Shown here piece after piece: positions 1 through 64,000 of a stretch of DNA of 64,000 nucleotides. The notes under the pieces are model-generated. The model worked only from the letters and a program-made list of their open reading frames with translations, was not told where the DNA came from and did not search any database. Each line of letters begins with the position of its first letter. Positions within the stretch are counted from its first letter, which is position 1. The DNA comes from Candidatus Rifleibacteriota bacterium. Lineage in GTDB: Bacteria; Muiribacteriota; Ozemobacteria; Ozemobacterales; Ozemobacteraceae. Location of the stretch: contig CAJOND010000011.1 of the NCBI GenBank assembly GCA_905236675.1, positions 26,102 through 90,101 on the forward strand, written 5' to 3'. A program made the translations under genes and the position numbers.

Positions 1-60
1 AAGCTAGTAACTTACAGCTGTAACATTAAAAGCAATCACAAGGATTACACTATACTAGAC

Positions 61-2373
61 ATGGAATTAAACGTAAAATATCGTGATTACACACTTGATC
101 CCTATCAGGTTCAAGCAATAACCGAGATTGAAAACGGGCACTCTTTAGTGCTTTCTGCGCCAACAGGTTCTGGTAAGACTTTAGTTGCAGAATACCTTAT
201 TGAAAAAGTCCTTCAGACAGATAAGCGTATTATTTATACTTCACCGATCAAAGCCTTATCTAATCAGAAATACAGAGATTTTTCAAAGCTATATGGCGAC
301 AAAGTGGGCATACTTACCGGCGATGTAGTTATAAACCGTGATGCTCAAGCTCTGATTGTAACTACCGAAGTTTATCGCAATATGTGTGTTGAAGACCCTG
401 AAGCTATTGCGGATGTTTCTTATGTAATATTTGATGAAATACACTATTTGGGTGATATAGAACGTGGCACTGTCTGGGAAGAATCTATTATTTTCTCTCC
501 CAAAACAGTCAGATTCTTATGTCTTTCCGCTACTATTCCTAATTGCGATGAACTAGCCCATTGGATAGAATCAGTTATTGACCATCACGTAAAGGTTATC
601 AGTCATCATCACAGAGCTGTCCCTCTAACTTTCCAGTTCTATTATCAGAAAAAACTTCTAGATTTTAAAGAGCTTAAAAAGAAAGTTCGCGGTGGGGCAG
701 ATAACCCTAGATTCCAAAGAGGCAATAAAGGCAAAAAGGAAGAAGAATTCCGCCATTTCGATATTATAAAGCTTCTTAGAACTCAAGATAAGCTTCCTTT
801 GCTGTATTTTGTTTTTTCTAGAGCACTAGCAGATAAATTTTCAAGAGATGTAGCAAAAAAGATGAATTTCACTACTCCCGAAGAAAAAGCCTACATCGCA
901 GAAATGTGCGACAGCTATATAGAAAAATATTCTCTTCAGAATTTAGAAACAGCACAAGAACTTAAAGAAGAACTAATGAAAGGCATAGGTAGACACCATG
1001 CAGGGCTTCTTCCTCAATTGAAAGAATTGGTCGAAATACTATTTGCTAAGCGTATTGTAAAAGTTCTTTTCGTTACTGAAACTTTCGCAGTAGGTATCAA
1101 TATGCCAGCAAGAAGCGTTGCTTACGATGCTTTGAAAAAATACGATGGTCGAACTTTCAGACCAATGCAGTCGTTAGAATTTACACAGATTTCTGGTCGT
1201 GCAGGTCGTAGAGGTATTGACCCAACTGGTTGGGTAATTGTTCCTCACATTCCAAGAGACTTAGAAATTGACCAATTACAAGATTTGGTTTATGGCGACA
1301 TCGAGCCTCTAGAAAGCCGATTTGACCTTTCATTTAACTCTGTTTTAAATCTATATTCAGGACATAAAACAGAAGAAGTCAGAATGATTCTCAAACGCAA
1401 TTTTGCACAGTTCCAAGCAAACAAAAACCTGCCTGAACTGGCTGATAAAGTTGCAAAATACCGTGCTGAAATGGAACAGGTTGAACACCGCTGCGTTGAA
1501 AAGAAAGATGATTTCGAAGCTTTTATGGTTTTCCATAAAAAGAAACAACAGCGACTAGACGTAATGAATCGCCAGCTTGAACAGATCAGATTTGGCATGA
1601 GAGGCAAAAGAAATCGTTTTGCTCAGACAGAAATAGAAAAGCAGTTTAACGAAAGTAATGCTTTGTTAAGACAAGAAGAAGAACAGTTTATTTGCGGAAA
1701 ATGCAAAAACAAGCACAAATGCGTCACTAATCATTATCAGGCATTAAAAGTAAAGAAAAAACTTGATTATTGGCATGAATTACTTGAAGAACAAGGCGAA
1801 CTACAGCTTCCGATTTATGAACATAAATTAGAAATACTCCGCAGATTAGGATATATTGATGATAAAGGTTTGCTTCCTCGTGGTGAACTGGCAAGCAAAA
1901 TACATACAGAAGAAATAACCGTTACAGAGTTATATTTCCATGGCTATTTTCACGAAATGGATGTTCACGAAATCAACGCACTCTGCTTAGCTCTTGTTTT
2001 TGAATACAGACGAAGAGGTCCAAACAATAATGGAGAACAGCATAACGGAGGAGTTAATAAGCTTCCTAAGAAATTGAAAAGTGCTAAAGGTTTCGTAAAC
2101 TCCCTTGCTAGACAATATACTTTTGTAAAACCTTTAGAAACAAAACTATGTAATCTCATGCTTGATTGGAGCCATGGTGAGCCATTTGAAGAAATGATGA
2201 AGCATACAGATGTCCCAGAAGGCGATATTATAAGATCTTTCCGACAGGTAATAGATTTGCTCAGACAAATTAGAGATGCACTTGCCCAAGACCCTGGTTT
2301 ACGTGACAAGATGCTGGAATGCCTTGGCTGTATTAATAGAGATATTGTTCTTGCAACAGAACTTAGAGACTAA
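61..2373 (+). CDS. Ski2/HelY-like DEAD/DEAH-box (DExH) RNA helicase with C-terminal DSHCT-like domain
   Basis: Motif I APTGSGKT, SPIKALSNQK, DEIH, LSAT, motif VI QISGRAGRRG, C-terminal EGDIIR typical of the Ski2/HelY family. Confidence 0.9.
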   Translation: MELNVKYRDYTLDPYQVQAITEIENGHSLVLSAPTGSGKTLVAEYLIEKVLQTDKRIIYTSPIKALSNQKYRDFSKLYGDKVGILTGDVVINRDAQALIVTTEVYRNMCVEDPEAIADVSYVIFDEIHYLGDIERGTVWEESIIFSPKTVRFLCLSATIPNCDELAHWIESVIDHHVKVISHHHRAVPLTFQFYYQKKLLDFKELKKKVRGGADNPRFQRGNKGKKEEEFRHFDIIKLLRTQDKLPLLYFVFSRALADKFSRDVAKKMNFTTPEEKAYIAEMCDSYIEKYSLQNLETAQELKEELMKGIGRHHAGLLPQLKELVEILFAKRIVKVLFVTETFAVGINMPARSVAYDALKKYDGRTFRPMQSLEFTQISGRAGRRGIDPTGWVIVPHIPRDLEIDQLQDLVYGDIEPLESRFDLSFNSVLNLYSGHKTEEVRMILKRNFAQFQANKNLPELADKVAKYRAEMEQVEHRCVEKKDDFEAFMVFHKKKQQRLDVMNRQLEQIRFGMRGKRNRFAQTEIEKQFNESNALLRQEEEQFICGKCKNKHKCVTNHYQALKVKKKLDYWHELLEEQGELQLPIYEHKLEILRRLGYIDDKGLLPRGELASKIHTEEITVTELYFHGYFHEMDVHEINALCLALVFEYRRRGPNNNGEQHNGGVNKLPKKLKSAKGFVNSLARQYTFVKPLETKLCNLMLDWSHGEPFEEMMKHTDVPEGDIIRSFRQVIDLLRQIRDALAQDPGLRDKMLECLGCINRDIVLATELRD

Positions 2374-2819
2374 TGGAAACAAATAAAATCATAGCATCAT
2401 CAGAAGAAGATACAATGGCAACTGCTGCAAAGCTTGCAAAAGAATACCCTAATCATTTGGTATTACTAAAAGGCGAGCTTGGAGCTGGTAAAACTGTTTT
2501 TGCAAGAGGATTTGCTAAGGGTCTTGGCATAGATCGCAATGTTTCAAGCCCCTCCTACACTCTAATGAACGAGTATAGAAAAGGTCACAAGAGTATGTTC
2601 CATTTAGACCTATACCGACTTAATTGTCTAGAAGAAGTTGTTGATATAGGTCTATTTGATATTCTAGACTCAAAACAGCCCTGTCTAATTGAATGGGCAG
2701 AAAGAGTTTACGAGCTTTCAAAATTACCCCATCTTAGTGTTGAAATAAAGAGACAGAGCGTTAGCGATAATGATGAACAACGCATTATAACCTGGTATTG
2801 GGAAGACGGCAAAGAATGA
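2373..2819 (+). CDS. tsaE: tRNA threonylcarbamoyladenosine biosynthesis ATPase TsaE
   Basis: GELGAGKT P-loop, SSPSYTL, HLDLYRL, LIEWAE; TAATG overlap with helicase stop. Confidence 0.95.
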   Translation: METNKIIASSEEDTMATAAKLAKEYPNHLVLLKGELGAGKTVFARGFAKGLGIDRNVSSPSYTLMNEYRKGHKSMFHLDLYRLNCLEEVVDIGLFDILDSKQPCLIEWAERVYELSKLPHLSVEIKRQSVSDNDEQRIITWYWEDGKE

Positions 2820-3592
2820 AATATCTTTTTATAGACGCATCAGAAAATTTAACTCATGTTCAAACTGGCACTGAAAAGGACTTTAATGCCAAAACCATAG
2901 ATACAAACCGTGATTTTGCAGCCAAAATTACAGAAATCTGTGACAATATGCTTAAAGAAGCCGGCTGGGAAAAAGAAGATTTGACCCATTTGGTAGTATG
3001 CACTGGCCCTGGCAGTCTGACAGGCTTAAGAGTAGCAGATGGTTTTTTAAGGACTCTGGCTATGATACTTAATATTCCTTTAATAGGAATAGATTTATTT
3101 AAGTGGTCAGCTCAAACTCTTTCTGACAATAATTATGAAGGGGAAGCTCGACTAGTAATGCCTACTTTAATCGACAAAGCCTTCGAAGTTAAGTGCCATC
3201 TTTCACATGAAGATTGTTTGGAGCTAGAACCGTCATTGCGAGCCTCTGAAAGATGTGTGGCAATCCAGAATGATTTAGAGGTAAGAGATAAGAGGCAAGA
3301 GGCAAGAGATTTGTTTTGTAATAATAGTTCATGTCAATACAGTAAAATAAGATTAATCTCTAATCCTAATTTAATCGAAAAAAAAGCCATTCCTTCAGAT
3401 ATAAAAACTTTCGGCATTCGCTATAACCACGAATCTGCCGAACGCTTAGATCCAACTCCAGAGGCTCTTCATAAACTTATAATAGAAGAAGCAAAGATTT
3501 CAAAAGCTGGAATAGACGAAATTCTCAAAGTCTTACCGCTTTATATAATACCATCTCAAGCTGAAAGAAACTTCAAAGGGGGCGACAAATGA
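2816..3592 (+). CDS. tsaB: tRNA t6A biosynthesis protein TsaB carrying an in-frame repeat-derived insertion
   Basis: MKYLFIDAS start (ATG 2816, ATGA overlap with tsaE), GPGSLTGLRV motif, C-terminal PLYI..SQAE; lies between tsaE and tsaD. Confidence 0.88.
   Translation: MKYLFIDASENLTHVQTGTEKDFNAKTIDTNRDFAAKITEICDNMLKEAGWEKEDLTHLVVCTGPGSLTGLRVADGFLRTLAMILNIPLIGIDLFKWSAQTLSDNNYEGEARLVMPTLIDKAFEVKCHLSHEDCLELEPSLRASERCVAIQNDLEVRDKRQEARDLFCNNSSCQYSKIRLISNPNLIEKKAIPSDIKTFGIRYNHESAERLDPTPEALHKLIIEEAKISKAGIDEILKVLPLYIIPSQAERNFKGGDK
3230..3370. repeat. Dispersed palindromic element plus heptamer array inside tsaB
   Basis: ccgtcattgcgagcctctgaaagatgtgtggcaatccag followed by ttagagg/taagaga/taagagg/caagagg/caagaga; matches the intergenic copy at 8453-8730. 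Confidence 0.75.
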
Positions 3593-4599
3593 TTACATTA
3601 GGAATAGAATCATCCTGCGATGATACTTCAATCGCCCTTGTAGAAAACGGCACAAAAGTATTAGCAAGTCTGGTTTCTTCTCAAATTGAAATTCATAAAC
3701 GCTTCGGTGGGGTTGTTCCAGAAGTAGCTTCAAGAAAGCACTTAGAAGCAATTCTACCTCTTTTAAACGAAGCTTTAGCAAAAGCCGATAAAAAGTTGGC
3801 AGATATAGATCAGATTGCTGTAACAGCAGGTCCTGGCTTATTAGGTCCTTTACTTGTTGGTTTAACTACAGCTAAGGCCTTAGCTTGGTATTTAAAAATA
3901 CCTTTAATCCCTGTAAATCACATCGAAGCTCATTTAACCGCTGCTTTCCTAACTGCTGAACAGCTTCCTGAATATCCTTTCTTAGGACTGATAGTTTCTG
4001 GCGGTCACTCTAATCTGGTTTATGCAACAGGTCCTAGAGATTTTGAAGAATTAGCTCATACTTTAGATGATGCTCCAGGCGAACTCTACGATAAGGTCTC
4101 AAGACATTTAGGATTAGGTTATCCTGGTGGTCCTATTATTCAGAAAACTGCCGAAGATGGCGATTGCAAACGCTATAAACTTCCTAAGCCTATGTCAGGC
4201 AAAGGTTTCGTATTTAGTTTCAGTGGTCTAAAGACTGCTGTTATGCGTATTATGGAAAAAGAAGGCGAATCCCTTGATATGAGAGACCTTTGCGCAAGCC
4301 TGCAATATACTGTAGCTGAAACATTGGCAGAAAAAGTAGAACTAGCTTTAAAAGAAAGAAAACCTAAAGTTCTAGCTATGGCAGGAGGTGTTGCAGCCAA
4401 TAAGGTTTTGCGTGAAAGAATGCTGAAAATAGCAGAAAAGCACAAAATCAGACTGCTTCTACCAACAATTCATCTCTGCACTGATAACGGAGCAATGGTT
4501 GCAGCTCACGGTTTTCTGACTTCAAAACTGGCTCCTGAAAACAGCATAATGGTCAACGCCTCTGCCAACTGGGAAATGGGGCAACCCTATAATTATTAA
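3589..4599 (+). CDS. tsaD: tRNA N6-adenosine threonylcarbamoyltransferase TsaD
   Basis: GIESSCDDT, GGVVPEVASRKH, HIEAH, VSGGH, SFSGLKT, CTDNGAM. Confidence 0.97.
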   Translation: MITLGIESSCDDTSIALVENGTKVLASLVSSQIEIHKRFGGVVPEVASRKHLEAILPLLNEALAKADKKLADIDQIAVTAGPGLLGPLLVGLTTAKALAWYLKIPLIPVNHIEAHLTAAFLTAEQLPEYPFLGLIVSGGHSNLVYATGPRDFEELAHTLDDAPGELYDKVSRHLGLGYPGGPIIQKTAEDGDCKRYKLPKPMSGKGFVFSFSGLKTAVMRIMEKEGESLDMRDLCASLQYTVAETLAEKVELALKERKPKVLAMAGGVAANKVLRERMLKIAEKHKIRLLLPTIHLCTDNGAMVAAHGFLTSKLAPENSIMVNASANWEMGQPYNY

Positions 4600-4651
4600 T
4601 TAGGAATTGAAAATTAAAAACTGAAAAAGAAAAGCCAGCAATAGGGGAAAA

Positions 4652-5248
4652 ATGAAAAAAATTAGTTTCTACTCTGTAATATTAATATTTTTATTAATAA
4701 GTATGTTTTTTATAGAAATACCTGTTTTTGCCACAAAAGCTATATGGTCTGCAATACAAAAAGATTGTTTTAAAAATATTAGAAACTTGACTATAGCAAT
4801 CGAAAAATACAACAAAGATCATTCCTCTAAGGTTGATACTATCTTGCCAGGTCGTGATTATGAAGATTTTGAAAAAATATTAATTAAAGAAAAATATTTA
4901 GATGATATTTTGTATAGAACAGAAGATAAATGCTCATATGGTATTATAAACTTTATCGCGTCAGAAACAGTTTTTTGTAAAAAACATGGTGTTATTGATG
5001 GACCAGCTCCCTCTATAGATGAAGAGCCTAAATTACCAAAATATAACACAAGTTTAGAAAAACCTTTTTCTAAGGAATACGAAGAAAAGCAAATAAAGCA
5101 TTTAAATCGAGCTCAATTTTTTAGAAAGATTGGTAATTTTCTTTATCCGTTGTTACAAGATCCTGGAAACACACTATTTTATATTATAATTATGGTTGTT
5201 CTAGCAGTAACAATTAAGATATTAGCATTTCCAAAAATAAAAAAATAG
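4652..5248 (+). CDS. Membrane protein with pilin-like globular domain (C..NIR...AIEKYN...C...CKKHG)
   Basis: N-terminal and C-terminal hydrophobic segments; Cys pattern ending CxxHG resembles pilin/pseudopilin head domains; no class III signal. Confidence 0.5.
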   Translation: MKKISFYSVILIFLLISMFFIEIPVFATKAIWSAIQKDCFKNIRNLTIAIEKYNKDHSSKVDTILPGRDYEDFEKILIKEKYLDDILYRTEDKCSYGIINFIASETVFCKKHGVIDGPAPSIDEEPKLPKYNTSLEKPFSKEYEEKQIKHLNRAQFFRKIGNFLYPLLQDPGNTLFYIIIMVVLAVTIKILAFPKIKK

Positions 5249-5339
5249 ATAGCTCTCAATTGTAACTCATTGATTAACATATACCTCACAAAGAGTTGTG
5301 ACAGTAAGTTTAACAAGCTATAATTCATCAATTGCATAC

Positions 5340-5370
5340 AAAAAGCTTGGGGGTTAAGCCAAGCTTTTTT
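5340..5370. terminator. Bidirectional intrinsic terminator
   Basis: aaaaagcttgg-loop-ccaagctttttt between convergent genes. Confidence 0.8.
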
Positions 5371-5372
5371 GT

Positions 5373-8300
5373 TTAGATAAAGTCTAGAAGTGAAGTCTGC
5401 ATCAGCCTTGCTCCGACTTGCAGCGAAGCCTGATATGTGGTTTCCCATTGAGACATCTGAATTATAGCTTCAGTCATATCTATGTCTTCCACATTAGTAA
5501 GCATAGTCTTCAAGTTCATAGTGATACTTTCGATCTTAGTCTTTGTAGTATCAACTCTGTTGGTCTTAGCCCCAACTTCATCATGAACAATCAGAATTCT
5601 TTCCAATGCTTCATCAATCTGTGGAAGATTAATATTAGAAACAGCCCATTCATCACATCTAAGCATATTGTCTCTCAAATCCATCAAAGTCGAAAACAAT
5701 GACTGAGTACTGCCTAAGCCAAGTGCAGAAGCACTCGCAGGTTCGCCAGAAATATCAACAACCTTGATATAAGGCTGATTAATAGTATTAGTCAGATTAA
5801 GGTGCTTGCCATCTTCTGAAATCCAAGCAGTCAAATGCAAAGTTAAATCAGTATTTGAAAGCTTATCCATAACATCGCCTATTGTTCGACAACCTGTCAA
5901 ATCTATTTCAAGAGATTTTTCACCGCTCTGAACATAAACTTTTCCCATTGGAACACTGCCATTTACGCAGGAAGAAATAAGTGTATCCCTAGTAACAGCA
6001 GGGTCTAAGTCTTTTCCTACAAGAATGTTATCAACAGTTCTGCCTTTTATGCCTAAGTCGAAAGCACAAGTGCTGTCGCAGTCGATTACTTCTAATTTGC
6101 CTGAGGCACCATGATTCTTATCGACTAATTCTATACCATTCTTATCGGCATTAATTCTTGCTTCTACATAAATACCATTTTCAGGGTCATTTATTTTATC
6201 TAAAACATCTTTTATAGTAGAGCAACCTCGTAAATCTATTGCAGAAAAATGCCCAGCTTTATCTGTAATTCTGATAATACCAAGATTTACACCGCTTGTA
6301 TTCCAGGTTCTGTCAGAATTAAGGTCGCAAAGCTTAGTTTCTTCTGTTACAATCGGGTTTAAGTCGATAGAGCCTTCAAGAGTCGGCAAATTGGCAACTG
6401 TTAATGGATGACCTGTAATAGTATCATTCTGATAATTACTTGCACCTTTGACAAAACCGAGCTGATAAGCAGTATTGGTATTTTCACCTACAGACAAACC
6501 AAAGTTGCCACCAACAGCTCTTGGGTCAGTAATTACAATACGTCTTTCAGAAGCATCCCAGGAAGCAGCAAAATGATCATCGTCATTAATTGCCTTTATA
6601 ACATCACCAATAGTCTTACAGCCACTCATATCAATCTGGTAGCCAACTTTATCAGCACCAGTAATCTTGATAAAACCAATGTCGGGTGGGTTGGTCAAGT
6701 CTTCCAAAAGTGTGGTTTCATCAACTAATCCCCCACCGACACTTGTTAAAGTATCACCAATAACAGTGTTACCCTTAGTAGACTTCAACAAACCAAGAGA
6801 ATTAGCAATTGTAGTGTTTTCACGAATCTTTATTGGTTCCGTTCCAACATATTCAGTAATTTGAAAGCTTTCTGTACCAATAGTATTATCAACTATTTTA
6901 AGTCTGTTGGAGTTAGTATCCCAGGAAGCTATCTGAGCACCGCCTGTTGCTGTATTTATGGCTTCGATCAATTCCGCTGGAGAATAGATGTTTTCTAATT
7001 TTACAGTAGTTGTATTGCCATCATGACCGGTAATATTGATATAGCCGTTTTCTACGCCGTCACCATTATTGGCAAATTCGTAAGGGTCTGCTTCATACTG
7101 AATATTTTTATCGTAGAAAGAATACATCGTATCGCCAGTTCCCACATTCTGCAAAATACCGTAATCTTCAGCAACATGAGATGGTAAGTCTTTTACGTAA
7201 AGCTGAGTTTTTACAGAAGTAACAGAAAATTCGCCTTTTCCATTAGTTAAGTCATTCAATTCAATACGGTTGTTAATCATATCAAATCTAGCATTAACAA
7301 CAGCACCGCCATTTAATGAGTTGATTGCGTCAAGAACGTCTTTAACAGTTGTGCAGCCTTCGACGTTAACACGGTAGTTATTGCCGTCTCTTGTGTTGAG
7401 ATTTAAATAGCCTTCAGCAATACCAAGACCGTTGTTGAGGTCTGTAAGATTGGTATATTCGGAACGCATAGCCGGGTCTGACAAACCAATAAGCAGGTCT
7501 GTAGCACCGGCATTTCTATATATACCTAAAGAAACTGCTGTATCAGAAGGGACTTCTTCAATACCTGCCTCAAAAGAACCTGAATCGTTTATAATTCCGA
7601 TTACGTCATCAAGAGTATGAGCGGTTGTCAAATCTATCTTGTGGTCAATTCCAGCAGCATCTGTAATATATATTAGACCCTTGTCAACACCTTCACCGTT
7701 ATTAAGAACACAGGTGGAAGTGCTTTTTTCTATTGGAGGATAAGAATATGAGAAAGTCGGAGTTCCGCTTATTTTTTCGGCAGAATCTACACCAAAGAAC
7801 ATTTCTAAGCCAGTAATACTTTTTTCAATAGTAACGTTATTGTCAATCTGGGAAGTCATTCTTACATTATTGCCGTTGTAAGTTACATTTACAGGGCTTG
7901 TAATGTTGACTCTGTCTCTATATTCGCCCAAAGCGTAGTTGACCATATTGGCATTATATTTTGGGTCCTGGCCGATATCATAGCTGATTGGCTTTTGGTC
8001 GGTAATACTGCCGCCGAAAATGTATTCGTTATTAACTTTGGTGTTGGCTATATTAACAACTTCAAGAAGAAGCTGGTCGATTTCTTTTGCGATGGCATCT
8101 CTGTCTATTTCAACAGTTGTGTCTGTAGCACCTTCAATGGCAAGTTCTCTGATGCGCTGAATAATAGATTCCAAGGAGGTTAGAGCAGAATCGGTAGTGT
8201 TATACCAATCCTTAGTATGTTCGATGTTTCTGACATACTGCTTGTTTTCGTTGATTTCGGAGCTGTATTCCATAGTCAGAGCGTTGTCTACAGGATTTTC

Positions 8301-8420
8301 TGAAGCTCTGAGGTATTTATTACCTGAGCTTATTTTGCTCTGAAGCTCACTTAAAGATGTATTGTTGCGATTAATCTGGTTTACGAATGAATTGTAAACC
8401 CATTGATTTGTAATACGCAT
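5373..8420 (-). CDS. flgL: Flagellar hook-associated protein 3 (FlgL), very long (1015 aa) with about 6 internal repeats
   Basis: N-terminal MRITN...ISSG....ASENP, EYIFGG; C-terminal EDIDMTEAI..YQASL..SLLDFI; AAGGAG RBS. Confidence 0.92.
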   Translation of the reverse strand: MRITNQWVYNSFVNQINRNNTSLSELQSKISSGNKYLRASENPVDNALTMEYSSEINENKQYVRNIEHTKDWYNTTDSALTSLESIIQRIRELAIEGATDTTVEIDRDAIAKEIDQLLLEVVNIANTKVNNEYIFGGSITDQKPISYDIGQDPKYNANMVNYALGEYRDRVNITSPVNVTYNGNNVRMTSQIDNNVTIEKSITGLEMFFGVDSAEKISGTPTFSYSYPPIEKSTSTCVLNNGEGVDKGLIYITDAAGIDHKIDLTTAHTLDDVIGIINDSGSFEAGIEEVPSDTAVSLGIYRNAGATDLLIGLSDPAMRSEYTNLTDLNNGLGIAEGYLNLNTRDGNNYRVNVEGCTTVKDVLDAINSLNGGAVVNARFDMINNRIELNDLTNGKGEFSVTSVKTQLYVKDLPSHVAEDYGILQNVGTGDTMYSFYDKNIQYEADPYEFANNGDGVENGYINITGHDGNTTTVKLENIYSPAELIEAINTATGGAQIASWDTNSNRLKIVDNTIGTESFQITEYVGTEPIKIRENTTIANSLGLLKSTKGNTVIGDTLTSVGGGLVDETTLLEDLTNPPDIGFIKITGADKVGYQIDMSGCKTIGDVIKAINDDDHFAASWDASERRIVITDPRAVGGNFGLSVGENTNTAYQLGFVKGASNYQNDTITGHPLTVANLPTLEGSIDLNPIVTEETKLCDLNSDRTWNTSGVNLGIIRITDKAGHFSAIDLRGCSTIKDVLDKINDPENGIYVEARINADKNGIELVDKNHGASGKLEVIDCDSTCAFDLGIKGRTVDNILVGKDLDPAVTRDTLISSCVNGSVPMGKVYVQSGEKSLEIDLTGCRTIGDVMDKLSNTDLTLHLTAWISEDGKHLNLTNTINQPYIKVVDISGEPASASALGLGSTQSLFSTLMDLRDNMLRCDEWAVSNINLPQIDEALERILIVHDEVGAKTNRVDTTKTKIESITMNLKTMLTNVEDIDMTEAIIQMSQWETTYQASLQVGARLMQTSLLDFI

Positions 8421-8452
8421 TTTGTTTGCTCCTTATACCTTTTATCTACTAT

Positions 8453-8730
8453 CCGTCATTACGAACCTTTGAAGCTCCCCCACGAATGGTGGGGGAGCTG
8501 TCACGTAGTGACTGAGGGGGCTGCAATGCTAAGCATTGCAGTGGCGTGGCAATCTAGTTTTTAGAGATAAGAGAATAGAGTTTAGAGATTAGGGGATTGT
8601 TTTAGTTTTCAGACTATCGAATATTTGTAATAAATCGTTAGCTTGTAAACTAAACAATTCTCTTGTCTCTTGCCTCTTACCTCTCATCTCTCATCTCTTC
8701 AATTCCTAATTTTAATTTCTAATTATCCTT
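8453..8730. repeat. Composite palindromic element (nested hairpins plus inverted heptamer arrays) in the flgL leader
   Basis: ccgtcattacgaacc...gcgtggcaatctag ends shared with the tsaB copy; internal hairpins agctcccccac/gtgggggagct, gtcac/gtgac, ctgcaatgct/agcattgcag; purine-rich and pyrimidine-rich 7-mer arrays. Confidence 0.75.
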
Positions 8731-8755
8731 TTCGTCCTAATCTGCCTTAGTATCT

Positions 8756-8784
8756 GTATCGGCTAAATGCATTTCGGAGTTTAG
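8756..8784 (-). promoter_or_regulatory. Sigma28 (FliA/SigD)-type promoter for flgL
   Basis: Minus strand reads CTAAA-N16-GCCGATAC, near-perfect match to the TAAA-N15/16-GCCGAT consensus. Confidence 0.8.
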
Positions 8785-8840
8785 TACTTTATTTAAATTT
8801 TTTTTTACATAAAAAATACAAATGTTATAATTGAGATACT

Positions 8841-9619
8841 ATGACTAAATAAGAAGAATCTTCTGCAAATCATATAACTAGAAAAATAATGGCAAAAAAG
8901 AACAAATGAAGCATTATTATTAGCTTATGCTCCTATACTAGTCTGCCAGGACATAGAAGCTAACACTACCGATGGAGCAGACATCAATCCAGAATTGATG
9001 CAAATCCAAATAGAAGCCTGCTATCAACTTCTATTTCTTACCAATTATATAGAAACCAATGATATTTTATGTAAAACGATTTCCAAACATTTAATGCATA
9101 TAATTAACGATGAACCTTCTTCTACTCGTAAAATAGAAAACTGTATGAGACGTGACAATAATTTCTATAGTTTTTTAGAAAAACAAGGCAATTATGAAAG
9201 TGACAGCGATAGCTCTTGCTTTAGCAGCATATTCTTCTGATAAATCTCCTGACGTCGATGATATATATAGTTCAATGCCAAAAAATGTTAATGAGTTAAG
9301 TAAATGGCTAGGAGTTGAATTACCCATAGATAGAGCTAGTAAATCCCCATATTTGTTTTACTTTGCTGATGATTATTTTCTAGCCAGTTCTCCAAAGAAC
9401 AATATCTATGCACACTCTTGTTTTGACAGTTATTTACCTTTTTTAAGAAATAGATGGGTTAATCATTCCCAAATGACAATAAACGGAGAACTGATTGCGA
9501 TTATATCTAAACCAACAGAACCCGAAAACAAATTTAGTAAAAAGGAAAAAGGAAAAGAAATAGAAACGAAAGCCGATAATCTAAGTAAAAAAAGAAAAGT
9601 GTTTAACAAATTAAAATAA
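8841..9619 (+). pseudogene. Probable pseudogene of a hypothetical protein (one premature stop, two frameshifts)
   Basis: ATG ACT AAA TAA at 8841; removing one A in the runs at ~8894-8899 and ~9179-9183 joins the upstream text, ORF 8995-9240 and ORF 9194-9619 into one frame. Confidence 0.55.
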
Positions 9620-9780
9620 ACAATACAAAAATACTATATTATTAAGCAAATATAAGTAATTTATTAAATGAGAGTAGATATTGAAATTTTCCAATACTAT
9701 GGTTATCATTATAATAAGCATAAGTAAATTATAGTAAATAGCAGTAAGTTAAAAGCAAGCTGTGATGTTAAGGAGCTTAA

Positions 9781-10278
9781 ATGGAAGACAATAGCAAAGT
9801 TTCTGCAAAAGAAAAAGAATTTGCTGATAGACCAGATTGGGACACATACTTTTTGCGGATAGCAAAACTGGTTGCTCAACGTTCAACCTGCATGAGAAGG
9901 CAGGTTGGAGCAGTTATCGTTAGAGAGAACAGGATACTTGCCACTGGCTATAATGGTGCACCAAATGGAGTTGCCCATTGTTTTCAAAGACCTGAAGGCT
10001 GCTTGAGAGAAGCACAACATATACCATCCGGACAAAGACAAGAATTATGCCGAGGCTTGCATGCAGAACAAAACGCAATATTACAAGCAGCAGCTTTTGG
10101 TGTTTCACTAAAAGATGGTGTAGTATACTGCACTCATCAGCCCTGTGTTACCTGTGGTAAAATGCTGATAAATGCCGGAATAAAACGCATAGTTTTTCTT
10201 GGCGACTATCCTGATGAACTTTCATTAGAGATGTTAAAAGAAGTTAATATGAAGCTTGAAAGGATTAAAATAGATTAA
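9781..10278 (+). CDS. dCMP deaminase (ComEB/cytidine-deoxycytidylate deaminase family)
   Basis: [33 protein letters not shown] zinc ligands. Confidence 0.92.
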
Positions 10279-10281
10279 GTT

Positions 10282-11544
10282 ATGGCTAAAATCCTAATTG
10301 ATGGTGGAAAGCCTCTTTCTGGAACAATAAAGGTTAGCGGTGCAAAAAATGCAGCTTTACCTATAATTGCAGGAGTTATATTAAGCACCAAACCTGTAAG
10401 ACTTACTAATGTTCCTGCTCTCAATGACGTTATTACAATCTCCAAAGTCTTAAATGCTATTGGTATAAAAGTTTCACGTATATCAAATAACAGTTATGAA
10501 TTTGATGCCTCTGGTCAAATTAGCGAAGAAGCTCCTTATGAATTGGTAAAAACAATGAGAGCTAGTTTCTTTGTAATGGGACCTTTACTCGCAAGATTGA
10601 AAAAAGCTAGAGTTCCATTACCAGGTGGCTGCGCTATAGGTGTTCGACCAGTAAACATACATTTAAAAGGATTTGAAGAATTAGGTGCTAAGGTATCAAT
10701 AGAAAGCGGCTGTGCAGTTGCTGTTGCCGACCGTCTTGTTGGAACAAAAATTCATCTTGATTTCCCATCCGTTGGAGCTACAGAAAATTTAATAATGGCG
10801 GCTACTCTTGCTGAAGGAGAAACAATTATAGAAAATGCCGCTCAAGAACCAGAAATAATAGATTTGTCCAATTTCTTAAACGCATTAGGAGCAAAAATAA
10901 AAGGAGCTGGAGGACCAAGCGTTACTATTGAAGGAGTAAAAGAGCTTGGCGGTTGTGAATATCCTGTTATGCCAGACAGAATAGAAGCTGGAACTTTTGC
11001 CGTTCTTGGGGCCATTACAAAAGGTCCAATCAGAGTAGAAAACTGCGATCCGAACCACTTGCTAGCACTAACTGCCAAATTAAGAGAAATGGGAGCCATA
11101 ATAGAAACAGGCAAAGACTATCTTATTGCAAGTGCAAACGGAAGACTAAATGCAACAGAAGTAAAAACGTTGCCATATCCAGGTTTTCCTACAGATATGC
11201 AGGCACAGCTTATGACAGCTATGTGTGTTTCAAAAGGCACTTCATCGGTAACAGAAACAATATTCGAAAATAGATTTATGCATGTTTCTGAACTCTCTCG
11301 TATGGGAGCAAACATAAACATTCATGAACGGACTGCTGTAATCCATGGCGTTGAAAACCTAAACGGCGCTCCTGTAGAAGCTACAGATTTAAGAGCAGGT
11401 GCCGCAATGGTTCTCGCTGGTCTAGTAGCAAAGGGTCATACTGAAATAAGTCAGATTTATCATATCGATAGAGGCTATGAAGACTTAGTTGGTCGAATTA
11501 GCAAACTTGGGGCCGATATAACACGTATTGAAGAATATAAATAA
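10282..11544 (+). CDS. murA: UDP-N-acetylglucosamine 1-carboxyvinyltransferase
   Basis: SGAKNAALP, PGGCAIG.RP, SVGATEN, PGFPTD.Q, DLRAGA, HIDRGYE. Confidence 0.98.
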   Translation: MAKILIDGGKPLSGTIKVSGAKNAALPIIAGVILSTKPVRLTNVPALNDVITISKVLNAIGIKVSRISNNSYEFDASGQISEEAPYELVKTMRASFFVMGPLLARLKKARVPLPGGCAIGVRPVNIHLKGFEELGAKVSIESGCAVAVADRLVGTKIHLDFPSVGATENLIMAATLAEGETIIENAAQEPEIIDLSNFLNALGAKIKGAGGPSVTIEGVKELGGCEYPVMPDRIEAGTFAVLGAITKGPIRVENCDPNHLLALTAKLREMGAIIETGKDYLIASANGRLNATEVKTLPYPGFPTDMQAQLMTAMCVSKGTSSVTETIFENRFMHVSELSRMGANINIHERTAVIHGVENLNGAPVEATDLRAGAAMVLAGLVAKGHTEISQIYHIDRGYEDLVGRISKLGADITRIEEYK

Positions 11545-11566
11545 ATTTATTAATTGAGGAAAGAAA

Positions 11567-13276
11567 ATGGCTGATTCTAAAAAGCGTTTTGAAAAACTTA
11601 TTGATGGTTTGAAAAGTTCGGATAGAGAAGTCAAATTGATGTCTATATCCGCTCTAGGAATTCTTAAAATAAAAAAGCACTCTGAAGAGCTTCACAACTT
11701 GCTTTCGTCGCCCGATAAAGAAATTCTTGCAAACACAATTAAAGCGCTTGGACAAATAGCCAACCCTTCTTCAGTCAAATATCTTATAGAATTCATAAGC
11801 AATACAAACGAAAAACTTTCCAGCGAAGCTTTTGAAAGTCTAAAAAAGATAAATTTGTCATCAGTAGAAGATGTAGTTATTAAGGCTTGCAGTGCTGACC
11901 AACCGGTTCCTTTGCGTAAAAAACTGGTTGAGCTTCTTTCTGATTATAATGACGTCAGAGTTAGCTCTTTAATGAATGAAATTCTTGGTCAGACAAGAGA
12001 TCCTGAACTTCTTACAGGTGCCATCAGCTATTTTATAAAATATCCTTCTTCTGAAAGACATACTTCTTTAAAAATGCTGGCCGGAAACGGCAACTGGAAT
12101 GTATCTCTTGTTGCTAATCTTGCTCTTTCCAGATTAAAAGACGAGGGTGCCTATGCTCAGATTAAAAGATTAGCAAAATCGTCTAATTCTGAAATACGTC
12201 AGACTATTGTTAATGCCATAAATTCTCATCCTCTAATAGAAGATAGAGATATTTATCTCGTTCTGTTTAACGATAACAGGTCTAATATTCGTGAAGCTTC
12301 ATTAGAAGGATTAAGTATGTTTGCTTCTGATGAACGTATAAAATTAATTAAACAGCTTATAAGTGCAGAAAAAGATAAGAAAATACGTATACTTCTAGTT
12401 AAAAAGGCTGCTGCAGAAAAGTCTCCTTTACTTTTTGATGAATTATTCAAGCTTTTACAGTCAACAGATGAAGAAATTCAAAAAGCTAGTATTGAAGCTT
12501 TAGGCGAAATAGGGGAAAAAATAGTAGATAGAATCTTGCTAGATTATGAAAGAATGCCCCTTCTTCTTAAAGAACAGTTATTACTAGTGTTAGGATGTAT
12601 AGGAAGTCCTAAAGCCTCATATCTAGTAAAAGAAGCCCTTTTTGCAAAGGAACGCTGGTTAAGGATAAATGCAATAGAAGCTTCTGTATCAATAAAATCT
12701 CCAGAATTGATAGAATGCGTAAATAATATTATTAAAAACTCTAATACCGATATTTGGGTTATGGCAACCGCTGTTTCTGCATTAGGCAGATTATTAGACA
12801 AAAAATCTACAGATATTCTAGTTCCTCTGCTTAGTAACAAAGACGCAAGAGTAAGAGCAAATACAATCGAAGCATTGTCTTCGCTAAAATGGGAAGGGTT
12901 ACCGGAAGCCTGTTTCCCGATGTTGAAAGATAGAAACGATCGCGTAAGAGTAAATGCTGCAATAGCTTTATGGAAAAGTGGACACTCAGAAGTCTTTGCA
13001 GAACTGGAAAAAATGTCAAGAGACAGAAGCAGATGGGTCAGAGCATCTGCAGTATTTGCACTAGGACAAATAAGTGACCCAGAAGGAACTCCCATACTTA
13101 TAAGAATGTTACACGACAATGAAGATATGGTTTACAGAAATGTTCTAGAAGCTCTAAGCTGGAGTGGAGACCTTAGAGCTTTGATTCCATTACTTAATGA
13201 ATCCAATAGAAGACGTTTAAAACCAGAATTTTATGAAACAATTTTAGATAGATTCGCACAGACAATAAAAGATTAA
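11567..13276 (+). CDS. HEAT-repeat protein
   Basis: Repeated D.RVRANA..AL, WVRASAVFALG HEAT/PBS-lyase-like motifs throughout. Confidence 0.85.
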   Translation: MADSKKRFEKLIDGLKSSDREVKLMSISALGILKIKKHSEELHNLLSSPDKEILANTIKALGQIANPSSVKYLIEFISNTNEKLSSEAFESLKKINLSSVEDVVIKACSADQPVPLRKKLVELLSDYNDVRVSSLMNEILGQTRDPELLTGAISYFIKYPSSERHTSLKMLAGNGNWNVSLVANLALSRLKDEGAYAQIKRLAKSSNSEIRQTIVNAINSHPLIEDRDIYLVLFNDNRSNIREASLEGLSMFASDERIKLIKQLISAEKDKKIRILLVKKAAAEKSPLLFDELFKLLQSTDEEIQKASIEALGEIGEKIVDRILLDYERMPLLLKEQLLLVLGCIGSPKASYLVKEALFAKERWLRINAIEASVSIKSPELIECVNNIIKNSNTDIWVMATAVSALGRLLDKKSTDILVPLLSNKDARVRANTIEALSSLKWEGLPEACFPMLKDRNDRVRVNAAIALWKSGHSEVFAELEKMSRDRSRWVRASAVFALGQISDPEGTPILIRMLHDNEDMVYRNVLEALSWSGDLRALIPLLNESNRRRLKPEFYETILDRFAQTIKD

Positions 13277-13414
13277 AAATCGTAATCTCTCTATCTAACT
13301 AGGGAAAATTTATCTCTTATATTTTGAACTACTTGTTTATTAGGCAATCAAATTAGTTCAAAATGTAGTTGAATAGAAATTTTGCAATTGTTCTATGTAC
13401 CTTATTCTCGTAAA

Positions 13415-13443
13415 TTGACTTAATTATTTTATTGTGCTAATCT
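13415..13443 (+). promoter_or_regulatory. Putative sigma70-type promoter for the PhoH-pilin operon
   Basis: TTGACT-N17-TAATCT with TG preceding the -10 element. Confidence 0.5.
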
Positions 13444-13485
13444 ATTGTGTACGGTTTTATAAATCCAAGTATACAGGAAAGAACA

Positions 13486-14799
13486 ATGAAAAAAACCTTT
13501 GTCATAGATACCAATGTAATTTTGCATAATCATGGTGCAATTTTCTCTTTTCAAGAACATGATGTTGTAGTTCCATTGGGAGTTATAGAAGAGCTGGATC
13601 GATTTAAGGGCGTAAACGATGAACGTGGTCGTGAAGCAAGACAAGCTTCTAGAGATTTAGATAATCTACGAACATTAGGCAATCTTGCTGAAGGTGTAAA
13701 ACTACCTACTGGTGGCACATTGCAGATTATGATAGATTCAGAATACGATATGCCTAGTATTGGCGGATTAGATAATAAAAAAGTTGATAACCGCATTCTT
13801 GCTTGTGCTCTAACATTAAAAAAAGCTGGCAAAAATCCTATTCTTGTAAGTAAAGACATTAATTGCCGTATAAAGGCAGATGCTTTAGGAATTCAAGCAG
13901 AAGACTACGAAACAAATAAAATAGATATAGACGAATTGTATTCTGGCTGGAAAGAATTAATTATGCCAGCAGAACAGATAGAAACTTTTCTTAGAGAAGA
14001 AGGGATTGATTACCCAGAAAACGATCTATTCAAAAATGAATTCCTTTTATTAAAAGCTGCGGAAAACGAAAACAAAACAGCACTTGCAAAATATGATGGA
14101 ATTCAAAAAAGAATTCTCCCTTTATTCCATTTAAATTCAAGACCCTGGGGTGTTGAACCAATGAATCTTCAGCAGAAGTTTGCCATAGAACTTCTGTTAT
14201 GCAATGAAATACAACTTGTTACACTTGTTGGAAGAGCAGGAACTGGCAAGACATTATTAGCCTTAGCCTGTGGTTTGCAGAAAACTATTGACGAACATCT
14301 TTTCAGAAAGTTGCTTGTAAGCCGTCCTATTATGCCTTTGGGTAAAGATATTGGCTATCTGCCAGGTTCTAAAGACGAAAAGCTTAGTCATTGGATGCAG
14401 CCAATATTTGACAATCTGGAATTTGTAATGGACCGTCTCTATAAAAACTCTGATGATGTTGATAAGAAAATACGTTTCCTAATCGAATCTCAAAAGGTTC
14501 AAATTGAAGCTATCACTTATATCAGAGGTAGAAGTATTCCAAAACAATATCTAATTGTTGACGAAGCACAAAACCTTACTCCTCACGAAGTTAAAACTAT
14601 TATCAGCCGAGCTGGTGAAGGTACAAAAGTTGTTTTGACTGGTGACCCATACCAGATCGACAACCCTTATCTTGACAGTTCTTCCAATGGACTTAACTTT
14701 GTAATAGAAAAATTCAAAGACCATAATTTATTTGGACATATTATCCTTAATAAATCTGAACGTTCTTCATTGTCTGCTCTAGCCTCCGAGCTCCTGTAA
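13486..14799 (+). CDS. PIN-PhoH (PhoH2/YlaK-like) RNase-ATPase
   Basis: N-terminal PIN FVIDTNV...DNRIL...SKDIN; GRAGTGKT, IGYLPG, YIRGRS, DEAQN; probable start ATG 13486. Confidence 0.93.
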   Translation: MKKTFVIDTNVILHNHGAIFSFQEHDVVVPLGVIEELDRFKGVNDERGREARQASRDLDNLRTLGNLAEGVKLPTGGTLQIMIDSEYDMPSIGGLDNKKVDNRILACALTLKKAGKNPILVSKDINCRIKADALGIQAEDYETNKIDIDELYSGWKELIMPAEQIETFLREEGIDYPENDLFKNEFLLLKAAENENKTALAKYDGIQKRILPLFHLNSRPWGVEPMNLQQKFAIELLLCNEIQLVTLVGRAGTGKTLLALACGLQKTIDEHLFRKLLVSRPIMPLGKDIGYLPGSKDEKLSHWMQPIFDNLEFVMDRLYKNSDDVDKKIRFLIESQKVQIEAITYIRGRSIPKQYLIVDEAQNLTPHEVKTIISRAGEGTKVVLTGDPYQIDNPYLDSSSNGLNFVIEKFKDHNLFGHIILNKSERSSLSALASELL

Positions 14800-14817
14800 T
14801 ATATAGTCGGAGAAATA

Positions 14818-15732
14818 ATGAAAAAGAAAGCTATCACACTTCTGGAGATAATTATAGCGGTAACAGTTATGGCTATTGCCATGGTTCCTATTTTTGGTAT
14901 GCTTTCTAGACAAACAGTAGAAACAGATAAAAATGCATCTCAGGCTTATGCAATTAACAAAGCTTCTGAAGTATTGAATACCCTTCTTGACAATGTTTCT
15001 TTTGTTGCAATCAGAGAAGGTAATCCTGGTTTCATAAGAGTAGATGATTTGCAAAGTATTGATAAATATAAAGATGAACTCACTCCCTCTTGGGCAAAAC
15101 AATTATCCACACATTTATTTAACAATTCCACAGAAGAATCTAATGGATACCGCTGTAGAGGTATTGTTACCGATTCAAGAGGTGTGAGTTATCTTGTTCA
15201 CCTAAGAGTTGAAGATGTTCCTTCCACTGTCAGACTTAATAAGCCTGAACGTATTCAAATAGGCAAAGATTATACTGGTGATCCATTAGATGCTGAAGAA
15301 CCAATTGAGTTTGTTAATCAAAAAGAAGTTAACTTCACGTTTTTAAAAAATCCATCAATCCTCACTAGTAGTAAATGGCTTCAAGATTTTGCCGAAACTC
15401 CAGACGAAACAGGAAAACCGTTTACAGAACTAGAAATACCTGGTGGAGTAAGTGAACCTAAAGAAATTTTCTATACTGATCAAGCTTTAGGTATGATAAC
15501 CGGAACAAAATATGAATACATGAATCCAACAGCCGAACGTTACACTGCTAAAATGGTTATGAGTAAGGTCCCTTACGAAACGGATGATAGCATGGCATGG
15601 TGTCCGTTTAAAAAACTTATAATACAAGTTCAATGGTGCACTGAACCAAAGTATTATTCTGATCCAGAAAATCCTAAAGGAAACATTCAGCGCATTCATT
15701 TAATTGCGATAAAGGGAGATATAGACTCATGA
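14818..15732 (+). CDS. Type IV pilin-like protein (PilV-like minor pilin)
   Basis: Class III signal variant KKKA|ITLLE followed by a hydrophobic helix. Confidence 0.75.
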   Translation: MKKKAITLLEIIIAVTVMAIAMVPIFGMLSRQTVETDKNASQAYAINKASEVLNTLLDNVSFVAIREGNPGFIRVDDLQSIDKYKDELTPSWAKQLSTHLFNNSTEESNGYRCRGIVTDSRGVSYLVHLRVEDVPSTVRLNKPERIQIGKDYTGDPLDAEEPIEFVNQKEVNFTFLKNPSILTSSKWLQDFAETPDETGKPFTELEIPGGVSEPKEIFYTDQALGMITGTKYEYMNPTAERYTAKMVMSKVPYETDDSMAWCPFKKLIIQVQWCTEPKYYSDPENPKGNIQRIHLIAIKGDIDS

Positions 15733-16607
15733 AACTCACTAATATAAAAAGAGGTTCTGCTCTAGTAATCGCAATATTCTTTGTTTTCTGTATGTTTATA
15801 ATGTTTGGCGCAATGGTTTTCAAACAAACTTCAACTTCTTCTCATAATCAGATAAGTTTGCAGGATAAACAAGCTTTTTTTGCAGCAAAGTCTGCTATGC
15901 AACATTTTTTACTTAAAGCAAAGCTTTTCCCAACAGAACTTTACGATGCCGTTGAAATCTCTCAAGGGAAAAACCCTTTGTTTAACTTCACTGAATTTTC
16001 AAGTATAGATGAAAAAACAGGAAACGAAGTCTTTGAAGAATATTTTGGAAGACCTAATTTATATGTGAAAATAAAAACTCCAGAAAATGCTGCTAGCGAT
16101 TTCTGTAATGGAAAGCCTAGATATTATTATATGAAACTACCTCAAAAAGATGGTTTTATTCGATTAGCTAGCTATAACAACCCCGATTATCGCTTTCTAG
16201 CACCTAATATTGCTCAGGATATTCAAGCAAAAAAATATACAGAACCTAAAGACATAAAAAGTAATAACTGGAACGAATTAAAGTATTTATCCTATTATTA
16301 CAGAGATTGTAAAAATTATTCTGAAAACGGTGTAAATCCACAACCACTGCTCGAAATAAAAAGAGCTGGCAACACTAAAAATATAAATCAGTTTGATATT
16401 GCAGTTGAAGATGGTTATCCTTATTCAATGCGTTACTATGTTTCTGATATAAAAGTTAAAGCTATACAAGGAATGAAAAAATATGGTCAGGAAGCCATAG
16501 AAATAAATGTTATGGGAGAAGTAATTAATTTTAAAAATCAAAAATACGAGCAGCCTATAGTTAGAACCCAGGAAATCACAAGAGATGGTGGTGATACAGA
16601 TGCTTAA
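15729..16607 (+). CDS. PilX-like minor pilin
   Basis: KRG|SALVIAIFF without Glu+5, followed by QAFFAAKSA, typical of PilX/GspK N-termini. Confidence 0.65.
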   Translation: MKLTNIKRGSALVIAIFFVFCMFIMFGAMVFKQTSTSSHNQISLQDKQAFFAAKSAMQHFLLKAKLFPTELYDAVEISQGKNPLFNFTEFSSIDEKTGNEVFEEYFGRPNLYVKIKTPENAASDFCNGKPRYYYMKLPQKDGFIRLASYNNPDYRFLAPNIAQDIQAKKYTEPKDIKSNNWNELKYLSYYYRDCKNYSENGVNPQPLLEIKRAGNTKNINQFDIAVEDGYPYSMRYYVSDIKVKAIQGMKKYGQEAIEINVMGEVINFKNQKYEQPIVRTQEITRDGGDTDA

Positions 16608-17346
16608 AAAGAAGGGTTTTACTCTCGTCGAAGTCATAGTTGCCGCATTTATAACTATTATAGTTTTAATTGGTGTATATAAATTATTTATTGGTGGCAG
16701 TAGAACCGCCGATAAGGGACAATGGATAAACGGACAAGTAGAACAATTACGAAATGCTCTCAATCGCTTAAGTAAAGAAATTGAAACATCTACTTATCCA
16801 ACGACTCTGTTTAAAGACAAAATCTATGATCCTTGCGATAATCCAGATCTTAAAGTCGCCGAAAAATATTATATGAGAGTATTAGAAAAAGATACACCAA
16901 TAAAAGTTCCTGAAAGTGGTGAATTAAAAATAATGGAGTGGTTTGTTTGTAAAGCTGAAAAACCAGGACCAGGTTCTGATTCTGATGGAAAACTAACAAA
17001 AAACCAACTCTATCTTGAATTTAAAAATAAATTATCCTCATCAATAACAGGCAATCTTGTTTTAAAAAGTGAAACATTTAATTATACTACAAACGCAAAT
17101 TCTGGTTATGCAAAATCTGGAAAACTGAATTTAACTTCTATAAATAATAGTAAAAAAACATTGGTTGAAGATGTTGAATGGGTTGAATTTAGCGGTTTAT
17201 TCCCATCCAATAAAAATAATAGAAAAAAACATCTAGACTTTCCTGCAATTTCGGTTAAAATACATACACTATATCCTAAAGATGTAAATGTCTTTAAAGA
17301 AAATTTTATTACAGCCACACCTCAGGTTGCTGTAGATTTATTATAG
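16600..17346 (+). CDS. Type IV pilin-like protein (PilW-like minor pilin)
   Basis: KKKG|FTLVEV class III signal; probable start ATG 16600. Confidence 0.8.
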   Translation: MLKKKGFTLVEVIVAAFITIIVLIGVYKLFIGGSRTADKGQWINGQVEQLRNALNRLSKEIETSTYPTTLFKDKIYDPCDNPDLKVAEKYYMRVLEKDTPIKVPESGELKIMEWFVCKAEKPGPGSDSDGKLTKNQLYLEFKNKLSSSITGNLVLKSETFNYTTNANSGYAKSGKLNLTSINNSKKTLVEDVEWVEFSGLFPSNKNNRKKHLDFPAISVKIHTLYPKDVNVFKENFITATPQVAVDLL

Positions 17347-17361
17347 GTTACTTTTCTAATT

Positions 17362-18120
17362 ATGGCAAAACAATGGCATCAACTTGAAAGACTAGATCAT
17401 AAGGCTTTAAAAAAATTACAAGCCGAAAGAGAGAAAGCGGCTAAATTAGCTGCTCAAAAAGAAAAACAGCAGAAAATAGTAATAGTAGCTGTTCTAGTTG
17501 TTATTGTAATAATTGGTATTATATCTCTTGGAGTAGTATTATCACAAAGAAAAGCAGTTAATGAATTAAATGATGCTAAAGAAAAACTGTTATACTCTTC
17601 TGTCTCAGATTATAATGGTACCGTAGAATATAGAAAATCAGCCGATTGGATCGATTTAGATTCTAATTTAAAATTCAAAGAAGAATGTTATTTTAGAACT
17701 CAAGACGAGTCTTCTGTAACAATTCAACTCCAGGCAGATAATCAGATAAAACTTCACAAATCTTCTGAAGGGAAAGTTAAGCCACCAGTATTAGAAGCTG
17801 AAGAAGCTAGAATAACCAATCAAATAGTTGAGCTGACAAGAGGCGAAATGACTTCTGCAATATCTATTGATGGCAAAGGTTTGCTTAGTATACAAGTTGC
17901 AAATTTAACTGTTGTTGGTCAATCTGGTTTGTTTAAAATAATCTATGATGAAGAAAAAGATAAAGGTGAAATTGTTGTAAAAAATGGTCTGGTTGAAGTT
18001 AGTGTAACTGGTTCTGATGAAAAACCAACAAAACTTTCTGGTTTTTACAAAGCTAACTTCGGAGATGGTGAATTGGGCAAACCTGCTCAAGCTAGTGTTA
18101 TCCAATACGATTGGAAGTAA
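17362..18120 (+). CDS. Single-pass membrane protein with FecR-like beta-rich domain
   Basis: Basic N-terminus, one TM helix, GTVEY..W, RT..ESSV.I, V.NGLVEV pattern of FecR domains. Confidence 0.6.
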   Translation: MAKQWHQLERLDHKALKKLQAEREKAAKLAAQKEKQQKIVIVAVLVVIVIIGIISLGVVLSQRKAVNELNDAKEKLLYSSVSDYNGTVEYRKSADWIDLDSNLKFKEECYFRTQDESSVTIQLQADNQIKLHKSSEGKVKPPVLEAEEARITNQIVELTRGEMTSAISIDGKGLLSIQVANLTVVGQSGLFKIIYDEEKDKGEIVVKNGLVEVSVTGSDEKPTKLSGFYKANFGDGELGKPAQASVIQYDWK

Positions 18121-18149
18121 TCCAAGAAGACACAAGATATAAGTAAAAA

Positions 18150-18235
18150 AATAGAAGATTGAAGATTAGAATTAGATGGAAGATTATAAAATCTTTTATT
18201 TCAATTTATGGTCTTTAATCTTTTATATTTTTAAT
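18150..18235. repeat. Degenerate heptamer repeat / inverted array
   Basis: tagaaga ttgaaga ttagaat tagatgg aagatta followed by a complementary pyrimidine-rich stretch. Confidence 0.45.
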
Positions 18236-18252
18236 AACGATAAAAATAAAAA

Positions 18253-21099
18253 ATGATTAAAATAGAAAAGACTAGAGTACATAACTTAAAAGATTTAAGT
18301 GTAAACATTCCAACAGACAAATTAACAGTAATAACTGGGGTTTCTGGTTCAGGCAAATCGTCTTTGGCTTTTGATACAATTCATGCAGAAGGACAAAGAC
18401 GTTATATGGAATCCCTTTCTTCATACGCAAGACAGTTTCTTATGCAAATGGATAAGCCTGATTGCGATTCTATTGAAGGTTTATCGCCTACAATCGCCAT
18501 ACAGCAAAAGTCTACTAACAGAAATCCACGCTCAACTGTAGGTACGGTTACAGAACTCTACGACTATTTCAGACTTTTATTTGCAGCTATTGGCAAGCCT
18601 CACTGTCCCAAATGTGGGAAACCTGTGGAAAGCTCTAGCCCACAACAAATAGTAGAATCATTATATACTTTTCCAGATAAGACAAAAGTAACTCTTTTTG
18701 CGCCTGTAGTAAGAAGCAGAAAAGGCGAATATACCAAAGTTTTTGACGAACTTCGTAAAGAAGGTCTTTCTCGAGTTAGAGTAGATGGTGATATTTGGTC
18801 TTTGGAAGACGAAATACCAGAATTAGACCGCAATAAAAAGCATAATATCGAAGTTGCTGTTGATCGTGTTAGGATTTCTTACGATAATAAAGAAGCTACG
18901 ATTGCAAGACTTACAGAAGCTGTTGAACTTTGTTTTAAGCTTGCTGACGGTCATTTGCTTTTAAGCATTCAAGATGAAAACAGTGATGAACCTATAGAAA
19001 AGCTCTATAGCGAAAATTTGCGCTGTCCTGAATGTGATATTTCTTTGCCAGAAATAAAGCCAAGATTATTTTCTTTTAATGCTCCTTATGGCTCATGCCC
19101 TGAATGCAGCGGAATTGGCTATAAGCTGGTTGCCGACCCAGACCTGATAGTTCCTGATAAAACTTTGTCTATTAATCAAGGTTGTATTGCTTCTGAAAGC
19201 TTTTTTGATTCAAGCGTTTCTCATCAATGGATGGAAGGTCTGGCAAAAGCCTATAAGTTCTCGTTAGACACGCCATATAAAGACCTTCCTGAACATATAA
19301 AAGATATTATTTTATACGGAAATGGCGATAGAAACATTACAATCAACTATTCTGGAAAAACCATGAAAAATGTCATCATGACTAAACCCTTTGAAGGTGT
19401 TGCAAACACTCTTTCAAGACGTCATGCAGAAACAAAATCAGACGGAACAAGAATCTGGTATGAACGTTTTATGAGAGAATTGCCCTGTAATTCTTGTCAT
19501 GGAAAGCGATTGAACGAAGTTGCTCTTTCTGTCAGAATCAAAGGTGAAAATATATGGGAACTTTCTCAGCATTCCGTTACTGAATTAGTTGATTTTTTCA
19601 ATACCCTTAGTCACGAACTAAGTAAGCGTGATGCTTTTGTTGTTAAAAAGGTAATGGAACAGATAACCAGCCGATTAAGGTTTTTAAATGACGTTGGTCT
19701 TGATTACCTTAATATGTCACGTGCTGCTTATACCCTTTCTGGTGGGGAAGCACAGCGTATTAGGCTGGCAACCCAAGTTGGTTCTGCCTTAGTTGGCGTT
19801 ACTTATGTGTTAGATGAACCAAGTATCGGACTTCATCCTAGAGATAATCGAAAGCTTATTGCTTCTTTAAAGAATCTTAGAGATATTGGAAACACTGTTA
19901 TTGTTGTAGAACATGACAAAGAAATAATGAACGAAGCCGATGAAATCATTGATATAGGACCTGAAGCTGGTTCTAATGGTGGTATGCTTGTTTCACAAGG
20001 AACGCCTAAGCAGGTCATGAAAGACCCAAAATCTATAACAGGTAAGTATTTGAGCGGAAAAGAGTTTATTTCTGTTCCTTCAGAAAGAAGAGAAGGCAAC
20101 GGAAAAGTAATAACTTTAAAAGGATGCAACCATAATAATCTTAAAAACATCGATGTGGACTTCCCGTTAGGCAAATTAATTGTTGTTACTGGTGTTTCTG
20201 GCTCTGGCAAATCAAGTCTTATTACCGATACTCTTTACCCTATTTTGAATAATCACATCAACAATTCAAAACATGAAACCGGATCTTATAAGAAAATTAT
20301 AGGTATAGAAAACATAGATAAAGTAGTAAACATAGATCAAGATCCTATAGGAAGAAGTCCTCGCTCTAATCCTGCAACTTATACTGGTATCTTTACTCCG
20401 ATCAGAGAGCTTTTTGCCCAGACTGTTGAAGCTAAAACCAGAGGCTATACTGCTGGCAGATTTAGTTTTAATGTTAAAGGCGGTCGCTGTGAAGTTTGTG
20501 AAGGTTCTGGTGAACTGGTTGTAGAAATGCACTTTTTGCCAGATGTTTATGTAACCTGTGATCAGTGCAAGGGAACTAGATTTAATGATGAAACGTTAAA
20601 ATGCAAATTTAAAGGACTTAATATAGCAGAAGTTTTGAATATGAGTGTTGATGAGGCTTTGCCTTTTTTTGAACCTTTCTATGCAATAAATAGAAAGCTT
20701 CAAACCTTAAAAGATGTTGGACTTGGTTACATCAAACTGGGGCAGGCAAGTACTACATTTTCTGGTGGTGAAGCTCAAAGAATCAAATTAGCAACAGAAC
20801 TTTCCAAGGTTGCTACTGGTTCAACTTTTTATTTGTTAGACGAACCAACTACTGGTTTGCACTTCAGAGATGTTAAGAAACTTATAGAAGTTTTAAACAG
20901 ACTTGTTGAAAAAGGCAACACCGTTTTAGTTATTGAACATAATCTTGATGTTATCAAAGTTGCTGATTACATAATAGATTTAGGACCAGAAGGTGGAGAC
21001 AATGGTGGTCAGATTATCGCTACCGGCACACCAGAAAAAGTGGCAAAAAATAAGAAATCAGCCACAGGTCTATTTATTGAAAGAGAGCTTAAAGGCTGA
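18253..21099 (+). CDS. uvrA: Excinuclease ABC subunit A
   Basis: Two ABC modules GVSGSGKSS, LSGGEAQR/FSGGEAQR, zinc-finger CxxC pairs, EGQRRYMESLS. Confidence 0.98.
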   Translation: MIKIEKTRVHNLKDLSVNIPTDKLTVITGVSGSGKSSLAFDTIHAEGQRRYMESLSSYARQFLMQMDKPDCDSIEGLSPTIAIQQKSTNRNPRSTVGTVTELYDYFRLLFAAIGKPHCPKCGKPVESSSPQQIVESLYTFPDKTKVTLFAPVVRSRKGEYTKVFDELRKEGLSRVRVDGDIWSLEDEIPELDRNKKHNIEVAVDRVRISYDNKEATIARLTEAVELCFKLADGHLLLSIQDENSDEPIEKLYSENLRCPECDISLPEIKPRLFSFNAPYGSCPECSGIGYKLVADPDLIVPDKTLSINQGCIASESFFDSSVSHQWMEGLAKAYKFSLDTPYKDLPEHIKDIILYGNGDRNITINYSGKTMKNVIMTKPFEGVANTLSRRHAETKSDGTRIWYERFMRELPCNSCHGKRLNEVALSVRIKGENIWELSQHSVTELVDFFNTLSHELSKRDAFVVKKVMEQITSRLRFLNDVGLDYLNMSRAAYTLSGGEAQRIRLATQVGSALVGVTYVLDEPSIGLHPRDNRKLIASLKNLRDIGNTVIVVEHDKEIMNEADEIIDIGPEAGSNGGMLVSQGTPKQVMKDPKSITGKYLSGKEFISVPSERREGNGKVITLKGCNHNNLKNIDVDFPLGKLIVVTGVSGSGKSSLITDTLYPILNNHINNSKHETGSYKKIIGIENIDKVVNIDQDPIGRSPRSNPATYTGIFTPIRELFAQTVEAKTRGYTAGRFSFNVKGGRCEVCEGSGELVVEMHFLPDVYVTCDQCKGTRFNDETLKCKFKGLNIAEVLNMSVDEALPFFEPFYAINRKLQTLKDVGLGYIKLGQASTTFSGGEAQRIKLATELSKVATGSTFYLLDEPTTGLHFRDVKKLIEVLNRLVEKGNTVLVIEHNLDVIKVADYIIDLGPEGGDNGGQIIATGTPEKVAKNKKSATGLFIERELKG

Positions 21100-21231
21100 A
21101 ATATCTAAGTTTTTATTCCAGTTAAATTTCATGTATTTTCCCTTATTATTATTTACAAATGCCTTGATAAGATTTTAAGCTTATATTAAAATATATCATC
21201 AAAATTTTTAATTATAGAGAAGTGATTTACA

Positions 21232-22419
21232 ATGAATTCAAAACTAAATTCACAAATAGCTCCCTGGCCTTTTTTTGCTGAAGATGAAAAACAGGCAGCT
21301 TTCGATGTTTTGACTAGTGGTAAAGTTAATTACTGGACAGGTAATATCTGTCGTGATTTTGAAAAAGAATTCGCAGCCTATACTGGTAGAAAATATGGTA
21401 TAGCCTTAGCTAATGGAAGTTTAGCTTTGGAATTGGCACTTATCGCATTTGATATAGGTCCTGGCGATGAAGTAATAGTAACTTGTCGCAGTTTTATGGC
21501 TTCTGCAAGCTGCATAATAATGAGAGGTGCAACTCCTGTCTTTGCAGACATAGATTTAGATTCTCAAGATATTTTACCAGAATCCATAGAAAATAAAATT
21601 ACTCCCAGAACTAAAGCTATTATTTGTGTCCATCTGGCAGGTTGGCCCTGTGATATGGATAAAATAAATGCTATTGCTAAAAAACATAATCTTAAAGTTA
21701 TAGAAGACTGTGCTCAGGCTCATGGTGCCAGGTATAACGGCAAACCTGTCGGTTCATTAGGTGATGTGGCAGCATTTAGCTTCTGTCAAGACAAAATAAT
21801 GACCTGTGGCGGAGAAGGCGGAATGTTTGTTTGTGACGATGAAAATATTTACAAAAAATGTTGGTCATATACAGAACATGGAAAAAGCTTAGATGCCCTT
21901 GCCAGAACAGATCACCCTGTCGGTTTCCATTGGCTTATAGAAAGCTTTGGAACCAACTGGCGTATGACAGAAATGCAGGCAGCTATAGGCCATTGCCAAC
22001 TTCAAAAACTCGATAAATGGGTTGAAGCCCGTCGCTCTAACGCAAATAAACTAACAAAAGGTCTAAAAGATATAAAATCTATTAGAATTCCAGAACCATC
22101 AGATAATATTTATCATTCTTATTACAAATACTACATAATGGTTATTCCTGAAATGCTTAAAGAAGGCTATGACCGCAATAAAATACTCACTGATATTTGT
22201 TCTACTGGTTTATCCTGTGGTGTTGGAGCTTGCGGTGAATTATATCAGGAAAAGGCCTTTAAAAAATATTTTAAAACCAACAATCCTGAAAGATTTACAA
22301 ACGCAGTAAAAGTAGCTGACACAACATTAATGTTTCAAGTTCACCCCACATTAACAGAACAAAATATTAATGATGCCATACAGATAACCAAAGAAATTCT
22401 GACACAAGCAACAAAATAA
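21232..22419 (+). CDS. DegT/DnrJ/EryC1/StrS PLP-dependent sugar aminotransferase (PglC-like)
   Basis: SGKVNYWTG, EDCAQAHGA, SFCQDK PLP lysine, GEGGM, GTNWRMTE. Confidence 0.9.
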   Translation: MNSKLNSQIAPWPFFAEDEKQAAFDVLTSGKVNYWTGNICRDFEKEFAAYTGRKYGIALANGSLALELALIAFDIGPGDEVIVTCRSFMASASCIIMRGATPVFADIDLDSQDILPESIENKITPRTKAIICVHLAGWPCDMDKINAIAKKHNLKVIEDCAQAHGARYNGKPVGSLGDVAAFSFCQDKIMTCGGEGGMFVCDDENIYKKCWSYTEHGKSLDALARTDHPVGFHWLIESFGTNWRMTEMQAAIGHCQLQKLDKWVEARRSNANKLTKGLKDIKSIRIPEPSDNIYHSYYKYYIMVIPEMLKEGYDRNKILTDICSTGLSCGVGACGELYQEKAFKKYFKTNNPERFTNAVKVADTTLMFQVHPTLTEQNINDAIQITKEILTQATK

Positions 22420-22434
22420 ATAATAAAAGAATCT

Positions 22435-22460
22435 AAAAGCTCCCCTTTGGGAGCTTTTTT
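22435..22460 (+). terminator. Intrinsic terminator
   Basis: aaaagctccc-cttt-gggagctttttt. Confidence 0.85.
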
Positions 22461-22769
22461 ATTTTAGAACTATTATTTGATTCTAAATAGCTATTCATCA
22501 TTTCTAATTCTATGCTAACCACACTACTGATTCTTTACAGCGATAATCCTATTAAAAACGGGACAACATCTTTTCCGGTTTTCCATTAGAGAAGAATAAA
22601 AGAAATCCTCACTTAATCAATACTACATGCTACTTTGTAATATCAAATACTTTTGATTAAAATTTTATAATAAATTTACTTAAATAATACTAGTAAAATG
22701 ATTTAATGCCATATATAATGTATTAGTACAGTTTACATTATACAGTTTTACAAGGGAAAAGGAGTAGAG

Positions 22770-23624
22770 ATGTTAAAAAAACTCACCCAGTTTTATCATC
22801 CAACAACTATTGAAGAAGCCTGCAAGCTGTTAGCTAAACCTAAAACAGCTGTTATTGCCGGCGGTACTGCTGAAGCATTAAGAAAAGACGACAGCGTAGA
22901 AGCTCTTGTTGATATTACCCATATTAAAGAGCTTAGCCACCTAGAACAAGATGCTTCCACTATAAAAATTGGTGCTACAACTACTATTCAAGAAATCTAT
23001 AAATCAGATAAGCTTAAAGGTTTGAGTGGTAATTTCTTGAAGCAAGTGGCTGGAACTGTTGCTGCAACCGCATTGCGTAACACAATTACTGCCGGAGGAA
23101 ACCTTGCTGCTCAGCTTTGGTGGTCTGATTTACCAGTCGCTTATTTGATTCTTGACGCAGAAGTTGTTTGTCGTTTAGGTAAACCAAAACGCACTGTATC
23201 TGTTGTTCAAATAATCAACGATACTCCAGCCAAATTTTTGAAAAAAGGCGAAATTATTTCTGAAATTCAAGTTCCTTGTTTTGGTGACAATACTGGCTGT
23301 GATTTCAGAAAACAAATTAAAACCCATCATGATTATCCTACTATTACAGCAGCTTCTAGAATCACCCTCAAAAACGGTATGATTTCTGAAGCTAGAATAG
23401 CTTGTAATGCAGTAACACCTTTCCCATTCAGATGTCAGGAAGCCGAAAAATTCCTAGTAGGCAAAAAACCGAGTGCTGAAAATATTGAAAAAGCTGCAGA
23501 AAAAGCTGCTAACTCTTTCAAATATCGTGAAGATTTCAGAGCAAGCAAGGAATACCGCCAAGAAGTATTCCAAGTTATGGTTCGCAGAAGTCTAGAAGCC
23601 TCTATTGAAGCGGCTAAGAAATGA
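22770..23624 (+). CDS. Xanthine dehydrogenase family FAD-binding subunit (CoxM/YgfM-like)
   Basis: IAGGT, IGATTT, RN..T.GGNL, DFRAS.EYR. Confidence 0.9.
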   Translation: MLKKLTQFYHPTTIEEACKLLAKPKTAVIAGGTAEALRKDDSVEALVDITHIKELSHLEQDASTIKIGATTTIQEIYKSDKLKGLSGNFLKQVAGTVAATALRNTITAGGNLAAQLWWSDLPVAYLILDAEVVCRLGKPKRTVSVVQIINDTPAKFLKKGEIISEIQVPCFGDNTGCDFRKQIKTHHDYPTITAASRITLKNGMISEARIACNAVTPFPFRCQEAEKFLVGKKPSAENIEKAAEKAANSFKYREDFRASKEYRQEVFQVMVRRSLEASIEAAKK

Positions 23625-23635
23625 GGAGGCAGAAA

Positions 23636-24127
23636 ATGCAAGTAAATTGTAAAGTTAATGGTAAAGCCTGTTGTTTTGAAATAGAACCCAATGAAATGCT
23701 AGCTGATGTTCTTCGTAGAGAAGGGTATAGAGGCGTTAAAATAGGTTGTAGAGAAGGAAGCTGTGGTGCTTGCTCTGTTATGTTTAATGGAAAGCCTCGC
23801 AATTCTTGTATTACACTTGCTGCTATGGCAGAAGGTGCAGATATTATGACTGTAGAAGGTCTTGGAACTCCAGACAAGCCACATCTTTTACAGAGCTGCT
23901 ATGTAAAACATGGTGCCGCTCAATGTGGTTTCTGTAATCCTGGTTCTTTGATTTCTGCAAAATATCTTCTTGATCATAATCCTGATCCAACAGAAGATGA
24001 AGTTAAAGAAGCTTTAGACGGTAACCTCTGCCGCTGCACTGGTTATATTAAGCGTATTGAAGCAATTCTAGATGCTGCAAAGCAAATGAAAAAAGTTGCA
24101 AAAACTTCAGGGGGTAAAAAGAAATGA
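23636..24127 (+). CDS. Xanthine dehydrogenase family [2Fe-2S] subunit (CoxS-like)
   Basis: GCREGSCGAC...SC and QCGFC...CRCTGY; GGAGG RBS before ATG 23636. Confidence 0.93.
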   Translation: MQVNCKVNGKACCFEIEPNEMLADVLRREGYRGVKIGCREGSCGACSVMFNGKPRNSCITLAAMAEGADIMTVEGLGTPDKPHLLQSCYVKHGAAQCGFCNPGSLISAKYLLDHNPDPTEDEVKEALDGNLCRCTGYIKRIEAILDAAKQMKKVAKTSGGKKK

Positions 24128-26787
24128 TGTACAAAGATTCTAAATCCACTAAGAATACCGATCCGGCTAAAACTGATACTAAACCAGCAAAAGAAACAAA
24201 AACTACTAAAACAGCAGTAAAAGCTACAAAAACAACAGCTAAAAAATCTTGTAAAAAACCTACAGCCGCTGAATTGAAAGCCGCTCAAGAAGCAAAAGAA
24301 GCAGCAACCTTCAAGGTTCACTCTGCTCCTGAAAAAAATGTAGTTGAAGATGCACCTCTTTTCTTTGAAAAGAAGATTCCTCAAAAAGATACTCTTCAAG
24401 TTGGCTATCCTCTTGAAAAAGTTGACGCAATGGGTCTTGTTACTGGCACTCAAAAATATGTCGAAGATATAGATATGCCTCAAGGTTTGCTTCACATAAA
24501 GGTTCTTGGCAGCCCACACGCTCATGCAATCATTAAAAAGATTGACGTTGAAGAAGCCAAGAAAATGCCAGGTGTTGTAGCTGTATATACCTACAAAGAC
24601 CTTCCTCGAGTAATGAGAACTACTGCTGGTCAGGGTTTCCCAGAACCATCACCTTATGACACTCCGACTCTTGACCAAAAGGTTCGCTACGTTGGTGACC
24701 GTGTAGCTGTAGTTGCTGCTGAAACAGAAGAACAGGCTGAAGAAGCTTGCCGCAATATTGCTAGACACGTTGAATTTAAAGTTCTTGACCCTGTTTTAGA
24801 TACAGAAGAAGCAATGACTTCAAAGAGCATTATTCACGATGAAAAAGATGCTTATGCTCCAATTCCTATATTCTATGATCCAAAACACAATCACTGCTCT
24901 CACGTAGAAACCTCTTGTGGTGAAGGCAAGAATGGTGTTGCCGATATGGAAAAAGGTTATAAAGATGCTGACGTAGTGTTAGAACGTAAGTATTATCCTC
25001 ATTATGCTCAGCACTGCCCGATGGAACCACATGTTTGTATGTCTTGGCTAGACGAAAACAATCGTCTTGTTTTCAGATCTTCAACTCAGGTTCCCTGGCA
25101 CGCTCGCAGAATTATGGCACAGACTCTTCAGATTCCTTTGAAGAGAATACGTGTTATAAAACCTCGTGTTGGTGGTGCTTTCGGTACTAAACAGGAAGTT
25201 CTTCTTGAAGACGTTTGCGGTTTTGTAACCCTCAGAACTCGCAGACCATGTATTTATAGAATGACTCGTGAAGAAGAATTCATGGAATCAAGAACTAGAC
25301 ACCCAATGGTTGTAAAAATCAAAATGGGTGCCAAGAAAGACGGTACAATCACAGCCCTTTCCATGAGAATTATCAGTAATACTGGTGCTTATGGTTCTCA
25401 TGCTCTTACAGTTCTAAGTAACTGTGGTTCTAAGGTTCTTCCATTGTATCATGCCAACAACATAGAATTCATCGGTGATACAGTTTATACTAACCTGCCA
25501 GTAGGTGGTGCTTATCGTGGTTATGGTGCTACTCAGGCAGCTTTTGGTACTGAATCTATGATGGATGAAATGGCTGAAGCTATTGGTATGGATCCAATTA
25601 AATTCAGACAATTGAATCATATTAAGCCAGGCGAATCTTCTCCAATAATCAAGGCTCTTGGTGAAGGACGTGAAGGCGTAGAAATGATTATCACATCAGT
25701 CGGTTTGCCGGAATGTATTGAAAAAGGCAAAAAGATTATTGATTGGGATAAAAAGACCAAAGCTTATAAGAAACAAAATGCTACAAACCCAACAAAGAAA
25801 CGTGGTTTGGGTATGTGCTGCTTGATGCAGGGTAGTTCTATTCCTGAAGTAGATATGGGTTCAGTTCTCATTAAGATGAATGAAGACGGCTCTTTCAATA
25901 TGAATCTTGGTGCTACTGACCTTGGAACTGGTTCAGATACAGTTATGGCACAGATTGCAGCAGAAACAATCGGCTGCAAACACAGCGATATAATTGTTTA
26001 CAGTTCTGATACAGATATGACCATGTTTGACGTTGGTGCTTATGCTTCATCTACTACTTATTTGACTGGTGGTGCTACTATTAATGCTGCTAAGAAAGTC
26101 AGAGACCAGATTGTTTCTGTTGCCGCTTTGATAATGGGCGAAGATGTTGCTAATGTAACAATCAAAGACTCTGTTTGCTATGGCAAGAAGACTAAAAAGA
26201 AAGTTACATTCTCAGAAGTTGCTAATACAGCTCTCTATGGCGGAGAAAACGTCAAGAAGATGTTTCAGGTCGGTGCTATAGGCAGTCATATTTCTCATGC
26301 TTCACCGCCTCCATTTGCAGCTCACTTTGCAGAAGTAGAAATAGACACTGAAACTGGTGATATAAATCTTCTTCATTATGTTGCAGGTTGTGACTGCGGT
26401 ACTGCTATCAACCCACAATTAGCTCTTGGTCAGGTTCAGGGTGCAGCAATGAACGCAATCAGCTTTGCTCTTACCGAAGAATATATGTTCGATAAGAAAG
26501 GCAGAATGCAGAATCCAACATTTGCTAACTACAAAATTTGGACAGCAAGAGACATTAAGAAACTAGACTGTTTCTTAGCTGAAAGCTATGAAGAAACAGG
26601 TCCTTACGGTGCTAAGAGCGTCAGCGAAATCAATATCAATGGTGGTCTACCAGCAATTGGTAATGCAATCTATAATGCTATAGGCGTAAGATTGACTAGA
26701 CCTCCTTATACTCCAGAAAAGATTCTTGCTGCTTTAAAAGCTAAAAAAGCAGAAGAAGCTAAAGCTACAAAAAAAACTAAGAAGTAA
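24124..26787 (+). CDS. Xanthine dehydrogenase family molybdopterin-binding subunit (XdhD/YgfN-like)
   Basis: SPHAHA, GGAFGTKQE, AYRGYG..Q, DLGTGSDT, GAYASS, GPYGAKSVSE. Confidence 0.92.
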   Translation: MMYKDSKSTKNTDPAKTDTKPAKETKTTKTAVKATKTTAKKSCKKPTAAELKAAQEAKEAATFKVHSAPEKNVVEDAPLFFEKKIPQKDTLQVGYPLEKVDAMGLVTGTQKYVEDIDMPQGLLHIKVLGSPHAHAIIKKIDVEEAKKMPGVVAVYTYKDLPRVMRTTAGQGFPEPSPYDTPTLDQKVRYVGDRVAVVAAETEEQAEEACRNIARHVEFKVLDPVLDTEEAMTSKSIIHDEKDAYAPIPIFYDPKHNHCSHVETSCGEGKNGVADMEKGYKDADVVLERKYYPHYAQHCPMEPHVCMSWLDENNRLVFRSSTQVPWHARRIMAQTLQIPLKRIRVIKPRVGGAFGTKQEVLLEDVCGFVTLRTRRPCIYRMTREEEFMESRTRHPMVVKIKMGAKKDGTITALSMRIISNTGAYGSHALTVLSNCGSKVLPLYHANNIEFIGDTVYTNLPVGGAYRGYGATQAAFGTESMMDEMAEAIGMDPIKFRQLNHIKPGESSPIIKALGEGREGVEMIITSVGLPECIEKGKKIIDWDKKTKAYKKQNATNPTKKRGLGMCCLMQGSSIPEVDMGSVLIKMNEDGSFNMNLGATDLGTGSDTVMAQIAAETIGCKHSDIIVYSSDTDMTMFDVGAYASSTTYLTGGATINAAKKVRDQIVSVAALIMGEDVANVTIKDSVCYGKKTKKKVTFSEVANTALYGGENVKKMFQVGAIGSHISHASPPPFAAHFAEVEIDTETGDINLLHYVAGCDCGTAINPQLALGQVQGAAMNAISFALTEEYMFDKKGRMQNPTFANYKIWTARDIKKLDCFLAESYEETGPYGAKSVSEININGGLPAIGNAIYNAIGVRLTRPPYTPEKILAALKAKKAEEAKATKKTKK

Positions 26788-26802
26788 GAACATATAAAAA
26801 AT

Positions 26803-26832
26803 AGGGCTGTTTAATTACAGCCCTCTTTTTTT
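26803..26832 (+). terminator. Intrinsic terminator
   Basis: agggctgt-ttaatt-acagccct-cttttttt. Confidence 0.85.
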
Positions 26833-26909
26833 GTAATTATTGTTTTTGGTAGTTGTTGTAGTTATAGTTATTTTTTATATATTTAATAGAAATTTGTAAA
26901 AAAAGAGAG

Positions 26910-28235
26910 ATGAAAATGAATAATTCAAGAAAAATTGCGACAATAACCTTAATGTCATTGACCTTATTATCTAATACTCCTCCTGTTCTTGACGCTAAAA
27001 TCATGTCAGGAAGCATTTCTGAGAAAAAACAAAATGCAAAAGTTGCAAAAATGCTTACTTCGGCAAGAAAATCTGCTTCTAAAGGGAAAAATCAAGATGC
27101 TATTAATACCTATTGGAAAATATTAGAACTAGATTCTCAAGAACCCTATGCTCATTTGGAACTTGGTGAGATTTATAAAAAACTAAGAATATATGACAGA
27201 TCTATAGAAATGTTAACTTCAGGATTAGAACTTGGAGAAAAAGAATTAGATAATAACGAACTTTGTAATTATTATTGTATTCTTACAGAAGCTTATATAG
27301 CTACACATCAACAGGGACTGGCAAATAAAAGTCTGATAAAAGCAGCAGAAATCTCTCCTAGAAATCCTATGCCTAGAAAAATACTTGGCGATATTTATTT
27401 AAAGAACAACAGAGTAGCTAATGCAGCTAAAGCCTATAAAAAAGCTCTTGAACTTGATCCATATTTTGATCCTGCGACAAAAGCATTAAATGAATTAAAA
27501 TTGGAATATGGTGATAAACTCCCAAAAGAAGACAAAGATAAAGACTATATAAAAAAAGTTGCTGTTAAGTTAGCCGACCCAAATAAAGATAATAATAAAA
27601 CAAAACCTTCAGAAGAAACAAAACCACAAGATTCAGAATCAAACAAAATTTCTACAACAGCTGATTCTAGTATCAAAGAATCAAATTCAACAGATATTGA
27701 ATCACAAACCAATACCTCATCAGAAGAAGTTGATATAAATGATACGAATGAAAACATTGATGAAACAGAAAAAATCGTAAATGATAATAGACCTATTCCT
27801 GTTGATGCTAAAGAGCTTGCTAAAATGGCAAAAGAAAAAGAAAAGAAAAGAAAGAAACAGGATGCCAACAAGCCTAAGACAGCTGAAGAAATCGAAAAAG
27901 CAATGGCAGAAAAAGAAGCTCTTATGAATTCTTCACAAGAAGAAAAAAGCAAAAATGAAGAGCAAAATCAGCATTACCTAGATATGTTTCTGGCTGGTAA
28001 TCCAACAGAAAAAGAAGAAGCTCTTAATTACTTTATTAACCAGGGAAAACCAGGTTTGGAACAGATTGAAGAGCTTATTTACGATTCAGATCCAAATGTT
28101 AGAATAATGGCGATTAGAGCACTTCCTTTATTTGATGATTACAAAGAAGAAGTAAAAATTATACTTGACGAAGCTTCTGAAGATTCTACTCCAGAAATTG
28201 TTGAAGAAATAAATAAAGCTTTAAGTCTGCTATAA
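26910..28235 (+). CDS. Exported TPR-repeat protein with acidic linker and C-terminal HEAT-like repeats
   Basis: Signal-peptide-like N-terminus, TPR motifs (LGEIY, LGDIY..A..AY..AL.LDP), D.DPNVR..A..AL. Confidence 0.75.
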   Translation: MKMNNSRKIATITLMSLTLLSNTPPVLDAKIMSGSISEKKQNAKVAKMLTSARKSASKGKNQDAINTYWKILELDSQEPYAHLELGEIYKKLRIYDRSIEMLTSGLELGEKELDNNELCNYYCILTEAYIATHQQGLANKSLIKAAEISPRNPMPRKILGDIYLKNNRVANAAKAYKKALELDPYFDPATKALNELKLEYGDKLPKEDKDKDYIKKVAVKLADPNKDNNKTKPSEETKPQDSESNKISTTADSSIKESNSTDIESQTNTSSEEVDINDTNENIDETEKIVNDNRPIPVDAKELAKMAKEKEKKRKKQDANKPKTAEEIEKAMAEKEALMNSSQEEKSKNEEQNQHYLDMFLAGNPTEKEEALNYFINQGKPGLEQIEELIYDSDPNVRIMAIRALPLFDDYKEEVKIILDEASEDSTPEIVEEINKALSLL

Positions 28236-28291
28236 CTTCTGTTGTAACTTTTATACTCTTTTATTAATAAGAAAAAAAAGAAAAATAGGAT

Positions 28292-28326
28292 AAAAAAAAG
28301 CCCAGTCTCACGACTGGGCTTTTTTA
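28292..28326. terminator. Bidirectional intrinsic terminator
   Basis: aaaaaaaagcccagtc-tcac-gactgggctttttt between convergent genes. Confidence 0.9.
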
Positions 28327-28336
28327 TCAGAAGATA

Positions 28337-31270
28337 TTATTCATCACCAATAGCAATTATACTTGCACCAGCATCACCATCAGTTACTTCTTCTGGTAAG
28401 TCAGTAACATTGGCTTCATTGATTTCTTCGTCAACGTCAATAACAATAACATTACCACTTTCGTCAACGCTATCAGCTCTAATTCCGTCTTCAGCGAAGA
28501 TACCTTCATCTTCTGGATCAATAGTAAGAGTCAAATTAGAGAAATCTGAATCTTCTTCAATCAACTTCTTATAATCTTTTACAAGTGTTTTGTAATCAGT
28601 CATAAAGTTGTTAAGTGTATCAAGAACAGCTTGTGGATGATATTCATCATTCTTCCAGGTGATGAACCACCAGCTATTATGACCAGTATTAGAATCATCA
28701 GCAGCTTTAGCAAATTTATCAATTTCTTTCTTATAAAGTTTGTTATATTTATCTAATTCTTTATAAGCAGGATAAATATCGCTTAACCAATCAAGGAATC
28801 CACCACCGTCAACATTTAGGAATTTATTTTCCTTAAGATATTCATTAAATGACTTATTAGTGAATTCACTATCAAAATTATCTAATGCATCCTGTTTTTC
28901 ATCATATAGGTCTTGCATTAAAGAAGCCATATCAAGATTCTTCTTTATACCATCAAGAAGAAGAACACATTTATCACCCTGATCAGCAATACCGCGTGGG
29001 TCTAATGTCAAAGCAGCATTGATATCATTCCAATAGTAATTAACAATATTCTTTGGAGTCAATTCCTTTTCGCCACCAGGGAATTGTGATGGAGCACACC
29101 AATTATTGAAAGCTTCGAGTTTTCTAAGCTTTTTATAAATATCTTTACCCTTTGATTTATCGTTCTTAGCAGTTGCTAACTGGCAGTAACCAACCAATGT
29201 CTTCAAATGAGTTACCAAACCTTCGCTACCTTTGCTCTTGTCAAGTGACTTCTTGAGAGCCTTCATTTCATCAGTAACATTTTCTGTAAATTTCTTAACT
29301 TCCTTAGTCATTGGAGCAATCAAATTGCGGAAGTACATCATTTCTTTAACTCCAACGAAGAAAGCATCTGCATTGAAAGCCTGGAGTAACAAATCATCAG
29401 ACCATCTATCGGTATCGTAATCTACCAATGGGATATAGTTGAATGGAGACTGTTCAATTCTCAAACCTATTGCACGATAGAAGTCGTTGTTATTTGGCTG
29501 AATATCTTTGCTAACAATCTTCTTGTTAGAAGTAAGCCATCTCTGATATCTCTTAATTAAGGTAAAATCTGGGTTAAACCATACTTTTGGATAGTTATAT
29601 TTAGCTTGAGTTTTATTATATTCGTTAGATTTGATCTTGTCGCCAATCCAGCTTACATAAGTCATTGGATTCAAAGCATGACCAACTTTGCCCCAGAAAC
29701 CACGATTTTCAGCTCTAACAGATTCTTCTTCTGTTGGTTTCCATGACATATAATCAGCTTTTGTTTTCCACAAATCTAAGAGATCGCTGTTGCCTAAATC
29801 AGGTTCTTTGAAAACAGCACGGTTGTAATAACTAGTTACAACACCCTGTTTTTCCATTTCGATATAAACTCTGGCACTTATAGCTTCATTAGATTTATCA
29901 TCGTAATAGCTATTTTCATTTTTGTTAGCAGATTCGAAAGATCTAGCATTTGCTTTGAAATCATCGCCATACTGTCTTTCAAAAAGAACATAGCAGGCTG
30001 ATTTTTCATCATAAGTCAAATCATCTCTGTTTTCATAATAAGACTTAAATTCTGGATCGCTCTGATACAAATACCAATAAGAATTTTTATAAGCAGCTTT
30101 CCATCTCTTGTTATATTCACCGAACTGGTCAGCAATAGCAGTCAAACAAGTCCATATCAATGCACAAATTGATACTATAGTGCCAACTGGGAAAGCACAG
30201 AACATAGCGATTAATGAAGCAACACCAAATATTAAACTAGCAACATTCTTTACTAATGTGTAAGAAACTCTACCAACTTGTCTGTCTTCAGATTTAGCTA
30301 ATTCATAAGAATCAAGTGCAATACCGATAATTGTTAAACCAATACCGATAGAGGTAGCAATACCTTTTGAATCTTTTATTATAGCACCTCTATTGTCAAT
30401 CTTGTTTTCTGCACTAAGGTGTTCATTGAATTTCTTAAGAGCAGCTTTATATCCGTCCTTCTTAGAAAGACCGGTCTTTCTAGCAACCCAACGCCAATAC
30501 TGAACAGTACTAACAGAACCATCAGCAAGATTTTTCCAACCTAACGGAGGATGCATCATAGAAATAAAATCAAGTGTAGTACCAATACCTTTACCAATGG
30601 TTTTACTATAGAATTTACCAATTGATTTGAAACCTTTGGCAAGATTTCCTTTTTTCTTTATTATTTTACTGATTTTATCACTAAGTTTCTTTAACCCAGT
30701 AACTTTAGCAATAAAAGTACCAGCTAAAGCTGCTTTATTAGCAGCAAACTGAATAGCCTGGAGATAATTTGGAGCATTTAAGGTACCGTGAACAAAGTTA
30801 CCTAATGTATTATAGAAAGAGAAAACATCAGTACAACCATCGTCCATGATTGCATAGGCACTAGAAATAGTGTTCATCCATTCGCCCCATGCAAAAGCAC
30901 CTTCGATAATTCTTATTTTTTCATTAACATCAGTAACTTCTTTACCATCTTTGTCGTAAATGGTAACTTCTTTTAACTGTTTTCTGCTTCTGCCTCTAAG
31001 GCTGTATAAATATTCTAGATAACCGTCTTCACCATTTGGAGACAAAGTCTTTTCTGGATCAAGAATCTGACTTAACTTTTCTGGATCTGTATTTTCATCC
31101 AATTCAGTTTCTTCTTCTTCTTGTTCGTCAAGCTGTTCAACCTGAGCATCTGTATCTTCAGAGTCTGGGGCAGAATTAGCATAAACCATGTTGACGGCAA
31201 ACGGCTCGAAAGCCATTAAGAACGCCAGCAAGAAAACAATGAAATTTTTCATACCGCGTTGAAGCTTCAT
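28337..31270 (-). CDS. Large exported hypothetical protein (~977 aa) with internal hydrophobic helical hairpin
   Basis: GGAGG RBS before ATG 31270, signal peptide ending VYA, acidic termini, 2-3 internal TM-like helices. Confidence 0.8.
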   Translation of the reverse strand: MKLQRGMKNFIVFLLAFLMAFEPFAVNMVYANSAPDSEDTDAQVEQLDEQEEEETELDENTDPEKLSQILDPEKTLSPNGEDGYLEYLYSLRGRSRKQLKEVTIYDKDGKEVTDVNEKIRIIEGAFAWGEWMNTISSAYAIMDDGCTDVFSFYNTLGNFVHGTLNAPNYLQAIQFAANKAALAGTFIAKVTGLKKLSDKISKIIKKKGNLAKGFKSIGKFYSKTIGKGIGTTLDFISMMHPPLGWKNLADGSVSTVQYWRWVARKTGLSKKDGYKAALKKFNEHLSAENKIDNRGAIIKDSKGIATSIGIGLTIIGIALDSYELAKSEDRQVGRVSYTLVKNVASLIFGVASLIAMFCAFPVGTIVSICALIWTCLTAIADQFGEYNKRWKAAYKNSYWYLYQSDPEFKSYYENRDDLTYDEKSACYVLFERQYGDDFKANARSFESANKNENSYYDDKSNEAISARVYIEMEKQGVVTSYYNRAVFKEPDLGNSDLLDLWKTKADYMSWKPTEEESVRAENRGFWGKVGHALNPMTYVSWIGDKIKSNEYNKTQAKYNYPKVWFNPDFTLIKRYQRWLTSNKKIVSKDIQPNNNDFYRAIGLRIEQSPFNYIPLVDYDTDRWSDDLLLQAFNADAFFVGVKEMMYFRNLIAPMTKEVKKFTENVTDEMKALKKSLDKSKGSEGLVTHLKTLVGYCQLATAKNDKSKGKDIYKKLRKLEAFNNWCAPSQFPGGEKELTPKNIVNYYWNDINAALTLDPRGIADQGDKCVLLLDGIKKNLDMASLMQDLYDEKQDALDNFDSEFTNKSFNEYLKENKFLNVDGGGFLDWLSDIYPAYKELDKYNKLYKKEIDKFAKAADDSNTGHNSWWFITWKNDEYHPQAVLDTLNNFMTDYKTLVKDYKKLIEEDSDFSNLTLTIDPEDEGIFAEDGIRADSVDESGNVIVIDVDEEINEANVTDLPEEVTDGDAGASIIAIGDE

Positions 31271-31419
31271 ATAAACCTCCAATAATATAACACTTTAGTA
31301 AAGTGTACCTTATAAAAAATACTTATCAGTTTAAGTATAACAAATAGAACGAAAAATCGGAATATTTTTTTCCATTTTTATACTTTTTTTTTAAAGAAAA
31401 GTTTTTTTATTTTTATATC

Positions 31420-31454
31420 AAAAAAAAGCAATGCTATAAACATTGCTTTTTTTT
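31420..31454 (-). terminator. Intrinsic terminator downstream of the Clp-like ATPase
   Basis: aaaaaaaagcaatg-ctataaa-cattgctttttttt. Confidence 0.8.
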
Positions 31455-31464
31455 GATACAGAAA

Positions 31465-31560
31465 TATAAGATATAAGATTTAAGATTTTAAGACATAAAG
31501 ATTATCCTTCGTTCTTCATCCTTCATCCTTCATCCTTTATTCTTCATTCTTCTATCTTCC
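31465..31560. repeat. Heptamer tandem repeat arrays
   Basis: ataagat ataagat ttaagat ... and tccttcg ttcttca tccttca tccttca tccttta ttcttca. Confidence 0.7.
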
Positions 31561-33027
31561 TCATTCCATTTCTGTTGGATTAGTCGGTTCTTTCTTTTTT
31601 GATTTTTTAGTAGGCTTTTTTGGAGCTTCAAGCTGAAGAGGTTCTTCTACTTTAGCTTCTTTAACTTCTATTTTTCCTACTACTCTAAAAGAAGTACATT
31701 CATCTCCGTCTTCATCTTTTCCAACTTCGGCAAGAATATCATCACCCTTATTGAAATCTCCTTTAAGGATTTGTTCCGCAAGAGGATTTTCAATATATCT
31801 CTGAATGGTTCTTCTCAAAGGTCTTGCGCCATATTTAAGGTCTGTACCTTTGTCTACAAGCCAATTCTTTAATTCATCTGTAAAATTCAGATGCATATTC
31901 AAAGCATCAATTCTTGTCGACACTTCTTTTAATAATATGCTCAGAATTTGCAGGTTGTCGTTTTTGTCCAGCTGTCTGAAAACAATAACATCGTCTATAC
32001 GGTTAAGAAATTCTGGTGGGAAACTCTTTTCGAGACTCTTTCTAGTAATCTTAACCTTCTTATCATGAGAAAGATCATCCAGTTTTTCGGTTGTCTTACC
32101 TGCAGTTGTATCTACAACTCTAAAGCCAGGTTTAGTTTCTTCCGTAGTAATATCAGAAACCCCAATATTAGTAGTTAGAATAATAATGGTTTCTCTAAAA
32201 CTAACGGTTTCTCCTTTGCTGTCGGTAAGAATACCTTCGTCTAGCAATTGAAGCAAAAGATTATGAACTTTTTCATGAGCTTTTTCTATTTCGTCAAATA
32301 CAACAACACCATTAGGTTTGTTTTTGACAGCTTCTGTAAGGTAGCCACCTTCGCTATGACCAATATATCCGGGAGGAGCTCCTATAAGTTTAGCATATTC
32401 ATGGCTCATTGCATATTCAGAACAGTCTATTCTTACTATATCATTTTCACTGCCTGTCATAAATTCGCATAGAGCTTTAGCTAATTCAGTCTTCCCAACA
32501 CCGGTTTGACCAACAAAAATAAAACTACCTACAGGTCTTTTCGGATTTTTCAAACCAACTTTAGCTTTACGTATAGCTTGCGCAACTGCCGTAACAGCTT
32601 CATCTTGACCAACTATGCGTTTCCGCAAATGTTCTTCTATACCAAGAAAACGGTCTTGATTTGTAGTTTTTTCACCTTCAGCATTTAAGACAGGAATAGA
32701 AGAGCCAGAGGCCTCTTGTTCATCAATTTGAATTGTTACTTCTTTGATGTCTAGCGAAGGATTGACTTTTACACAGAGATTGTAAAGTTCTTGTTCTATT
32801 ATTTCTCCAAGAAGCGGATACTCATTGTTGCCAAAAACCAAAGGAGCTATTTCATCCAGATAATTGACTACAGAAGCATTGATAATAAGCCGCTTATAGG
32901 ATTTTTTATCAGTAATCTTTACATTTTTAAAAAGCTGCTGCTTTTGTTCAGGTGTAAAAGCCCTGATTGAAACGAAGCGATCTAGTGATTCACAGAATTT
33001 CATTTTGATTCCTACGGTGGAATCCAT
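31561..33027 (-). CDS. Clp/Hsp100-family ATPase with only the second (D2) AAA+ module and a non-canonical N-terminal domain
   Basis: GQDEAV, GQTGVGKTE, RIDCSEY, IGAPPGY, FDEIEKAH, PEFLNRID, GARPLRR; no D1 module. Confidence 0.88.
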   Translation of the reverse strand: MDSTVGIKMKFCESLDRFVSIRAFTPEQKQQLFKNVKITDKKSYKRLIINASVVNYLDEIAPLVFGNNEYPLLGEIIEQELYNLCVKVNPSLDIKEVTIQIDEQEASGSSIPVLNAEGEKTTNQDRFLGIEEHLRKRIVGQDEAVTAVAQAIRKAKVGLKNPKRPVGSFIFVGQTGVGKTELAKALCEFMTGSENDIVRIDCSEYAMSHEYAKLIGAPPGYIGHSEGGYLTEAVKNKPNGVVVFDEIEKAHEKVHNLLLQLLDEGILTDSKGETVSFRETIIILTTNIGVSDITTEETKPGFRVVDTTAGKTTEKLDDLSHDKKVKITRKSLEKSFPPEFLNRIDDVIVFRQLDKNDNLQILSILLKEVSTRIDALNMHLNFTDELKNWLVDKGTDLKYGARPLRRTIQRYIENPLAEQILKGDFNKGDDILAEVGKDEDGDECTSFRVVGKIEVKEAKVEEPLQLEAPKKPTKKSKKKEPTNPTEME

Positions 33028-33131
33028 GAGAACCCTCCTAGGGGTACATTTTCCCCATTGACAAGTAAACTGTTAATAGATTACATTTATTGTATCACTA
33101 AATATAATAACAAGGCAATACCTATAAAAAT

Positions 33132-34556
33132 ATGAACTCTAAAGAATCAGAAGAAATTTTTGACCGTGGTATAAACTATTTCAGAGCAGGTTTTTATTCA
33201 TCAGCACTCAATGAATTTTATCAAGTTAAGAAAATTTCACCAGACTATCCTAACATTGACTATATTATTGAAGCTGCTATTAAAAAGAACAATGAAGTTG
33301 CTGGACAAATAAGCAACTTTATTGAAGAGAACTTCGACAAGGAAATTCAAGAGCTTTCAGAAGAATTAAACATTGAAAACTCTTCACACCTAGGACCTAA
33401 AGTTCAGCATCTTTTGAAACAGGGTAAGTACAATGAAGCTTTAAAAGAACTTAAAGTTGCCGAATCAATTATCCCAGATTCAAGACCTTTGCTAATGCTT
33501 TTAGGTAATACATATAGAAGACTAGGTATGTTCGAGGAAGCAGAACAGGTTTTAAAACGAGCTAGAGTAATATATCCAGACGATAGCGAACTACTAAATA
33601 ATTTAGGTAATATTTTCCTGGCCAAAGGAATGTATTCAGAAGCAGAAGAAGCATATAGAACAGCTATGCGGAATATGCATGAAGATCCTAGAATGTTGAA
33701 CAATCTTGGAGTTCTCCGTATGCAAACCAATAACTTAGATGATGCTGAAAATCTTTTTAGAAAAGCTTCAAAATTAAGTCCGCAATGGAAAACTCCTCAA
33801 AAAAATCTTGAACATCTCGCAAAACGTATAGAAATATTAGAAAAAAACATTGACGAAATAAGAGATGAATATCACAAACATCCAGACTATTTGGATATAG
33901 GTCTTAATCTCGGCAAAAATCTATTTTTCAGAGGGTTTTACTCCGAAGCAAAAAGCTTATTTAAAAACATTCTAAAAAAGAATCCCAAACTTTTAGCCGC
34001 ATGGTTTTATTTAGCATCTATTTATGAAATTAATAAAAACTATGATGATGCGATTGACTGTTTTGTAGAAATGGTCAAAATGGCCGAAAAAACAGATACA
34101 TCTGAATATAGAAATTATGAAAATCTTATAAACCAAGGTTTCGTTGAAGAAGCAGTTACCGAATTAAAAAAAATTGCAGTTATAGAACTTGACATTGCAT
34201 CAAGTAGAATTAATATTGGTATAAAATATTTTGAAGATTGTCTTTGGACAGATGCTTTAAGACACTTTGAAGAAGCTATACGAATCAATAATAGTTATCC
34301 TGATGCTTACTACTGGACCGCTCTAACTTTAATCCAACTGAAAAAAGGAACTAAGGCAAAAGAGTTATTGGCAAAAGCTATAGAATTAAATCCTTCCTAT
34401 GCTGATGCTTATTTTCAAATGGGTCTCCTTTTGAAAAACAGAGCGAAAAGACAAGCAACTGAATATTTTAGGAAAGCTTTAACGTTGAATCTTCGACCAT
34501 CTTTTGTTAAAATAATAGAACAATTTTTTAAAGAAGAAAAAATTGAGTTAAAATAA
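33132..34556 (+). CDS. TPR-repeat protein
   Basis: Many TPRs (LGN.Y..LG...EA, NNLG, YPDAYY, YADAYF.MG). Confidence 0.88.
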   Translation: MNSKESEEIFDRGINYFRAGFYSSALNEFYQVKKISPDYPNIDYIIEAAIKKNNEVAGQISNFIEENFDKEIQELSEELNIENSSHLGPKVQHLLKQGKYNEALKELKVAESIIPDSRPLLMLLGNTYRRLGMFEEAEQVLKRARVIYPDDSELLNNLGNIFLAKGMYSEAEEAYRTAMRNMHEDPRMLNNLGVLRMQTNNLDDAENLFRKASKLSPQWKTPQKNLEHLAKRIEILEKNIDEIRDEYHKHPDYLDIGLNLGKNLFFRGFYSEAKSLFKNILKKNPKLLAAWFYLASIYEINKNYDDAIDCFVEMVKMAEKTDTSEYRNYENLINQGFVEEAVTELKKIAVIELDIASSRINIGIKYFEDCLWTDALRHFEEAIRINNSYPDAYYWTALTLIQLKKGTKAKELLAKAIELNPSYADAYFQMGLLLKNRAKRQATEYFRKALTLNLRPSFVKIIEQFFKEEKIELK

Positions 34557-34575
34557 TTAGTCGAGTTAATTAGAT

Positions 34576-37500
34576 ATGGATCAAGCGACATTTAAACAAT
34601 CTTTTCCTGCTTTTCCAATAGACGAGGAATCAATAAACACTCTTAAACTTTTGTTAGTGAAAGATGAAGTGTCAACTGAAGAAGAACTAAATAAACTGCG
34701 AAGTGATTCTCAAACAAGCCTTGATTTTGTTGAAGCTGTATCCAAATTGGATAAAGTCACTCCAGAACTCTTAGCTAATATAGAATCAGAAATACTTAAA
34801 GTTCCATTTATTAGATTAGATGAAACCCAAATAACCAACGAAATATTTAAATTAATTGATGTAAAACTTATTAAAAGTCGTAAAGTAATTCCCATCAAGA
34901 TAAATGGTGCTGAATTACTCGTTGGTACAGTATCTCCAGCAGATTCGTCTATTTTGACCGGCTTGCATCCATCTATGGCTATTAAGCCAGCAAAAGTTTT
35001 AGCAGACAAATTAGAAGCTAAAATTTCCCAATTAACAGGTGTCAAAACATCTAAAAAAAAGCAACAGAGAAAAAGACTTGGCGACATTTTAGTAGAATCC
35101 AATTACTGTAAATCAGAACAAATTGATGAATCCTTAAAGAAAGCAAAAGAACAAAAATTACGATTAGGCGCTTATCTTGTAAAAAATGGAATAGTGACTA
35201 ATAAACAATTGTCTATTGCTTTGTCTAAACAATATGATATTCCGTTCATAGATCTTGACGAAAGTCTCGTAGACCCAGTAGTTGGAAGTCTTTTAACTCA
35301 AAAATTCTGCCAAGACCATATTCTCTGCCCTGTTAAGAAGGAAAATGGCAAACTTGTTCTTGCTATGACTGACCCGACAGATATTATCACTATTGACCAG
35401 ATCGAAATGATGACAGGAATGAGAGTTTCTCCTGTTGTTAGTTCTGAACTTTCGATATTCGCTTCCTTAGATAAACTTTTTGGAGAAAATGTAGATACCT
35501 TGGCTGATGCTATTGGAGGTCCAGACGATAAGAAAGACGATGATGAAGGTTTAGGAGATCTAAATGAAAATGATGCTCCTATTATTAAGCTTGTCAATTT
35601 AATTTTGACTCAGGCTGTTGTCATGAACGTTTCTGATATACATATCGAAATATATGAAAATGAATTTCGTATAAGATTCAGACAGGATGGAACAATGAAG
35701 CTATTCATGACTCCGGCAAGAGCAGCTCATTCAGGCTTGGTCAGCCGTATTAAAGTTATGTCTAACCTTGATATAGCTGAAACAAGAAGACCCCAGGACG
35801 GACGTATAAAACTAACAATGCAAGACCGTAAGATAGACCTTCGTGTATCTTGTATACCCTGTGTCTGGGGCGAAAAGATAGTTATGAGAATCTGCGACCA
35901 GGGTAACTTAAAAGTTGACCTTAAAGACCTTGGTTTTGAACCATTTGTTTTAGATAAGTTCATGGCTGGAGTTCAGTCTCCAAATGGTATTGTTCTGGTT
36001 ACTGGTCCAACAGGTTCAGGTAAAACAACAACACTTTATTCTTCATTGTTCTTGTTGAACAAACCGACAGAAAATATTATGACAGCAGAAGACCCTGTAG
36101 AATACAACCTTATGGGGATTAACCAAGTTCAGTGTCATGCTGATATAGGTCTGGACTTTTCTGCTGCATTGCGTTCATTCTTGCGTCAAGACCCTGACGT
36201 AATCATGCTTGGAGAAATTCGTGACTTTGAAACAGCTAATATTGCTATTAAAGCAGCTTTAACAGGTCACTTGGTTATTTCCACTCTACATACAAACGAT
36301 GCTCCAGCAACAGTTGCCCGTTTGTTGAATATGGGGATAGAACCTTTCTCTCTATCTTCTTCTCTGCGTATTGTTCAAGCCCAGCGTCTTGTTAAAAGAA
36401 TTTGTAAATCTTGCGCAGAAGAATACAAACCAGAACCAGATCTTTTACAATCTCTTAATATAAATCAAAAGACTCTTGAAAGATTAAGATTAGCAGACCA
36501 ATACAGTATAGACACACTTATGTTTAAAAAAGGAAAAGGATGTCCTGACTGTGACAATACCGGCTTAAAAGGAAGACAGGGAATTTATGAAGTTCTTGAA
36601 ATAACCCAGGAATTCAGAGAACTAATCGAAAGAAATGCCAATACAGAAGAAATGCGTCGTCAAGCTATAAAAGACGGTATGCTTTCTTTACGTGAATCTG
36701 CCTTATACAAACTTATTACAGGTAGAACTACCGTTAGCGAAGTTGTTGGAACAACAGTAGATTCTGGTGGCCGTGAAGATGAAGAAGAAAATAAAAAGCC
36801 CAAAATGGCTGAAGAATCTAACGAAAAAACTATGGCCGCTTCACAAAAAGCTAAAGAAAAAGCTGCCGAAAAAGCAAAACTGGAAGCACCCCAACCAATG
36901 CTTATGCTTACAGATGCTTCTACAGCAAGTATTGCAAATGTTGACGCTTTAACCAAAGAATTGCATGAATTTAACAGCATACTTGCAAAAGTTTCTGCTG
37001 TTCAAACTTCAAGCGAAAGTTCATCAAGTCAAAATCTCAAAGTTAGTGATGCTATTCTGAGAAACAATATCACAGCTCCATTAAATGCAATAAAAGCATA
37101 CGCATCCAAAACTGACGAAGCAGCAAAAGTATTGCCTATTATACAAGCTCAAGGGCAAAAGATGGAACATAATGTTAAAAACCTCATCTCACAGTTCTCA
37201 GAATTTGCTCCAAAAGTTGAAAAATTACAGATTAACCAGCTTGTTGAAAAAGAAATATTCAATAATGTAAAGAGTCATGTTGTAACAGCAAGACTTCTTT
37301 CAGGTGTAAAGGAAATAGGCAAAAATCTCAAACTTTCAAAGAATTTACCTCAGAATCTCCCGCCAATAAATGTTGATATAGAAGCTTTTTCAACTATTGT
37401 TTCCAATGTATTTATCAATTCTCTAATTGGACTTGGCTCCAAAGGCGGAGAAATAAAAGTTGTAACAAGATTGAAACCCAAAACCAATAATGTCGTAGAA

Positions 37501-37707
37501 CTTGTGATATTTGATAATGGTACAGGTATTCCTGTTGAAAAACAGAAGAATTTATTCAAACCATTTGATTGTGCCGGTAAAAACTCTTTAGGTCTTGGAT
37601 TGGCGGTTGCCCAAAAATTATTACACGCTCTCAAGGGAAATATCACAATAAAAAGCACTCCTAACACCAGTACTCTCGTTTCTATTGAATTGCCAGCCGC
37701 GGCATAA
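34576..37707 (+). CDS. pilB: PilB/GspE secretion ATPase with MshEN-type N-domain, fused to a C-terminal HisKA/HATPase_c-like module
   Basis: RLGDIL...RLGAYL MshEN motifs, GPTGSGKTT, EDPVEY, LRQDPD, TGHLV.STLHTN, CxxC..CxxC; C-terminal DNGTGIP, LFKPF, LGLGLA. Confidence 0.85.
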   Translation: MDQATFKQSFPAFPIDEESINTLKLLLVKDEVSTEEELNKLRSDSQTSLDFVEAVSKLDKVTPELLANIESEILKVPFIRLDETQITNEIFKLIDVKLIKSRKVIPIKINGAELLVGTVSPADSSILTGLHPSMAIKPAKVLADKLEAKISQLTGVKTSKKKQQRKRLGDILVESNYCKSEQIDESLKKAKEQKLRLGAYLVKNGIVTNKQLSIALSKQYDIPFIDLDESLVDPVVGSLLTQKFCQDHILCPVKKENGKLVLAMTDPTDIITIDQIEMMTGMRVSPVVSSELSIFASLDKLFGENVDTLADAIGGPDDKKDDDEGLGDLNENDAPIIKLVNLILTQAVVMNVSDIHIEIYENEFRIRFRQDGTMKLFMTPARAAHSGLVSRIKVMSNLDIAETRRPQDGRIKLTMQDRKIDLRVSCIPCVWGEKIVMRICDQGNLKVDLKDLGFEPFVLDKFMAGVQSPNGIVLVTGPTGSGKTTTLYSSLFLLNKPTENIMTAEDPVEYNLMGINQVQCHADIGLDFSAALRSFLRQDPDVIMLGEIRDFETANIAIKAALTGHLVISTLHTNDAPATVARLLNMGIEPFSLSSSLRIVQAQRLVKRICKSCAEEYKPEPDLLQSLNINQKTLERLRLADQYSIDTLMFKKGKGCPDCDNTGLKGRQGIYEVLEITQEFRELIERNANTEEMRRQAIKDGMLSLRESALYKLITGRTTVSEVVGTTVDSGGREDEEENKKPKMAEESNEKTMAASQKAKEKAAEKAKLEAPQPMLMLTDASTASIANVDALTKELHEFNSILAKVSAVQTSSESSSSQNLKVSDAILRNNITAPLNAIKAYASKTDEAAKVLPIIQAQGQKMEHNVKNLISQFSEFAPKVEKLQINQLVEKEIFNNVKSHVVTARLLSGVKEIGKNLKLSKNLPQNLPPINVDIEAFSTIVSNVFINSLIGLGSKGGEIKVVTRLKPKTNNVVELVIFDNGTGIPVEKQKNLFKPFDCAGKNSLGLGLAVAQKLLHALKGNITIKSTPNTSTLVSIELPAAA

Positions 37708-37739
37708 TGATTGACTGCTTTGCTTAAAAAGGAGATTTT

Positions 37740-38479
37740 ATGAAAAAAAATATATTCTTGTTTCTTTGATTCTTTTTACACTTCCTGCCTTTGCTCAAGA
37801 AGCAGAAGATGAGTTTGACGAAGAAGAATTTAATGAAGAAATATCCGAAACCAATGTTAAATGCTCTGTAGCCAATATATTAAAAAAGCTTTATGGAAAC
37901 GTCATGGTCGAAGAAGATAGGAATCCTTCTTTTATAAATCTGACTCTTTCTGTTCCTCGCAGTGAAATAGAAACAATGCTTAATATGTCTCTAACAGATG
38001 GTTGGTATCCTCAATCTTTAGTCATTCAAGGTATGAGTACAGATATTGCCGCTGTTTATCTTAAAGTTGCTCAAAAACAAAATGATTCTCCTAAAAGATT
38101 TAGAGTATTAGGAAAACTTTCCGCACCAGGTGCTCTTCCTTGGAAACCTTCATTTTTGGATTCAAATGAAGCTTATGTAACTACTATAGAAACAGATTTT
38201 GGTGAAGATTTTCTTGTAAAAGGTGAAACCATTAAATCAAATCTTATTTTTACCAAATTATCTCCTAGAATCAGTAAAATTGGTGCTGATTTAGAGAATT
38301 TAGATTCTGAAAGATTCGCTTCAAAAAAGAATTTTGATAGTAGTAAGTTATTTACAAGAGAAACCTATTCAGATAACGAAACAGGGATAAATGGCCAGCC
38401 TTTTTTTGAACGAGGTACTTATAAAGAGAACCCAAGAATCGGTAGATATATGATTTTTACTTTAAGATGTAAATGGTAA
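37740..38479 (+). CDS. Exported hypothetical protein; start region frameshifted in an A8 tract as sequenced
   Basis: AGGAG RBS then ATG 37740 + A8; with A9 it reads MKKKYILVSLILFTLPAFA|QE in frame with ORF 37766-38479. Confidence 0.65.
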
Positions 38480-39195
38480 GAATCCAGAAACTTTTGGCGT
38501 CTTGGGGCATAGCTTCAAGACGCAATATAGAGAAATTCATTGAAGAAGGCCGAATATTCATAGACGGCGTAAAGTTGGAAGAACAAGGCTTTATTATTGA
38601 TGAAAACAATCTTCCAACAATTATGTTAGATGGGGAAAAATTAACCCCACCTTTAAAAACAGATTATACCATTCTACTTTTTAATAAACCTAAGTTAGTT
38701 ATTACAAGTTTAAAAGACGAAAAAAATCGCAGTTGTTTAGCCGATTATTTGCCAAAAAATAAACGTTTATATCCTGTAGGCCGCTTAGATTATGATTCTT
38801 CAGGTCTTCTTCTTATTACTGATTATGGTGAATTAACCAACAGACTTTTGCATCCTTCCTTTAAAGTTTCAAAAGAATATATTGTTAAAATTCAAGGTGA
38901 AATGCTTAAACAGCATGAGCTTAATATATTCTCTTCAGGAATAAATCTCGAAGATGGTTTAACAGCACCCTGCATTATTAAACCACACCAAACCCCTAAT
39001 ACTTATTCCGTAATAATAAAAGAAGGGCGAAAACGACAAGTTAGACGAATGTTTGATTATTTTGGCAGAAAAGTTATTAATTTACATCGTATAGCTTTTG
39101 GACCAATTAAACTTGGAAATTTACAGTCGGGTAAGTTGAGAAAAGTAACAAAAGAAGAAGAAACTGCTTTGTTAAAAACAACAGGATTGTTATAA
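38473..39195 (+). CDS. rRNA pseudouridine synthase, RsuA/RluB family
   Basis: S4 domain RIQKLLA..GIASRR, catalytic GRLDYDSSGLL, EGRKRQVRRM. Confidence 0.93.
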   Translation: MVRIQKLLASWGIASRRNIEKFIEEGRIFIDGVKLEEQGFIIDENNLPTIMLDGEKLTPPLKTDYTILLFNKPKLVITSLKDEKNRSCLADYLPKNKRLYPVGRLDYDSSGLLLITDYGELTNRLLHPSFKVSKEYIVKIQGEMLKQHELNIFSSGINLEDGLTAPCIIKPHQTPNTYSVIIKEGRKRQVRRMFDYFGRKVINLHRIAFGPIKLGNLQSGKLRKVTKEEETALLKTTGLL

Positions 39196-39291
39196 CTCAC
39201 ATAACATAATTTATACTTTATATTATTCTCTTATCTTTTGAACTTAAAATACATTAAACAAAGTGCTTACCTTTGTTTAGAAATACTTTAC

Positions 39292-39319
39292 TTGAACTTA
39301 AAGAAAAATATGATAAAAT
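39292..39319 (+). promoter_or_regulatory. Putative sigma70-type promoter for fliS
   Basis: TTGAAC-N16-TAAAAT with TG upstream of the -10 element. Confidence 0.4.
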
Positions 39320-39354
39320 TATAGTAGATAGTTTAAGGAATGAGAATATAAACG

Positions 39355-39798
39355 ATGGGTTACCCAACTTACACTCCAAAAAGTCAGAATGCTGCCAACT
39401 ATCAGAAAATAAAGATAGAAACGGCAACACCTGAAGCTTTGATATTGATGCTGTATGATGGAGCTCTAAAGTTTATGGCTCAAGCAGAGCTTGCTTTCGA
39501 GGAAAATAACATCGAAAAGATAAACAACTATCTGCTTAGAGTTCAAGCAATTTTCACAGAATTGCAATGTTCTTTAGACCGCGAAAAAGGTGGCGACATT
39601 GCTACCAACCTTGAACGTCTTTATATTTATTTCAACGGCCGTCTTGTTGAAGCAAATATGAAAAAAGATGTTAAGTATCTGTTAGAAATTAAACCTTTGG
39701 TTCAAAATCTTCGTGACACCTGGGAAGTCGCAATGCAAAAACATCAGTCGACACAGCAGGTGGCACCCCCCAGACCAAGGCTTAATCTGTCAGCTTAA
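39355..39798 (+). CDS. fliS: Flagellin export chaperone FliS
   Basis: Y...IETATPE.LILMLYDGA, L..SLD.EKGGDIA.NL..LY.Y, LRDTW. Confidence 0.95.
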   Translation: MGYPTYTPKSQNAANYQKIKIETATPEALILMLYDGALKFMAQAELAFEENNIEKINNYLLRVQAIFTELQCSLDREKGGDIATNLERLYIYFNGRLVEANMKKDVKYLLEIKPLVQNLRDTWEVAMQKHQSTQQVAPPRPRLNLSA

Positions 39799-39819
39799 AA
39801 CATTTTAGGAGGTGTATTC

Positions 39820-39996
39820 ATGAGTGGAGTAAGTGGTGTTTCTTCTAATACAGCTGCCTCTTTGATGCAGGTTCTTGATGATTCTATGAAATCACAAACC
39901 GATATGGCTGAAAAAATGGTAAAAATTGCCACCGAAGAGCAGGTTCAAGCTCAACAGCTTTCTTTAATAGGTCAAGTTATAGATAGGTATGTCTGA
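39820..39996 (+). CDS. Small 58-aa protein, YjfB-like putative motility protein (absent from the ORF track)
   Basis: AGGAGG RBS; MSGVSGVSSNTAASLMQVLDDSMKSQTDMAEKMVKIATEEQVQAQQLSLIGQVIDRYV; C-terminal G..ID..V resembles YjfB family; follows fliS. Confidence 0.7.
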   Translation: MSGVSGVSSNTAASLMQVLDDSMKSQTDMAEKMVKIATEEQVQAQQLSLIGQVIDRYV

Positions 39997-41641
39997 TCTT
40001 GGCATTATTTATTATGCCGATGGCCTAATAAATCTATACCGAAACAATATCGATTTATCTAAACCCGTCTGGAAAGAACAAAATTCTTTTCAGATTCTGG
40101 TTAGACGTTTATCAAATATTCAAACATCAAAATCTGTTCTGATTTTACCAGAACAGATTTGTTCTTTTTTTTCACCTGCTGCCAAGTCTCTAAATATTGA
40201 TTTACTACCATTTAATACTTCCAAAATACTTGAAAAACCCTATGCTCTAAATCAGCAGCACTGGTTTCTAGAAAACTCCAGCGGTAACGATTCCTGGTAT
40301 GGGGAATCATTTGCTAAAACTTTTGAAAAATACAGATGGAAAACAGCGATACTTATACCTCTAACAAATCTTCTTATAGATGCAAAAGATGTTGAAGAAA
40401 GCTTAAACTTATATTTTAACGAAGGCTTTGAAGTCTGCTTAATAGAAGAAAGAATATCCGGCGCAGAATGGGCAATTTTTGACAGAGATCTTATTTTAGG
40501 TTTATACAGAAGCCATCCAGAAATAATGACCAGTCGGGGAACTCTTTTCTGGGCTATAAAAAAGCCTCTATACCCATTTAAAGTAGGAATTTATCATTGT
40601 CCAAGAATAAGACCTTCCATAAATGCAAATCTTAAGCTTAATTCACTGAGAGCTCTAAACTGTTATTCGTCTTTAACTTTAGATAACTTTGATTCTCCAG
40701 ATTTCTCTTATGAAAACTTCATAAATAATTCTGGTTGGGAAAAAGCTTATCTGGATTATGCTCCTATTCAAATAAATGTAGAGCCTTCCTCTTTTTGCAA
40801 TGCCAGATGTTTAGATTGTCCCAATACTTTATTAAAACGAAATAAAAGTTTCTTAAACCAAGACTTATTTAAAAAAGCTATTTCCGATATTCAAGACAAA
40901 GACCAAAGAATAGTTTTTTCTGGAGTAGGAGAACCTCTGCTGAATAATAAAATAAATGAAATAATAACATCTGCTAATGATTTTTGTACAACTCTATATA
41001 CTTCTCTGCAAATTATGCCCGATGAATACTTCCCCTATAAATCTCTTGACCATATAAGAATTAGTATAGATTCTGATATTAAAAACAGCTTTGAAAAAAT
41101 AAGAAATGGCTGTTCATGGCAAAACATAGAAGATTTTATAGAAAAATGCTCTAATCTAAAAGAAACATATGAAACAATATTTCCAGAAATAGGTCTTGAT
41201 TTTGTACGTAGAAATGTTTCAGAAGCCGATATTATGCCTTTTTTAAAAAAATGGCGGAAAAAATGTAAACCTGTGTTTAAAGATGATTTTTTCCGATGGC
41301 CTTACAGTAATAAACCTGATGAAATAAGCTGGTATCAAATAAGTAAACAATCAAACTACTGTGGTGCTTCAAAAGACACTTCTACAGTCAGCTACGAACC
41401 CTTTAAACGCAGAATTTGCAGAAATGCTTTCGATCTAACTATTTTAAGCAATGGAAATGTTACTGCATGTCCTTTTGATACTGAGGGCAATCTTTTTTGC
41501 CTTGGCAATATCAAAGATAATACTTTATTAGAAATCTGGAATTTTGATAAATCAAAAGAATGGCGTGAAAAACATTTGAAAAAAAATTTCTATAATAATT
41601 CTTACTGTTATAACTGCCACGATTGGTATAATTATTTTTAA
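39989..41641 (+). CDS. Radical SAM/SPASM protein with degenerate nucleotidyltransferase-like N-domain (spiro-SPASM-like architecture)
   Basis: CNARCLDC, SGVGEPLL, SPASM C...ILSNGNV.AC.FD...LGNI...EIW...CYNC. Confidence 0.8.
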   Translation: MSDLGIIYYADGLINLYRNNIDLSKPVWKEQNSFQILVRRLSNIQTSKSVLILPEQICSFFSPAAKSLNIDLLPFNTSKILEKPYALNQQHWFLENSSGNDSWYGESFAKTFEKYRWKTAILIPLTNLLIDAKDVEESLNLYFNEGFEVCLIEERISGAEWAIFDRDLILGLYRSHPEIMTSRGTLFWAIKKPLYPFKVGIYHCPRIRPSINANLKLNSLRALNCYSSLTLDNFDSPDFSYENFINNSGWEKAYLDYAPIQINVEPSSFCNARCLDCPNTLLKRNKSFLNQDLFKKAISDIQDKDQRIVFSGVGEPLLNNKINEIITSANDFCTTLYTSLQIMPDEYFPYKSLDHIRISIDSDIKNSFEKIRNGCSWQNIEDFIEKCSNLKETYETIFPEIGLDFVRRNVSEADIMPFLKKWRKKCKPVFKDDFFRWPYSNKPDEISWYQISKQSNYCGASKDTSTVSYEPFKRRICRNAFDLTILSNGNVTACPFDTEGNLFCLGNIKDNTLLEIWNFDKSKEWREKHLKKNFYNNSYCYNCHDWYNYF

Positions 41642-41795
41642 TTGATTAACTTATCATCTTGCTTATTTATTCTATTTTATACTCAATGATTATTAAGATT
41701 TTTTATATGATTAATAATTAAAAACTGTGAAATATTAAAAGTTGTGGTAATATGGTACACTAATATCCTAGTTATATTTTATCAAGGAAAGATTG

Positions 41796-43355
41796 ATGAA
41801 CAGCAAACTTAATCTAGATTTTGGCTTAGTTGAAAAAGCAAGAAATTATGCCCGTGACATAGCTGGTGACACACAGCGTTTTATTGAAAAACACACTAGT
41901 GTAACTATAGAAAGAACCTGTGCAAGGTTACTGGGAATAGACGGCATAGATGAAAACGGGGTACCTTTACCTAATGTGATTGTTGATTGCATAAAAAATG
42001 CTAATGGACTTTCTTTAGGATTATCAGTTTACTTAGGCAACGCAATTATTCAAACAGGCAAAACTCCCCAACAAATTGCTGAAGCTGTTTCTAAAAAAGA
42101 ATTAGATATAACAAAACTTAAAATGGCTGATATGTTTGAAATAAAAGCCAAAATTAATGAAATAGCTTCTCAAACTGTTGAACGAATCAGAAACAATAGA
42201 AGAAATCGAAATAAATACTTAGAAAAATTTGGAGATAAAAAAGGTCCTTATCTCTACGTTATAGTCGCAACAGGAAATATATACGAAGATATAACCCAAG
42301 CAAAAGCAGCAGCAAAACAAGGTGCGGATATTATAGCTGTTATCAGAACAACTGGTCAGAGCCTTTTAGATTATGTCCCTTATGGTGCTACAACCGAAGG
42401 TTTTGGTGGAACTTATGCTACTCAGGAAAATTTCAGGCTTATGCGAAAAGCATTAGATGAAGTTTCTGAAGAATTAGGAAGATACATAAGACTTTGCAAT
42501 TATTGTTCTGGTTTATGTATGCCTGAAATAGCTGCAATGGGAGCATTAGAACGCCTGGATGTCATGTTGAATGATGCTTTATATGGAATTCTTTTCAGAG
42601 ACATCAACATGAAACGCACTCTCATAGACCAGTATTTTTCAAGAATAATAAATGGTTTTGCCGGAGTAATTATTAATACAGGTGAAGATAACTATTTAAC
42701 TACATCAGATGCAGTTGAAGAAGCTCATACCGTTCTTGCCTCACAATTCATCAATGAACAGTTTGCCTTAGTTTCTGGAATTCCAGAAGAACAGATGGGG
42801 TTAGGCCATGCATTTGAAATAGACCCTAGTTTAAAGAACGGCTTTTTATTTGAACTAGCTCAAGCCCAAATGGCCAGAGAAATCTTTCCTAAAGCTCCTT
42901 TAAAATATATGCCTCCAACAAAGTTCATGACCGGCAACATATTCAGAGGTCATGTTCAGGATGCACTATTTAATATGGTTACAATTCTTACAGGTCAAAA
43001 GCTTCATTTGCTAGGTATGCTGACAGAAGCTATCCACACGCCTTTAATGTCAGACCGAGCCTTATCTATTGAAAATGCAAGTTATATATTTAATACTATG
43101 GCAGATTTAGGCAATGAAATAGAATTTAAAAAAGACGGCATAATGAGTCAAAGAGCCAATGAAGTCCTAAAAAAAGCCTGCGAGATGCTTTCACAGATAA
43201 AAGAAGAAGGCTTGTTCAAAACATTGGAACAAGGCAAATTTGCTGGTGTAAAAAGACCTATTGATGGTGGAAAAGGTCTTAATGGTGTTACAGAAAAACA
43301 TCAAGATTATTATAACCCCTTTATTGAATTGATGTTGAAGGGAGAAAGAGTATGA
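41796..43355 (+). CDS. kamD: Lysine 5,6-aminomutase alpha subunit
   Basis: YVIVATGNIYED, AVIRTTGQSLLDYVPYGAT.EGFGGT.ATQENF, KYMPPTK. Confidence 0.96.
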   Translation: MNSKLNLDFGLVEKARNYARDIAGDTQRFIEKHTSVTIERTCARLLGIDGIDENGVPLPNVIVDCIKNANGLSLGLSVYLGNAIIQTGKTPQQIAEAVSKKELDITKLKMADMFEIKAKINEIASQTVERIRNNRRNRNKYLEKFGDKKGPYLYVIVATGNIYEDITQAKAAAKQGADIIAVIRTTGQSLLDYVPYGATTEGFGGTYATQENFRLMRKALDEVSEELGRYIRLCNYCSGLCMPEIAAMGALERLDVMLNDALYGILFRDINMKRTLIDQYFSRIINGFAGVIINTGEDNYLTTSDAVEEAHTVLASQFINEQFALVSGIPEEQMGLGHAFEIDPSLKNGFLFELAQAQMAREIFPKAPLKYMPPTKFMTGNIFRGHVQDALFNMVTILTGQKLHLLGMLTEAIHTPLMSDRALSIENASYIFNTMADLGNEIEFKKDGIMSQRANEVLKKACEMLSQIKEEGLFKTLEQGKFAGVKRPIDGGKGLNGVTEKHQDYYNPFIELMLKGERV

Positions 43356-44140
43356 GCAGCGGTTTATATTCTACAAAAGCAAAAGATTTTACCCAAAAGC
43401 TAGACTTGACAAAGCTAAAGCCTTATGGCGACACAATGAATGATGGAAAAACACAGGTCAGTTTTACACTGCCAGTTCCAGATGACGACCGTTCATTAGA
43501 AGCAGCCAGACAATTAGCTGCCAAAATGGGTTTAGATGATGTACAGGTATGTTTTCATCAAGCTCTGGATAAAAACTTCACTTTTTACATAGCTTATGGC
43601 AATTTAACTCACTCTGTTGATATTACTTCCATTAAAGTAAATACTATTCAATCTGAAGTCCTGGATATGCATTCTATTGATGAATTCATCAAAGAAAAAA
43701 TAGGACGAAATCTTATAGTAATTGGTGCAAGTACAGGAACAGATGCCCATACTGTTGGCATAGATGCAATTATGAATATGAAAGGTTATGCTGGTCATTA
43801 TGGTCTTGAACGTTACCAAATGATTGATGCTTATAACTTGGGCAGTCAGGTCGATAACCATGATTTCATAAAAAAAGCAGTAGAACTAAATGCTGATGTT
43901 TTGCTTGTTTCTCAAACTGTTACCCAAAAAGACATTCATATCACAAATATGGTTGATTTAGTAGAACAACTTGAAGCAGCAAATCTTAGAGATAGATTTA
44001 TACTAATAGCTGGAGGTCCGAGAATCACTAATGATTTAGCAAAAGAATTAGGTTATGATGCAGGATTTGGTCCTGGCAAATATTCTGAAGACGTTGCCTC
44101 ATTTTTTATTGATGAATTTGTGAAAAGAAAAATGAAATGA
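43352..44140 (+). CDS. kamE: Lysine 5,6-aminomutase beta subunit (B12/PLP-binding)
   Basis: KPYGDTMNDG, DAHTVGIDAIMNMKG, SQTVTQK, GYDAGFGPG. Confidence 0.96.
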   Translation: MSSGLYSTKAKDFTQKLDLTKLKPYGDTMNDGKTQVSFTLPVPDDDRSLEAARQLAAKMGLDDVQVCFHQALDKNFTFYIAYGNLTHSVDITSIKVNTIQSEVLDMHSIDEFIKEKIGRNLIVIGASTGTDAHTVGIDAIMNMKGYAGHYGLERYQMIDAYNLGSQVDNHDFIKKAVELNADVLLVSQTVTQKDIHITNMVDLVEQLEAANLRDRFILIAGGPRITNDLAKELGYDAGFGPGKYSEDVASFFIDEFVKRKMK

Positions 44141-44299
44141 TATACTATAAATCGTTAAATACCATTAATATGGTTGATTGTCACACTGGAAACAGTAAGC
44201 TTTCTAAAAGATAGAGAAGTTTAAAAAAAATCTTTGATTAACTTCGATATTTTATATATTATTTAGCGTATTTAAGAAATATAATTAGAGAATTAAATA

Positions 44300-44878
44300 A
44301 TGAAAATAACAGAGTTTTTATCAAACTTTATAAAGCACCCAGGCTGCGTAGGGGCCATAGCACCCAGTACAGAAAATTTAGCAGTCCAAATGGTTGCTCC
44401 TGTAGATTTAAAAAACGTTGAAACACTTGTAGAATATGGTCCAGGGACAGGTGTTTTTACAAAGTATATTTCAGATAGAATAGACCATAAAAAGACTATG
44501 TTTTTTAGTCTCGAAATAGACGATAAGATGTTTGAAGTTTCTACAGAAGCTGTTCCTGATGTTGAAATAATAAAAGATTCCGCTTCTAATGTGTGTGACC
44601 AATTGAAAAAGCATGGTAAAGAATATGCAGACGCTATTATCAGCGGTTTGCCCTTTGCAATATTCCCATATAAACTTCAGGATGAGATAATTGACGCTAC
44701 TGTTGAAGCACTACCAAAAGGCGGAATTTTTACAACTTTTACATATTTTCATGGTTTTTATCTTCCAGGAGCTTGTAGAATTAGAAAAGTACTAAAAATG
44801 AATTTTTCTGAATTTCATTTAAGTCCTGTAGTATGGAATAACTTTCCTCCAGCGATAGTTTATTGGTGTAAAAAATAG
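44300..44878 (+). CDS. SAM-dependent methyltransferase (phospholipid N-methyltransferase-like)
   Basis: VGAIAPS, VEYGPGTGVFT, IISGLP, NFPPA. Confidence 0.85.
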   Translation: MKITEFLSNFIKHPGCVGAIAPSTENLAVQMVAPVDLKNVETLVEYGPGTGVFTKYISDRIDHKKTMFFSLEIDDKMFEVSTEAVPDVEIIKDSASNVCDQLKKHGKEYADAIISGLPFAIFPYKLQDEIIDATVEALPKGGIFTTFTYFHGFYLPGACRIRKVLKMNFSEFHLSPVVWNNFPPAIVYWCKK

Positions 44879-44885
44879 CATTATA

Positions 44886-45692
44886 ATGAAACAATATTTA
44901 GTAACCATAATAATCCTCGCGGTTAGTTTTTTTACTAGTAATTCATTATTTGCTGATTCTTCAAATTCCTATTTTTTTTATATCAAAAATAAAGAAACTC
45001 CTATTCCATATTCCAAATATCATTATGGTTATTTAAAAGGTATTGAAGTCAAAATAACACCTGAAAAACTAGAAATACCATCAGGATCAATAGCAACTTT
45101 TACCGTTACTTTAACAAATAAAAACAAATATCCAATAACTATTGATTATCCCACAGGACGCGAATGGGATATGTTTGTCACTTATAATGAGAGACCTATT
45201 TTCAGATGGTCAAATGGTTTCAGATGGGAAGAAGCACCTCATTCTATCGCTTTAATGCCAAAAGAATCAAGAAGTCAGACATTTACCTGGGTTGCTGTAA
45301 ATAAAACAGGAGATCCACTTTATCAAGGAATTTATAAATGTGTTGGCTTAGTAACAAGCTCTCCAAAAATTATAGTTTCTAATGCTGTTAAAATCAGACT
45401 TACACCGCCTTCTGTTGTGGCTAGAAAAACAATAAAAACAAACTTGAATCAATGTTTTGAAATAGAATTACCAAGATTTTCCGATAATCAGGAATTAAAA
45501 TGGGAAATTATTTACCGTAATAACGACAATAGAATTGGTTTAACAAGTAAAAAAATCAAGTCTAACTCTTTTGTTTATACATTTATGCCAAAAAGATTAG
45601 GTCATGTTGAATTTGATTTGTATGCTTTCCCACATATTTTAAACAATAAAGTTTCTTTGGAACGTCGCTCTTACCGTATAGAAGTTGAGTAA
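44886..45692 (+). CDS. Exported protein with BsuPI-like proteinase inhibitor domain and C-terminal chagasin-like Ig domain
   Basis: Signal peptide; TLTN....I.I.YPTG..WD..V......FRWS pattern; C-terminal FEIELP...W...F.P...G. Confidence 0.55.
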   Translation: MKQYLVTIIILAVSFFTSNSLFADSSNSYFFYIKNKETPIPYSKYHYGYLKGIEVKITPEKLEIPSGSIATFTVTLTNKNKYPITIDYPTGREWDMFVTYNERPIFRWSNGFRWEEAPHSIALMPKESRSQTFTWVAVNKTGDPLYQGIYKCVGLVTSSPKIIVSNAVKIRLTPPSVVARKTIKTNLNQCFEIELPRFSDNQELKWEIIYRNNDNRIGLTSKKIKSNSFVYTFMPKRLGHVEFDLYAFPHILNNKVSLERRSYRIEVE

Positions 45693-45709
45693 AAAAGTCG
45701 GAGGAAATT

Positions 45710-48700
45710 ATGCCCACACCTACCACAAATAAAGTTTCTGTAGAAAACCTGCTTTTGCAAAAAAATCTAATTACTGCTGAACAATTAGAAAAAGCCAAAA
45801 ATATTCAATCACAGACTTTAGAAAAATTAGAAGACGTTATCGTCAGATTAGGTTATTTAACAGAAAAACAAATATTAGAAGTATGGGCGGAAATATTAGG
45901 GTCTACCGTAGTTGATTTAACAAACATTAAAATAGACGCAAAACTACTTTCTCTGATTCCAGAATATAATGCAAAACAATACAGAATGATTCCCTATAAA
46001 AAAGAAGGGAATAAGCTCACTGTTGTTATGGCTGACCCGTTCGACATCATGGCAACAGATATGATTGCCTTTTTAACCCAATGTAAATTAGAGGTTTTTA
46101 TCGCTTCTAAAAACCAAATAGATCTAGCTATTCGTCAGCTTTATTCTTGGGAAGGTTTTTCTTCTGGAGGTGACGAATCAATTAAGAGTCAAGAAGAACC
46201 AGACCTCAAAGATAAAGGCATAGACATAGAAAAGAAAACCTCAGAACAGGGAGCTGTAGTTAGATTTCTTGACGCAGTATTCAAACAGGCTATCTTAAAA
46301 AGAGCTTCTGATATTCACGTTGAACCAAGAGAAGAAATGCTTCTCGTCAGATTTAGAATAGATGGTATTCTTCATGATGCAATGACAGGACCTAAAAGCC
46401 TGTTGGCACCACTAATCAGTAGAATAAAAATTCTTTCACACCTTGATATAGCCGAACGACGTTTGCCTCAAGATGGCCGTCTGAAAGTTAAGATGCAAGA
46501 TAATGAAGTAGACTTCCGTGTAAGCACTGTTCCTAGTCTTTTAGGAGAAAAAGCTGTTCTTCGTTTACTTCAAAGAGAATCAAAATTTGATTTGGATAAC
46601 ATTGGCTTTTTCCCCGATGATTTAAAAAGATTAAAATCTGCCTTAGACGAACCTTACGGACTTATTTTAGTTACAGGACCTACGGGAGCAGGTAAAACCA
46701 CTACGCTTTTTGGTATGTTGAAATACTTTAACAATAGTGAAATCAATATTTTTACTATTGAAAATCCTGTTGAATACAGAATATCAGGCATTACCCAAGT
46801 TCAAATCAACGACAAAATAGGTTTAGACTTCGCTACTGGTCTGAGAACGGCTTTGCGTCAAGACCCAGATGTTATTCTAGTCGGAGAAATTCGTGACTTA
46901 GAAACAGCAGATATAGCATTCAGAGCATCTCTGACTGGTCATAAAGTTCTTTCTACAATACATACTAATAATGCTCCCGCAACTATAAACCGACTTATCA
47001 ATATGGGAGTTCCTGCATATCTGGTAACAGCAGCAGTCAGAGTTGTTATTTCACAAAAGCTTCTTCATAAAAACTGTCCTTACTGCTCGACAGAATATAA
47101 ACCATCACCTAGTGTAATTCAAAGACTTGGTATTTCACCAGCTAAGATAATTGGTACAAAATTCTATAAAGGCGTTGGTTGTCGAGAATGTAATAAAACA
47201 GGTATTCATGGAAGAATTGGCGTTTATGAAGTAATGGTTGTTACCAACTCTATCAAGAACGTTATTATGGAAGGTGGCACTGAAAACGCCATTAAACGTG
47301 TTGCCAGGTTAGAAGGAATGAGAACACTCCGTGAAAGTGCCTTAGAAGTGGCAATGAAAGGTGAATCGACTTTAGAAGAAGTAATTTATGTTACTCCAAC
47401 AGATGAAGAAGAAAAGACTTTGTCTATTCCTGGATTAACTTCTAGTGGAAATTACGGAAATATAAACAGCTTCATCATGCCAGTTCAAATGCCAGTTCAA
47501 ATGCCGCCTCAAGCGATGATTCAAAGAGATAATCAGGCTCAAATTCCTAATATTCCAACTCCAAATCCATCCACACAATATAATAAACCCACATTAGATC
47601 TGAATGATCCAGTAACAAAAACTATCATTTCTGCAATAGAAAAGAATTTCTTGTTCTTGAATGATGAAAAACTTGCCGACCAACTCCATCTTCCTGTGCT
47701 TCAAATAAAAGAATTAATGCAAGCTAAAGGCCTAGAAAGAAATGCAGAAAATTTTGCCACACATTTTGGCGGTGAAGTCTCCGAGTTTAACGAATCAAAC
47801 ATTGGCGAAATCATAGAAATGATAAATGCCCAAGAAGGAGAAATACCTGCATTTATTCTTGCAGATGAAAAATTAGCTCCTCTATGGGTTTCTCAAGCTG
47901 TTAAAGTTTCTCTAGAAAAAATAAAGAATAAATTAACAAAACCAGAAGATCTGGTAAGAGAATTTGATGAAAGTTTTATCTATAATAACAATCTTGGTCA
48001 AGTTTATGAATGGGCAAACAGAAGCCGCTTTAAATTAATTGAGCTTGCAATGCCAGGAAAATTTAAAGCTTGGCAGTTTGGTGAAATAGAATTATGGCTT
48101 GAAAGCAAAGATTTGCAAAGCTGTACAAGAGAAGCCCTTATGTGGCTAATGAATGAAAAACTTCAATGCAATCGTGGAGACCTTCCATCATTGTTAAATA
48201 AACAAGTATTTATTGACAACGGTTTAGAAGCCCTATTAGACAAATATGACGGTTCTTGTTTCCGTCTTGTAGACCAGGTATATCCAGGAATATTTAAACA
48301 ATGGCAATTCACAGAAGAAGAACAATTGCTTTGGTTCCAGGAAAACCGTATGCAGATTGCTGCAGAAGCAACAAAATGGCTTATAGAAGATCGTCTAGGT
48401 ATTCCTTATGAAGATATTCCTAAAAGAATTTCTGTAAGAGAATTCCATATGAACGGATTGTCTAAACTTCTTGATTTGTTCAATCAAAATCTGTTCCAAG
48501 TCATTGAAAATGCATACCCAGAACAGTTCAAGCCTTGGCAATTCAGTGAACAAAACGAAATCTGGAAGTCTAGTAATTCACTTGAAATAGCAAAACAAGC
48601 TACTCAATGGCTAATTAGCGAAAAGCTTCATATTACCAACGAAAAAGCTGTTACCTATTTGACAAGACGACACTTCATAAGTAATGGGCTAGGTCAAATG

Positions 48701-49246
48701 CTCGGAACTCTGTTTAATCATTCTCCTTTCCAAGCCCTGGAAAACTTGATGCCAGAACTTAAAACTAACGAAGCTTTCCAAAAAATTCTTTTCTCTTATT
48801 CTAGAGATATACAAGAAATTGAATCAAAATGGGAAGCAATTGCTGAAAAAATTGCAATTAATCAATTCGGTAAAGCTAGATTCAAAGTAACTTTGCCAAA
48901 TTTGAAAATTGCTCCTATTGTTCCAGAAAATGAACGTATTTATATAAATGCTTCAAATCAGGTCGAATACGTTCCTCAAATTCTAATACCACGATTAAAT
49001 GCCCATTCTGATTTAAGCGATTTTTCTAATTGGGTTCCTTACTGTGACAGACTGATTTATTGGATGCTCGGAGATGATAGAGGTACAGGCTACACAGAGC
49101 CATCTCATCCTAAAGTTAAACTGGTATTTATTGATTCTTTGATTCCTGGTTTACGCTCAAAAGGTCTGCTAGATATAGTAGAAAGATTGCAACAGTTAGC
49201 AGTAGCCCATAACAGATTGCTAGATGTAAGAGCCGAAATAATATGA
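45710..49246 (+). CDS. GspE/PilB-family ATPase fused to a long C-terminal region with HTH-like segment and Trp-rich (DUF4046-like) repeats
   Basis: ASDIHVEP, PQDGR, GPTGAGKTT, LRQDPD, TGH.VLSTIHTN, CxxC..CxxC; then repeats ending FKAWQF/FKQWQF/FKPWQF. Confidence 0.85.
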   Translation: MPTPTTNKVSVENLLLQKNLITAEQLEKAKNIQSQTLEKLEDVIVRLGYLTEKQILEVWAEILGSTVVDLTNIKIDAKLLSLIPEYNAKQYRMIPYKKEGNKLTVVMADPFDIMATDMIAFLTQCKLEVFIASKNQIDLAIRQLYSWEGFSSGGDESIKSQEEPDLKDKGIDIEKKTSEQGAVVRFLDAVFKQAILKRASDIHVEPREEMLLVRFRIDGILHDAMTGPKSLLAPLISRIKILSHLDIAERRLPQDGRLKVKMQDNEVDFRVSTVPSLLGEKAVLRLLQRESKFDLDNIGFFPDDLKRLKSALDEPYGLILVTGPTGAGKTTTLFGMLKYFNNSEINIFTIENPVEYRISGITQVQINDKIGLDFATGLRTALRQDPDVILVGEIRDLETADIAFRASLTGHKVLSTIHTNNAPATINRLINMGVPAYLVTAAVRVVISQKLLHKNCPYCSTEYKPSPSVIQRLGISPAKIIGTKFYKGVGCRECNKTGIHGRIGVYEVMVVTNSIKNVIMEGGTENAIKRVARLEGMRTLRESALEVAMKGESTLEEVIYVTPTDEEEKTLSIPGLTSSGNYGNINSFIMPVQMPVQMPPQAMIQRDNQAQIPNIPTPNPSTQYNKPTLDLNDPVTKTIISAIEKNFLFLNDEKLADQLHLPVLQIKELMQAKGLERNAENFATHFGGEVSEFNESNIGEIIEMINAQEGEIPAFILADEKLAPLWVSQAVKVSLEKIKNKLTKPEDLVREFDESFIYNNNLGQVYEWANRSRFKLIELAMPGKFKAWQFGEIELWLESKDLQSCTREALMWLMNEKLQCNRGDLPSLLNKQVFIDNGLEALLDKYDGSCFRLVDQVYPGIFKQWQFTEEEQLLWFQENRMQIAAEATKWLIEDRLGIPYEDIPKRISVREFHMNGLSKLLDLFNQNLFQVIENAYPEQFKPWQFSEQNEIWKSSNSLEIAKQATQWLISEKLHITNEKAVTYLTRRHFISNGLGQMLGTLFNHSPFQALENLMPELKTNEAFQKILFSYSRDIQEIESKWEAIAEKIAINQFGKARFKVTLPNLKIAPIVPENERIYINASNQVEYVPQILIPRLNAHSDLSDFSNWVPYCDRLIYWMLGDDRGTGYTEPSHPKVKLVFIDSLIPGLRSKGLLDIVERLQQLAVAHNRLLDVRAEII
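47477..47512 (+). repeat. 12-bp tandem repeat encoding the MPVQMPVQMPPQ linker
   Basis: atgccagttcaa x2 + atgccgcctcaa. Confidence 0.8.
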
Positions 49247-49428
49247 GTGAAACAAAACTTAAATTAAGAACTAACAAAGCAGAACAGCCAAAAGAAATAG
49301 TAATTATTCAGCATGTGAATCGTACGTTTTCTTTTCCTTTATGGGTTCCTATACTAGGTTTAGTTATTTATTTCGTAGGAGAAATATTGTTTTTTATAAA
49401 AGCAAATTTCCCTAAATTTAAAATATAG
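49243..49428 (+). CDS. Small single-TM membrane protein
   Basis: ATGA overlap with the upstream ATPase; hydrophobic segment LWVPILGLVIYFVGEILFFI. Confidence 0.6.
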   Translation: MSETKLKLRTNKAEQPKEIVIIQHVNRTFSFPLWVPILGLVIYFVGEILFFIKANFPKFKI

Positions 49429-49446
49429 TTTCTTTAATGAAATTAG

Positions 49447-49484
49447 AAAAAATAGTTTAGTATAAACGTACTAAACTATTTTTT
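49447..49484. terminator. Bidirectional intrinsic terminator
   Basis: aaaaaatagtttagta-loop-tactaaactatttttt between convergent genes. Confidence 0.8.
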
Positions 49485-50017
49485 TATTCGATTTCATTAG
49501 CTTTTCTTTTTTCAGCTTCTTTAGATTCTATGTAAAAAGATTTAATACGACCAGGCCTATAAATTCTCTGTCTTATTAATTCTTCATCACTTGGCTCTTC
49601 ATCTTCTGCTATATTATTAGTAATACTTGCAGTTGTTTCAGAAGCAAGCCTATTCACTGCTTCAATTATATTTGTTGCTGTTGCCAGTTCTGGAACATCT
49701 TTTAATGATTGAATAGAAGAACTTGATTTATTTTCTTGAATACTAACAGTATCACTGCCTGTTTCTTTACTCGTCTTGGTGGCTTTTTTACGTAACTCAG
49801 AAAAATCTGGAAGTTTTGGTTTGAAACCTTTGCCTCTTTTGGATTCTAAAGTCGTAATCTTACCTGTTTCAGGATCTTTAGGACCATCAAATTCAGAAAA
49901 AGATGATTTTTTTTCAAATTTTACATCATCCATCCATTTAGGAAATTTATTTTGAGCCAGAACCAATGAATTAGCAACAAAAAACAATATAATAAGAAAA
50001 TAATAATGAATCTTCAT
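49484..50017 (-). CDS. Exported hypothetical protein
   Basis: Signal peptide MKIHYYFLIILFFVANSLVLA; AGGTG RBS. Confidence 0.7.
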   Translation of the reverse strand: MKIHYYFLIILFFVANSLVLAQNKFPKWMDDVKFEKKSSFSEFDGPKDPETGKITTLESKRGKGFKPKLPDFSELRKKATKTSKETGSDTVSIQENKSSSSIQSLKDVPELATATNIIEAVNRLASETTASITNNIAEDEEPSDEELIRQRIYRPGRIKSFYIESKEAEKRKANEIE

Positions 50018-50276
50018 AAAGAATCACCTATTAATATAGCAAATGATATAAATCAAACTTTCACTAAATATAACATACTTTGGTATGGTTCTAAATGCAA
50101 TACAACAACAATAAAAACCAAAGAAGCGTAGCTTCTAAAAACTAAACTAATTTAATGGTATAAGGCACAGGGCCGTCCTAAAGCCCTCTTCCCTTCTCCC
50201 TCATCTCTCTTCCCTCAAAGAAAGAACGAAAAATTCTTTCTTAAATAAAAATTTGAAAAAATAAAGAGGATTATAT

Positions 50277-53200
50277 ATGAAACAAAAGTTACTATTTTTT
50301 GTTCTTTCTTTGGCGGCGATAGCCGCAATCATTGGTTGTCACTGTGGTGGTCACGCACCATACATAAATCTTCGAGAAGAAGGAGATAGGCAAATCATCA
50401 CTATTGAACGTGAAGTTGGCGAAAATGGCAGATTTGCTGATATTATATTCCCCTCTGGTGCGATAATTAAGTGCACATCTGACCACACAATGAAAAAAGG
50501 CACAAAAGTTAGTGTGACAGAAAGAAAAACAACTAACAATGCCGGTTTTGCTGATGAAACCCCGGCTTATATATATGATATAACGGCTAAATTGTTCACT
50601 GGAGACGCATTGAACGGAGTATTCTCTGTAAACACTCTTGAAAAACCTCTTTCTGTGACTCTTCCAAATAATAGCAATACAGGTTTGTGCTATCTTGGAA
50701 CAAGAGCTAGTGAAACCGACCCCTGGCGTTATGCTCTTGCAACAGAAAGCGGCCAAGCAAATGCAAGATTTATAAGACTTTCATCCTCTACAATTAAAAC
50801 TCCGACCTTTGAACTTTACAGGTTGGGTATTCAGTCTGCTTTATTTGTCTTCAACAAGAGTGAAAATAAAGCAGAAGTTGATGCTGTCGAAATTTCCTCT
50901 GAAAATGTTGCTAAGAAAGATGACAAATATGCTGACAAGCTTATTGTTAAAATGGTTGTAGAAGGAGAAGACCTCAGCTATTTAAGTTCTGAAAACCTTG
51001 TTGCAAGAATTACTTATAGAACAAATACCCCTAAGGGCGCTGATTTAGATTTTATTTACAATAAGATAGACAGAGATGACAAAGCTGTTTCTGGCAAACA
51101 GGAACATTCTTTTGAAATCAATAACTTAATGCAGGGTATCATTGTTGGGAATAAAATGGATATAAGTTTTGTTCTTTATATTCACGACATCAGCTTAGAA
51201 GATTTTCCGACCACTTTCTTAATAGAATTCTATTCTGCAAGTTTTAACGAAAAAATTCTGCCATTCTGCTATACGCAGGTTTTCAATTTTGAAATCCAAG
51301 AACAAGAACCCCCAAGCCCGCCTACACCAACTGAAACCTATACTATAACCATAGACCTTAACGGCGGAATTCTTGATAAAACAACAATAGAATATACTGC
51401 AGAAACAGAAAGTTTTGATCTTCCAACACCAACCAAAGAAGGTTATGAATTTTTAGGTTGGACTGGTTCAGAAACTACCGTTCCTCTAACACCTATGACC
51501 ATAAAACAAGGCTCAACTGGTAACAAAACTTTTACCGCTAATTGGAGCTTAATAGACTATAGCATAACCTATAACAATGTTTCTGGTTGCACATTTGCTA
51601 CTGCTAACCCGACAAACTATAACATTGAGTCTGATGAGATTACTCTTTCCAACCCGACCAAAGCTAACGACACCTTCACTGGCTGGACTTATGAAGGCCA
51701 GACAACACCTCAGTTAGAAGTAAAAATACCAAAAGGTTCTACAGGAGATAAAATCTTCAATGCTAACTGGAAAAAATACGCTGTTGTTAGCTTAAAGTCT
51801 GTTGCTACCGACTTTCCTATAGATGGTCAGATTCAATTGGAATTCGATAAAGATATTGCTTGGCAAGACTCTTTCAAGGACTGCATAACAATCACCCCAA
51901 TTACACCAAACATACCAACCATAACCATCAACTCATGTTCTTACAGCAATAAGATACTAACGCTGACTCTTTCAGAAAATCTCAAATATAACTCTCAATA
52001 TCAAATTGCTGTTGCTGGAATTGAAAATGTTTGTGACAATAATATGACTTTCACGACTGTCGCTTGGGCTGTGACACCGCAAATTTCCAGCCAAACAAGC
52101 GATATAACTAAGGTTAATGGGGTTGACAGACTTGTTTTACAACCCACTTTCACTATTGATTATGGAAAGAAAGTGCTGAACCAGACAGCTGCTAAGAATA
52201 ATATCAAATTTAATGATGCTGCTCTGCCTAATTCATGTAATATTGTTTTTGATGAAGATGGGAAAATTGCAACACTGACTTTTACAGCTAATCTTAATGT
52301 ATTCTCAGATTACTCTCTTAGCTTAGAAGGGTTTGTCGATGATGACAATGCTACTATAAACGCTCAAAATTTGAGTTTCAAGACTGTTCCACCTGAAGAC
52401 ATAACTGGCGAAGGCACTTTAAGCAGTCCTTACCTGATTTATACTCAGGCTCATCTTAACAAGCTTAGGGATAATGCTTACCTAAAGACTGGTAAGTATT
52501 TTAAGCAGATGGATAACATTGTTATGACTGGCGACTGGACTCCTATAGGTTCAGATTTTTACCCGTTCAGCGGTTTTTATGATGGGAATAATCTTAAAAT
52601 CACTGGTTTAACTATTCAAACTGGCAATGATTACGCTGGTTTATTTTCTGTTATAGGTTCTAGTAGCAAATCTAAAATAGAAAATCTGAAACTAGAAAAT
52701 GTTAATATAAATGGTAAGAATTATGTTGGTGCTCTGAGTGGTTATATAAATAATGCAGATATTACCAATATTCATGTTATAGGAGAAAAAATAAGCATCA
52801 TAGGTGATTATCAATATATAGGCGGTCTGGCTGGGGAATGCAGAGGTGTTAATATTGCTAGTTGTTCTGTTGATTCACCCAATGGATTAGTATATGGTGG
52901 AGATACAGGGTTCGATATTGGTGGTTTGATTGGTTTAACTACTACTTCTAAAAGCACTATTTCAGGTTCTTTTGTTTCTGTTAAAATTCAAGGGAATACA
53001 TATGTCGGTGGTTTGGTTGGGAATATGGAATATTGTGATGTTAAAAACTCCTATTCTGATTCAAACTTAACTGTCTTAGGAGTTAATTCAAGCGATATTG
53101 GCGGTCTTATTGGTTATATGAATAATGATTATTCCTCATTTAATAACTGCTATGCAAAAATGGCCTATGGTTCAGGGTCAGATAGTTACGGATGTTGTCT

Positions 53201-53474
53201 TGTTGGATATATAGATTCAAATCCTTTTGAAAATAGTATTAATAATTTTGCATGGAGGAGTGAACTTCCTATTAATAGTACGAAAATTTTGTATGTATTT
53301 GGGGACGAAATGAGTCCAGAAGATGGGAAAGACTCAACTAGAAACAACTATTTCTCCAATGGCTACCCCTCTGAAGATTTAACTGGAGCCAATTGGATGG
53401 CTTGGAACTCCGAAGTATGGGATAACCAAACTCCTGGCAGTTGGCCGAAACTGAAGTGGCAGTCAGGAAACTGA
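50277..53474 (+). CDS. Large surface lipoprotein with InlB B-repeat (Flg_new)-like, Ig-like and GLUG-type domains
   Basis: Lipobox IIG|C; two YTIT..LNGG...P.K.GY.F.GW...A.W repeats; G.GT...PYLI, WTPIG....F.G.YDG, VGGLVG/IGGLIG. Confidence 0.82.
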   Translation: MKQKLLFFVLSLAAIAAIIGCHCGGHAPYINLREEGDRQIITIEREVGENGRFADIIFPSGAIIKCTSDHTMKKGTKVSVTERKTTNNAGFADETPAYIYDITAKLFTGDALNGVFSVNTLEKPLSVTLPNNSNTGLCYLGTRASETDPWRYALATESGQANARFIRLSSSTIKTPTFELYRLGIQSALFVFNKSENKAEVDAVEISSENVAKKDDKYADKLIVKMVVEGEDLSYLSSENLVARITYRTNTPKGADLDFIYNKIDRDDKAVSGKQEHSFEINNLMQGIIVGNKMDISFVLYIHDISLEDFPTTFLIEFYSASFNEKILPFCYTQVFNFEIQEQEPPSPPTPTETYTITIDLNGGILDKTTIEYTAETESFDLPTPTKEGYEFLGWTGSETTVPLTPMTIKQGSTGNKTFTANWSLIDYSITYNNVSGCTFATANPTNYNIESDEITLSNPTKANDTFTGWTYEGQTTPQLEVKIPKGSTGDKIFNANWKKYAVVSLKSVATDFPIDGQIQLEFDKDIAWQDSFKDCITITPITPNIPTITINSCSYSNKILTLTLSENLKYNSQYQIAVAGIENVCDNNMTFTTVAWAVTPQISSQTSDITKVNGVDRLVLQPTFTIDYGKKVLNQTAAKNNIKFNDAALPNSCNIVFDEDGKIATLTFTANLNVFSDYSLSLEGFVDDDNATINAQNLSFKTVPPEDITGEGTLSSPYLIYTQAHLNKLRDNAYLKTGKYFKQMDNIVMTGDWTPIGSDFYPFSGFYDGNNLKITGLTIQTGNDYAGLFSVIGSSSKSKIENLKLENVNINGKNYVGALSGYINNADITNIHVIGEKISIIGDYQYIGGLAGECRGVNIASCSVDSPNGLVYGGDTGFDIGGLIGLTTTSKSTISGSFVSVKIQGNTYVGGLVGNMEYCDVKNSYSDSNLTVLGVNSSDIGGLIGYMNNDYSSFNNCYAKMAYGSGSDSYGCCLVGYIDSNPFENSINNFAWRSELPINSTKILYVFGDEMSPEDGKDSTRNNYFSNGYPSEDLTGANWMAWNSEVWDNQTPGSWPKLKWQSGN

Positions 53475-53494
53475 AGTGGCAGTCAGGAAACTGA
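53447..53494 (+). repeat. Perfect 20-bp tandem duplication spanning the stop codon
   Basis: gaaactgaagtggcagtcag x2 + gaaactga. Confidence 0.9.
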
Positions 53495-53524
53495 GAATTG
53501 AGAGGGAAAGCTTTGCTTTGCTAG

Positions 53525-53559
53525 AAAAAACGCCTGAATTAATTCAGGCGTTTTTTTTT
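53525..53559 (+). terminator. Intrinsic terminator
   Basis: aaaaaacgcctgaat-ta-attcaggcgttttttttt. Confidence 0.9.
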
Positions 53560-53577
53560 ATCTAACTACAATAAAAA

Positions 53578-53606
53578 CTAAATAAATTCCAAACTCTTGT
53601 CGAAGA
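53578..53606 (+). promoter_or_regulatory. Putative sigma28-type promoter for fliW-csrA
   Basis: CTAAA-N16-GTCGAAGA, same spacing as the flgL promoter. Confidence 0.55.
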
Positions 53607-53740
53607 TAAAGATATGACTGACGCTATCATTCAGTATGCTGAATGGGAAACTGTCTATCAAATTTCGTTTTCTTTTTGAAACGAAATTGATGCAGACATC
53701 TTAGTTAGATTTTCTATGATGTAAGGAAGAATGAGGATTT

Positions 53741-54235
53741 ATGAAGATTTCTACCTCAAGGTTTGGAACAATTGACGTAAGCGAAGAAGAAATAGTCCGC
53801 TTTGAAGAAGGTCTATTAGGTTTCGGAGATTATCACAGGTATGTGATTCTCAACGCTTCTGAAAAGAATTCTCCTTTCAGGTGGCTACAATGCTTAGATG
53901 ATGGCAATCTTGCATTTGTCATTATTGAACCTCTGAATTTCATGTTTGAATATGATATAGAAATTTCAGATTCTGATCAGGAATTTGTAGGACTTACCAG
54001 AGGTGAGGATGCAATTCTTTATGCAATTGTTTCTATTCCAGCAAATCCTCAAAACATGACAGCAAATTTACAAGGACCGCTGCTTATAAATGTGGTTAAC
54101 CGCAAGGGAAGACAGATTATATCCAGCAATCCTAAACATCAAATAAAGACGAAGATTTTGGACGAAATGCAGATTCGGGCTAGGAAGCTTCAAGAGCTGA
54201 ATAAGTCTTTAAACCCTAAAGAAAAGGGGGAATAA
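53741..54235 (+). CDS. fliW: Flagellar assembly factor FliW
   Basis: [33 protein letters not shown]. Confidence 0.95.
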
Positions 54236-54240
54236 AGCAA

Positions 54241-54513
54241 ATGCTCGTATTAACCCGAAAAATCAACGAAAAGATTGTAATTGGCGATGATATCGAGATT
54301 GTTTTGGTTGATATAACCAAAGATCAAGTGAAAATCGGTATAAACGCCCCTAGAAATGTTAAGGTACACCGTTGGGAAGTTTACGAAGAAATTCAAAAAG
54401 AAAATAGAGAAGCGGCTCAAATGCCAAGTTTGGATCCATTAGCAAACTTACCGATGGATTTCTTAAAAAATTTAGGAAAAAAAGATATTGTAGTAAAAAA
54501 ACGCAAAAAATGA
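54241..54513 (+). CDS. csrA: Carbon storage regulator CsrA
   Basis: [30 protein letters not shown]. Confidence 0.96.
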
Positions 54514-54565
54514 AGCTTTTTGTAGATTTTTGCTAATAATTGGTCATATCTGTCGGAAATCAGGT

Positions 54566-54670
54566 TAAGAGTAGAGATAATTATTTTCCGATAGGAAAGA
54601 TATACGGGGGATAAGGCGATTAAGCTTAGAAGGATTCAACATCCCCTAACATAATTCATGGAGGCAAACC
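54566..54670 (+). promoter_or_regulatory. Putative sigma28 promoter and CsrA-site-containing leader of flagellin
   Basis: -10-like TCCGATAG at 54587; leader stem ggggat...atcccc enclosing AAGGA, second GGA in the RBS (ATGGAGG). Confidence 0.5.
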
Positions 54671-54671
54671 A

Positions 54672-57356
54672 ATGAGTCTACGTATTAACTCTAATGTTAC
54701 TGCAATGACCGCTCATGGTAATCTGGTAACTAACGATTCCAGATTGTCTACTTCAATTGAAAAGCTGTCATCAGGGCTTAGAATCAATCGTGCCGCAGAC
54801 GATGCTGCTGGTCTTACCATTTCAGAAAAATTAAAGACCCAGATCCGCGGTATAGCTCGTGCACAACAGAATGTTCAGGATGGTATCAGTCTCATCCAGA
54901 CAGCAGAAGGTGCACTTAACGAAACACACAGTATGTTACAGCGTATGCGTGAACTGGCTATTCAGTCAGGCAACGATACTCTCACCACTACTGACCGTCT
55001 CGAAATCCAAAAAGAAATCGCTCAGCTCAAGGAAGATATTGACCGTATCGCTAACGATACTGAATACAATACTAAAAAACTCCTTGACGGCACTGGAACC
55101 GCTGCTATTTCAACCAGCGACCCAGCTAATCTTACTGGTATCGCTTGCGGTACTGTACTAACATTTTCAGACTTTTCCGTAACCGTTATGGTAAAACAGG
55201 AAGTTATTCCTGGTATTGGTTACAAAAGCTATGACGGTGTTGCTGAAGTTCAGCGCTCTGCTATATTCACAACTGTAGACGGTGAAATAGCAAGCTCATC
55301 TACTACACTTCAGTCTATTGCGAACTTTTATGACGCAGAAGGCAATTTCATTCTTGACCTTCCACAAACCCTTTATCTCCAAGGCGACAACCATCAAGGC
55401 ACCTGTACTGTAAGTAAAGATCTCACTCTTGCTCAGTTAACTGAACGCATTGAAGCTATGGCTACTGCTGACCAGCTTGACAAAGGCTTGCACTTCGAAG
55501 GTTCTACTGCAAAATTAGAACTTTCTGGCGACAACAATGGTCAGATTACTGTAGTTTCTGGTAGAACCGGAGAAGTTGGCAGAATCAATTTCACTGGTAG
55601 TGAAGATCTTGTAAAAGCTCTTGGTTTTGAAGATGTAATCAAAGCAGAAGACCCTGTTTATTCTGTTGCTGTTACAAACCTTGGTGTTGAATATGGCGCT
55701 CGCAAGACTTTGACTACACAGGTTTCAGGTAATCGTGCTTCCGGTCTTATCGAAGGCATCGACCTTTTCTATGAACCTCCGCAGTCTGCAAAGGTAACCA
55801 CTCAGGAATCTTACGTTGGCGTTGAAATTAAAAACGATATTACTTTTGATATTAACGATTCTGTAGACTCTGCTTTTGGCGGTCTTGGAGCTCCTGTAAC
55901 AATTACTGTTCCTGCGGGTAATTATAGTATGGAACAGGTAGCCGAAATGGTTAATGCTCAGATTATTGATGCTTACGGTGGAAATACTCCATTGATAACC
56001 TGTTCTATTAACGACCATTATTCAATTCAATTCACTTCAGTTAATACAGGTTCTGCTGGTTGGGTAAGTATTCAGAATACTACTCCTGCTGGAACAAACG
56101 AACTTGGTCTTACAAATGGTACTTATCATGGCACTGGCGGCGGTTCTGCCTACTATGTAGCAGACTTAGCCAACAATGGTTTGATTCAGGACTGGGATTA
56201 TGCATCTAATAATGTTCAGTTTAAAATCGAAGATATGCATGGCAATTCTGTTGATATAACTCTTGATCAGGATTACACTTTGTTAACTGCTCAGGATATA
56301 GCTAATGACATCAATTCTCAGATAGGTACAAATTCTGCACCAAGTTCTATGTCGGTTAAAGCAGAAGTTATAAATGGTGTTCTTTCATTCCGTTCTACAG
56401 AAACCGGTTATAATTCAGGTTTTTCACTAACCGATACTGCTAATCTCAATAAACTTCAGATGAGTGAAGGGCAATATTACAATGGTGTTGACGGCAATGT
56501 TGCCAACCAGGACTTTGCCTATACTCAGTCAGCTTCTAGCTATGGTTTCACTGTAGCCGGAACTTCTCCGACAGATGATCTTGTGTTTACAATTGCAGAC
56601 CTTGACGGCACTGCAATGCAGATAACAATTCCCGCTGGTGATGCAGGTTACGAAATTGATCCTGCAACAGGAGGTTTAAATGCTGGTCCTAGCAGTGGTT
56701 CTTCCTTTGTATCTGCTACTTATATTGTTTCGGAAATTAATAAAGCAGCTAATGCTGCTGGCTGCAAAATACACGCAGAATTCGATACATTGAGTAAAAG
56801 AATTAAATTGGTTTCTGATGTAACTGGTAAAGAAGGAAAGATTGTTATCACCGATAACAGCGAACCACCTAGCCAGAACAATCTCAGAACTGTATTTGAT
56901 GTTGAGCAGGCCACTTACATGAACGGTATAGGCCAGACTGCTTACACAATGCATGTTAAAGATACTTCAATCACTTTCCAGATTGGTCCAAACGAAGGTG
57001 CTACTGCTACATGTAATATCACTAGAATGGACGTTAGAGCTCTTGGAATTGAAGATCTTGACCTCACTACCAGAGAATCTGCCAATCGTGCAATAGGTAT
57101 TGTAGATAACGCTTTGCAGATTGTTTCTTCAGAACGTGCAAAACTTGGCGCCATTCAGAACCGAATGGAATACACCAGCAATTCTCTTGCTGTAGCAAGT
57201 GAAAATATGACCAACGCTCAGTCTCGTATAGCTGATGTTGATATGGCTTCTGAAGTCATTGAAATGACATCCGCCCAAATCTTGCAGCAAGCAAGTAACG
57301 CTATGGTTGCTCAAGCTAATACTGCAGCACAGACTGTTCTCCAGCTATTGAGATAA
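54672..57356 (+). CDS. fliC: Flagellin, giant (894 aa)
   Basis: MSLRINSN, LSSGLRINRAADDAAGL, QTAEGAL, LQRMRELAIQ; C-terminal FQIG.N, RAKLGAIQNR, SRIADVDMA, VLQLLR. Confidence 0.97.
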   Translation: MSLRINSNVTAMTAHGNLVTNDSRLSTSIEKLSSGLRINRAADDAAGLTISEKLKTQIRGIARAQQNVQDGISLIQTAEGALNETHSMLQRMRELAIQSGNDTLTTTDRLEIQKEIAQLKEDIDRIANDTEYNTKKLLDGTGTAAISTSDPANLTGIACGTVLTFSDFSVTVMVKQEVIPGIGYKSYDGVAEVQRSAIFTTVDGEIASSSTTLQSIANFYDAEGNFILDLPQTLYLQGDNHQGTCTVSKDLTLAQLTERIEAMATADQLDKGLHFEGSTAKLELSGDNNGQITVVSGRTGEVGRINFTGSEDLVKALGFEDVIKAEDPVYSVAVTNLGVEYGARKTLTTQVSGNRASGLIEGIDLFYEPPQSAKVTTQESYVGVEIKNDITFDINDSVDSAFGGLGAPVTITVPAGNYSMEQVAEMVNAQIIDAYGGNTPLITCSINDHYSIQFTSVNTGSAGWVSIQNTTPAGTNELGLTNGTYHGTGGGSAYYVADLANNGLIQDWDYASNNVQFKIEDMHGNSVDITLDQDYTLLTAQDIANDINSQIGTNSAPSSMSVKAEVINGVLSFRSTETGYNSGFSLTDTANLNKLQMSEGQYYNGVDGNVANQDFAYTQSASSYGFTVAGTSPTDDLVFTIADLDGTAMQITIPAGDAGYEIDPATGGLNAGPSSGSSFVSATYIVSEINKAANAAGCKIHAEFDTLSKRIKLVSDVTGKEGKIVITDNSEPPSQNNLRTVFDVEQATYMNGIGQTAYTMHVKDTSITFQIGPNEGATATCNITRMDVRALGIEDLDLTTRESANRAIGIVDNALQIVSSERAKLGAIQNRMEYTSNSLAVASENMTNAQSRIADVDMASEVIEMTSAQILQQASNAMVAQANTAAQTVLQLLR

Positions 57357-57435
57357 CAGCTAATCTTATGAAACTCATTAAACCGAATTGATCGTTAGCT
57401 TTTCGGTTTGACTCAAAAATTTAGGTTTGCATCCA

Positions 57436-57463
57436 GCCACCCGGGTAGGGTGGCATTTTTTTT
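57436..57463 (+). terminator. Intrinsic terminator after flagellin
   Basis: gccaccc-gggta-gggtggc-atttttttt. Confidence 0.85.
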
Positions 57464-57470
57464 GCAAATT

Positions 57471-57511
57471 CATTAGTCTTTAAAAGAGTTATGGCAATCC
57501 ATAAAAGATTT
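57471..57511. repeat. Degenerate third copy of the palindromic element
   Basis: agtctttaaaagagttatggcaatccataa aligns by eye at 23/30 nt with agcctctgaaagatgtgtggcaatccagaa in tsaB. Confidence 0.5.
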
Positions 57512-57546
57512 TAAATGCTTTTTCCATGTTAGCCCAAGCCAAAATA

Positions 57547-57576
57547 TTGACTATTAGCAAAATTAATTGTAGGCTA
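57547..57576 (+). promoter_or_regulatory. Putative promoter of the DUF2760-Hsp70 operon
   Basis: TTGACT-N17-TAGGCT; a near-identical motif occurs at 60975. Confidence 0.5.
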
Positions 57577-57609
57577 TAATAATTGTAGACTACTACTCAG
57601 AGGTTTTTA

Positions 57610-58827
57610 ATGAAGAAACTGACTGCTATATTACTTTTGATCCTAACTATTTTATTTATAGGCATTATAATCTATTTTGCCAGAGAAACATCAGGTATAA
57701 TGTTTCCCAAGAAACAATCTTCCGTCTCAGGTTATTCAACTGATAGTCAAAAAACAGAAGGAATTTTACCTAGTGGATGCATACCTTCCAAAGAAGCTTC
57801 AAAAAATCTCGACCCAAGTAAAGAGCCTCAACGTGAATTAGATGCATCAGAAAAATTTAAAAGATATTTAAATAGATTGATGTATAAGTTAGAAGATTTT
57901 TGGGAAGATTATTCTCTTCCAATTATAGGTTTTTGTTTTGCTTATTTTCTACTGACAATCATTTTATCTATAATGACCATTGCTGATAAAAGCAAAAAAC
58001 AAGTTCATTCAGACGAAGAATACAAAGTATTAGACGAAAAACTTGCTCAGGTTCAAAATAAATTAGACGAAAGCAACAAATTCAATGAAGATTTAAAAAC
58101 TAAGCTTGAAACTAACAAAGTTGATTCTGAAAAAATTAGTCAGCTTCAACAAAGCCTTGATGAAAAAAATAAAGAACTAGAAGAAAACAAATCAAATCTT
58201 GAAAGCAAAATATCAGAATTTGATAAGTTAAAAGCCGAAGCCGAAACAGTTAGCAGTAAAGCTGAAAACTTAGAAAAAGACAATAAAGGTATTCGACGTG
58301 AAGTCGACAAACTTAATTCCAAACTAAAAGCTTCTGATTCAGAAAAAGATGAATTAAAAGCAAAAATCATCGAACTTGGAAAACAAATCGAAGAACAGAG
58401 TGAAGAATTAAAAGCTGCAGCTGCCAACGCTAAAGGTGGTAAAGAAGCTATTCCGCCAGCTGCTTACCAAATTCTCTATCTATTGCAGAAAGAAGGTCGT
58501 TTAATAGATCTTTTGAACGAAGATATTTCTGGAATAGAAGATGAAGATTTAGGTGGTGCAGTTCGACCTGTTTTGGAAGGCTGTGCAAAACTTTTAAAAG
58601 ACCGCCTTGTTGTTGAACCTGTTTTAAAGGAAGAAGAAGGCAGTGTTGTTACAGTCGATGAAGCTGACCCGGAAACAATAAAACTTTCTGGTACTGTTCC
58701 TGAATCTGGTCCTTACAAAGGCGAACTCATACATCATGGCTGGCGCCTCAAAGAATGTAACCTGCCAGAACTGGTAGATGGCTGGAAAGGTAACGTAATA
58801 GCACCAGCCGAAATAGAAATAAGTTAA
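57610..58827 (+). CDS. Membrane-anchored coiled-coil protein with C-terminal DUF2760-like domain
   Basis: Two TM segments, long heptad K/E-rich coil, LLQKEGRLIDLL.EDI...GGAVR.V..GC, G.L.HHGW, IAPAEIE. Confidence 0.8.
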   Translation: MKKLTAILLLILTILFIGIIIYFARETSGIMFPKKQSSVSGYSTDSQKTEGILPSGCIPSKEASKNLDPSKEPQRELDASEKFKRYLNRLMYKLEDFWEDYSLPIIGFCFAYFLLTIILSIMTIADKSKKQVHSDEEYKVLDEKLAQVQNKLDESNKFNEDLKTKLETNKVDSEKISQLQQSLDEKNKELEENKSNLESKISEFDKLKAEAETVSSKAENLEKDNKGIRREVDKLNSKLKASDSEKDELKAKIIELGKQIEEQSEELKAAAANAKGGKEAIPPAAYQILYLLQKEGRLIDLLNEDISGIEDEDLGGAVRPVLEGCAKLLKDRLVVEPVLKEEEGSVVTVDEADPETIKLSGTVPESGPYKGELIHHGWRLKECNLPELVDGWKGNVIAPAEIEIS

Positions 58828-58838
58828 GGAGTTTCCCC

Positions 58839-60626
58839 ATGGCAAAACAAAAATACATTGTAGGTATAGACTTAGGAACAACTAACATTGTAGTGGGGTA
58901 TGCTCCATTAGTAATAAAAGAAGATGAAAAGCCGGAAATAAACTTAGCTCCCATTGCTCAGGAACTCGCTAAAGGAGCTGTTGAAGCACTTGAAGTATTG
59001 CCTTCATTCATTTTTGAAAGAATCAAAGAAAAGCCAGTTCTAGATTGGGATTTGGAATCAAAATTTATAATTGGTGAATATGCTAGAGAAAGAGGCTCTG
59101 AAGTGCCTGATAGACTTATTTCTTCAGCAAAATCATGGCTTTGCAATCCTAGAATTAACCGCAAAGAAGCAATTCTTCCTTGGAATGCTCCAGAAGGTGC
59201 CGAAAAAATATCACCTTTCCAGGCAATGGTAATGTTTTTAAACCATGTTAGAGAAGCCTGGAACCGCAAATTTCCAAAAGATAAATTAGAAAACCAAAAA
59301 GTCGTTGTTACTATTCCAGCCTCTTTTGACGCAGCCGCAAGAGACTTGGTCGTAGAAGCCTCTAAAAAAGCAGGGTTATCAACAATTACATTGTTAGAAG
59401 AGCCACAGGCAGCTTTCTATTCATGGATTTCACAGAACGAAAAACCTTGGCGTAAACAGGTTTCAAAAGGCGATACGGTTTTAGTTGTTGACGTTGGCGG
59501 CGGTACAACTGACTTCTCACTTATTGAAATCAGCGAATCAGACGGTGATTTAAGTCTAGAACGTGTTGCAGTTGGCAATCATATTCTGCTTGGTGGCGAT
59601 AATATGGATTTGACTTTGGCTTATATAGCAAAACAAAAACTTGAAGCAGCCAATAAAAAGGTCAGCCATTGGCAGACAATTCAGTTGAGTCATCAGTGCA
59701 GAAAAGCCAAGGAAGAACTGCTAACAGATACTTCAAAAGAATCTGCACCAGTTGTTATTTCTGGCCGTGGCAGCTCACTGATTGCAAATACAATAAAAAC
59801 CACAATAGAACGTAAAGATATAGAACAAACTCTATTGGAAGGATTCTTCCCCAAATGTTCTTTTGAAGATTCTCCTGTTGAAGCTACTGAAGGTGGCGTT
59901 AGAGAAATCAACTTAATGTATGCTGCTGACCCTGCAATAACCCGACATCTAGCTAAGTTCTTACGAAGCCAGAACAACGAAACAAAGACATACGGTTACC
60001 CTAGAGCTATTCTTTTCAATGGTGGTGTTTTCAAGTCTGAAATATTCAAGAAGAAACTTATAGAAGTTCTTAACTCTTGGCTAAAAGATGCCGGGAAAGA
60101 ACCCATCAAAGTCCTAGAAGGAGCAGAACTTTCTCAAGCAGTTGCCAGAGGTGCTACCTATTTCGGAACAGTAAGCGAAGGTCATGGAATACGTATAAGA
60201 GGCGGTGTATCTCAGTCTTATTATTTGGGTGTTGAATCTGCTATTCCAGCAATACCTGGTTTCAAACCGCCAATTAAAGCTCTATGTGTTGCAAAACAAG
60301 GAACTGAAGAAGGCACAACACTTGATGTTCCCGATAGAACCTTTGCAATCAGAATCGGCAAAACAGCTGAATTTAAGTTCTTCAAATCAAATTGCAGACG
60401 AGACGACAACTTCGGCGAAATCTTCGAAGATATGGATGAAAGCTTTGAAGACACTAGTTCTTTAAGGTTAGAACTAGAAGCTTATGAAGGCATGAAGCCA
60501 GGCGATATTGTAGATGTTAAACTTCAAGTAGTAATCACAGAAATAGGCACCTTAGAAGTTTACTGCATCGAACTTAATGGTGACCACCGCTGGAAGTTGG
60601 AATTCAACGTCAGAGAAACCGCTTGA
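58839..60626 (+). CDS. Atypical Hsp70-family protein
   Basis: GIDLGTTN, SAKSWL, TIPASF, EEPQAA, DVGGGTTD, GGDNMD, FNGG; no canonical DnaK lid/C-terminus. Confidence 0.9.
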   Translation: MAKQKYIVGIDLGTTNIVVGYAPLVIKEDEKPEINLAPIAQELAKGAVEALEVLPSFIFERIKEKPVLDWDLESKFIIGEYARERGSEVPDRLISSAKSWLCNPRINRKEAILPWNAPEGAEKISPFQAMVMFLNHVREAWNRKFPKDKLENQKVVVTIPASFDAAARDLVVEASKKAGLSTITLLEEPQAAFYSWISQNEKPWRKQVSKGDTVLVVDVGGGTTDFSLIEISESDGDLSLERVAVGNHILLGGDNMDLTLAYIAKQKLEAANKKVSHWQTIQLSHQCRKAKEELLTDTSKESAPVVISGRGSSLIANTIKTTIERKDIEQTLLEGFFPKCSFEDSPVEATEGGVREINLMYAADPAITRHLAKFLRSQNNETKTYGYPRAILFNGGVFKSEIFKKKLIEVLNSWLKDAGKEPIKVLEGAELSQAVARGATYFGTVSEGHGIRIRGGVSQSYYLGVESAIPAIPGFKPPIKALCVAKQGTEEGTTLDVPDRTFAIRIGKTAEFKFFKSNCRRDDNFGEIFEDMDESFEDTSSLRLELEAYEGMKPGDIVDVKLQVVITEIGTLEVYCIELNGDHRWKLEFNVRETA

Positions 60627-60632
60627 CAAACT

Positions 60633-60970
60633 GAAAGTTGAAAGGTAAAAACGGAAAGCTTTTTTGTAGTTATTGTTCTAAAGCCCCTCCTTGAGGTTTT
60701 AGCCTCTTGTTTATGATTGCTGCGATTGGTTTTATGTTTAGCTTAAGCTTAGCAAAATATCGTATATTGCAAACGACGATTACTTTCTTGCCTTCGCCTA
60801 AACAATCACCACCCATTACCACCACCAACCACAAGGCTGCAAGCCTTTCCGTTTTCATTTTTCAACTCTTTACTCTCCACTCTCTGCTCTAAGAGGCCCT
60901 CGTCCGCTCTTCTGCTCTCAACTCTCAGTTTTCAGTTCTCCGTTTTCAGTTCTCAACTCTCAACTCTTTA
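60633..60970. repeat. Long imperfect palindrome plus heptamer array between the two Hsp70 genes
   Basis: Arms aaagttgaaaggtaaaaacggaaag / ctttccgttttcatttttcaactct; inner tgtttag/ctaaaca; then ctctcaa/ctctcag/ttttcag 7-mers. Confidence 0.65.
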
Positions 60971-60974
60971 ACAT

Positions 60975-61004
60975 TTGACTATTTATCTAATACTTTGTAA
61001 GCTA
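60975..61004 (+). promoter_or_regulatory. Putative internal promoter for the second Hsp70
   Basis: TTGACT-N17-TAAGCT. Confidence 0.5.
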
Positions 61005-61035
61005 ATACGTAAAGAAATAATAAGGAATAGACCTG

Positions 61036-63801
61036 ATGGGTATTTTAGATAAAGCTTTAAATATACGTTACGTAATAGGAATAGACTTGGGAACCACCCA
61101 ATGTGCTCTTTCATACTGCGATTTGCACGACAAGAATCTGAAGATTAAAAATCTTCCTATAACTCAGCTTGTAAACGACAGTATGATTGACGATTTGCCA
61201 ACACTGCCTTCTAACATTTACTTAGTTGAAGAAACAAGGGTTCTTAAACGTCCTGAGTGGATGGAAAGACCTGGCAAAATCATAGGCAATTATGCAAAAG
61301 AGCTTGGCAGTCAGGTTCCAGGTCGATACATTCATAGTAGTAAGTCCTGGCTTTGCCATCCTAGAGCAGAAAGGCAATCTCCTATTTTGCCATGGCAGAG
61401 CGAAATAACAGATAAAAAGATTTCTCCTGTAGATGCTGCCTGCGAATATTTAACTTATCTAAAAAATCTATGGGATGCTAAAATAGGTATCGAAGGCGAA
61501 GATTCTCTTTTTGAAAAGCAGAAGGTAATCGTTACTGTTCCTGCTTCTTTTGACCCGTCAGCTCGAAACTTAACTTTAGAAGCAATCGAAAAAGCAGGTA
61601 TAAAAAACTATTCATTACTAGAAGAACCCCAAGCAGCTTTTTACGACTATTTGCAGAGAAACCCCACAACTATGGTTTCAGAATTAAAAGGTGTTGACAC
61701 TGTGTTAGTCATAGATGTTGGTGGTGGAACAACAGATTTTAGCCTGATTGGTGTAAAATGGGTTAAAGACGGCAATCATGCGGAATTTACAAGACTAGCA
61801 GTAGGTCCACATCTGTTAATTGGCGGTGATAACCTTGATTTAACCTTAGCTAGAAATGCCGAAGCTTCTTTTAATAACAAAGGAAAAAGACTTAACTCTA
61901 AGCAATGGCTTTCTTTGCTCGCTCAAAGCCGAATTCAAAAAGAAAAGATTCTTTCTGACGAAAGCAACGGCAAAATAGATTTTACTATTACTGGTTCTGG
62001 AAGTGGTGTATTGTCTGGCTCTGCACGAGTTCAAATCGAAGCCAATAAATTAAGACAAATCCTTATAGACGGTTTTTTCCCATTGGTTGATTCCAATGAA
62101 TACCCTGATGAAAGCGAAGCTTTGGGCTTGTCGGAAGCAGGTTTGCCTTTCACCAAAGACGCTGCCGTAACCAAGCATTTAGCTGCATTCTTAAAAGATA
62201 ACGATGTAATGCCAGATGCAGTCTTGTTTAATGGTGGAACAATGAAGGCAGACTGCTTGCGTCAGCGCTTGTGCGAAATTATTGGATTATGGCGTGGAGA
62301 GGAACCTAAAGTATTAGAAAATCCTCATCCTATCTTAGCTGTTGCTGCTGGTGCTGCTTATTATGGGGTCGTAGGCGTAGGCTTAGGTCAGAAGATTCAT
62401 AGTGGAAACCCGGTGTCTATATATTTGGGAATAGGCAATTCTTCTAGTTCTACAATAGATAAATATGTTCCAGAACAGCTTATCTGCATTTTGCCTAAGG
62501 GCTCTGAAACAGAAACTGATTACGACTTAAAGGGCAAAACTCTTGGCATAGATTTAAGCCATGATGCTGCTTTTTATCTGTTTTATACTCCGTTACCGCC
62601 AAAAGCAGAAGAGTTTGGTAGAACTATTCGATTCAACTCAAAACGCTATTTACCTCTTCCCCCCTGCAAATTAAAAGCTCAAACAGCAAAGGGCGAAAGA
62701 CAGGTAAACATTCGCATAAAACTGAGAGAAACAGGCTATTTACAGATTTTCTGCGAAGAATTAAAGGGTAGTTTTTCTCAGGAACTGCGATTTGATTTGG
62801 GCGAAAACGATAAGAAAGCCGATAACTCTACACCAGTTAAGCGTAAGGTTCCGTTGACTAGTGCTCAATTAAAAGATATTTCTTCAATTTTAGATGATGC
62901 TTTTGCAGGTAAACTAGAGTTTAATTCAATTTTTAAGGAAATAGAAAAGATTATCGGCAGCGATAGAAACTCTTGGGATGCTGAAATGCTCAGACAGTTA
63001 TTTGATGTTGTCATAGAAAGAGAAGCTGATTTCCGACAGAGTCAAGCTTCTATGACTATCTGGTGCAGATTATTGGGTTACACTTTAAGACCTGGTTACG
63101 GTGTAAAAAATGATAATGAACGTGTTGACCGTATGTGGAAAATGGTTTATGAATCATTCGACTACGACAATGTTGAATTCTGGGCAGAATGGTGGGGTAT
63201 GTGGAAACGCATAGCACCAGGACTTTCACCAGAACGACAATTTTCATTAGAAAAGCTTATTATGCCTATTCTTTTCCCGCCGAAAAAACGAGATAAAAAG
63301 TTGAGAAAAATAGTTCAGCACGAAAGAAACCAGCTTTGGAGACTATTAGGACATTTAGAACGTTTAAGCGTTGAAGAAAAGAAATCTATAGGAGATTTGA
63401 TACTTAACACTCCAATGTGTTTTGGAGTTGATTTCGTATCTTTAAGCACTTTGGCAAGACTTGGAACCAGAGAACTTGCTTATGCTCAAGACAGCCTTAT
63501 GGTGCCACCAAGTGTAGCAAATGAATGGGCAGCAAAATTACTTAGAAAGGCAATTCCAGGCAGTTCATATCTAGACACAGCATTACGTGAAATAGGCAGA
63601 AAAACTGGTGATAGAATGGTCCAAATTGAAGACCAGCTTAGAAACGATATTTTAGAAGTCTTTAAAAAGAAGCTTAAAAAGAAGAACTTCATTAAACCTC
63701 TTCTCAAAGCTGTTAAGTTAGAAGAAAACGATTTGCAGGAAATAACTGGTGAAGTATTGCCTTCTGGTTTCGTTTGGGTAAAAGATGAAAATGATAGCTG
63801 A
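61036..63801 (+). CDS. Atypical Hsp70-family protein with C-terminal DUF3731-like helical domain
   Basis: GIDLGTT, EEPQAA, DVGGGTTD, GGDNLD, FNGG; C-terminal W.RLLGYTLRPGYG...EWW.MWKRIAPGL. Confidence 0.88.
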   Translation: MGILDKALNIRYVIGIDLGTTQCALSYCDLHDKNLKIKNLPITQLVNDSMIDDLPTLPSNIYLVEETRVLKRPEWMERPGKIIGNYAKELGSQVPGRYIHSSKSWLCHPRAERQSPILPWQSEITDKKISPVDAACEYLTYLKNLWDAKIGIEGEDSLFEKQKVIVTVPASFDPSARNLTLEAIEKAGIKNYSLLEEPQAAFYDYLQRNPTTMVSELKGVDTVLVIDVGGGTTDFSLIGVKWVKDGNHAEFTRLAVGPHLLIGGDNLDLTLARNAEASFNNKGKRLNSKQWLSLLAQSRIQKEKILSDESNGKIDFTITGSGSGVLSGSARVQIEANKLRQILIDGFFPLVDSNEYPDESEALGLSEAGLPFTKDAAVTKHLAAFLKDNDVMPDAVLFNGGTMKADCLRQRLCEIIGLWRGEEPKVLENPHPILAVAAGAAYYGVVGVGLGQKIHSGNPVSIYLGIGNSSSSTIDKYVPEQLICILPKGSETETDYDLKGKTLGIDLSHDAAFYLFYTPLPPKAEEFGRTIRFNSKRYLPLPPCKLKAQTAKGERQVNIRIKLRETGYLQIFCEELKGSFSQELRFDLGENDKKADNSTPVKRKVPLTSAQLKDISSILDDAFAGKLEFNSIFKEIEKIIGSDRNSWDAEMLRQLFDVVIEREADFRQSQASMTIWCRLLGYTLRPGYGVKNDNERVDRMWKMVYESFDYDNVEFWAEWWGMWKRIAPGLSPERQFSLEKLIMPILFPPKKRDKKLRKIVQHERNQLWRLLGHLERLSVEEKKSIGDLILNTPMCFGVDFVSLSTLARLGTRELAYAQDSLMVPPSVANEWAAKLLRKAIPGSSYLDTALREIGRKTGDRMVQIEDQLRNDILEVFKKKLKKKNFIKPLLKAVKLEENDLQEITGEVLPSGFVWVKDENDS

Positions 63802-63865
63802 AAATTAACGGAAGTTAATTTTAGGACGGTTTAAAAAAAGGATTATAAGCGAAACAAATAAACAT

Positions 63866-64000
63866 ATGAAAAAAAAGATCTTAATTATTTCAATAATCTT
63901 ATCTGTTTTAATCATAACTATAATATCCACCATAATATATTTATTTGTCACAATTACTCCATATTATCGTGTATATGCAAACAAATACCTTGTAGAAAAA
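63866..64000 (+). CDS. Partial hypothetical membrane/exported protein (truncated by window end)
   Basis: Open frame MKKKILIISIILSVLIITIISTIIYLFV... to the end of the window. Confidence 0.55.
   Translation, partial: MKKKILIISIILSVLIITIISTIIYLFVTITPYYRVYANKYLVEK

Follow-up and report, generated by a model that had tools for sequence, protein, structure and literature searches.

PilB/GspE motors normally end soon after their tetracysteine (zinc-binding) motif. In the window, by which we mean the whole analysed stretch of 64,000 nucleotides from a Candidatus Rifleibacteriota bacterium, a protein of this type continues for about 610 residues beyond the usual ATPase C-terminus. What is this arm, and what might it do for the motor? 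The parts of the open reading frame at 45710-49246 follow one another as a PilB/GspE-type ATPase, a Pro/Gln linker, an HTH-like segment, repeats and an alpha/beta tail:

45710..49246, + strand: fusion gene, 1178 aa plus stop; a single ORF without internal stop
45749..46147, + strand: N-terminal MshE-type region; c-di-GMP-motif domain at residues 14-61 and Pfam MshEN at residues 64-146
46241..47386, + strand: T2SSE ATPase core (residues 178-559); holds the Walker A and B, Asp-box, His-box and tetracysteine motifs
47405..47626, + strand: Pro/Gln-rich variable linker, residues 566-639; the least conserved part (24% median identity)
47627..47773, + strand: HTH-like helical segment, residues 640-688, confined to the window's family
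47774..48079, + strand: helical region that contains R0, a degenerate repeat at about residues 714-790 with FKAWQF at its end (profile match at 744-782 with only 5.0 bits)
48080..48310, + strand: DUF4046-type repeat R1, residues 791-867 (profile 796-859, 28.3 bits)
48311..48544, + strand: DUF4046-type repeat R2, residues 868-945 (profile 874-937, 42.8 bits)
48545..48754, + strand: DUF4046-type repeat R3, residues 946-1015 (profile 950-1015, 37.1 bits), without the closing FK.WQF
48755..49243, + strand: tail domain, residues 1016-1178, 163 aa; predicted restriction-endonuclease-like alpha/beta fold

The ATPase and the conservation of the fusion

The earlier note on this DNA had described a complete secretion ATPase with an MshEN-like N-terminus, and this description is borne out by Pfam matches to MshEN (residues 64-146, E 3e-18) and T2SSE (PF00437, residues 178-559, E 2e-131, 438.3 bits against a cut-off of 24.9), with all of the motifs found. 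These comprise Walker A (GPTGAGKT), Walker B (DPDVILVGEIRD), the His box (TGHKVLSTIH) and a tetracysteine motif that can be read in the translation (CPYC...CRECN). The NCBIfam model NF053729 matches residues 14-61 with 42.3 bits (cut-off 38), and by this model match the region is a putative MshEN c-di-GMP receptor domain. In the MshEN consensus, RLG opens each 24-residue motif; here the two motif starts read SVE and KLE, and an RLG at residues 46-48 is out of register. The Asp box, for which the consensus in PilB/GspE ATPases is E-D-P-x-E, reads TIENPVE. This departure, which had been singled out earlier, is real but carries little weight: the PilC-adjacent paralogue on contig C30 of the same genome likewise has TVENPVE, and 63 of 67 family members scanned have ENP(V/I)E (3 have EDP(V/I)E and 1 does not fit the pattern), so the position tolerates Asn.

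The PilB model matches over its full length (residues 13-562). Neither the PilB equivalog TIGR02538 (600.1 bits, cut-off 675.65) nor the GspE model TIGR02533 (534 bits, cut-off 630.25) reaches its cut-off, however, and by these profile scores the protein is a PilB/GspE family member outside the assigned equivalogs. Six other full-length PilB-like paralogues of the genome (555-638 aa) carry no added C-terminal domain, while a seventh is a 1045-aa histidine-kinase fusion. The PilC/GspF platform gene (T2SSF, PF00482) has 17 matches genome-wide, none of them on the fusion's contig C11; the PilB paralogues on contigs C21, C30 and C50 each adjoin a T2SSF/PilC gene. The fusion thus shares with PilB/GspE/MshE ATPases the MshEN-type region, the T2SSE core, Walker A and B, the His box and the tetracysteine motif, and differs from them in its sub-equivalog score, its C-terminal addition, the lack of an adjacent PilC/GspF gene and its long branch.

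Of 50 genomes in the window's family (Riflebacteria), 46 carry the fusion, at about 1150-1200 aa. It behaves there as a core gene, stable, syntenic and present in one copy; the four genomes without it are 66-84% complete. It occurs as a paralogue in both genomes (2/2) of a second family and in none of 34 genomes from nine other families of the phylum. In a tree of ATPase cores, the fusions of both families cluster together (support 100/100) and apart from the seven other PilB-like paralogues of the genome, which is consistent with a single origin; the core of the fusion described here has a long branch of its own. The relatives (n = 64) show 29-92% identity over the arm, and 63 of the 64 are the same PilB fusion or fragments of it; full-length fusions, from many assemblies and sources, measure about 1100-1200 aa. 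The junction between ATPase and arm is also present in contigs from two other studies, the first with one contig (47291-49210) and the second with three overlapping contigs (46995 to 49309). Two RNA libraries from one study likewise contain contigs with pieces of the gene, and one such contig crosses the stop/start overlap with a downstream mini-ORF; these constitute weak evidence because DNA carry-over is possible.

The gene is real and conserved in one uncultured bacterial lineage, and the fusion proposed in the earlier note is kept in relatives. That it is an artefact, either a chimera of the assembly or two genes mis-called as one by read-through, has a negligible probability; this was ruled out by the one open frame, the 63 relatives, the family genomes and the junction contigs. 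Median identity across 34 orthologues is 80% in the ATPase core, 66% in the tail, 64% in the N-domain, 62% in R1-R3 and 24% in the linker. This means that the two modules of the arm are about as conserved as the N-domain and far more so than the linker, which indicates that the arm is under purifying selection. Literature searches returned nothing on DUF4046 or on a fusion of a PilB ATPase to such an arm.

The HTH-like segment, the repeats and the tail

The Pro/Gln linker and the HTH-like text read as they had been quoted. Residues 640-688 are modelled by AF2 at pLDDT 84-88, and a VIA-align search with them returns weak matches to 4yn8 (Z 4.7, rmsd 2.0, 47 aligned), 1zn2, 5o8y and 1a04. Against five response-regulator DNA-binding domains and RhlR, the values are Z 4.5-4.7, rmsd 1.8-2.4 and 47-48 aligned residues. 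The HTH-like label stands only as a weak structural match of LuxR/NarL type; the segment has no Pfam match.

The arm had been reported to contain three to four repeats, and there are three clear copies of about 77 aa and one degenerate copy; the FK.WQF ends, at residues 790, 867 and 945, fit the nucleotide positions given earlier. Pairwise local scores between the units (R0 714-790, R1 791-867, R2 868-945, R3 946-1020) reach z 4.3-23.3 against 500 shuffles, with R0 against R1 or R2 at z 9-11, R1-R2 at z 23 and R2-R3 at z 22; no shuffle reached the score for five of the repeat pairs, and 1 of 500 did so for R0-R3.

That these repeats are of DUF4046 type, as had been suspected, is upheld by a precomputed PF13255.12 label on 64 of 64 relatives, and by a segment profile that scores the fusion protein at 116.4 bits (best of 300 shuffles, 5.3); this HMM was built from 26 segments marked by PF13255.11 in relatives that had themselves been found with the arm as query. 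The PF13255.11 model matches 51 of 81 repeat-sharing proteins, but gives no match on the fusion protein (E up to 10) or elsewhere in the genome, in which the fusion is the only DUF4046-type protein. As a phmmer query, the arm finds DUF4046 repeat proteins with E down to 1e-171. Shared with PF13255 proteins is a helical unit of about 65-85 residues, A..A..WL.E..L.....I......F...GL..LL......F..I...YP..FK.W.F.

Other DUF4046 proteins mostly have 300-600 aa and consist of repeats only, while some are fused to Sigma70_r2 (P0066, P0069, P0092, P0198), a transposase-type HTH (P0126, P0207) or HNH_repeat (P0163, P0196). The combination of T2SSE with the repeats was seen in no other architecture; among the 81 repeat-sharing proteins scanned, P0071, a paralogue, is the sole case. 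These associations bear on the proposal of the earlier note that the motor might directly handle nucleic acid, for uptake, export or surveillance. On this view the arm would bind nucleic acid with its HTH-like segment, its DUF4046 repeats and its tail as a dead-nuclease clamp, and the PilB-type hexamer would thereby be tied to DNA. The partners of DUF4046 elsewhere, the mostly basic character of the other repeat proteins (143 proteins, median pI 8.99, 87% above 7) and the weak LuxR-type match of the HTH-like segment would fit such a role. However, the repeats of the fusion are acidic where the others are mostly basic: R1-R3 have a median net charge of -9 and are negative in 35 of 35 orthologues. 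The HTH-like segment is acidic as well in all 35 (median -2) and is missing from the second-family paralogues, and no DNA-binding Pfam family is found in the protein at E up to 10.

The tail, which had been suggested to be an inactivated PD-(D/E)xK-like domain, gives a confident AF2 model when predicted alone (pLDDT 91.7, pTM 0.84). In a 539-residue model its beta part lies at pLDDT under 50, and the fold assignment therefore rests on the tail-only model. Its elements run as helix, three-strand meander, helix, strand and strand-helix, the same order as in the PD-(D/E)xK folds of AF1548 (1y88), Can1/Can2, BsaWI, the EcoRII catalytic domain and the matched LlaBIII region. VIA-align places 1y88 first (Z 8.0, rmsd 2.9, 106 aligned), followed by Can1, BsaWI, EcoRII and others, with several nucleases at Z 6.0-6.8, though values of this size (all structural Z values are 8.0 or less) can, by the program's own warning, reflect a mere common arrangement. 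Counted by title, named restriction enzymes or other nucleases make up 25 of 50 and about 34 of 50 of the matches listed in two structure comparisons. Foldseek gives no significant E (best 0.16). By sequence the tail has no link to these folds: a PDB profile search returns nothing relevant, and hhalign of the tail alignment against 12 Mrr_cat (PF04471) segments of the phylum gives a probability of 1.4%. It is also fused only to the ATPase, as the profile search found no tail domain elsewhere (8 of 8 near matches were fragments, and 75 of 75 longer ones fusions or fragments).

Mapped by secondary structure and alignment rather than by residue-level superposition, the "PD" site before strand 2 corresponds to P1063-N1064, with the Asn invariant, and the "(D/E)xK" of strand 3 to E1086-Y-V1088 in the window's family and to (S/N)-F-A in the second. 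Both the Asp and the Lys of the canonical site thus appear to be replaced, the latter by Val or Ala according to family, and in this respect the suggestion of a degenerate nuclease fold agrees with the model. The conserved text noted earlier (KWE, LPN.K, PYCDRL.YW) is present and strongly conserved, but the domain, which includes a long leading helix, has about 163 aa and not 130.

Residues invariant in both families are W1041, N1064, K1066, C1112, W1118 and H1133-P-K1135, while E1073, E1086, D1113 and D1122-D1123 are conserved acidic residues of the window's family. N1064, K1066, H1133 and K1135 could, with these acidic residues, form a non-canonical active or ligand site. This invariant polar block, and the many defence nucleases among the structural neighbours (Can1/Can2, Card1, NucC, Avs4, McrBC, SduA), would suit a defence- or toxin-type effector in which the ATPase drives or gates an active, non-canonical nuclease in the tail. 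Such an effector is very improbable, given the Asn at the Asp position, the family-dependent Val or Ala at the Lys position and a distribution as a syntenic core gene instead of a patchy island gene. Self-association as the main role of the arm, with tails that dimerise as restriction enzymes do and so cross-link hexamers or keep the ATPase in an inactive assembly, is somewhat less remote, if unlikely: many of the structural neighbours, restriction enzymes, are obligate dimers, and the long flexible linker would permit dimerising, but the conserved repeats and neighbouring genes would be left unexplained. In most orthologues the tail has a mildly basic character (median +2, pI 8.6) and may contact DNA, which, together with its nuclease fold, is a further point in favour of a nucleic-acid-binding arm.

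Neighbouring genes and a possible regulatory role

The fusion gene is closely flanked on both sides:

44886..45692, + strand: BsuPI-like protein, 268 aa; has a BsuPI domain and, at its N-terminus, a hydrophobic signal-like stretch; 17 nt separate its end from the fusion gene
49243..49428, + strand: membrane mini-protein, 61 aa; start codon overlapping the stop of the fusion gene (ATGA)

The upstream protein matches Pfam BsuPI with E 1.2e-8 (35.3 bits, cut-off 22.9). At 10 of 10 loci of other genera in the family, a homologue is the immediate upstream neighbour on the same strand, and at 4 of 4 assessable same-genus loci a like-sized ORF takes this place; at all 4 second-family loci the homologue is missing. 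Downstream, the membrane mini-ORF is kept at 5 of 5 same-genus loci (55-65 aa), and in other genera its position is taken by the gene of a membrane-anchored PP2C phosphatase. The mini-protein shares 40% identity over 57 aa with the C-terminus of a 274-aa downstream protein (locus L019); judged by this similarity, it is what remains of the phosphatase gene, namely the juxtamembrane motif and membrane helix of the C-terminus. Five full-size downstream neighbours, aligned and compared with the PDB, match 2y09/2j82 at E 2-3e-13 and also the solved phosphatases PppA, MspP, Stp1 and PstP, although Pfam PP2C_2 reaches only E 0.005. The motifs IR..NQD, ADG.G and GDD are invariant in the five, as is SEG with the exception of one SQG. 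In addition, a STAS gene adjoins one second-family paralogue.

The conserved neighbours include no competence or DNA-processing genes. With BsuPI-like and PP2C proteins at their place, and with the acidic HTH-like part and repeats, the claim of a motor that directly handles nucleic acid is not supported, and we consider an arm binding nucleic acid unlikely. Rather less probable is a combined arrangement, in which the HTH-like segments, DUF4046 units and dead-nuclease clamps of six arms form a DNA-derived grip on DNA or on a DNA-like polyanion-binding partner at the base of the type IV filament, gated by the PP2C/STAS-type neighbours. Were the arms to grip DNA, this motor would be the first of the PilB type with a physical link to nucleic acid, serving its uptake or export.

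The explanation that we prefer, tentatively and at just short of an even chance, is a non-catalytic docking or regulatory arm on a PilB/GspE motor. The gene product is a lineage-specific ATPase of the type IV filament or type II secretion kind; its catalytic motifs look intact, and it presumably hydrolyses ATP and forms hexamers. Early in one branch of the Riflebacteria, the motor would have gained a C-terminal arm of two modules, a DUF4046 helical repeat array and a restriction-endonuclease-fold domain, which elsewhere occur in DNA-associated contexts. With neither the Asp nor the Lys left at the canonical site and with the repeats turned acidic, we infer that the arm neither cuts nor grips DNA any more. 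Instead, six arms per hexamer, held on flexible linkers, would dock onto a protein partner, which would tie the activity or location of the motor to a signal. The conserved unit of BsuPI-like secreted protein, ATPase and membrane-anchored PP2C phosphatase (or its membrane remnant), with STAS beside one paralogue, points to phosphatase or partner-switching control; an input of this type at the membrane would govern the motor, and the filament or secretion machine that it drives would be encoded elsewhere.

Prepilin-type genes lie just upstream of two second-family paralogues. This placement fits a plain pilus motor without special regulation and counts against a docking or regulatory arm.

Few bacterial ATPases have been studied as closely as the PilB/GspE motors, and here one of them carries a 600-residue arm that is kept across a bacterial family and is as constrained as the N-terminal domain. 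With its modules apparently stripped of nuclease catalytic residues and of basic charge, this arm is a clear example of domains exapted onto a motor, and it places the uncharacterised DUF4046 repeat in a defined setting that lends itself to testing. It also points to an undescribed regulation or localisation of type IV filament machines, possibly via a membrane PP2C phosphatase.

The ATPase part and its distribution

The fusion gene is one unbroken open reading frame in the window, and a complete secretion ATPase occupies its N-terminal half, as the earlier note had read it:

45710-49246 (+): fusion gene, 1178 aa
residues 1-565: PilB/GspE-type ATPase, complete
residues 14-61: MshE-related c-di-GMP-motif domain (NCBIfam, above cut-off)
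residues 64-146: MshEN (Pfam)
residues 178-559: T2SSE (Pfam, E 2e-131)

The Walker A, Walker B, His box and tetracysteine motifs are all present. The PilB equivalog model matches the protein end to end at 600 bits, which is below its cut-off of 676, and these matches place the protein in the T2SSE family without assigning it as a PilB or GspE equivalog. The ATPase part looks functional and belongs to the type IV filament motors.

The Asp box does read ENPVE, the substitution pointed out earlier. Across the 67 members of the fusion family that were scanned, the box is ENP(V/I)E in 63 and EDP(V/I)E in 3, and the pattern is unmatched in 1. ENPVE was considered as the mark of a dead ATPase and dropped, because the position alternates in the family and a PilC-adjacent paralogue in the same genome shares the substitution; it is uninformative on ATPase activity.

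With each species of the phylum represented by one genome, the C-terminal arm is present in 46/50 genomes of the window's family, Ozemobacteraceae, the four misses being genomes that are 66–84% complete. A second Riflebacteria family has it in 2/2 genomes, each with two paralogues at 33–34% identity, and it was found in 0/34 genomes of nine other families. Sources name the relatives as Candidatus Riflebacteria, Ozemobacteraceae or Rifleibacterium, and assemblies from gut and rumen supplied the closest ones. With support of 100/100, the ATPase cores of the fusions in the two families fall on a single branch that excludes the genome's seven other PilB-like paralogues, a topology consistent with a single fusion event.

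The junction between ATPase and arm is covered by contigs of two other studies. The search for the same fusion in relatives that the earlier note had proposed found it widely. Repeats and tail are conserved to the level of the N-terminal domain, with median identities of 64% for the N-terminal domain, 62% for repeats R1-R3 and 66% for the tail. In one study, two RNA libraries yielded contigs that hold pieces of the gene, one contig reaching across the overlap with the next reading frame; DNA carry-over is possible, and these contigs cover 19 and 21 of 30 bins, the uncovered parts being uninformative. As judged by search listings, no publication on DUF4046 or on the fusion of a pilus ATPase with such an arm was found, and none of the Riflebacteria papers among the matches listed concerns the fusion gene by title or abstract.

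Linker, helical repeats and tail of the arm

The ATPase is followed by a Pro/Gln-rich linker, an all-helical region and an alpha/beta tail, in that order. Of these parts the linker varies most, its median identity among 34 orthologues being 24%. Residues 640-1178 were modelled with AlphaFold2 on a 35-row alignment, and residues 640-1054 come out helical throughout, with pLDDT near 90. Within this region, the units R1 (791-867), R2 (868-945) and R3 (946-1020) align with one another at z 13–23 against 500 shuffles, and a degenerate unit R0 (714-790) aligns at z 4–11. The repeats described in the earlier note are therefore real, as three clear units and one degenerate one.

Their assignment to the DUF4046 type is also borne out, by way of relatives. 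Residues 571-1178 match no family in local Pfam at E up to 10, no chain among PDB sequences, and at best one PHROG at E 2.6. PF13255.11 has no match when run over the whole genome. With the arm as query, an exhaustive phmmer run returned 719 cluster representatives, nearly all through the repeat region, and PF13255.11 matched 51 of the 81 that were scanned; a pre-computed PF13255.12 label stands on all 64 relatives from a large protein collection. A profile made from 26 Pfam-marked segments of the scanned relatives scores 116 bits on the fusion protein, compared to 5.3 for the best of 300 shuffles, and places units at 796-859, 874-937 and 950-1015. The current local Pfam model misses these repeats, and no other DUF4046-type protein is found in the genome. 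In public collections, DUF4046-type repeats occur in arrays joined to sigma-70 region 2 in the proteins P0066, P0069, P0092 and P0198, and P0066 (1374 aa) has many repeats flanking the sigma module on either side.

The helix-turn-helix-like segment proposed between linker and repeats is weakly supported. Residues 640-688, the first 49 of the modelled arm, align with LuxR/NarL-type HTH domains at Z 4.5–4.7, and no Pfam family matches them. The second-family paralogues lack this part and have four clean repeats straight after the linker. The 539-residue arm model, searched by Foldseek against PDB and BFVD, gave only generic helical-repeat rows, none at E <= 0.001, and wide VIA-align matches were dominated by the last 180 residues, not by the DUF4046 unit.

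An arm that handles nucleic acid would agree with the DNA-associated partners of DUF4046 repeats in other proteins (sigma-70 region 2, transposase HTH and HNH_repeat) and with the nuclease fold predicted for the tail. The charge of this protein argues otherwise: R1-R3 have a median net charge of -9 and are negative in 35/35 orthologues, and the HTH-like segment is also acidic, whereas 87% of 143 other repeat-bearing proteins are basic (median pI 8.99).

The tail (residues 1016-1178) has a beta part that is the arm's most conserved stretch and that falls below pLDDT 50 in the 539-residue model. Folded alone, with 69 rows that include distant paralogues, the tail reaches pLDDT 91.7 and pTM 0.84, in the order long helix, three strands, helix, strand, strand, two helices. 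Foldseek with this model gave no significant match, and its top rows are restriction enzymes. Among 48,161 representative chains, VIA-align ranked AF1548 (1y88) first (Z 8.0, rmsd 2.9, 106 aligned), followed at Z 5–6.8 by Can1, BsaWI, EcoRII, LlaBIII, Can2, PspGI, BstEII, NucC, FokI, Card1 and others; 25 of 50 rows are nucleases by title. A second comparison, on Foldseek's own list, gave mostly restriction enzymes, with about 34/50 rows nucleases by title. The single Z values are middling, and the tool itself warns on such values, so the PD-(D/E)xK fold call comes from the consistency of the match list. Profile-level searches gave no link: the tail profile found one chance-level row among PDB sequences, hhalign against Mrr_cat segments from the same phylum gave a probability of 1.4%, and the ESM Atlas held no usable match.

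Read onto the predicted strands, the 'PD' site is P1063-N1064, with the Asn invariant in both families; on the '(D/E)xK' strand, members of the window's family have E1086-Y-V and those of the second family (S/N)-F-A. In line with the earlier note, the tail has a PD-(D/E)xK fold whose catalytic motif is apparently degenerate, and a classical metal site is therefore unlikely. Both families keep N1064, K1066, C1112, H1133-P-K1135 and two Trp without exception, which suggests that some site is preserved; that this site is an active, non-canonical nuclease is very improbable given the residues lost. When the tail profile was run against 5.8 billion sequences, a word-based search and hence with a caveat on completeness, it met only the fusion family (8/8 'near' matches were fragments, and 75/75 'longer' ones fusions or fragments).

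Conserved gene surroundings

The 5.2-Mb genome is unusually rich in type IV filament parts, with 25 T2SSE matches, 8 of them full-length PilB-like frames, and 17 matches to the T2SSF domain. PilC adjoins three of its PilB paralogues but is absent from the contig of the window (C11), and the fusion gene is an orphan as to pilus platform genes. Other features of the window are:

34576-37707 (+): second PilB-type ATPase fusion, 1043 aa, 8 kb upstream of the DUF4046 fusion; two MshEN stretches, T2SSE and a C-terminal HATPase_c (histidine-kinase-type ATPase) at 934-1042; its ATPase core groups with the paralogue on contig C126, not with the DUF4046 fusion
39989-41641 (+): 550-aa radical SAM / SPASM protein (Pfam: SPASM at E 2e-11, Radical_SAM narrowly missed at 28.8 bits against a cut-off of 29.5), its long N-terminal extension of unassigned family
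53741-57356 (+): FliW-like (164 aa) and CsrA-like (90 aa) reading frames, then an 894-aa flagellin-like protein, roughly triple the length of a usual flagellin, in which flagellin-like ends flank a long central insert (read from translations only)

The fusion gene is the middle member of a conserved three-gene unit of BsuPI protein, ATPase fusion and PP2C phosphatase or its remnant. Seventeen nucleotides upstream lies the gene of a BsuPI-domain protein of about 260 aa whose N-terminus is signal-like, which is found upstream at 10/10 loci of other genera and 4/4 assessable loci of the same genus. In six other genera the downstream gene encodes 246–300 aa with a C-terminal membrane helix (at locus L021 seen as an N-terminal reading frame only). 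IR..NQD, ADG.G and GDD are invariant in these proteins, and SEG reads SQG in 1/5 aligned. A profile of five of them matches solved PP2C phosphatases at E 2e-13. The full-size PP2C neighbours, by locus in other genomes, and the downstream frame of the window are:

L018, 8619-9440
L019, 8942-9766
L022, 8311-9213
L029, 13212-13964
L030, 4966-5706
window, 49243-49428 (+): 61-aa membrane mini-protein, its ATG overlapping the fusion-gene stop

In the window's genus (5/5 loci) and two further genera, the downstream frame is a remnant of 50–65 aa that retains only the juxtamembrane motif (P.EIVL..H.DR.FS.PLW) and the membrane helix. The phosphatase gene has thus decayed in these three genera with one end retained; two loci have neither PP2C protein nor remnant downstream. 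Complex prediction of the 539-aa arm with the cytoplasmic residues 1-36 of the mini-protein scored 0.00, which speaks neither for nor against binding, and a promoter and terminator scan of 44100-50300 gave counts not above shuffles.

In the second family, two prepilin-type (N_methyl) genes immediately precede one paralogue, in surroundings that also hold a protein of about 700 aa without known family; after the other paralogue comes a STAS-domain gene, accompanied by a 931-aa TPR protein. These surroundings are:

L026, 13217-13546 and 13591-16386
L025, 13450-16898
L028, 5964-9197

What the arm may do

DNA-processing genes are absent among the conserved neighbours. Together with the acidic repeats and HTH-like segment and the lost canonical nuclease residues, this goes against the pilus motor handling nucleic acid that the earlier note had put forward, and DNA binding by the arm is unlikely. 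It is likewise improbable that the arm is a device for self-association. The same three observations favour, tentatively and at somewhat under even chances, a non-catalytic docking or regulatory arm. Such an arm would have been exapted, and it would dock a protein partner or regulate the ATPase hexamer. The best lead for its input is of the membrane PP2C/partner-switching type.
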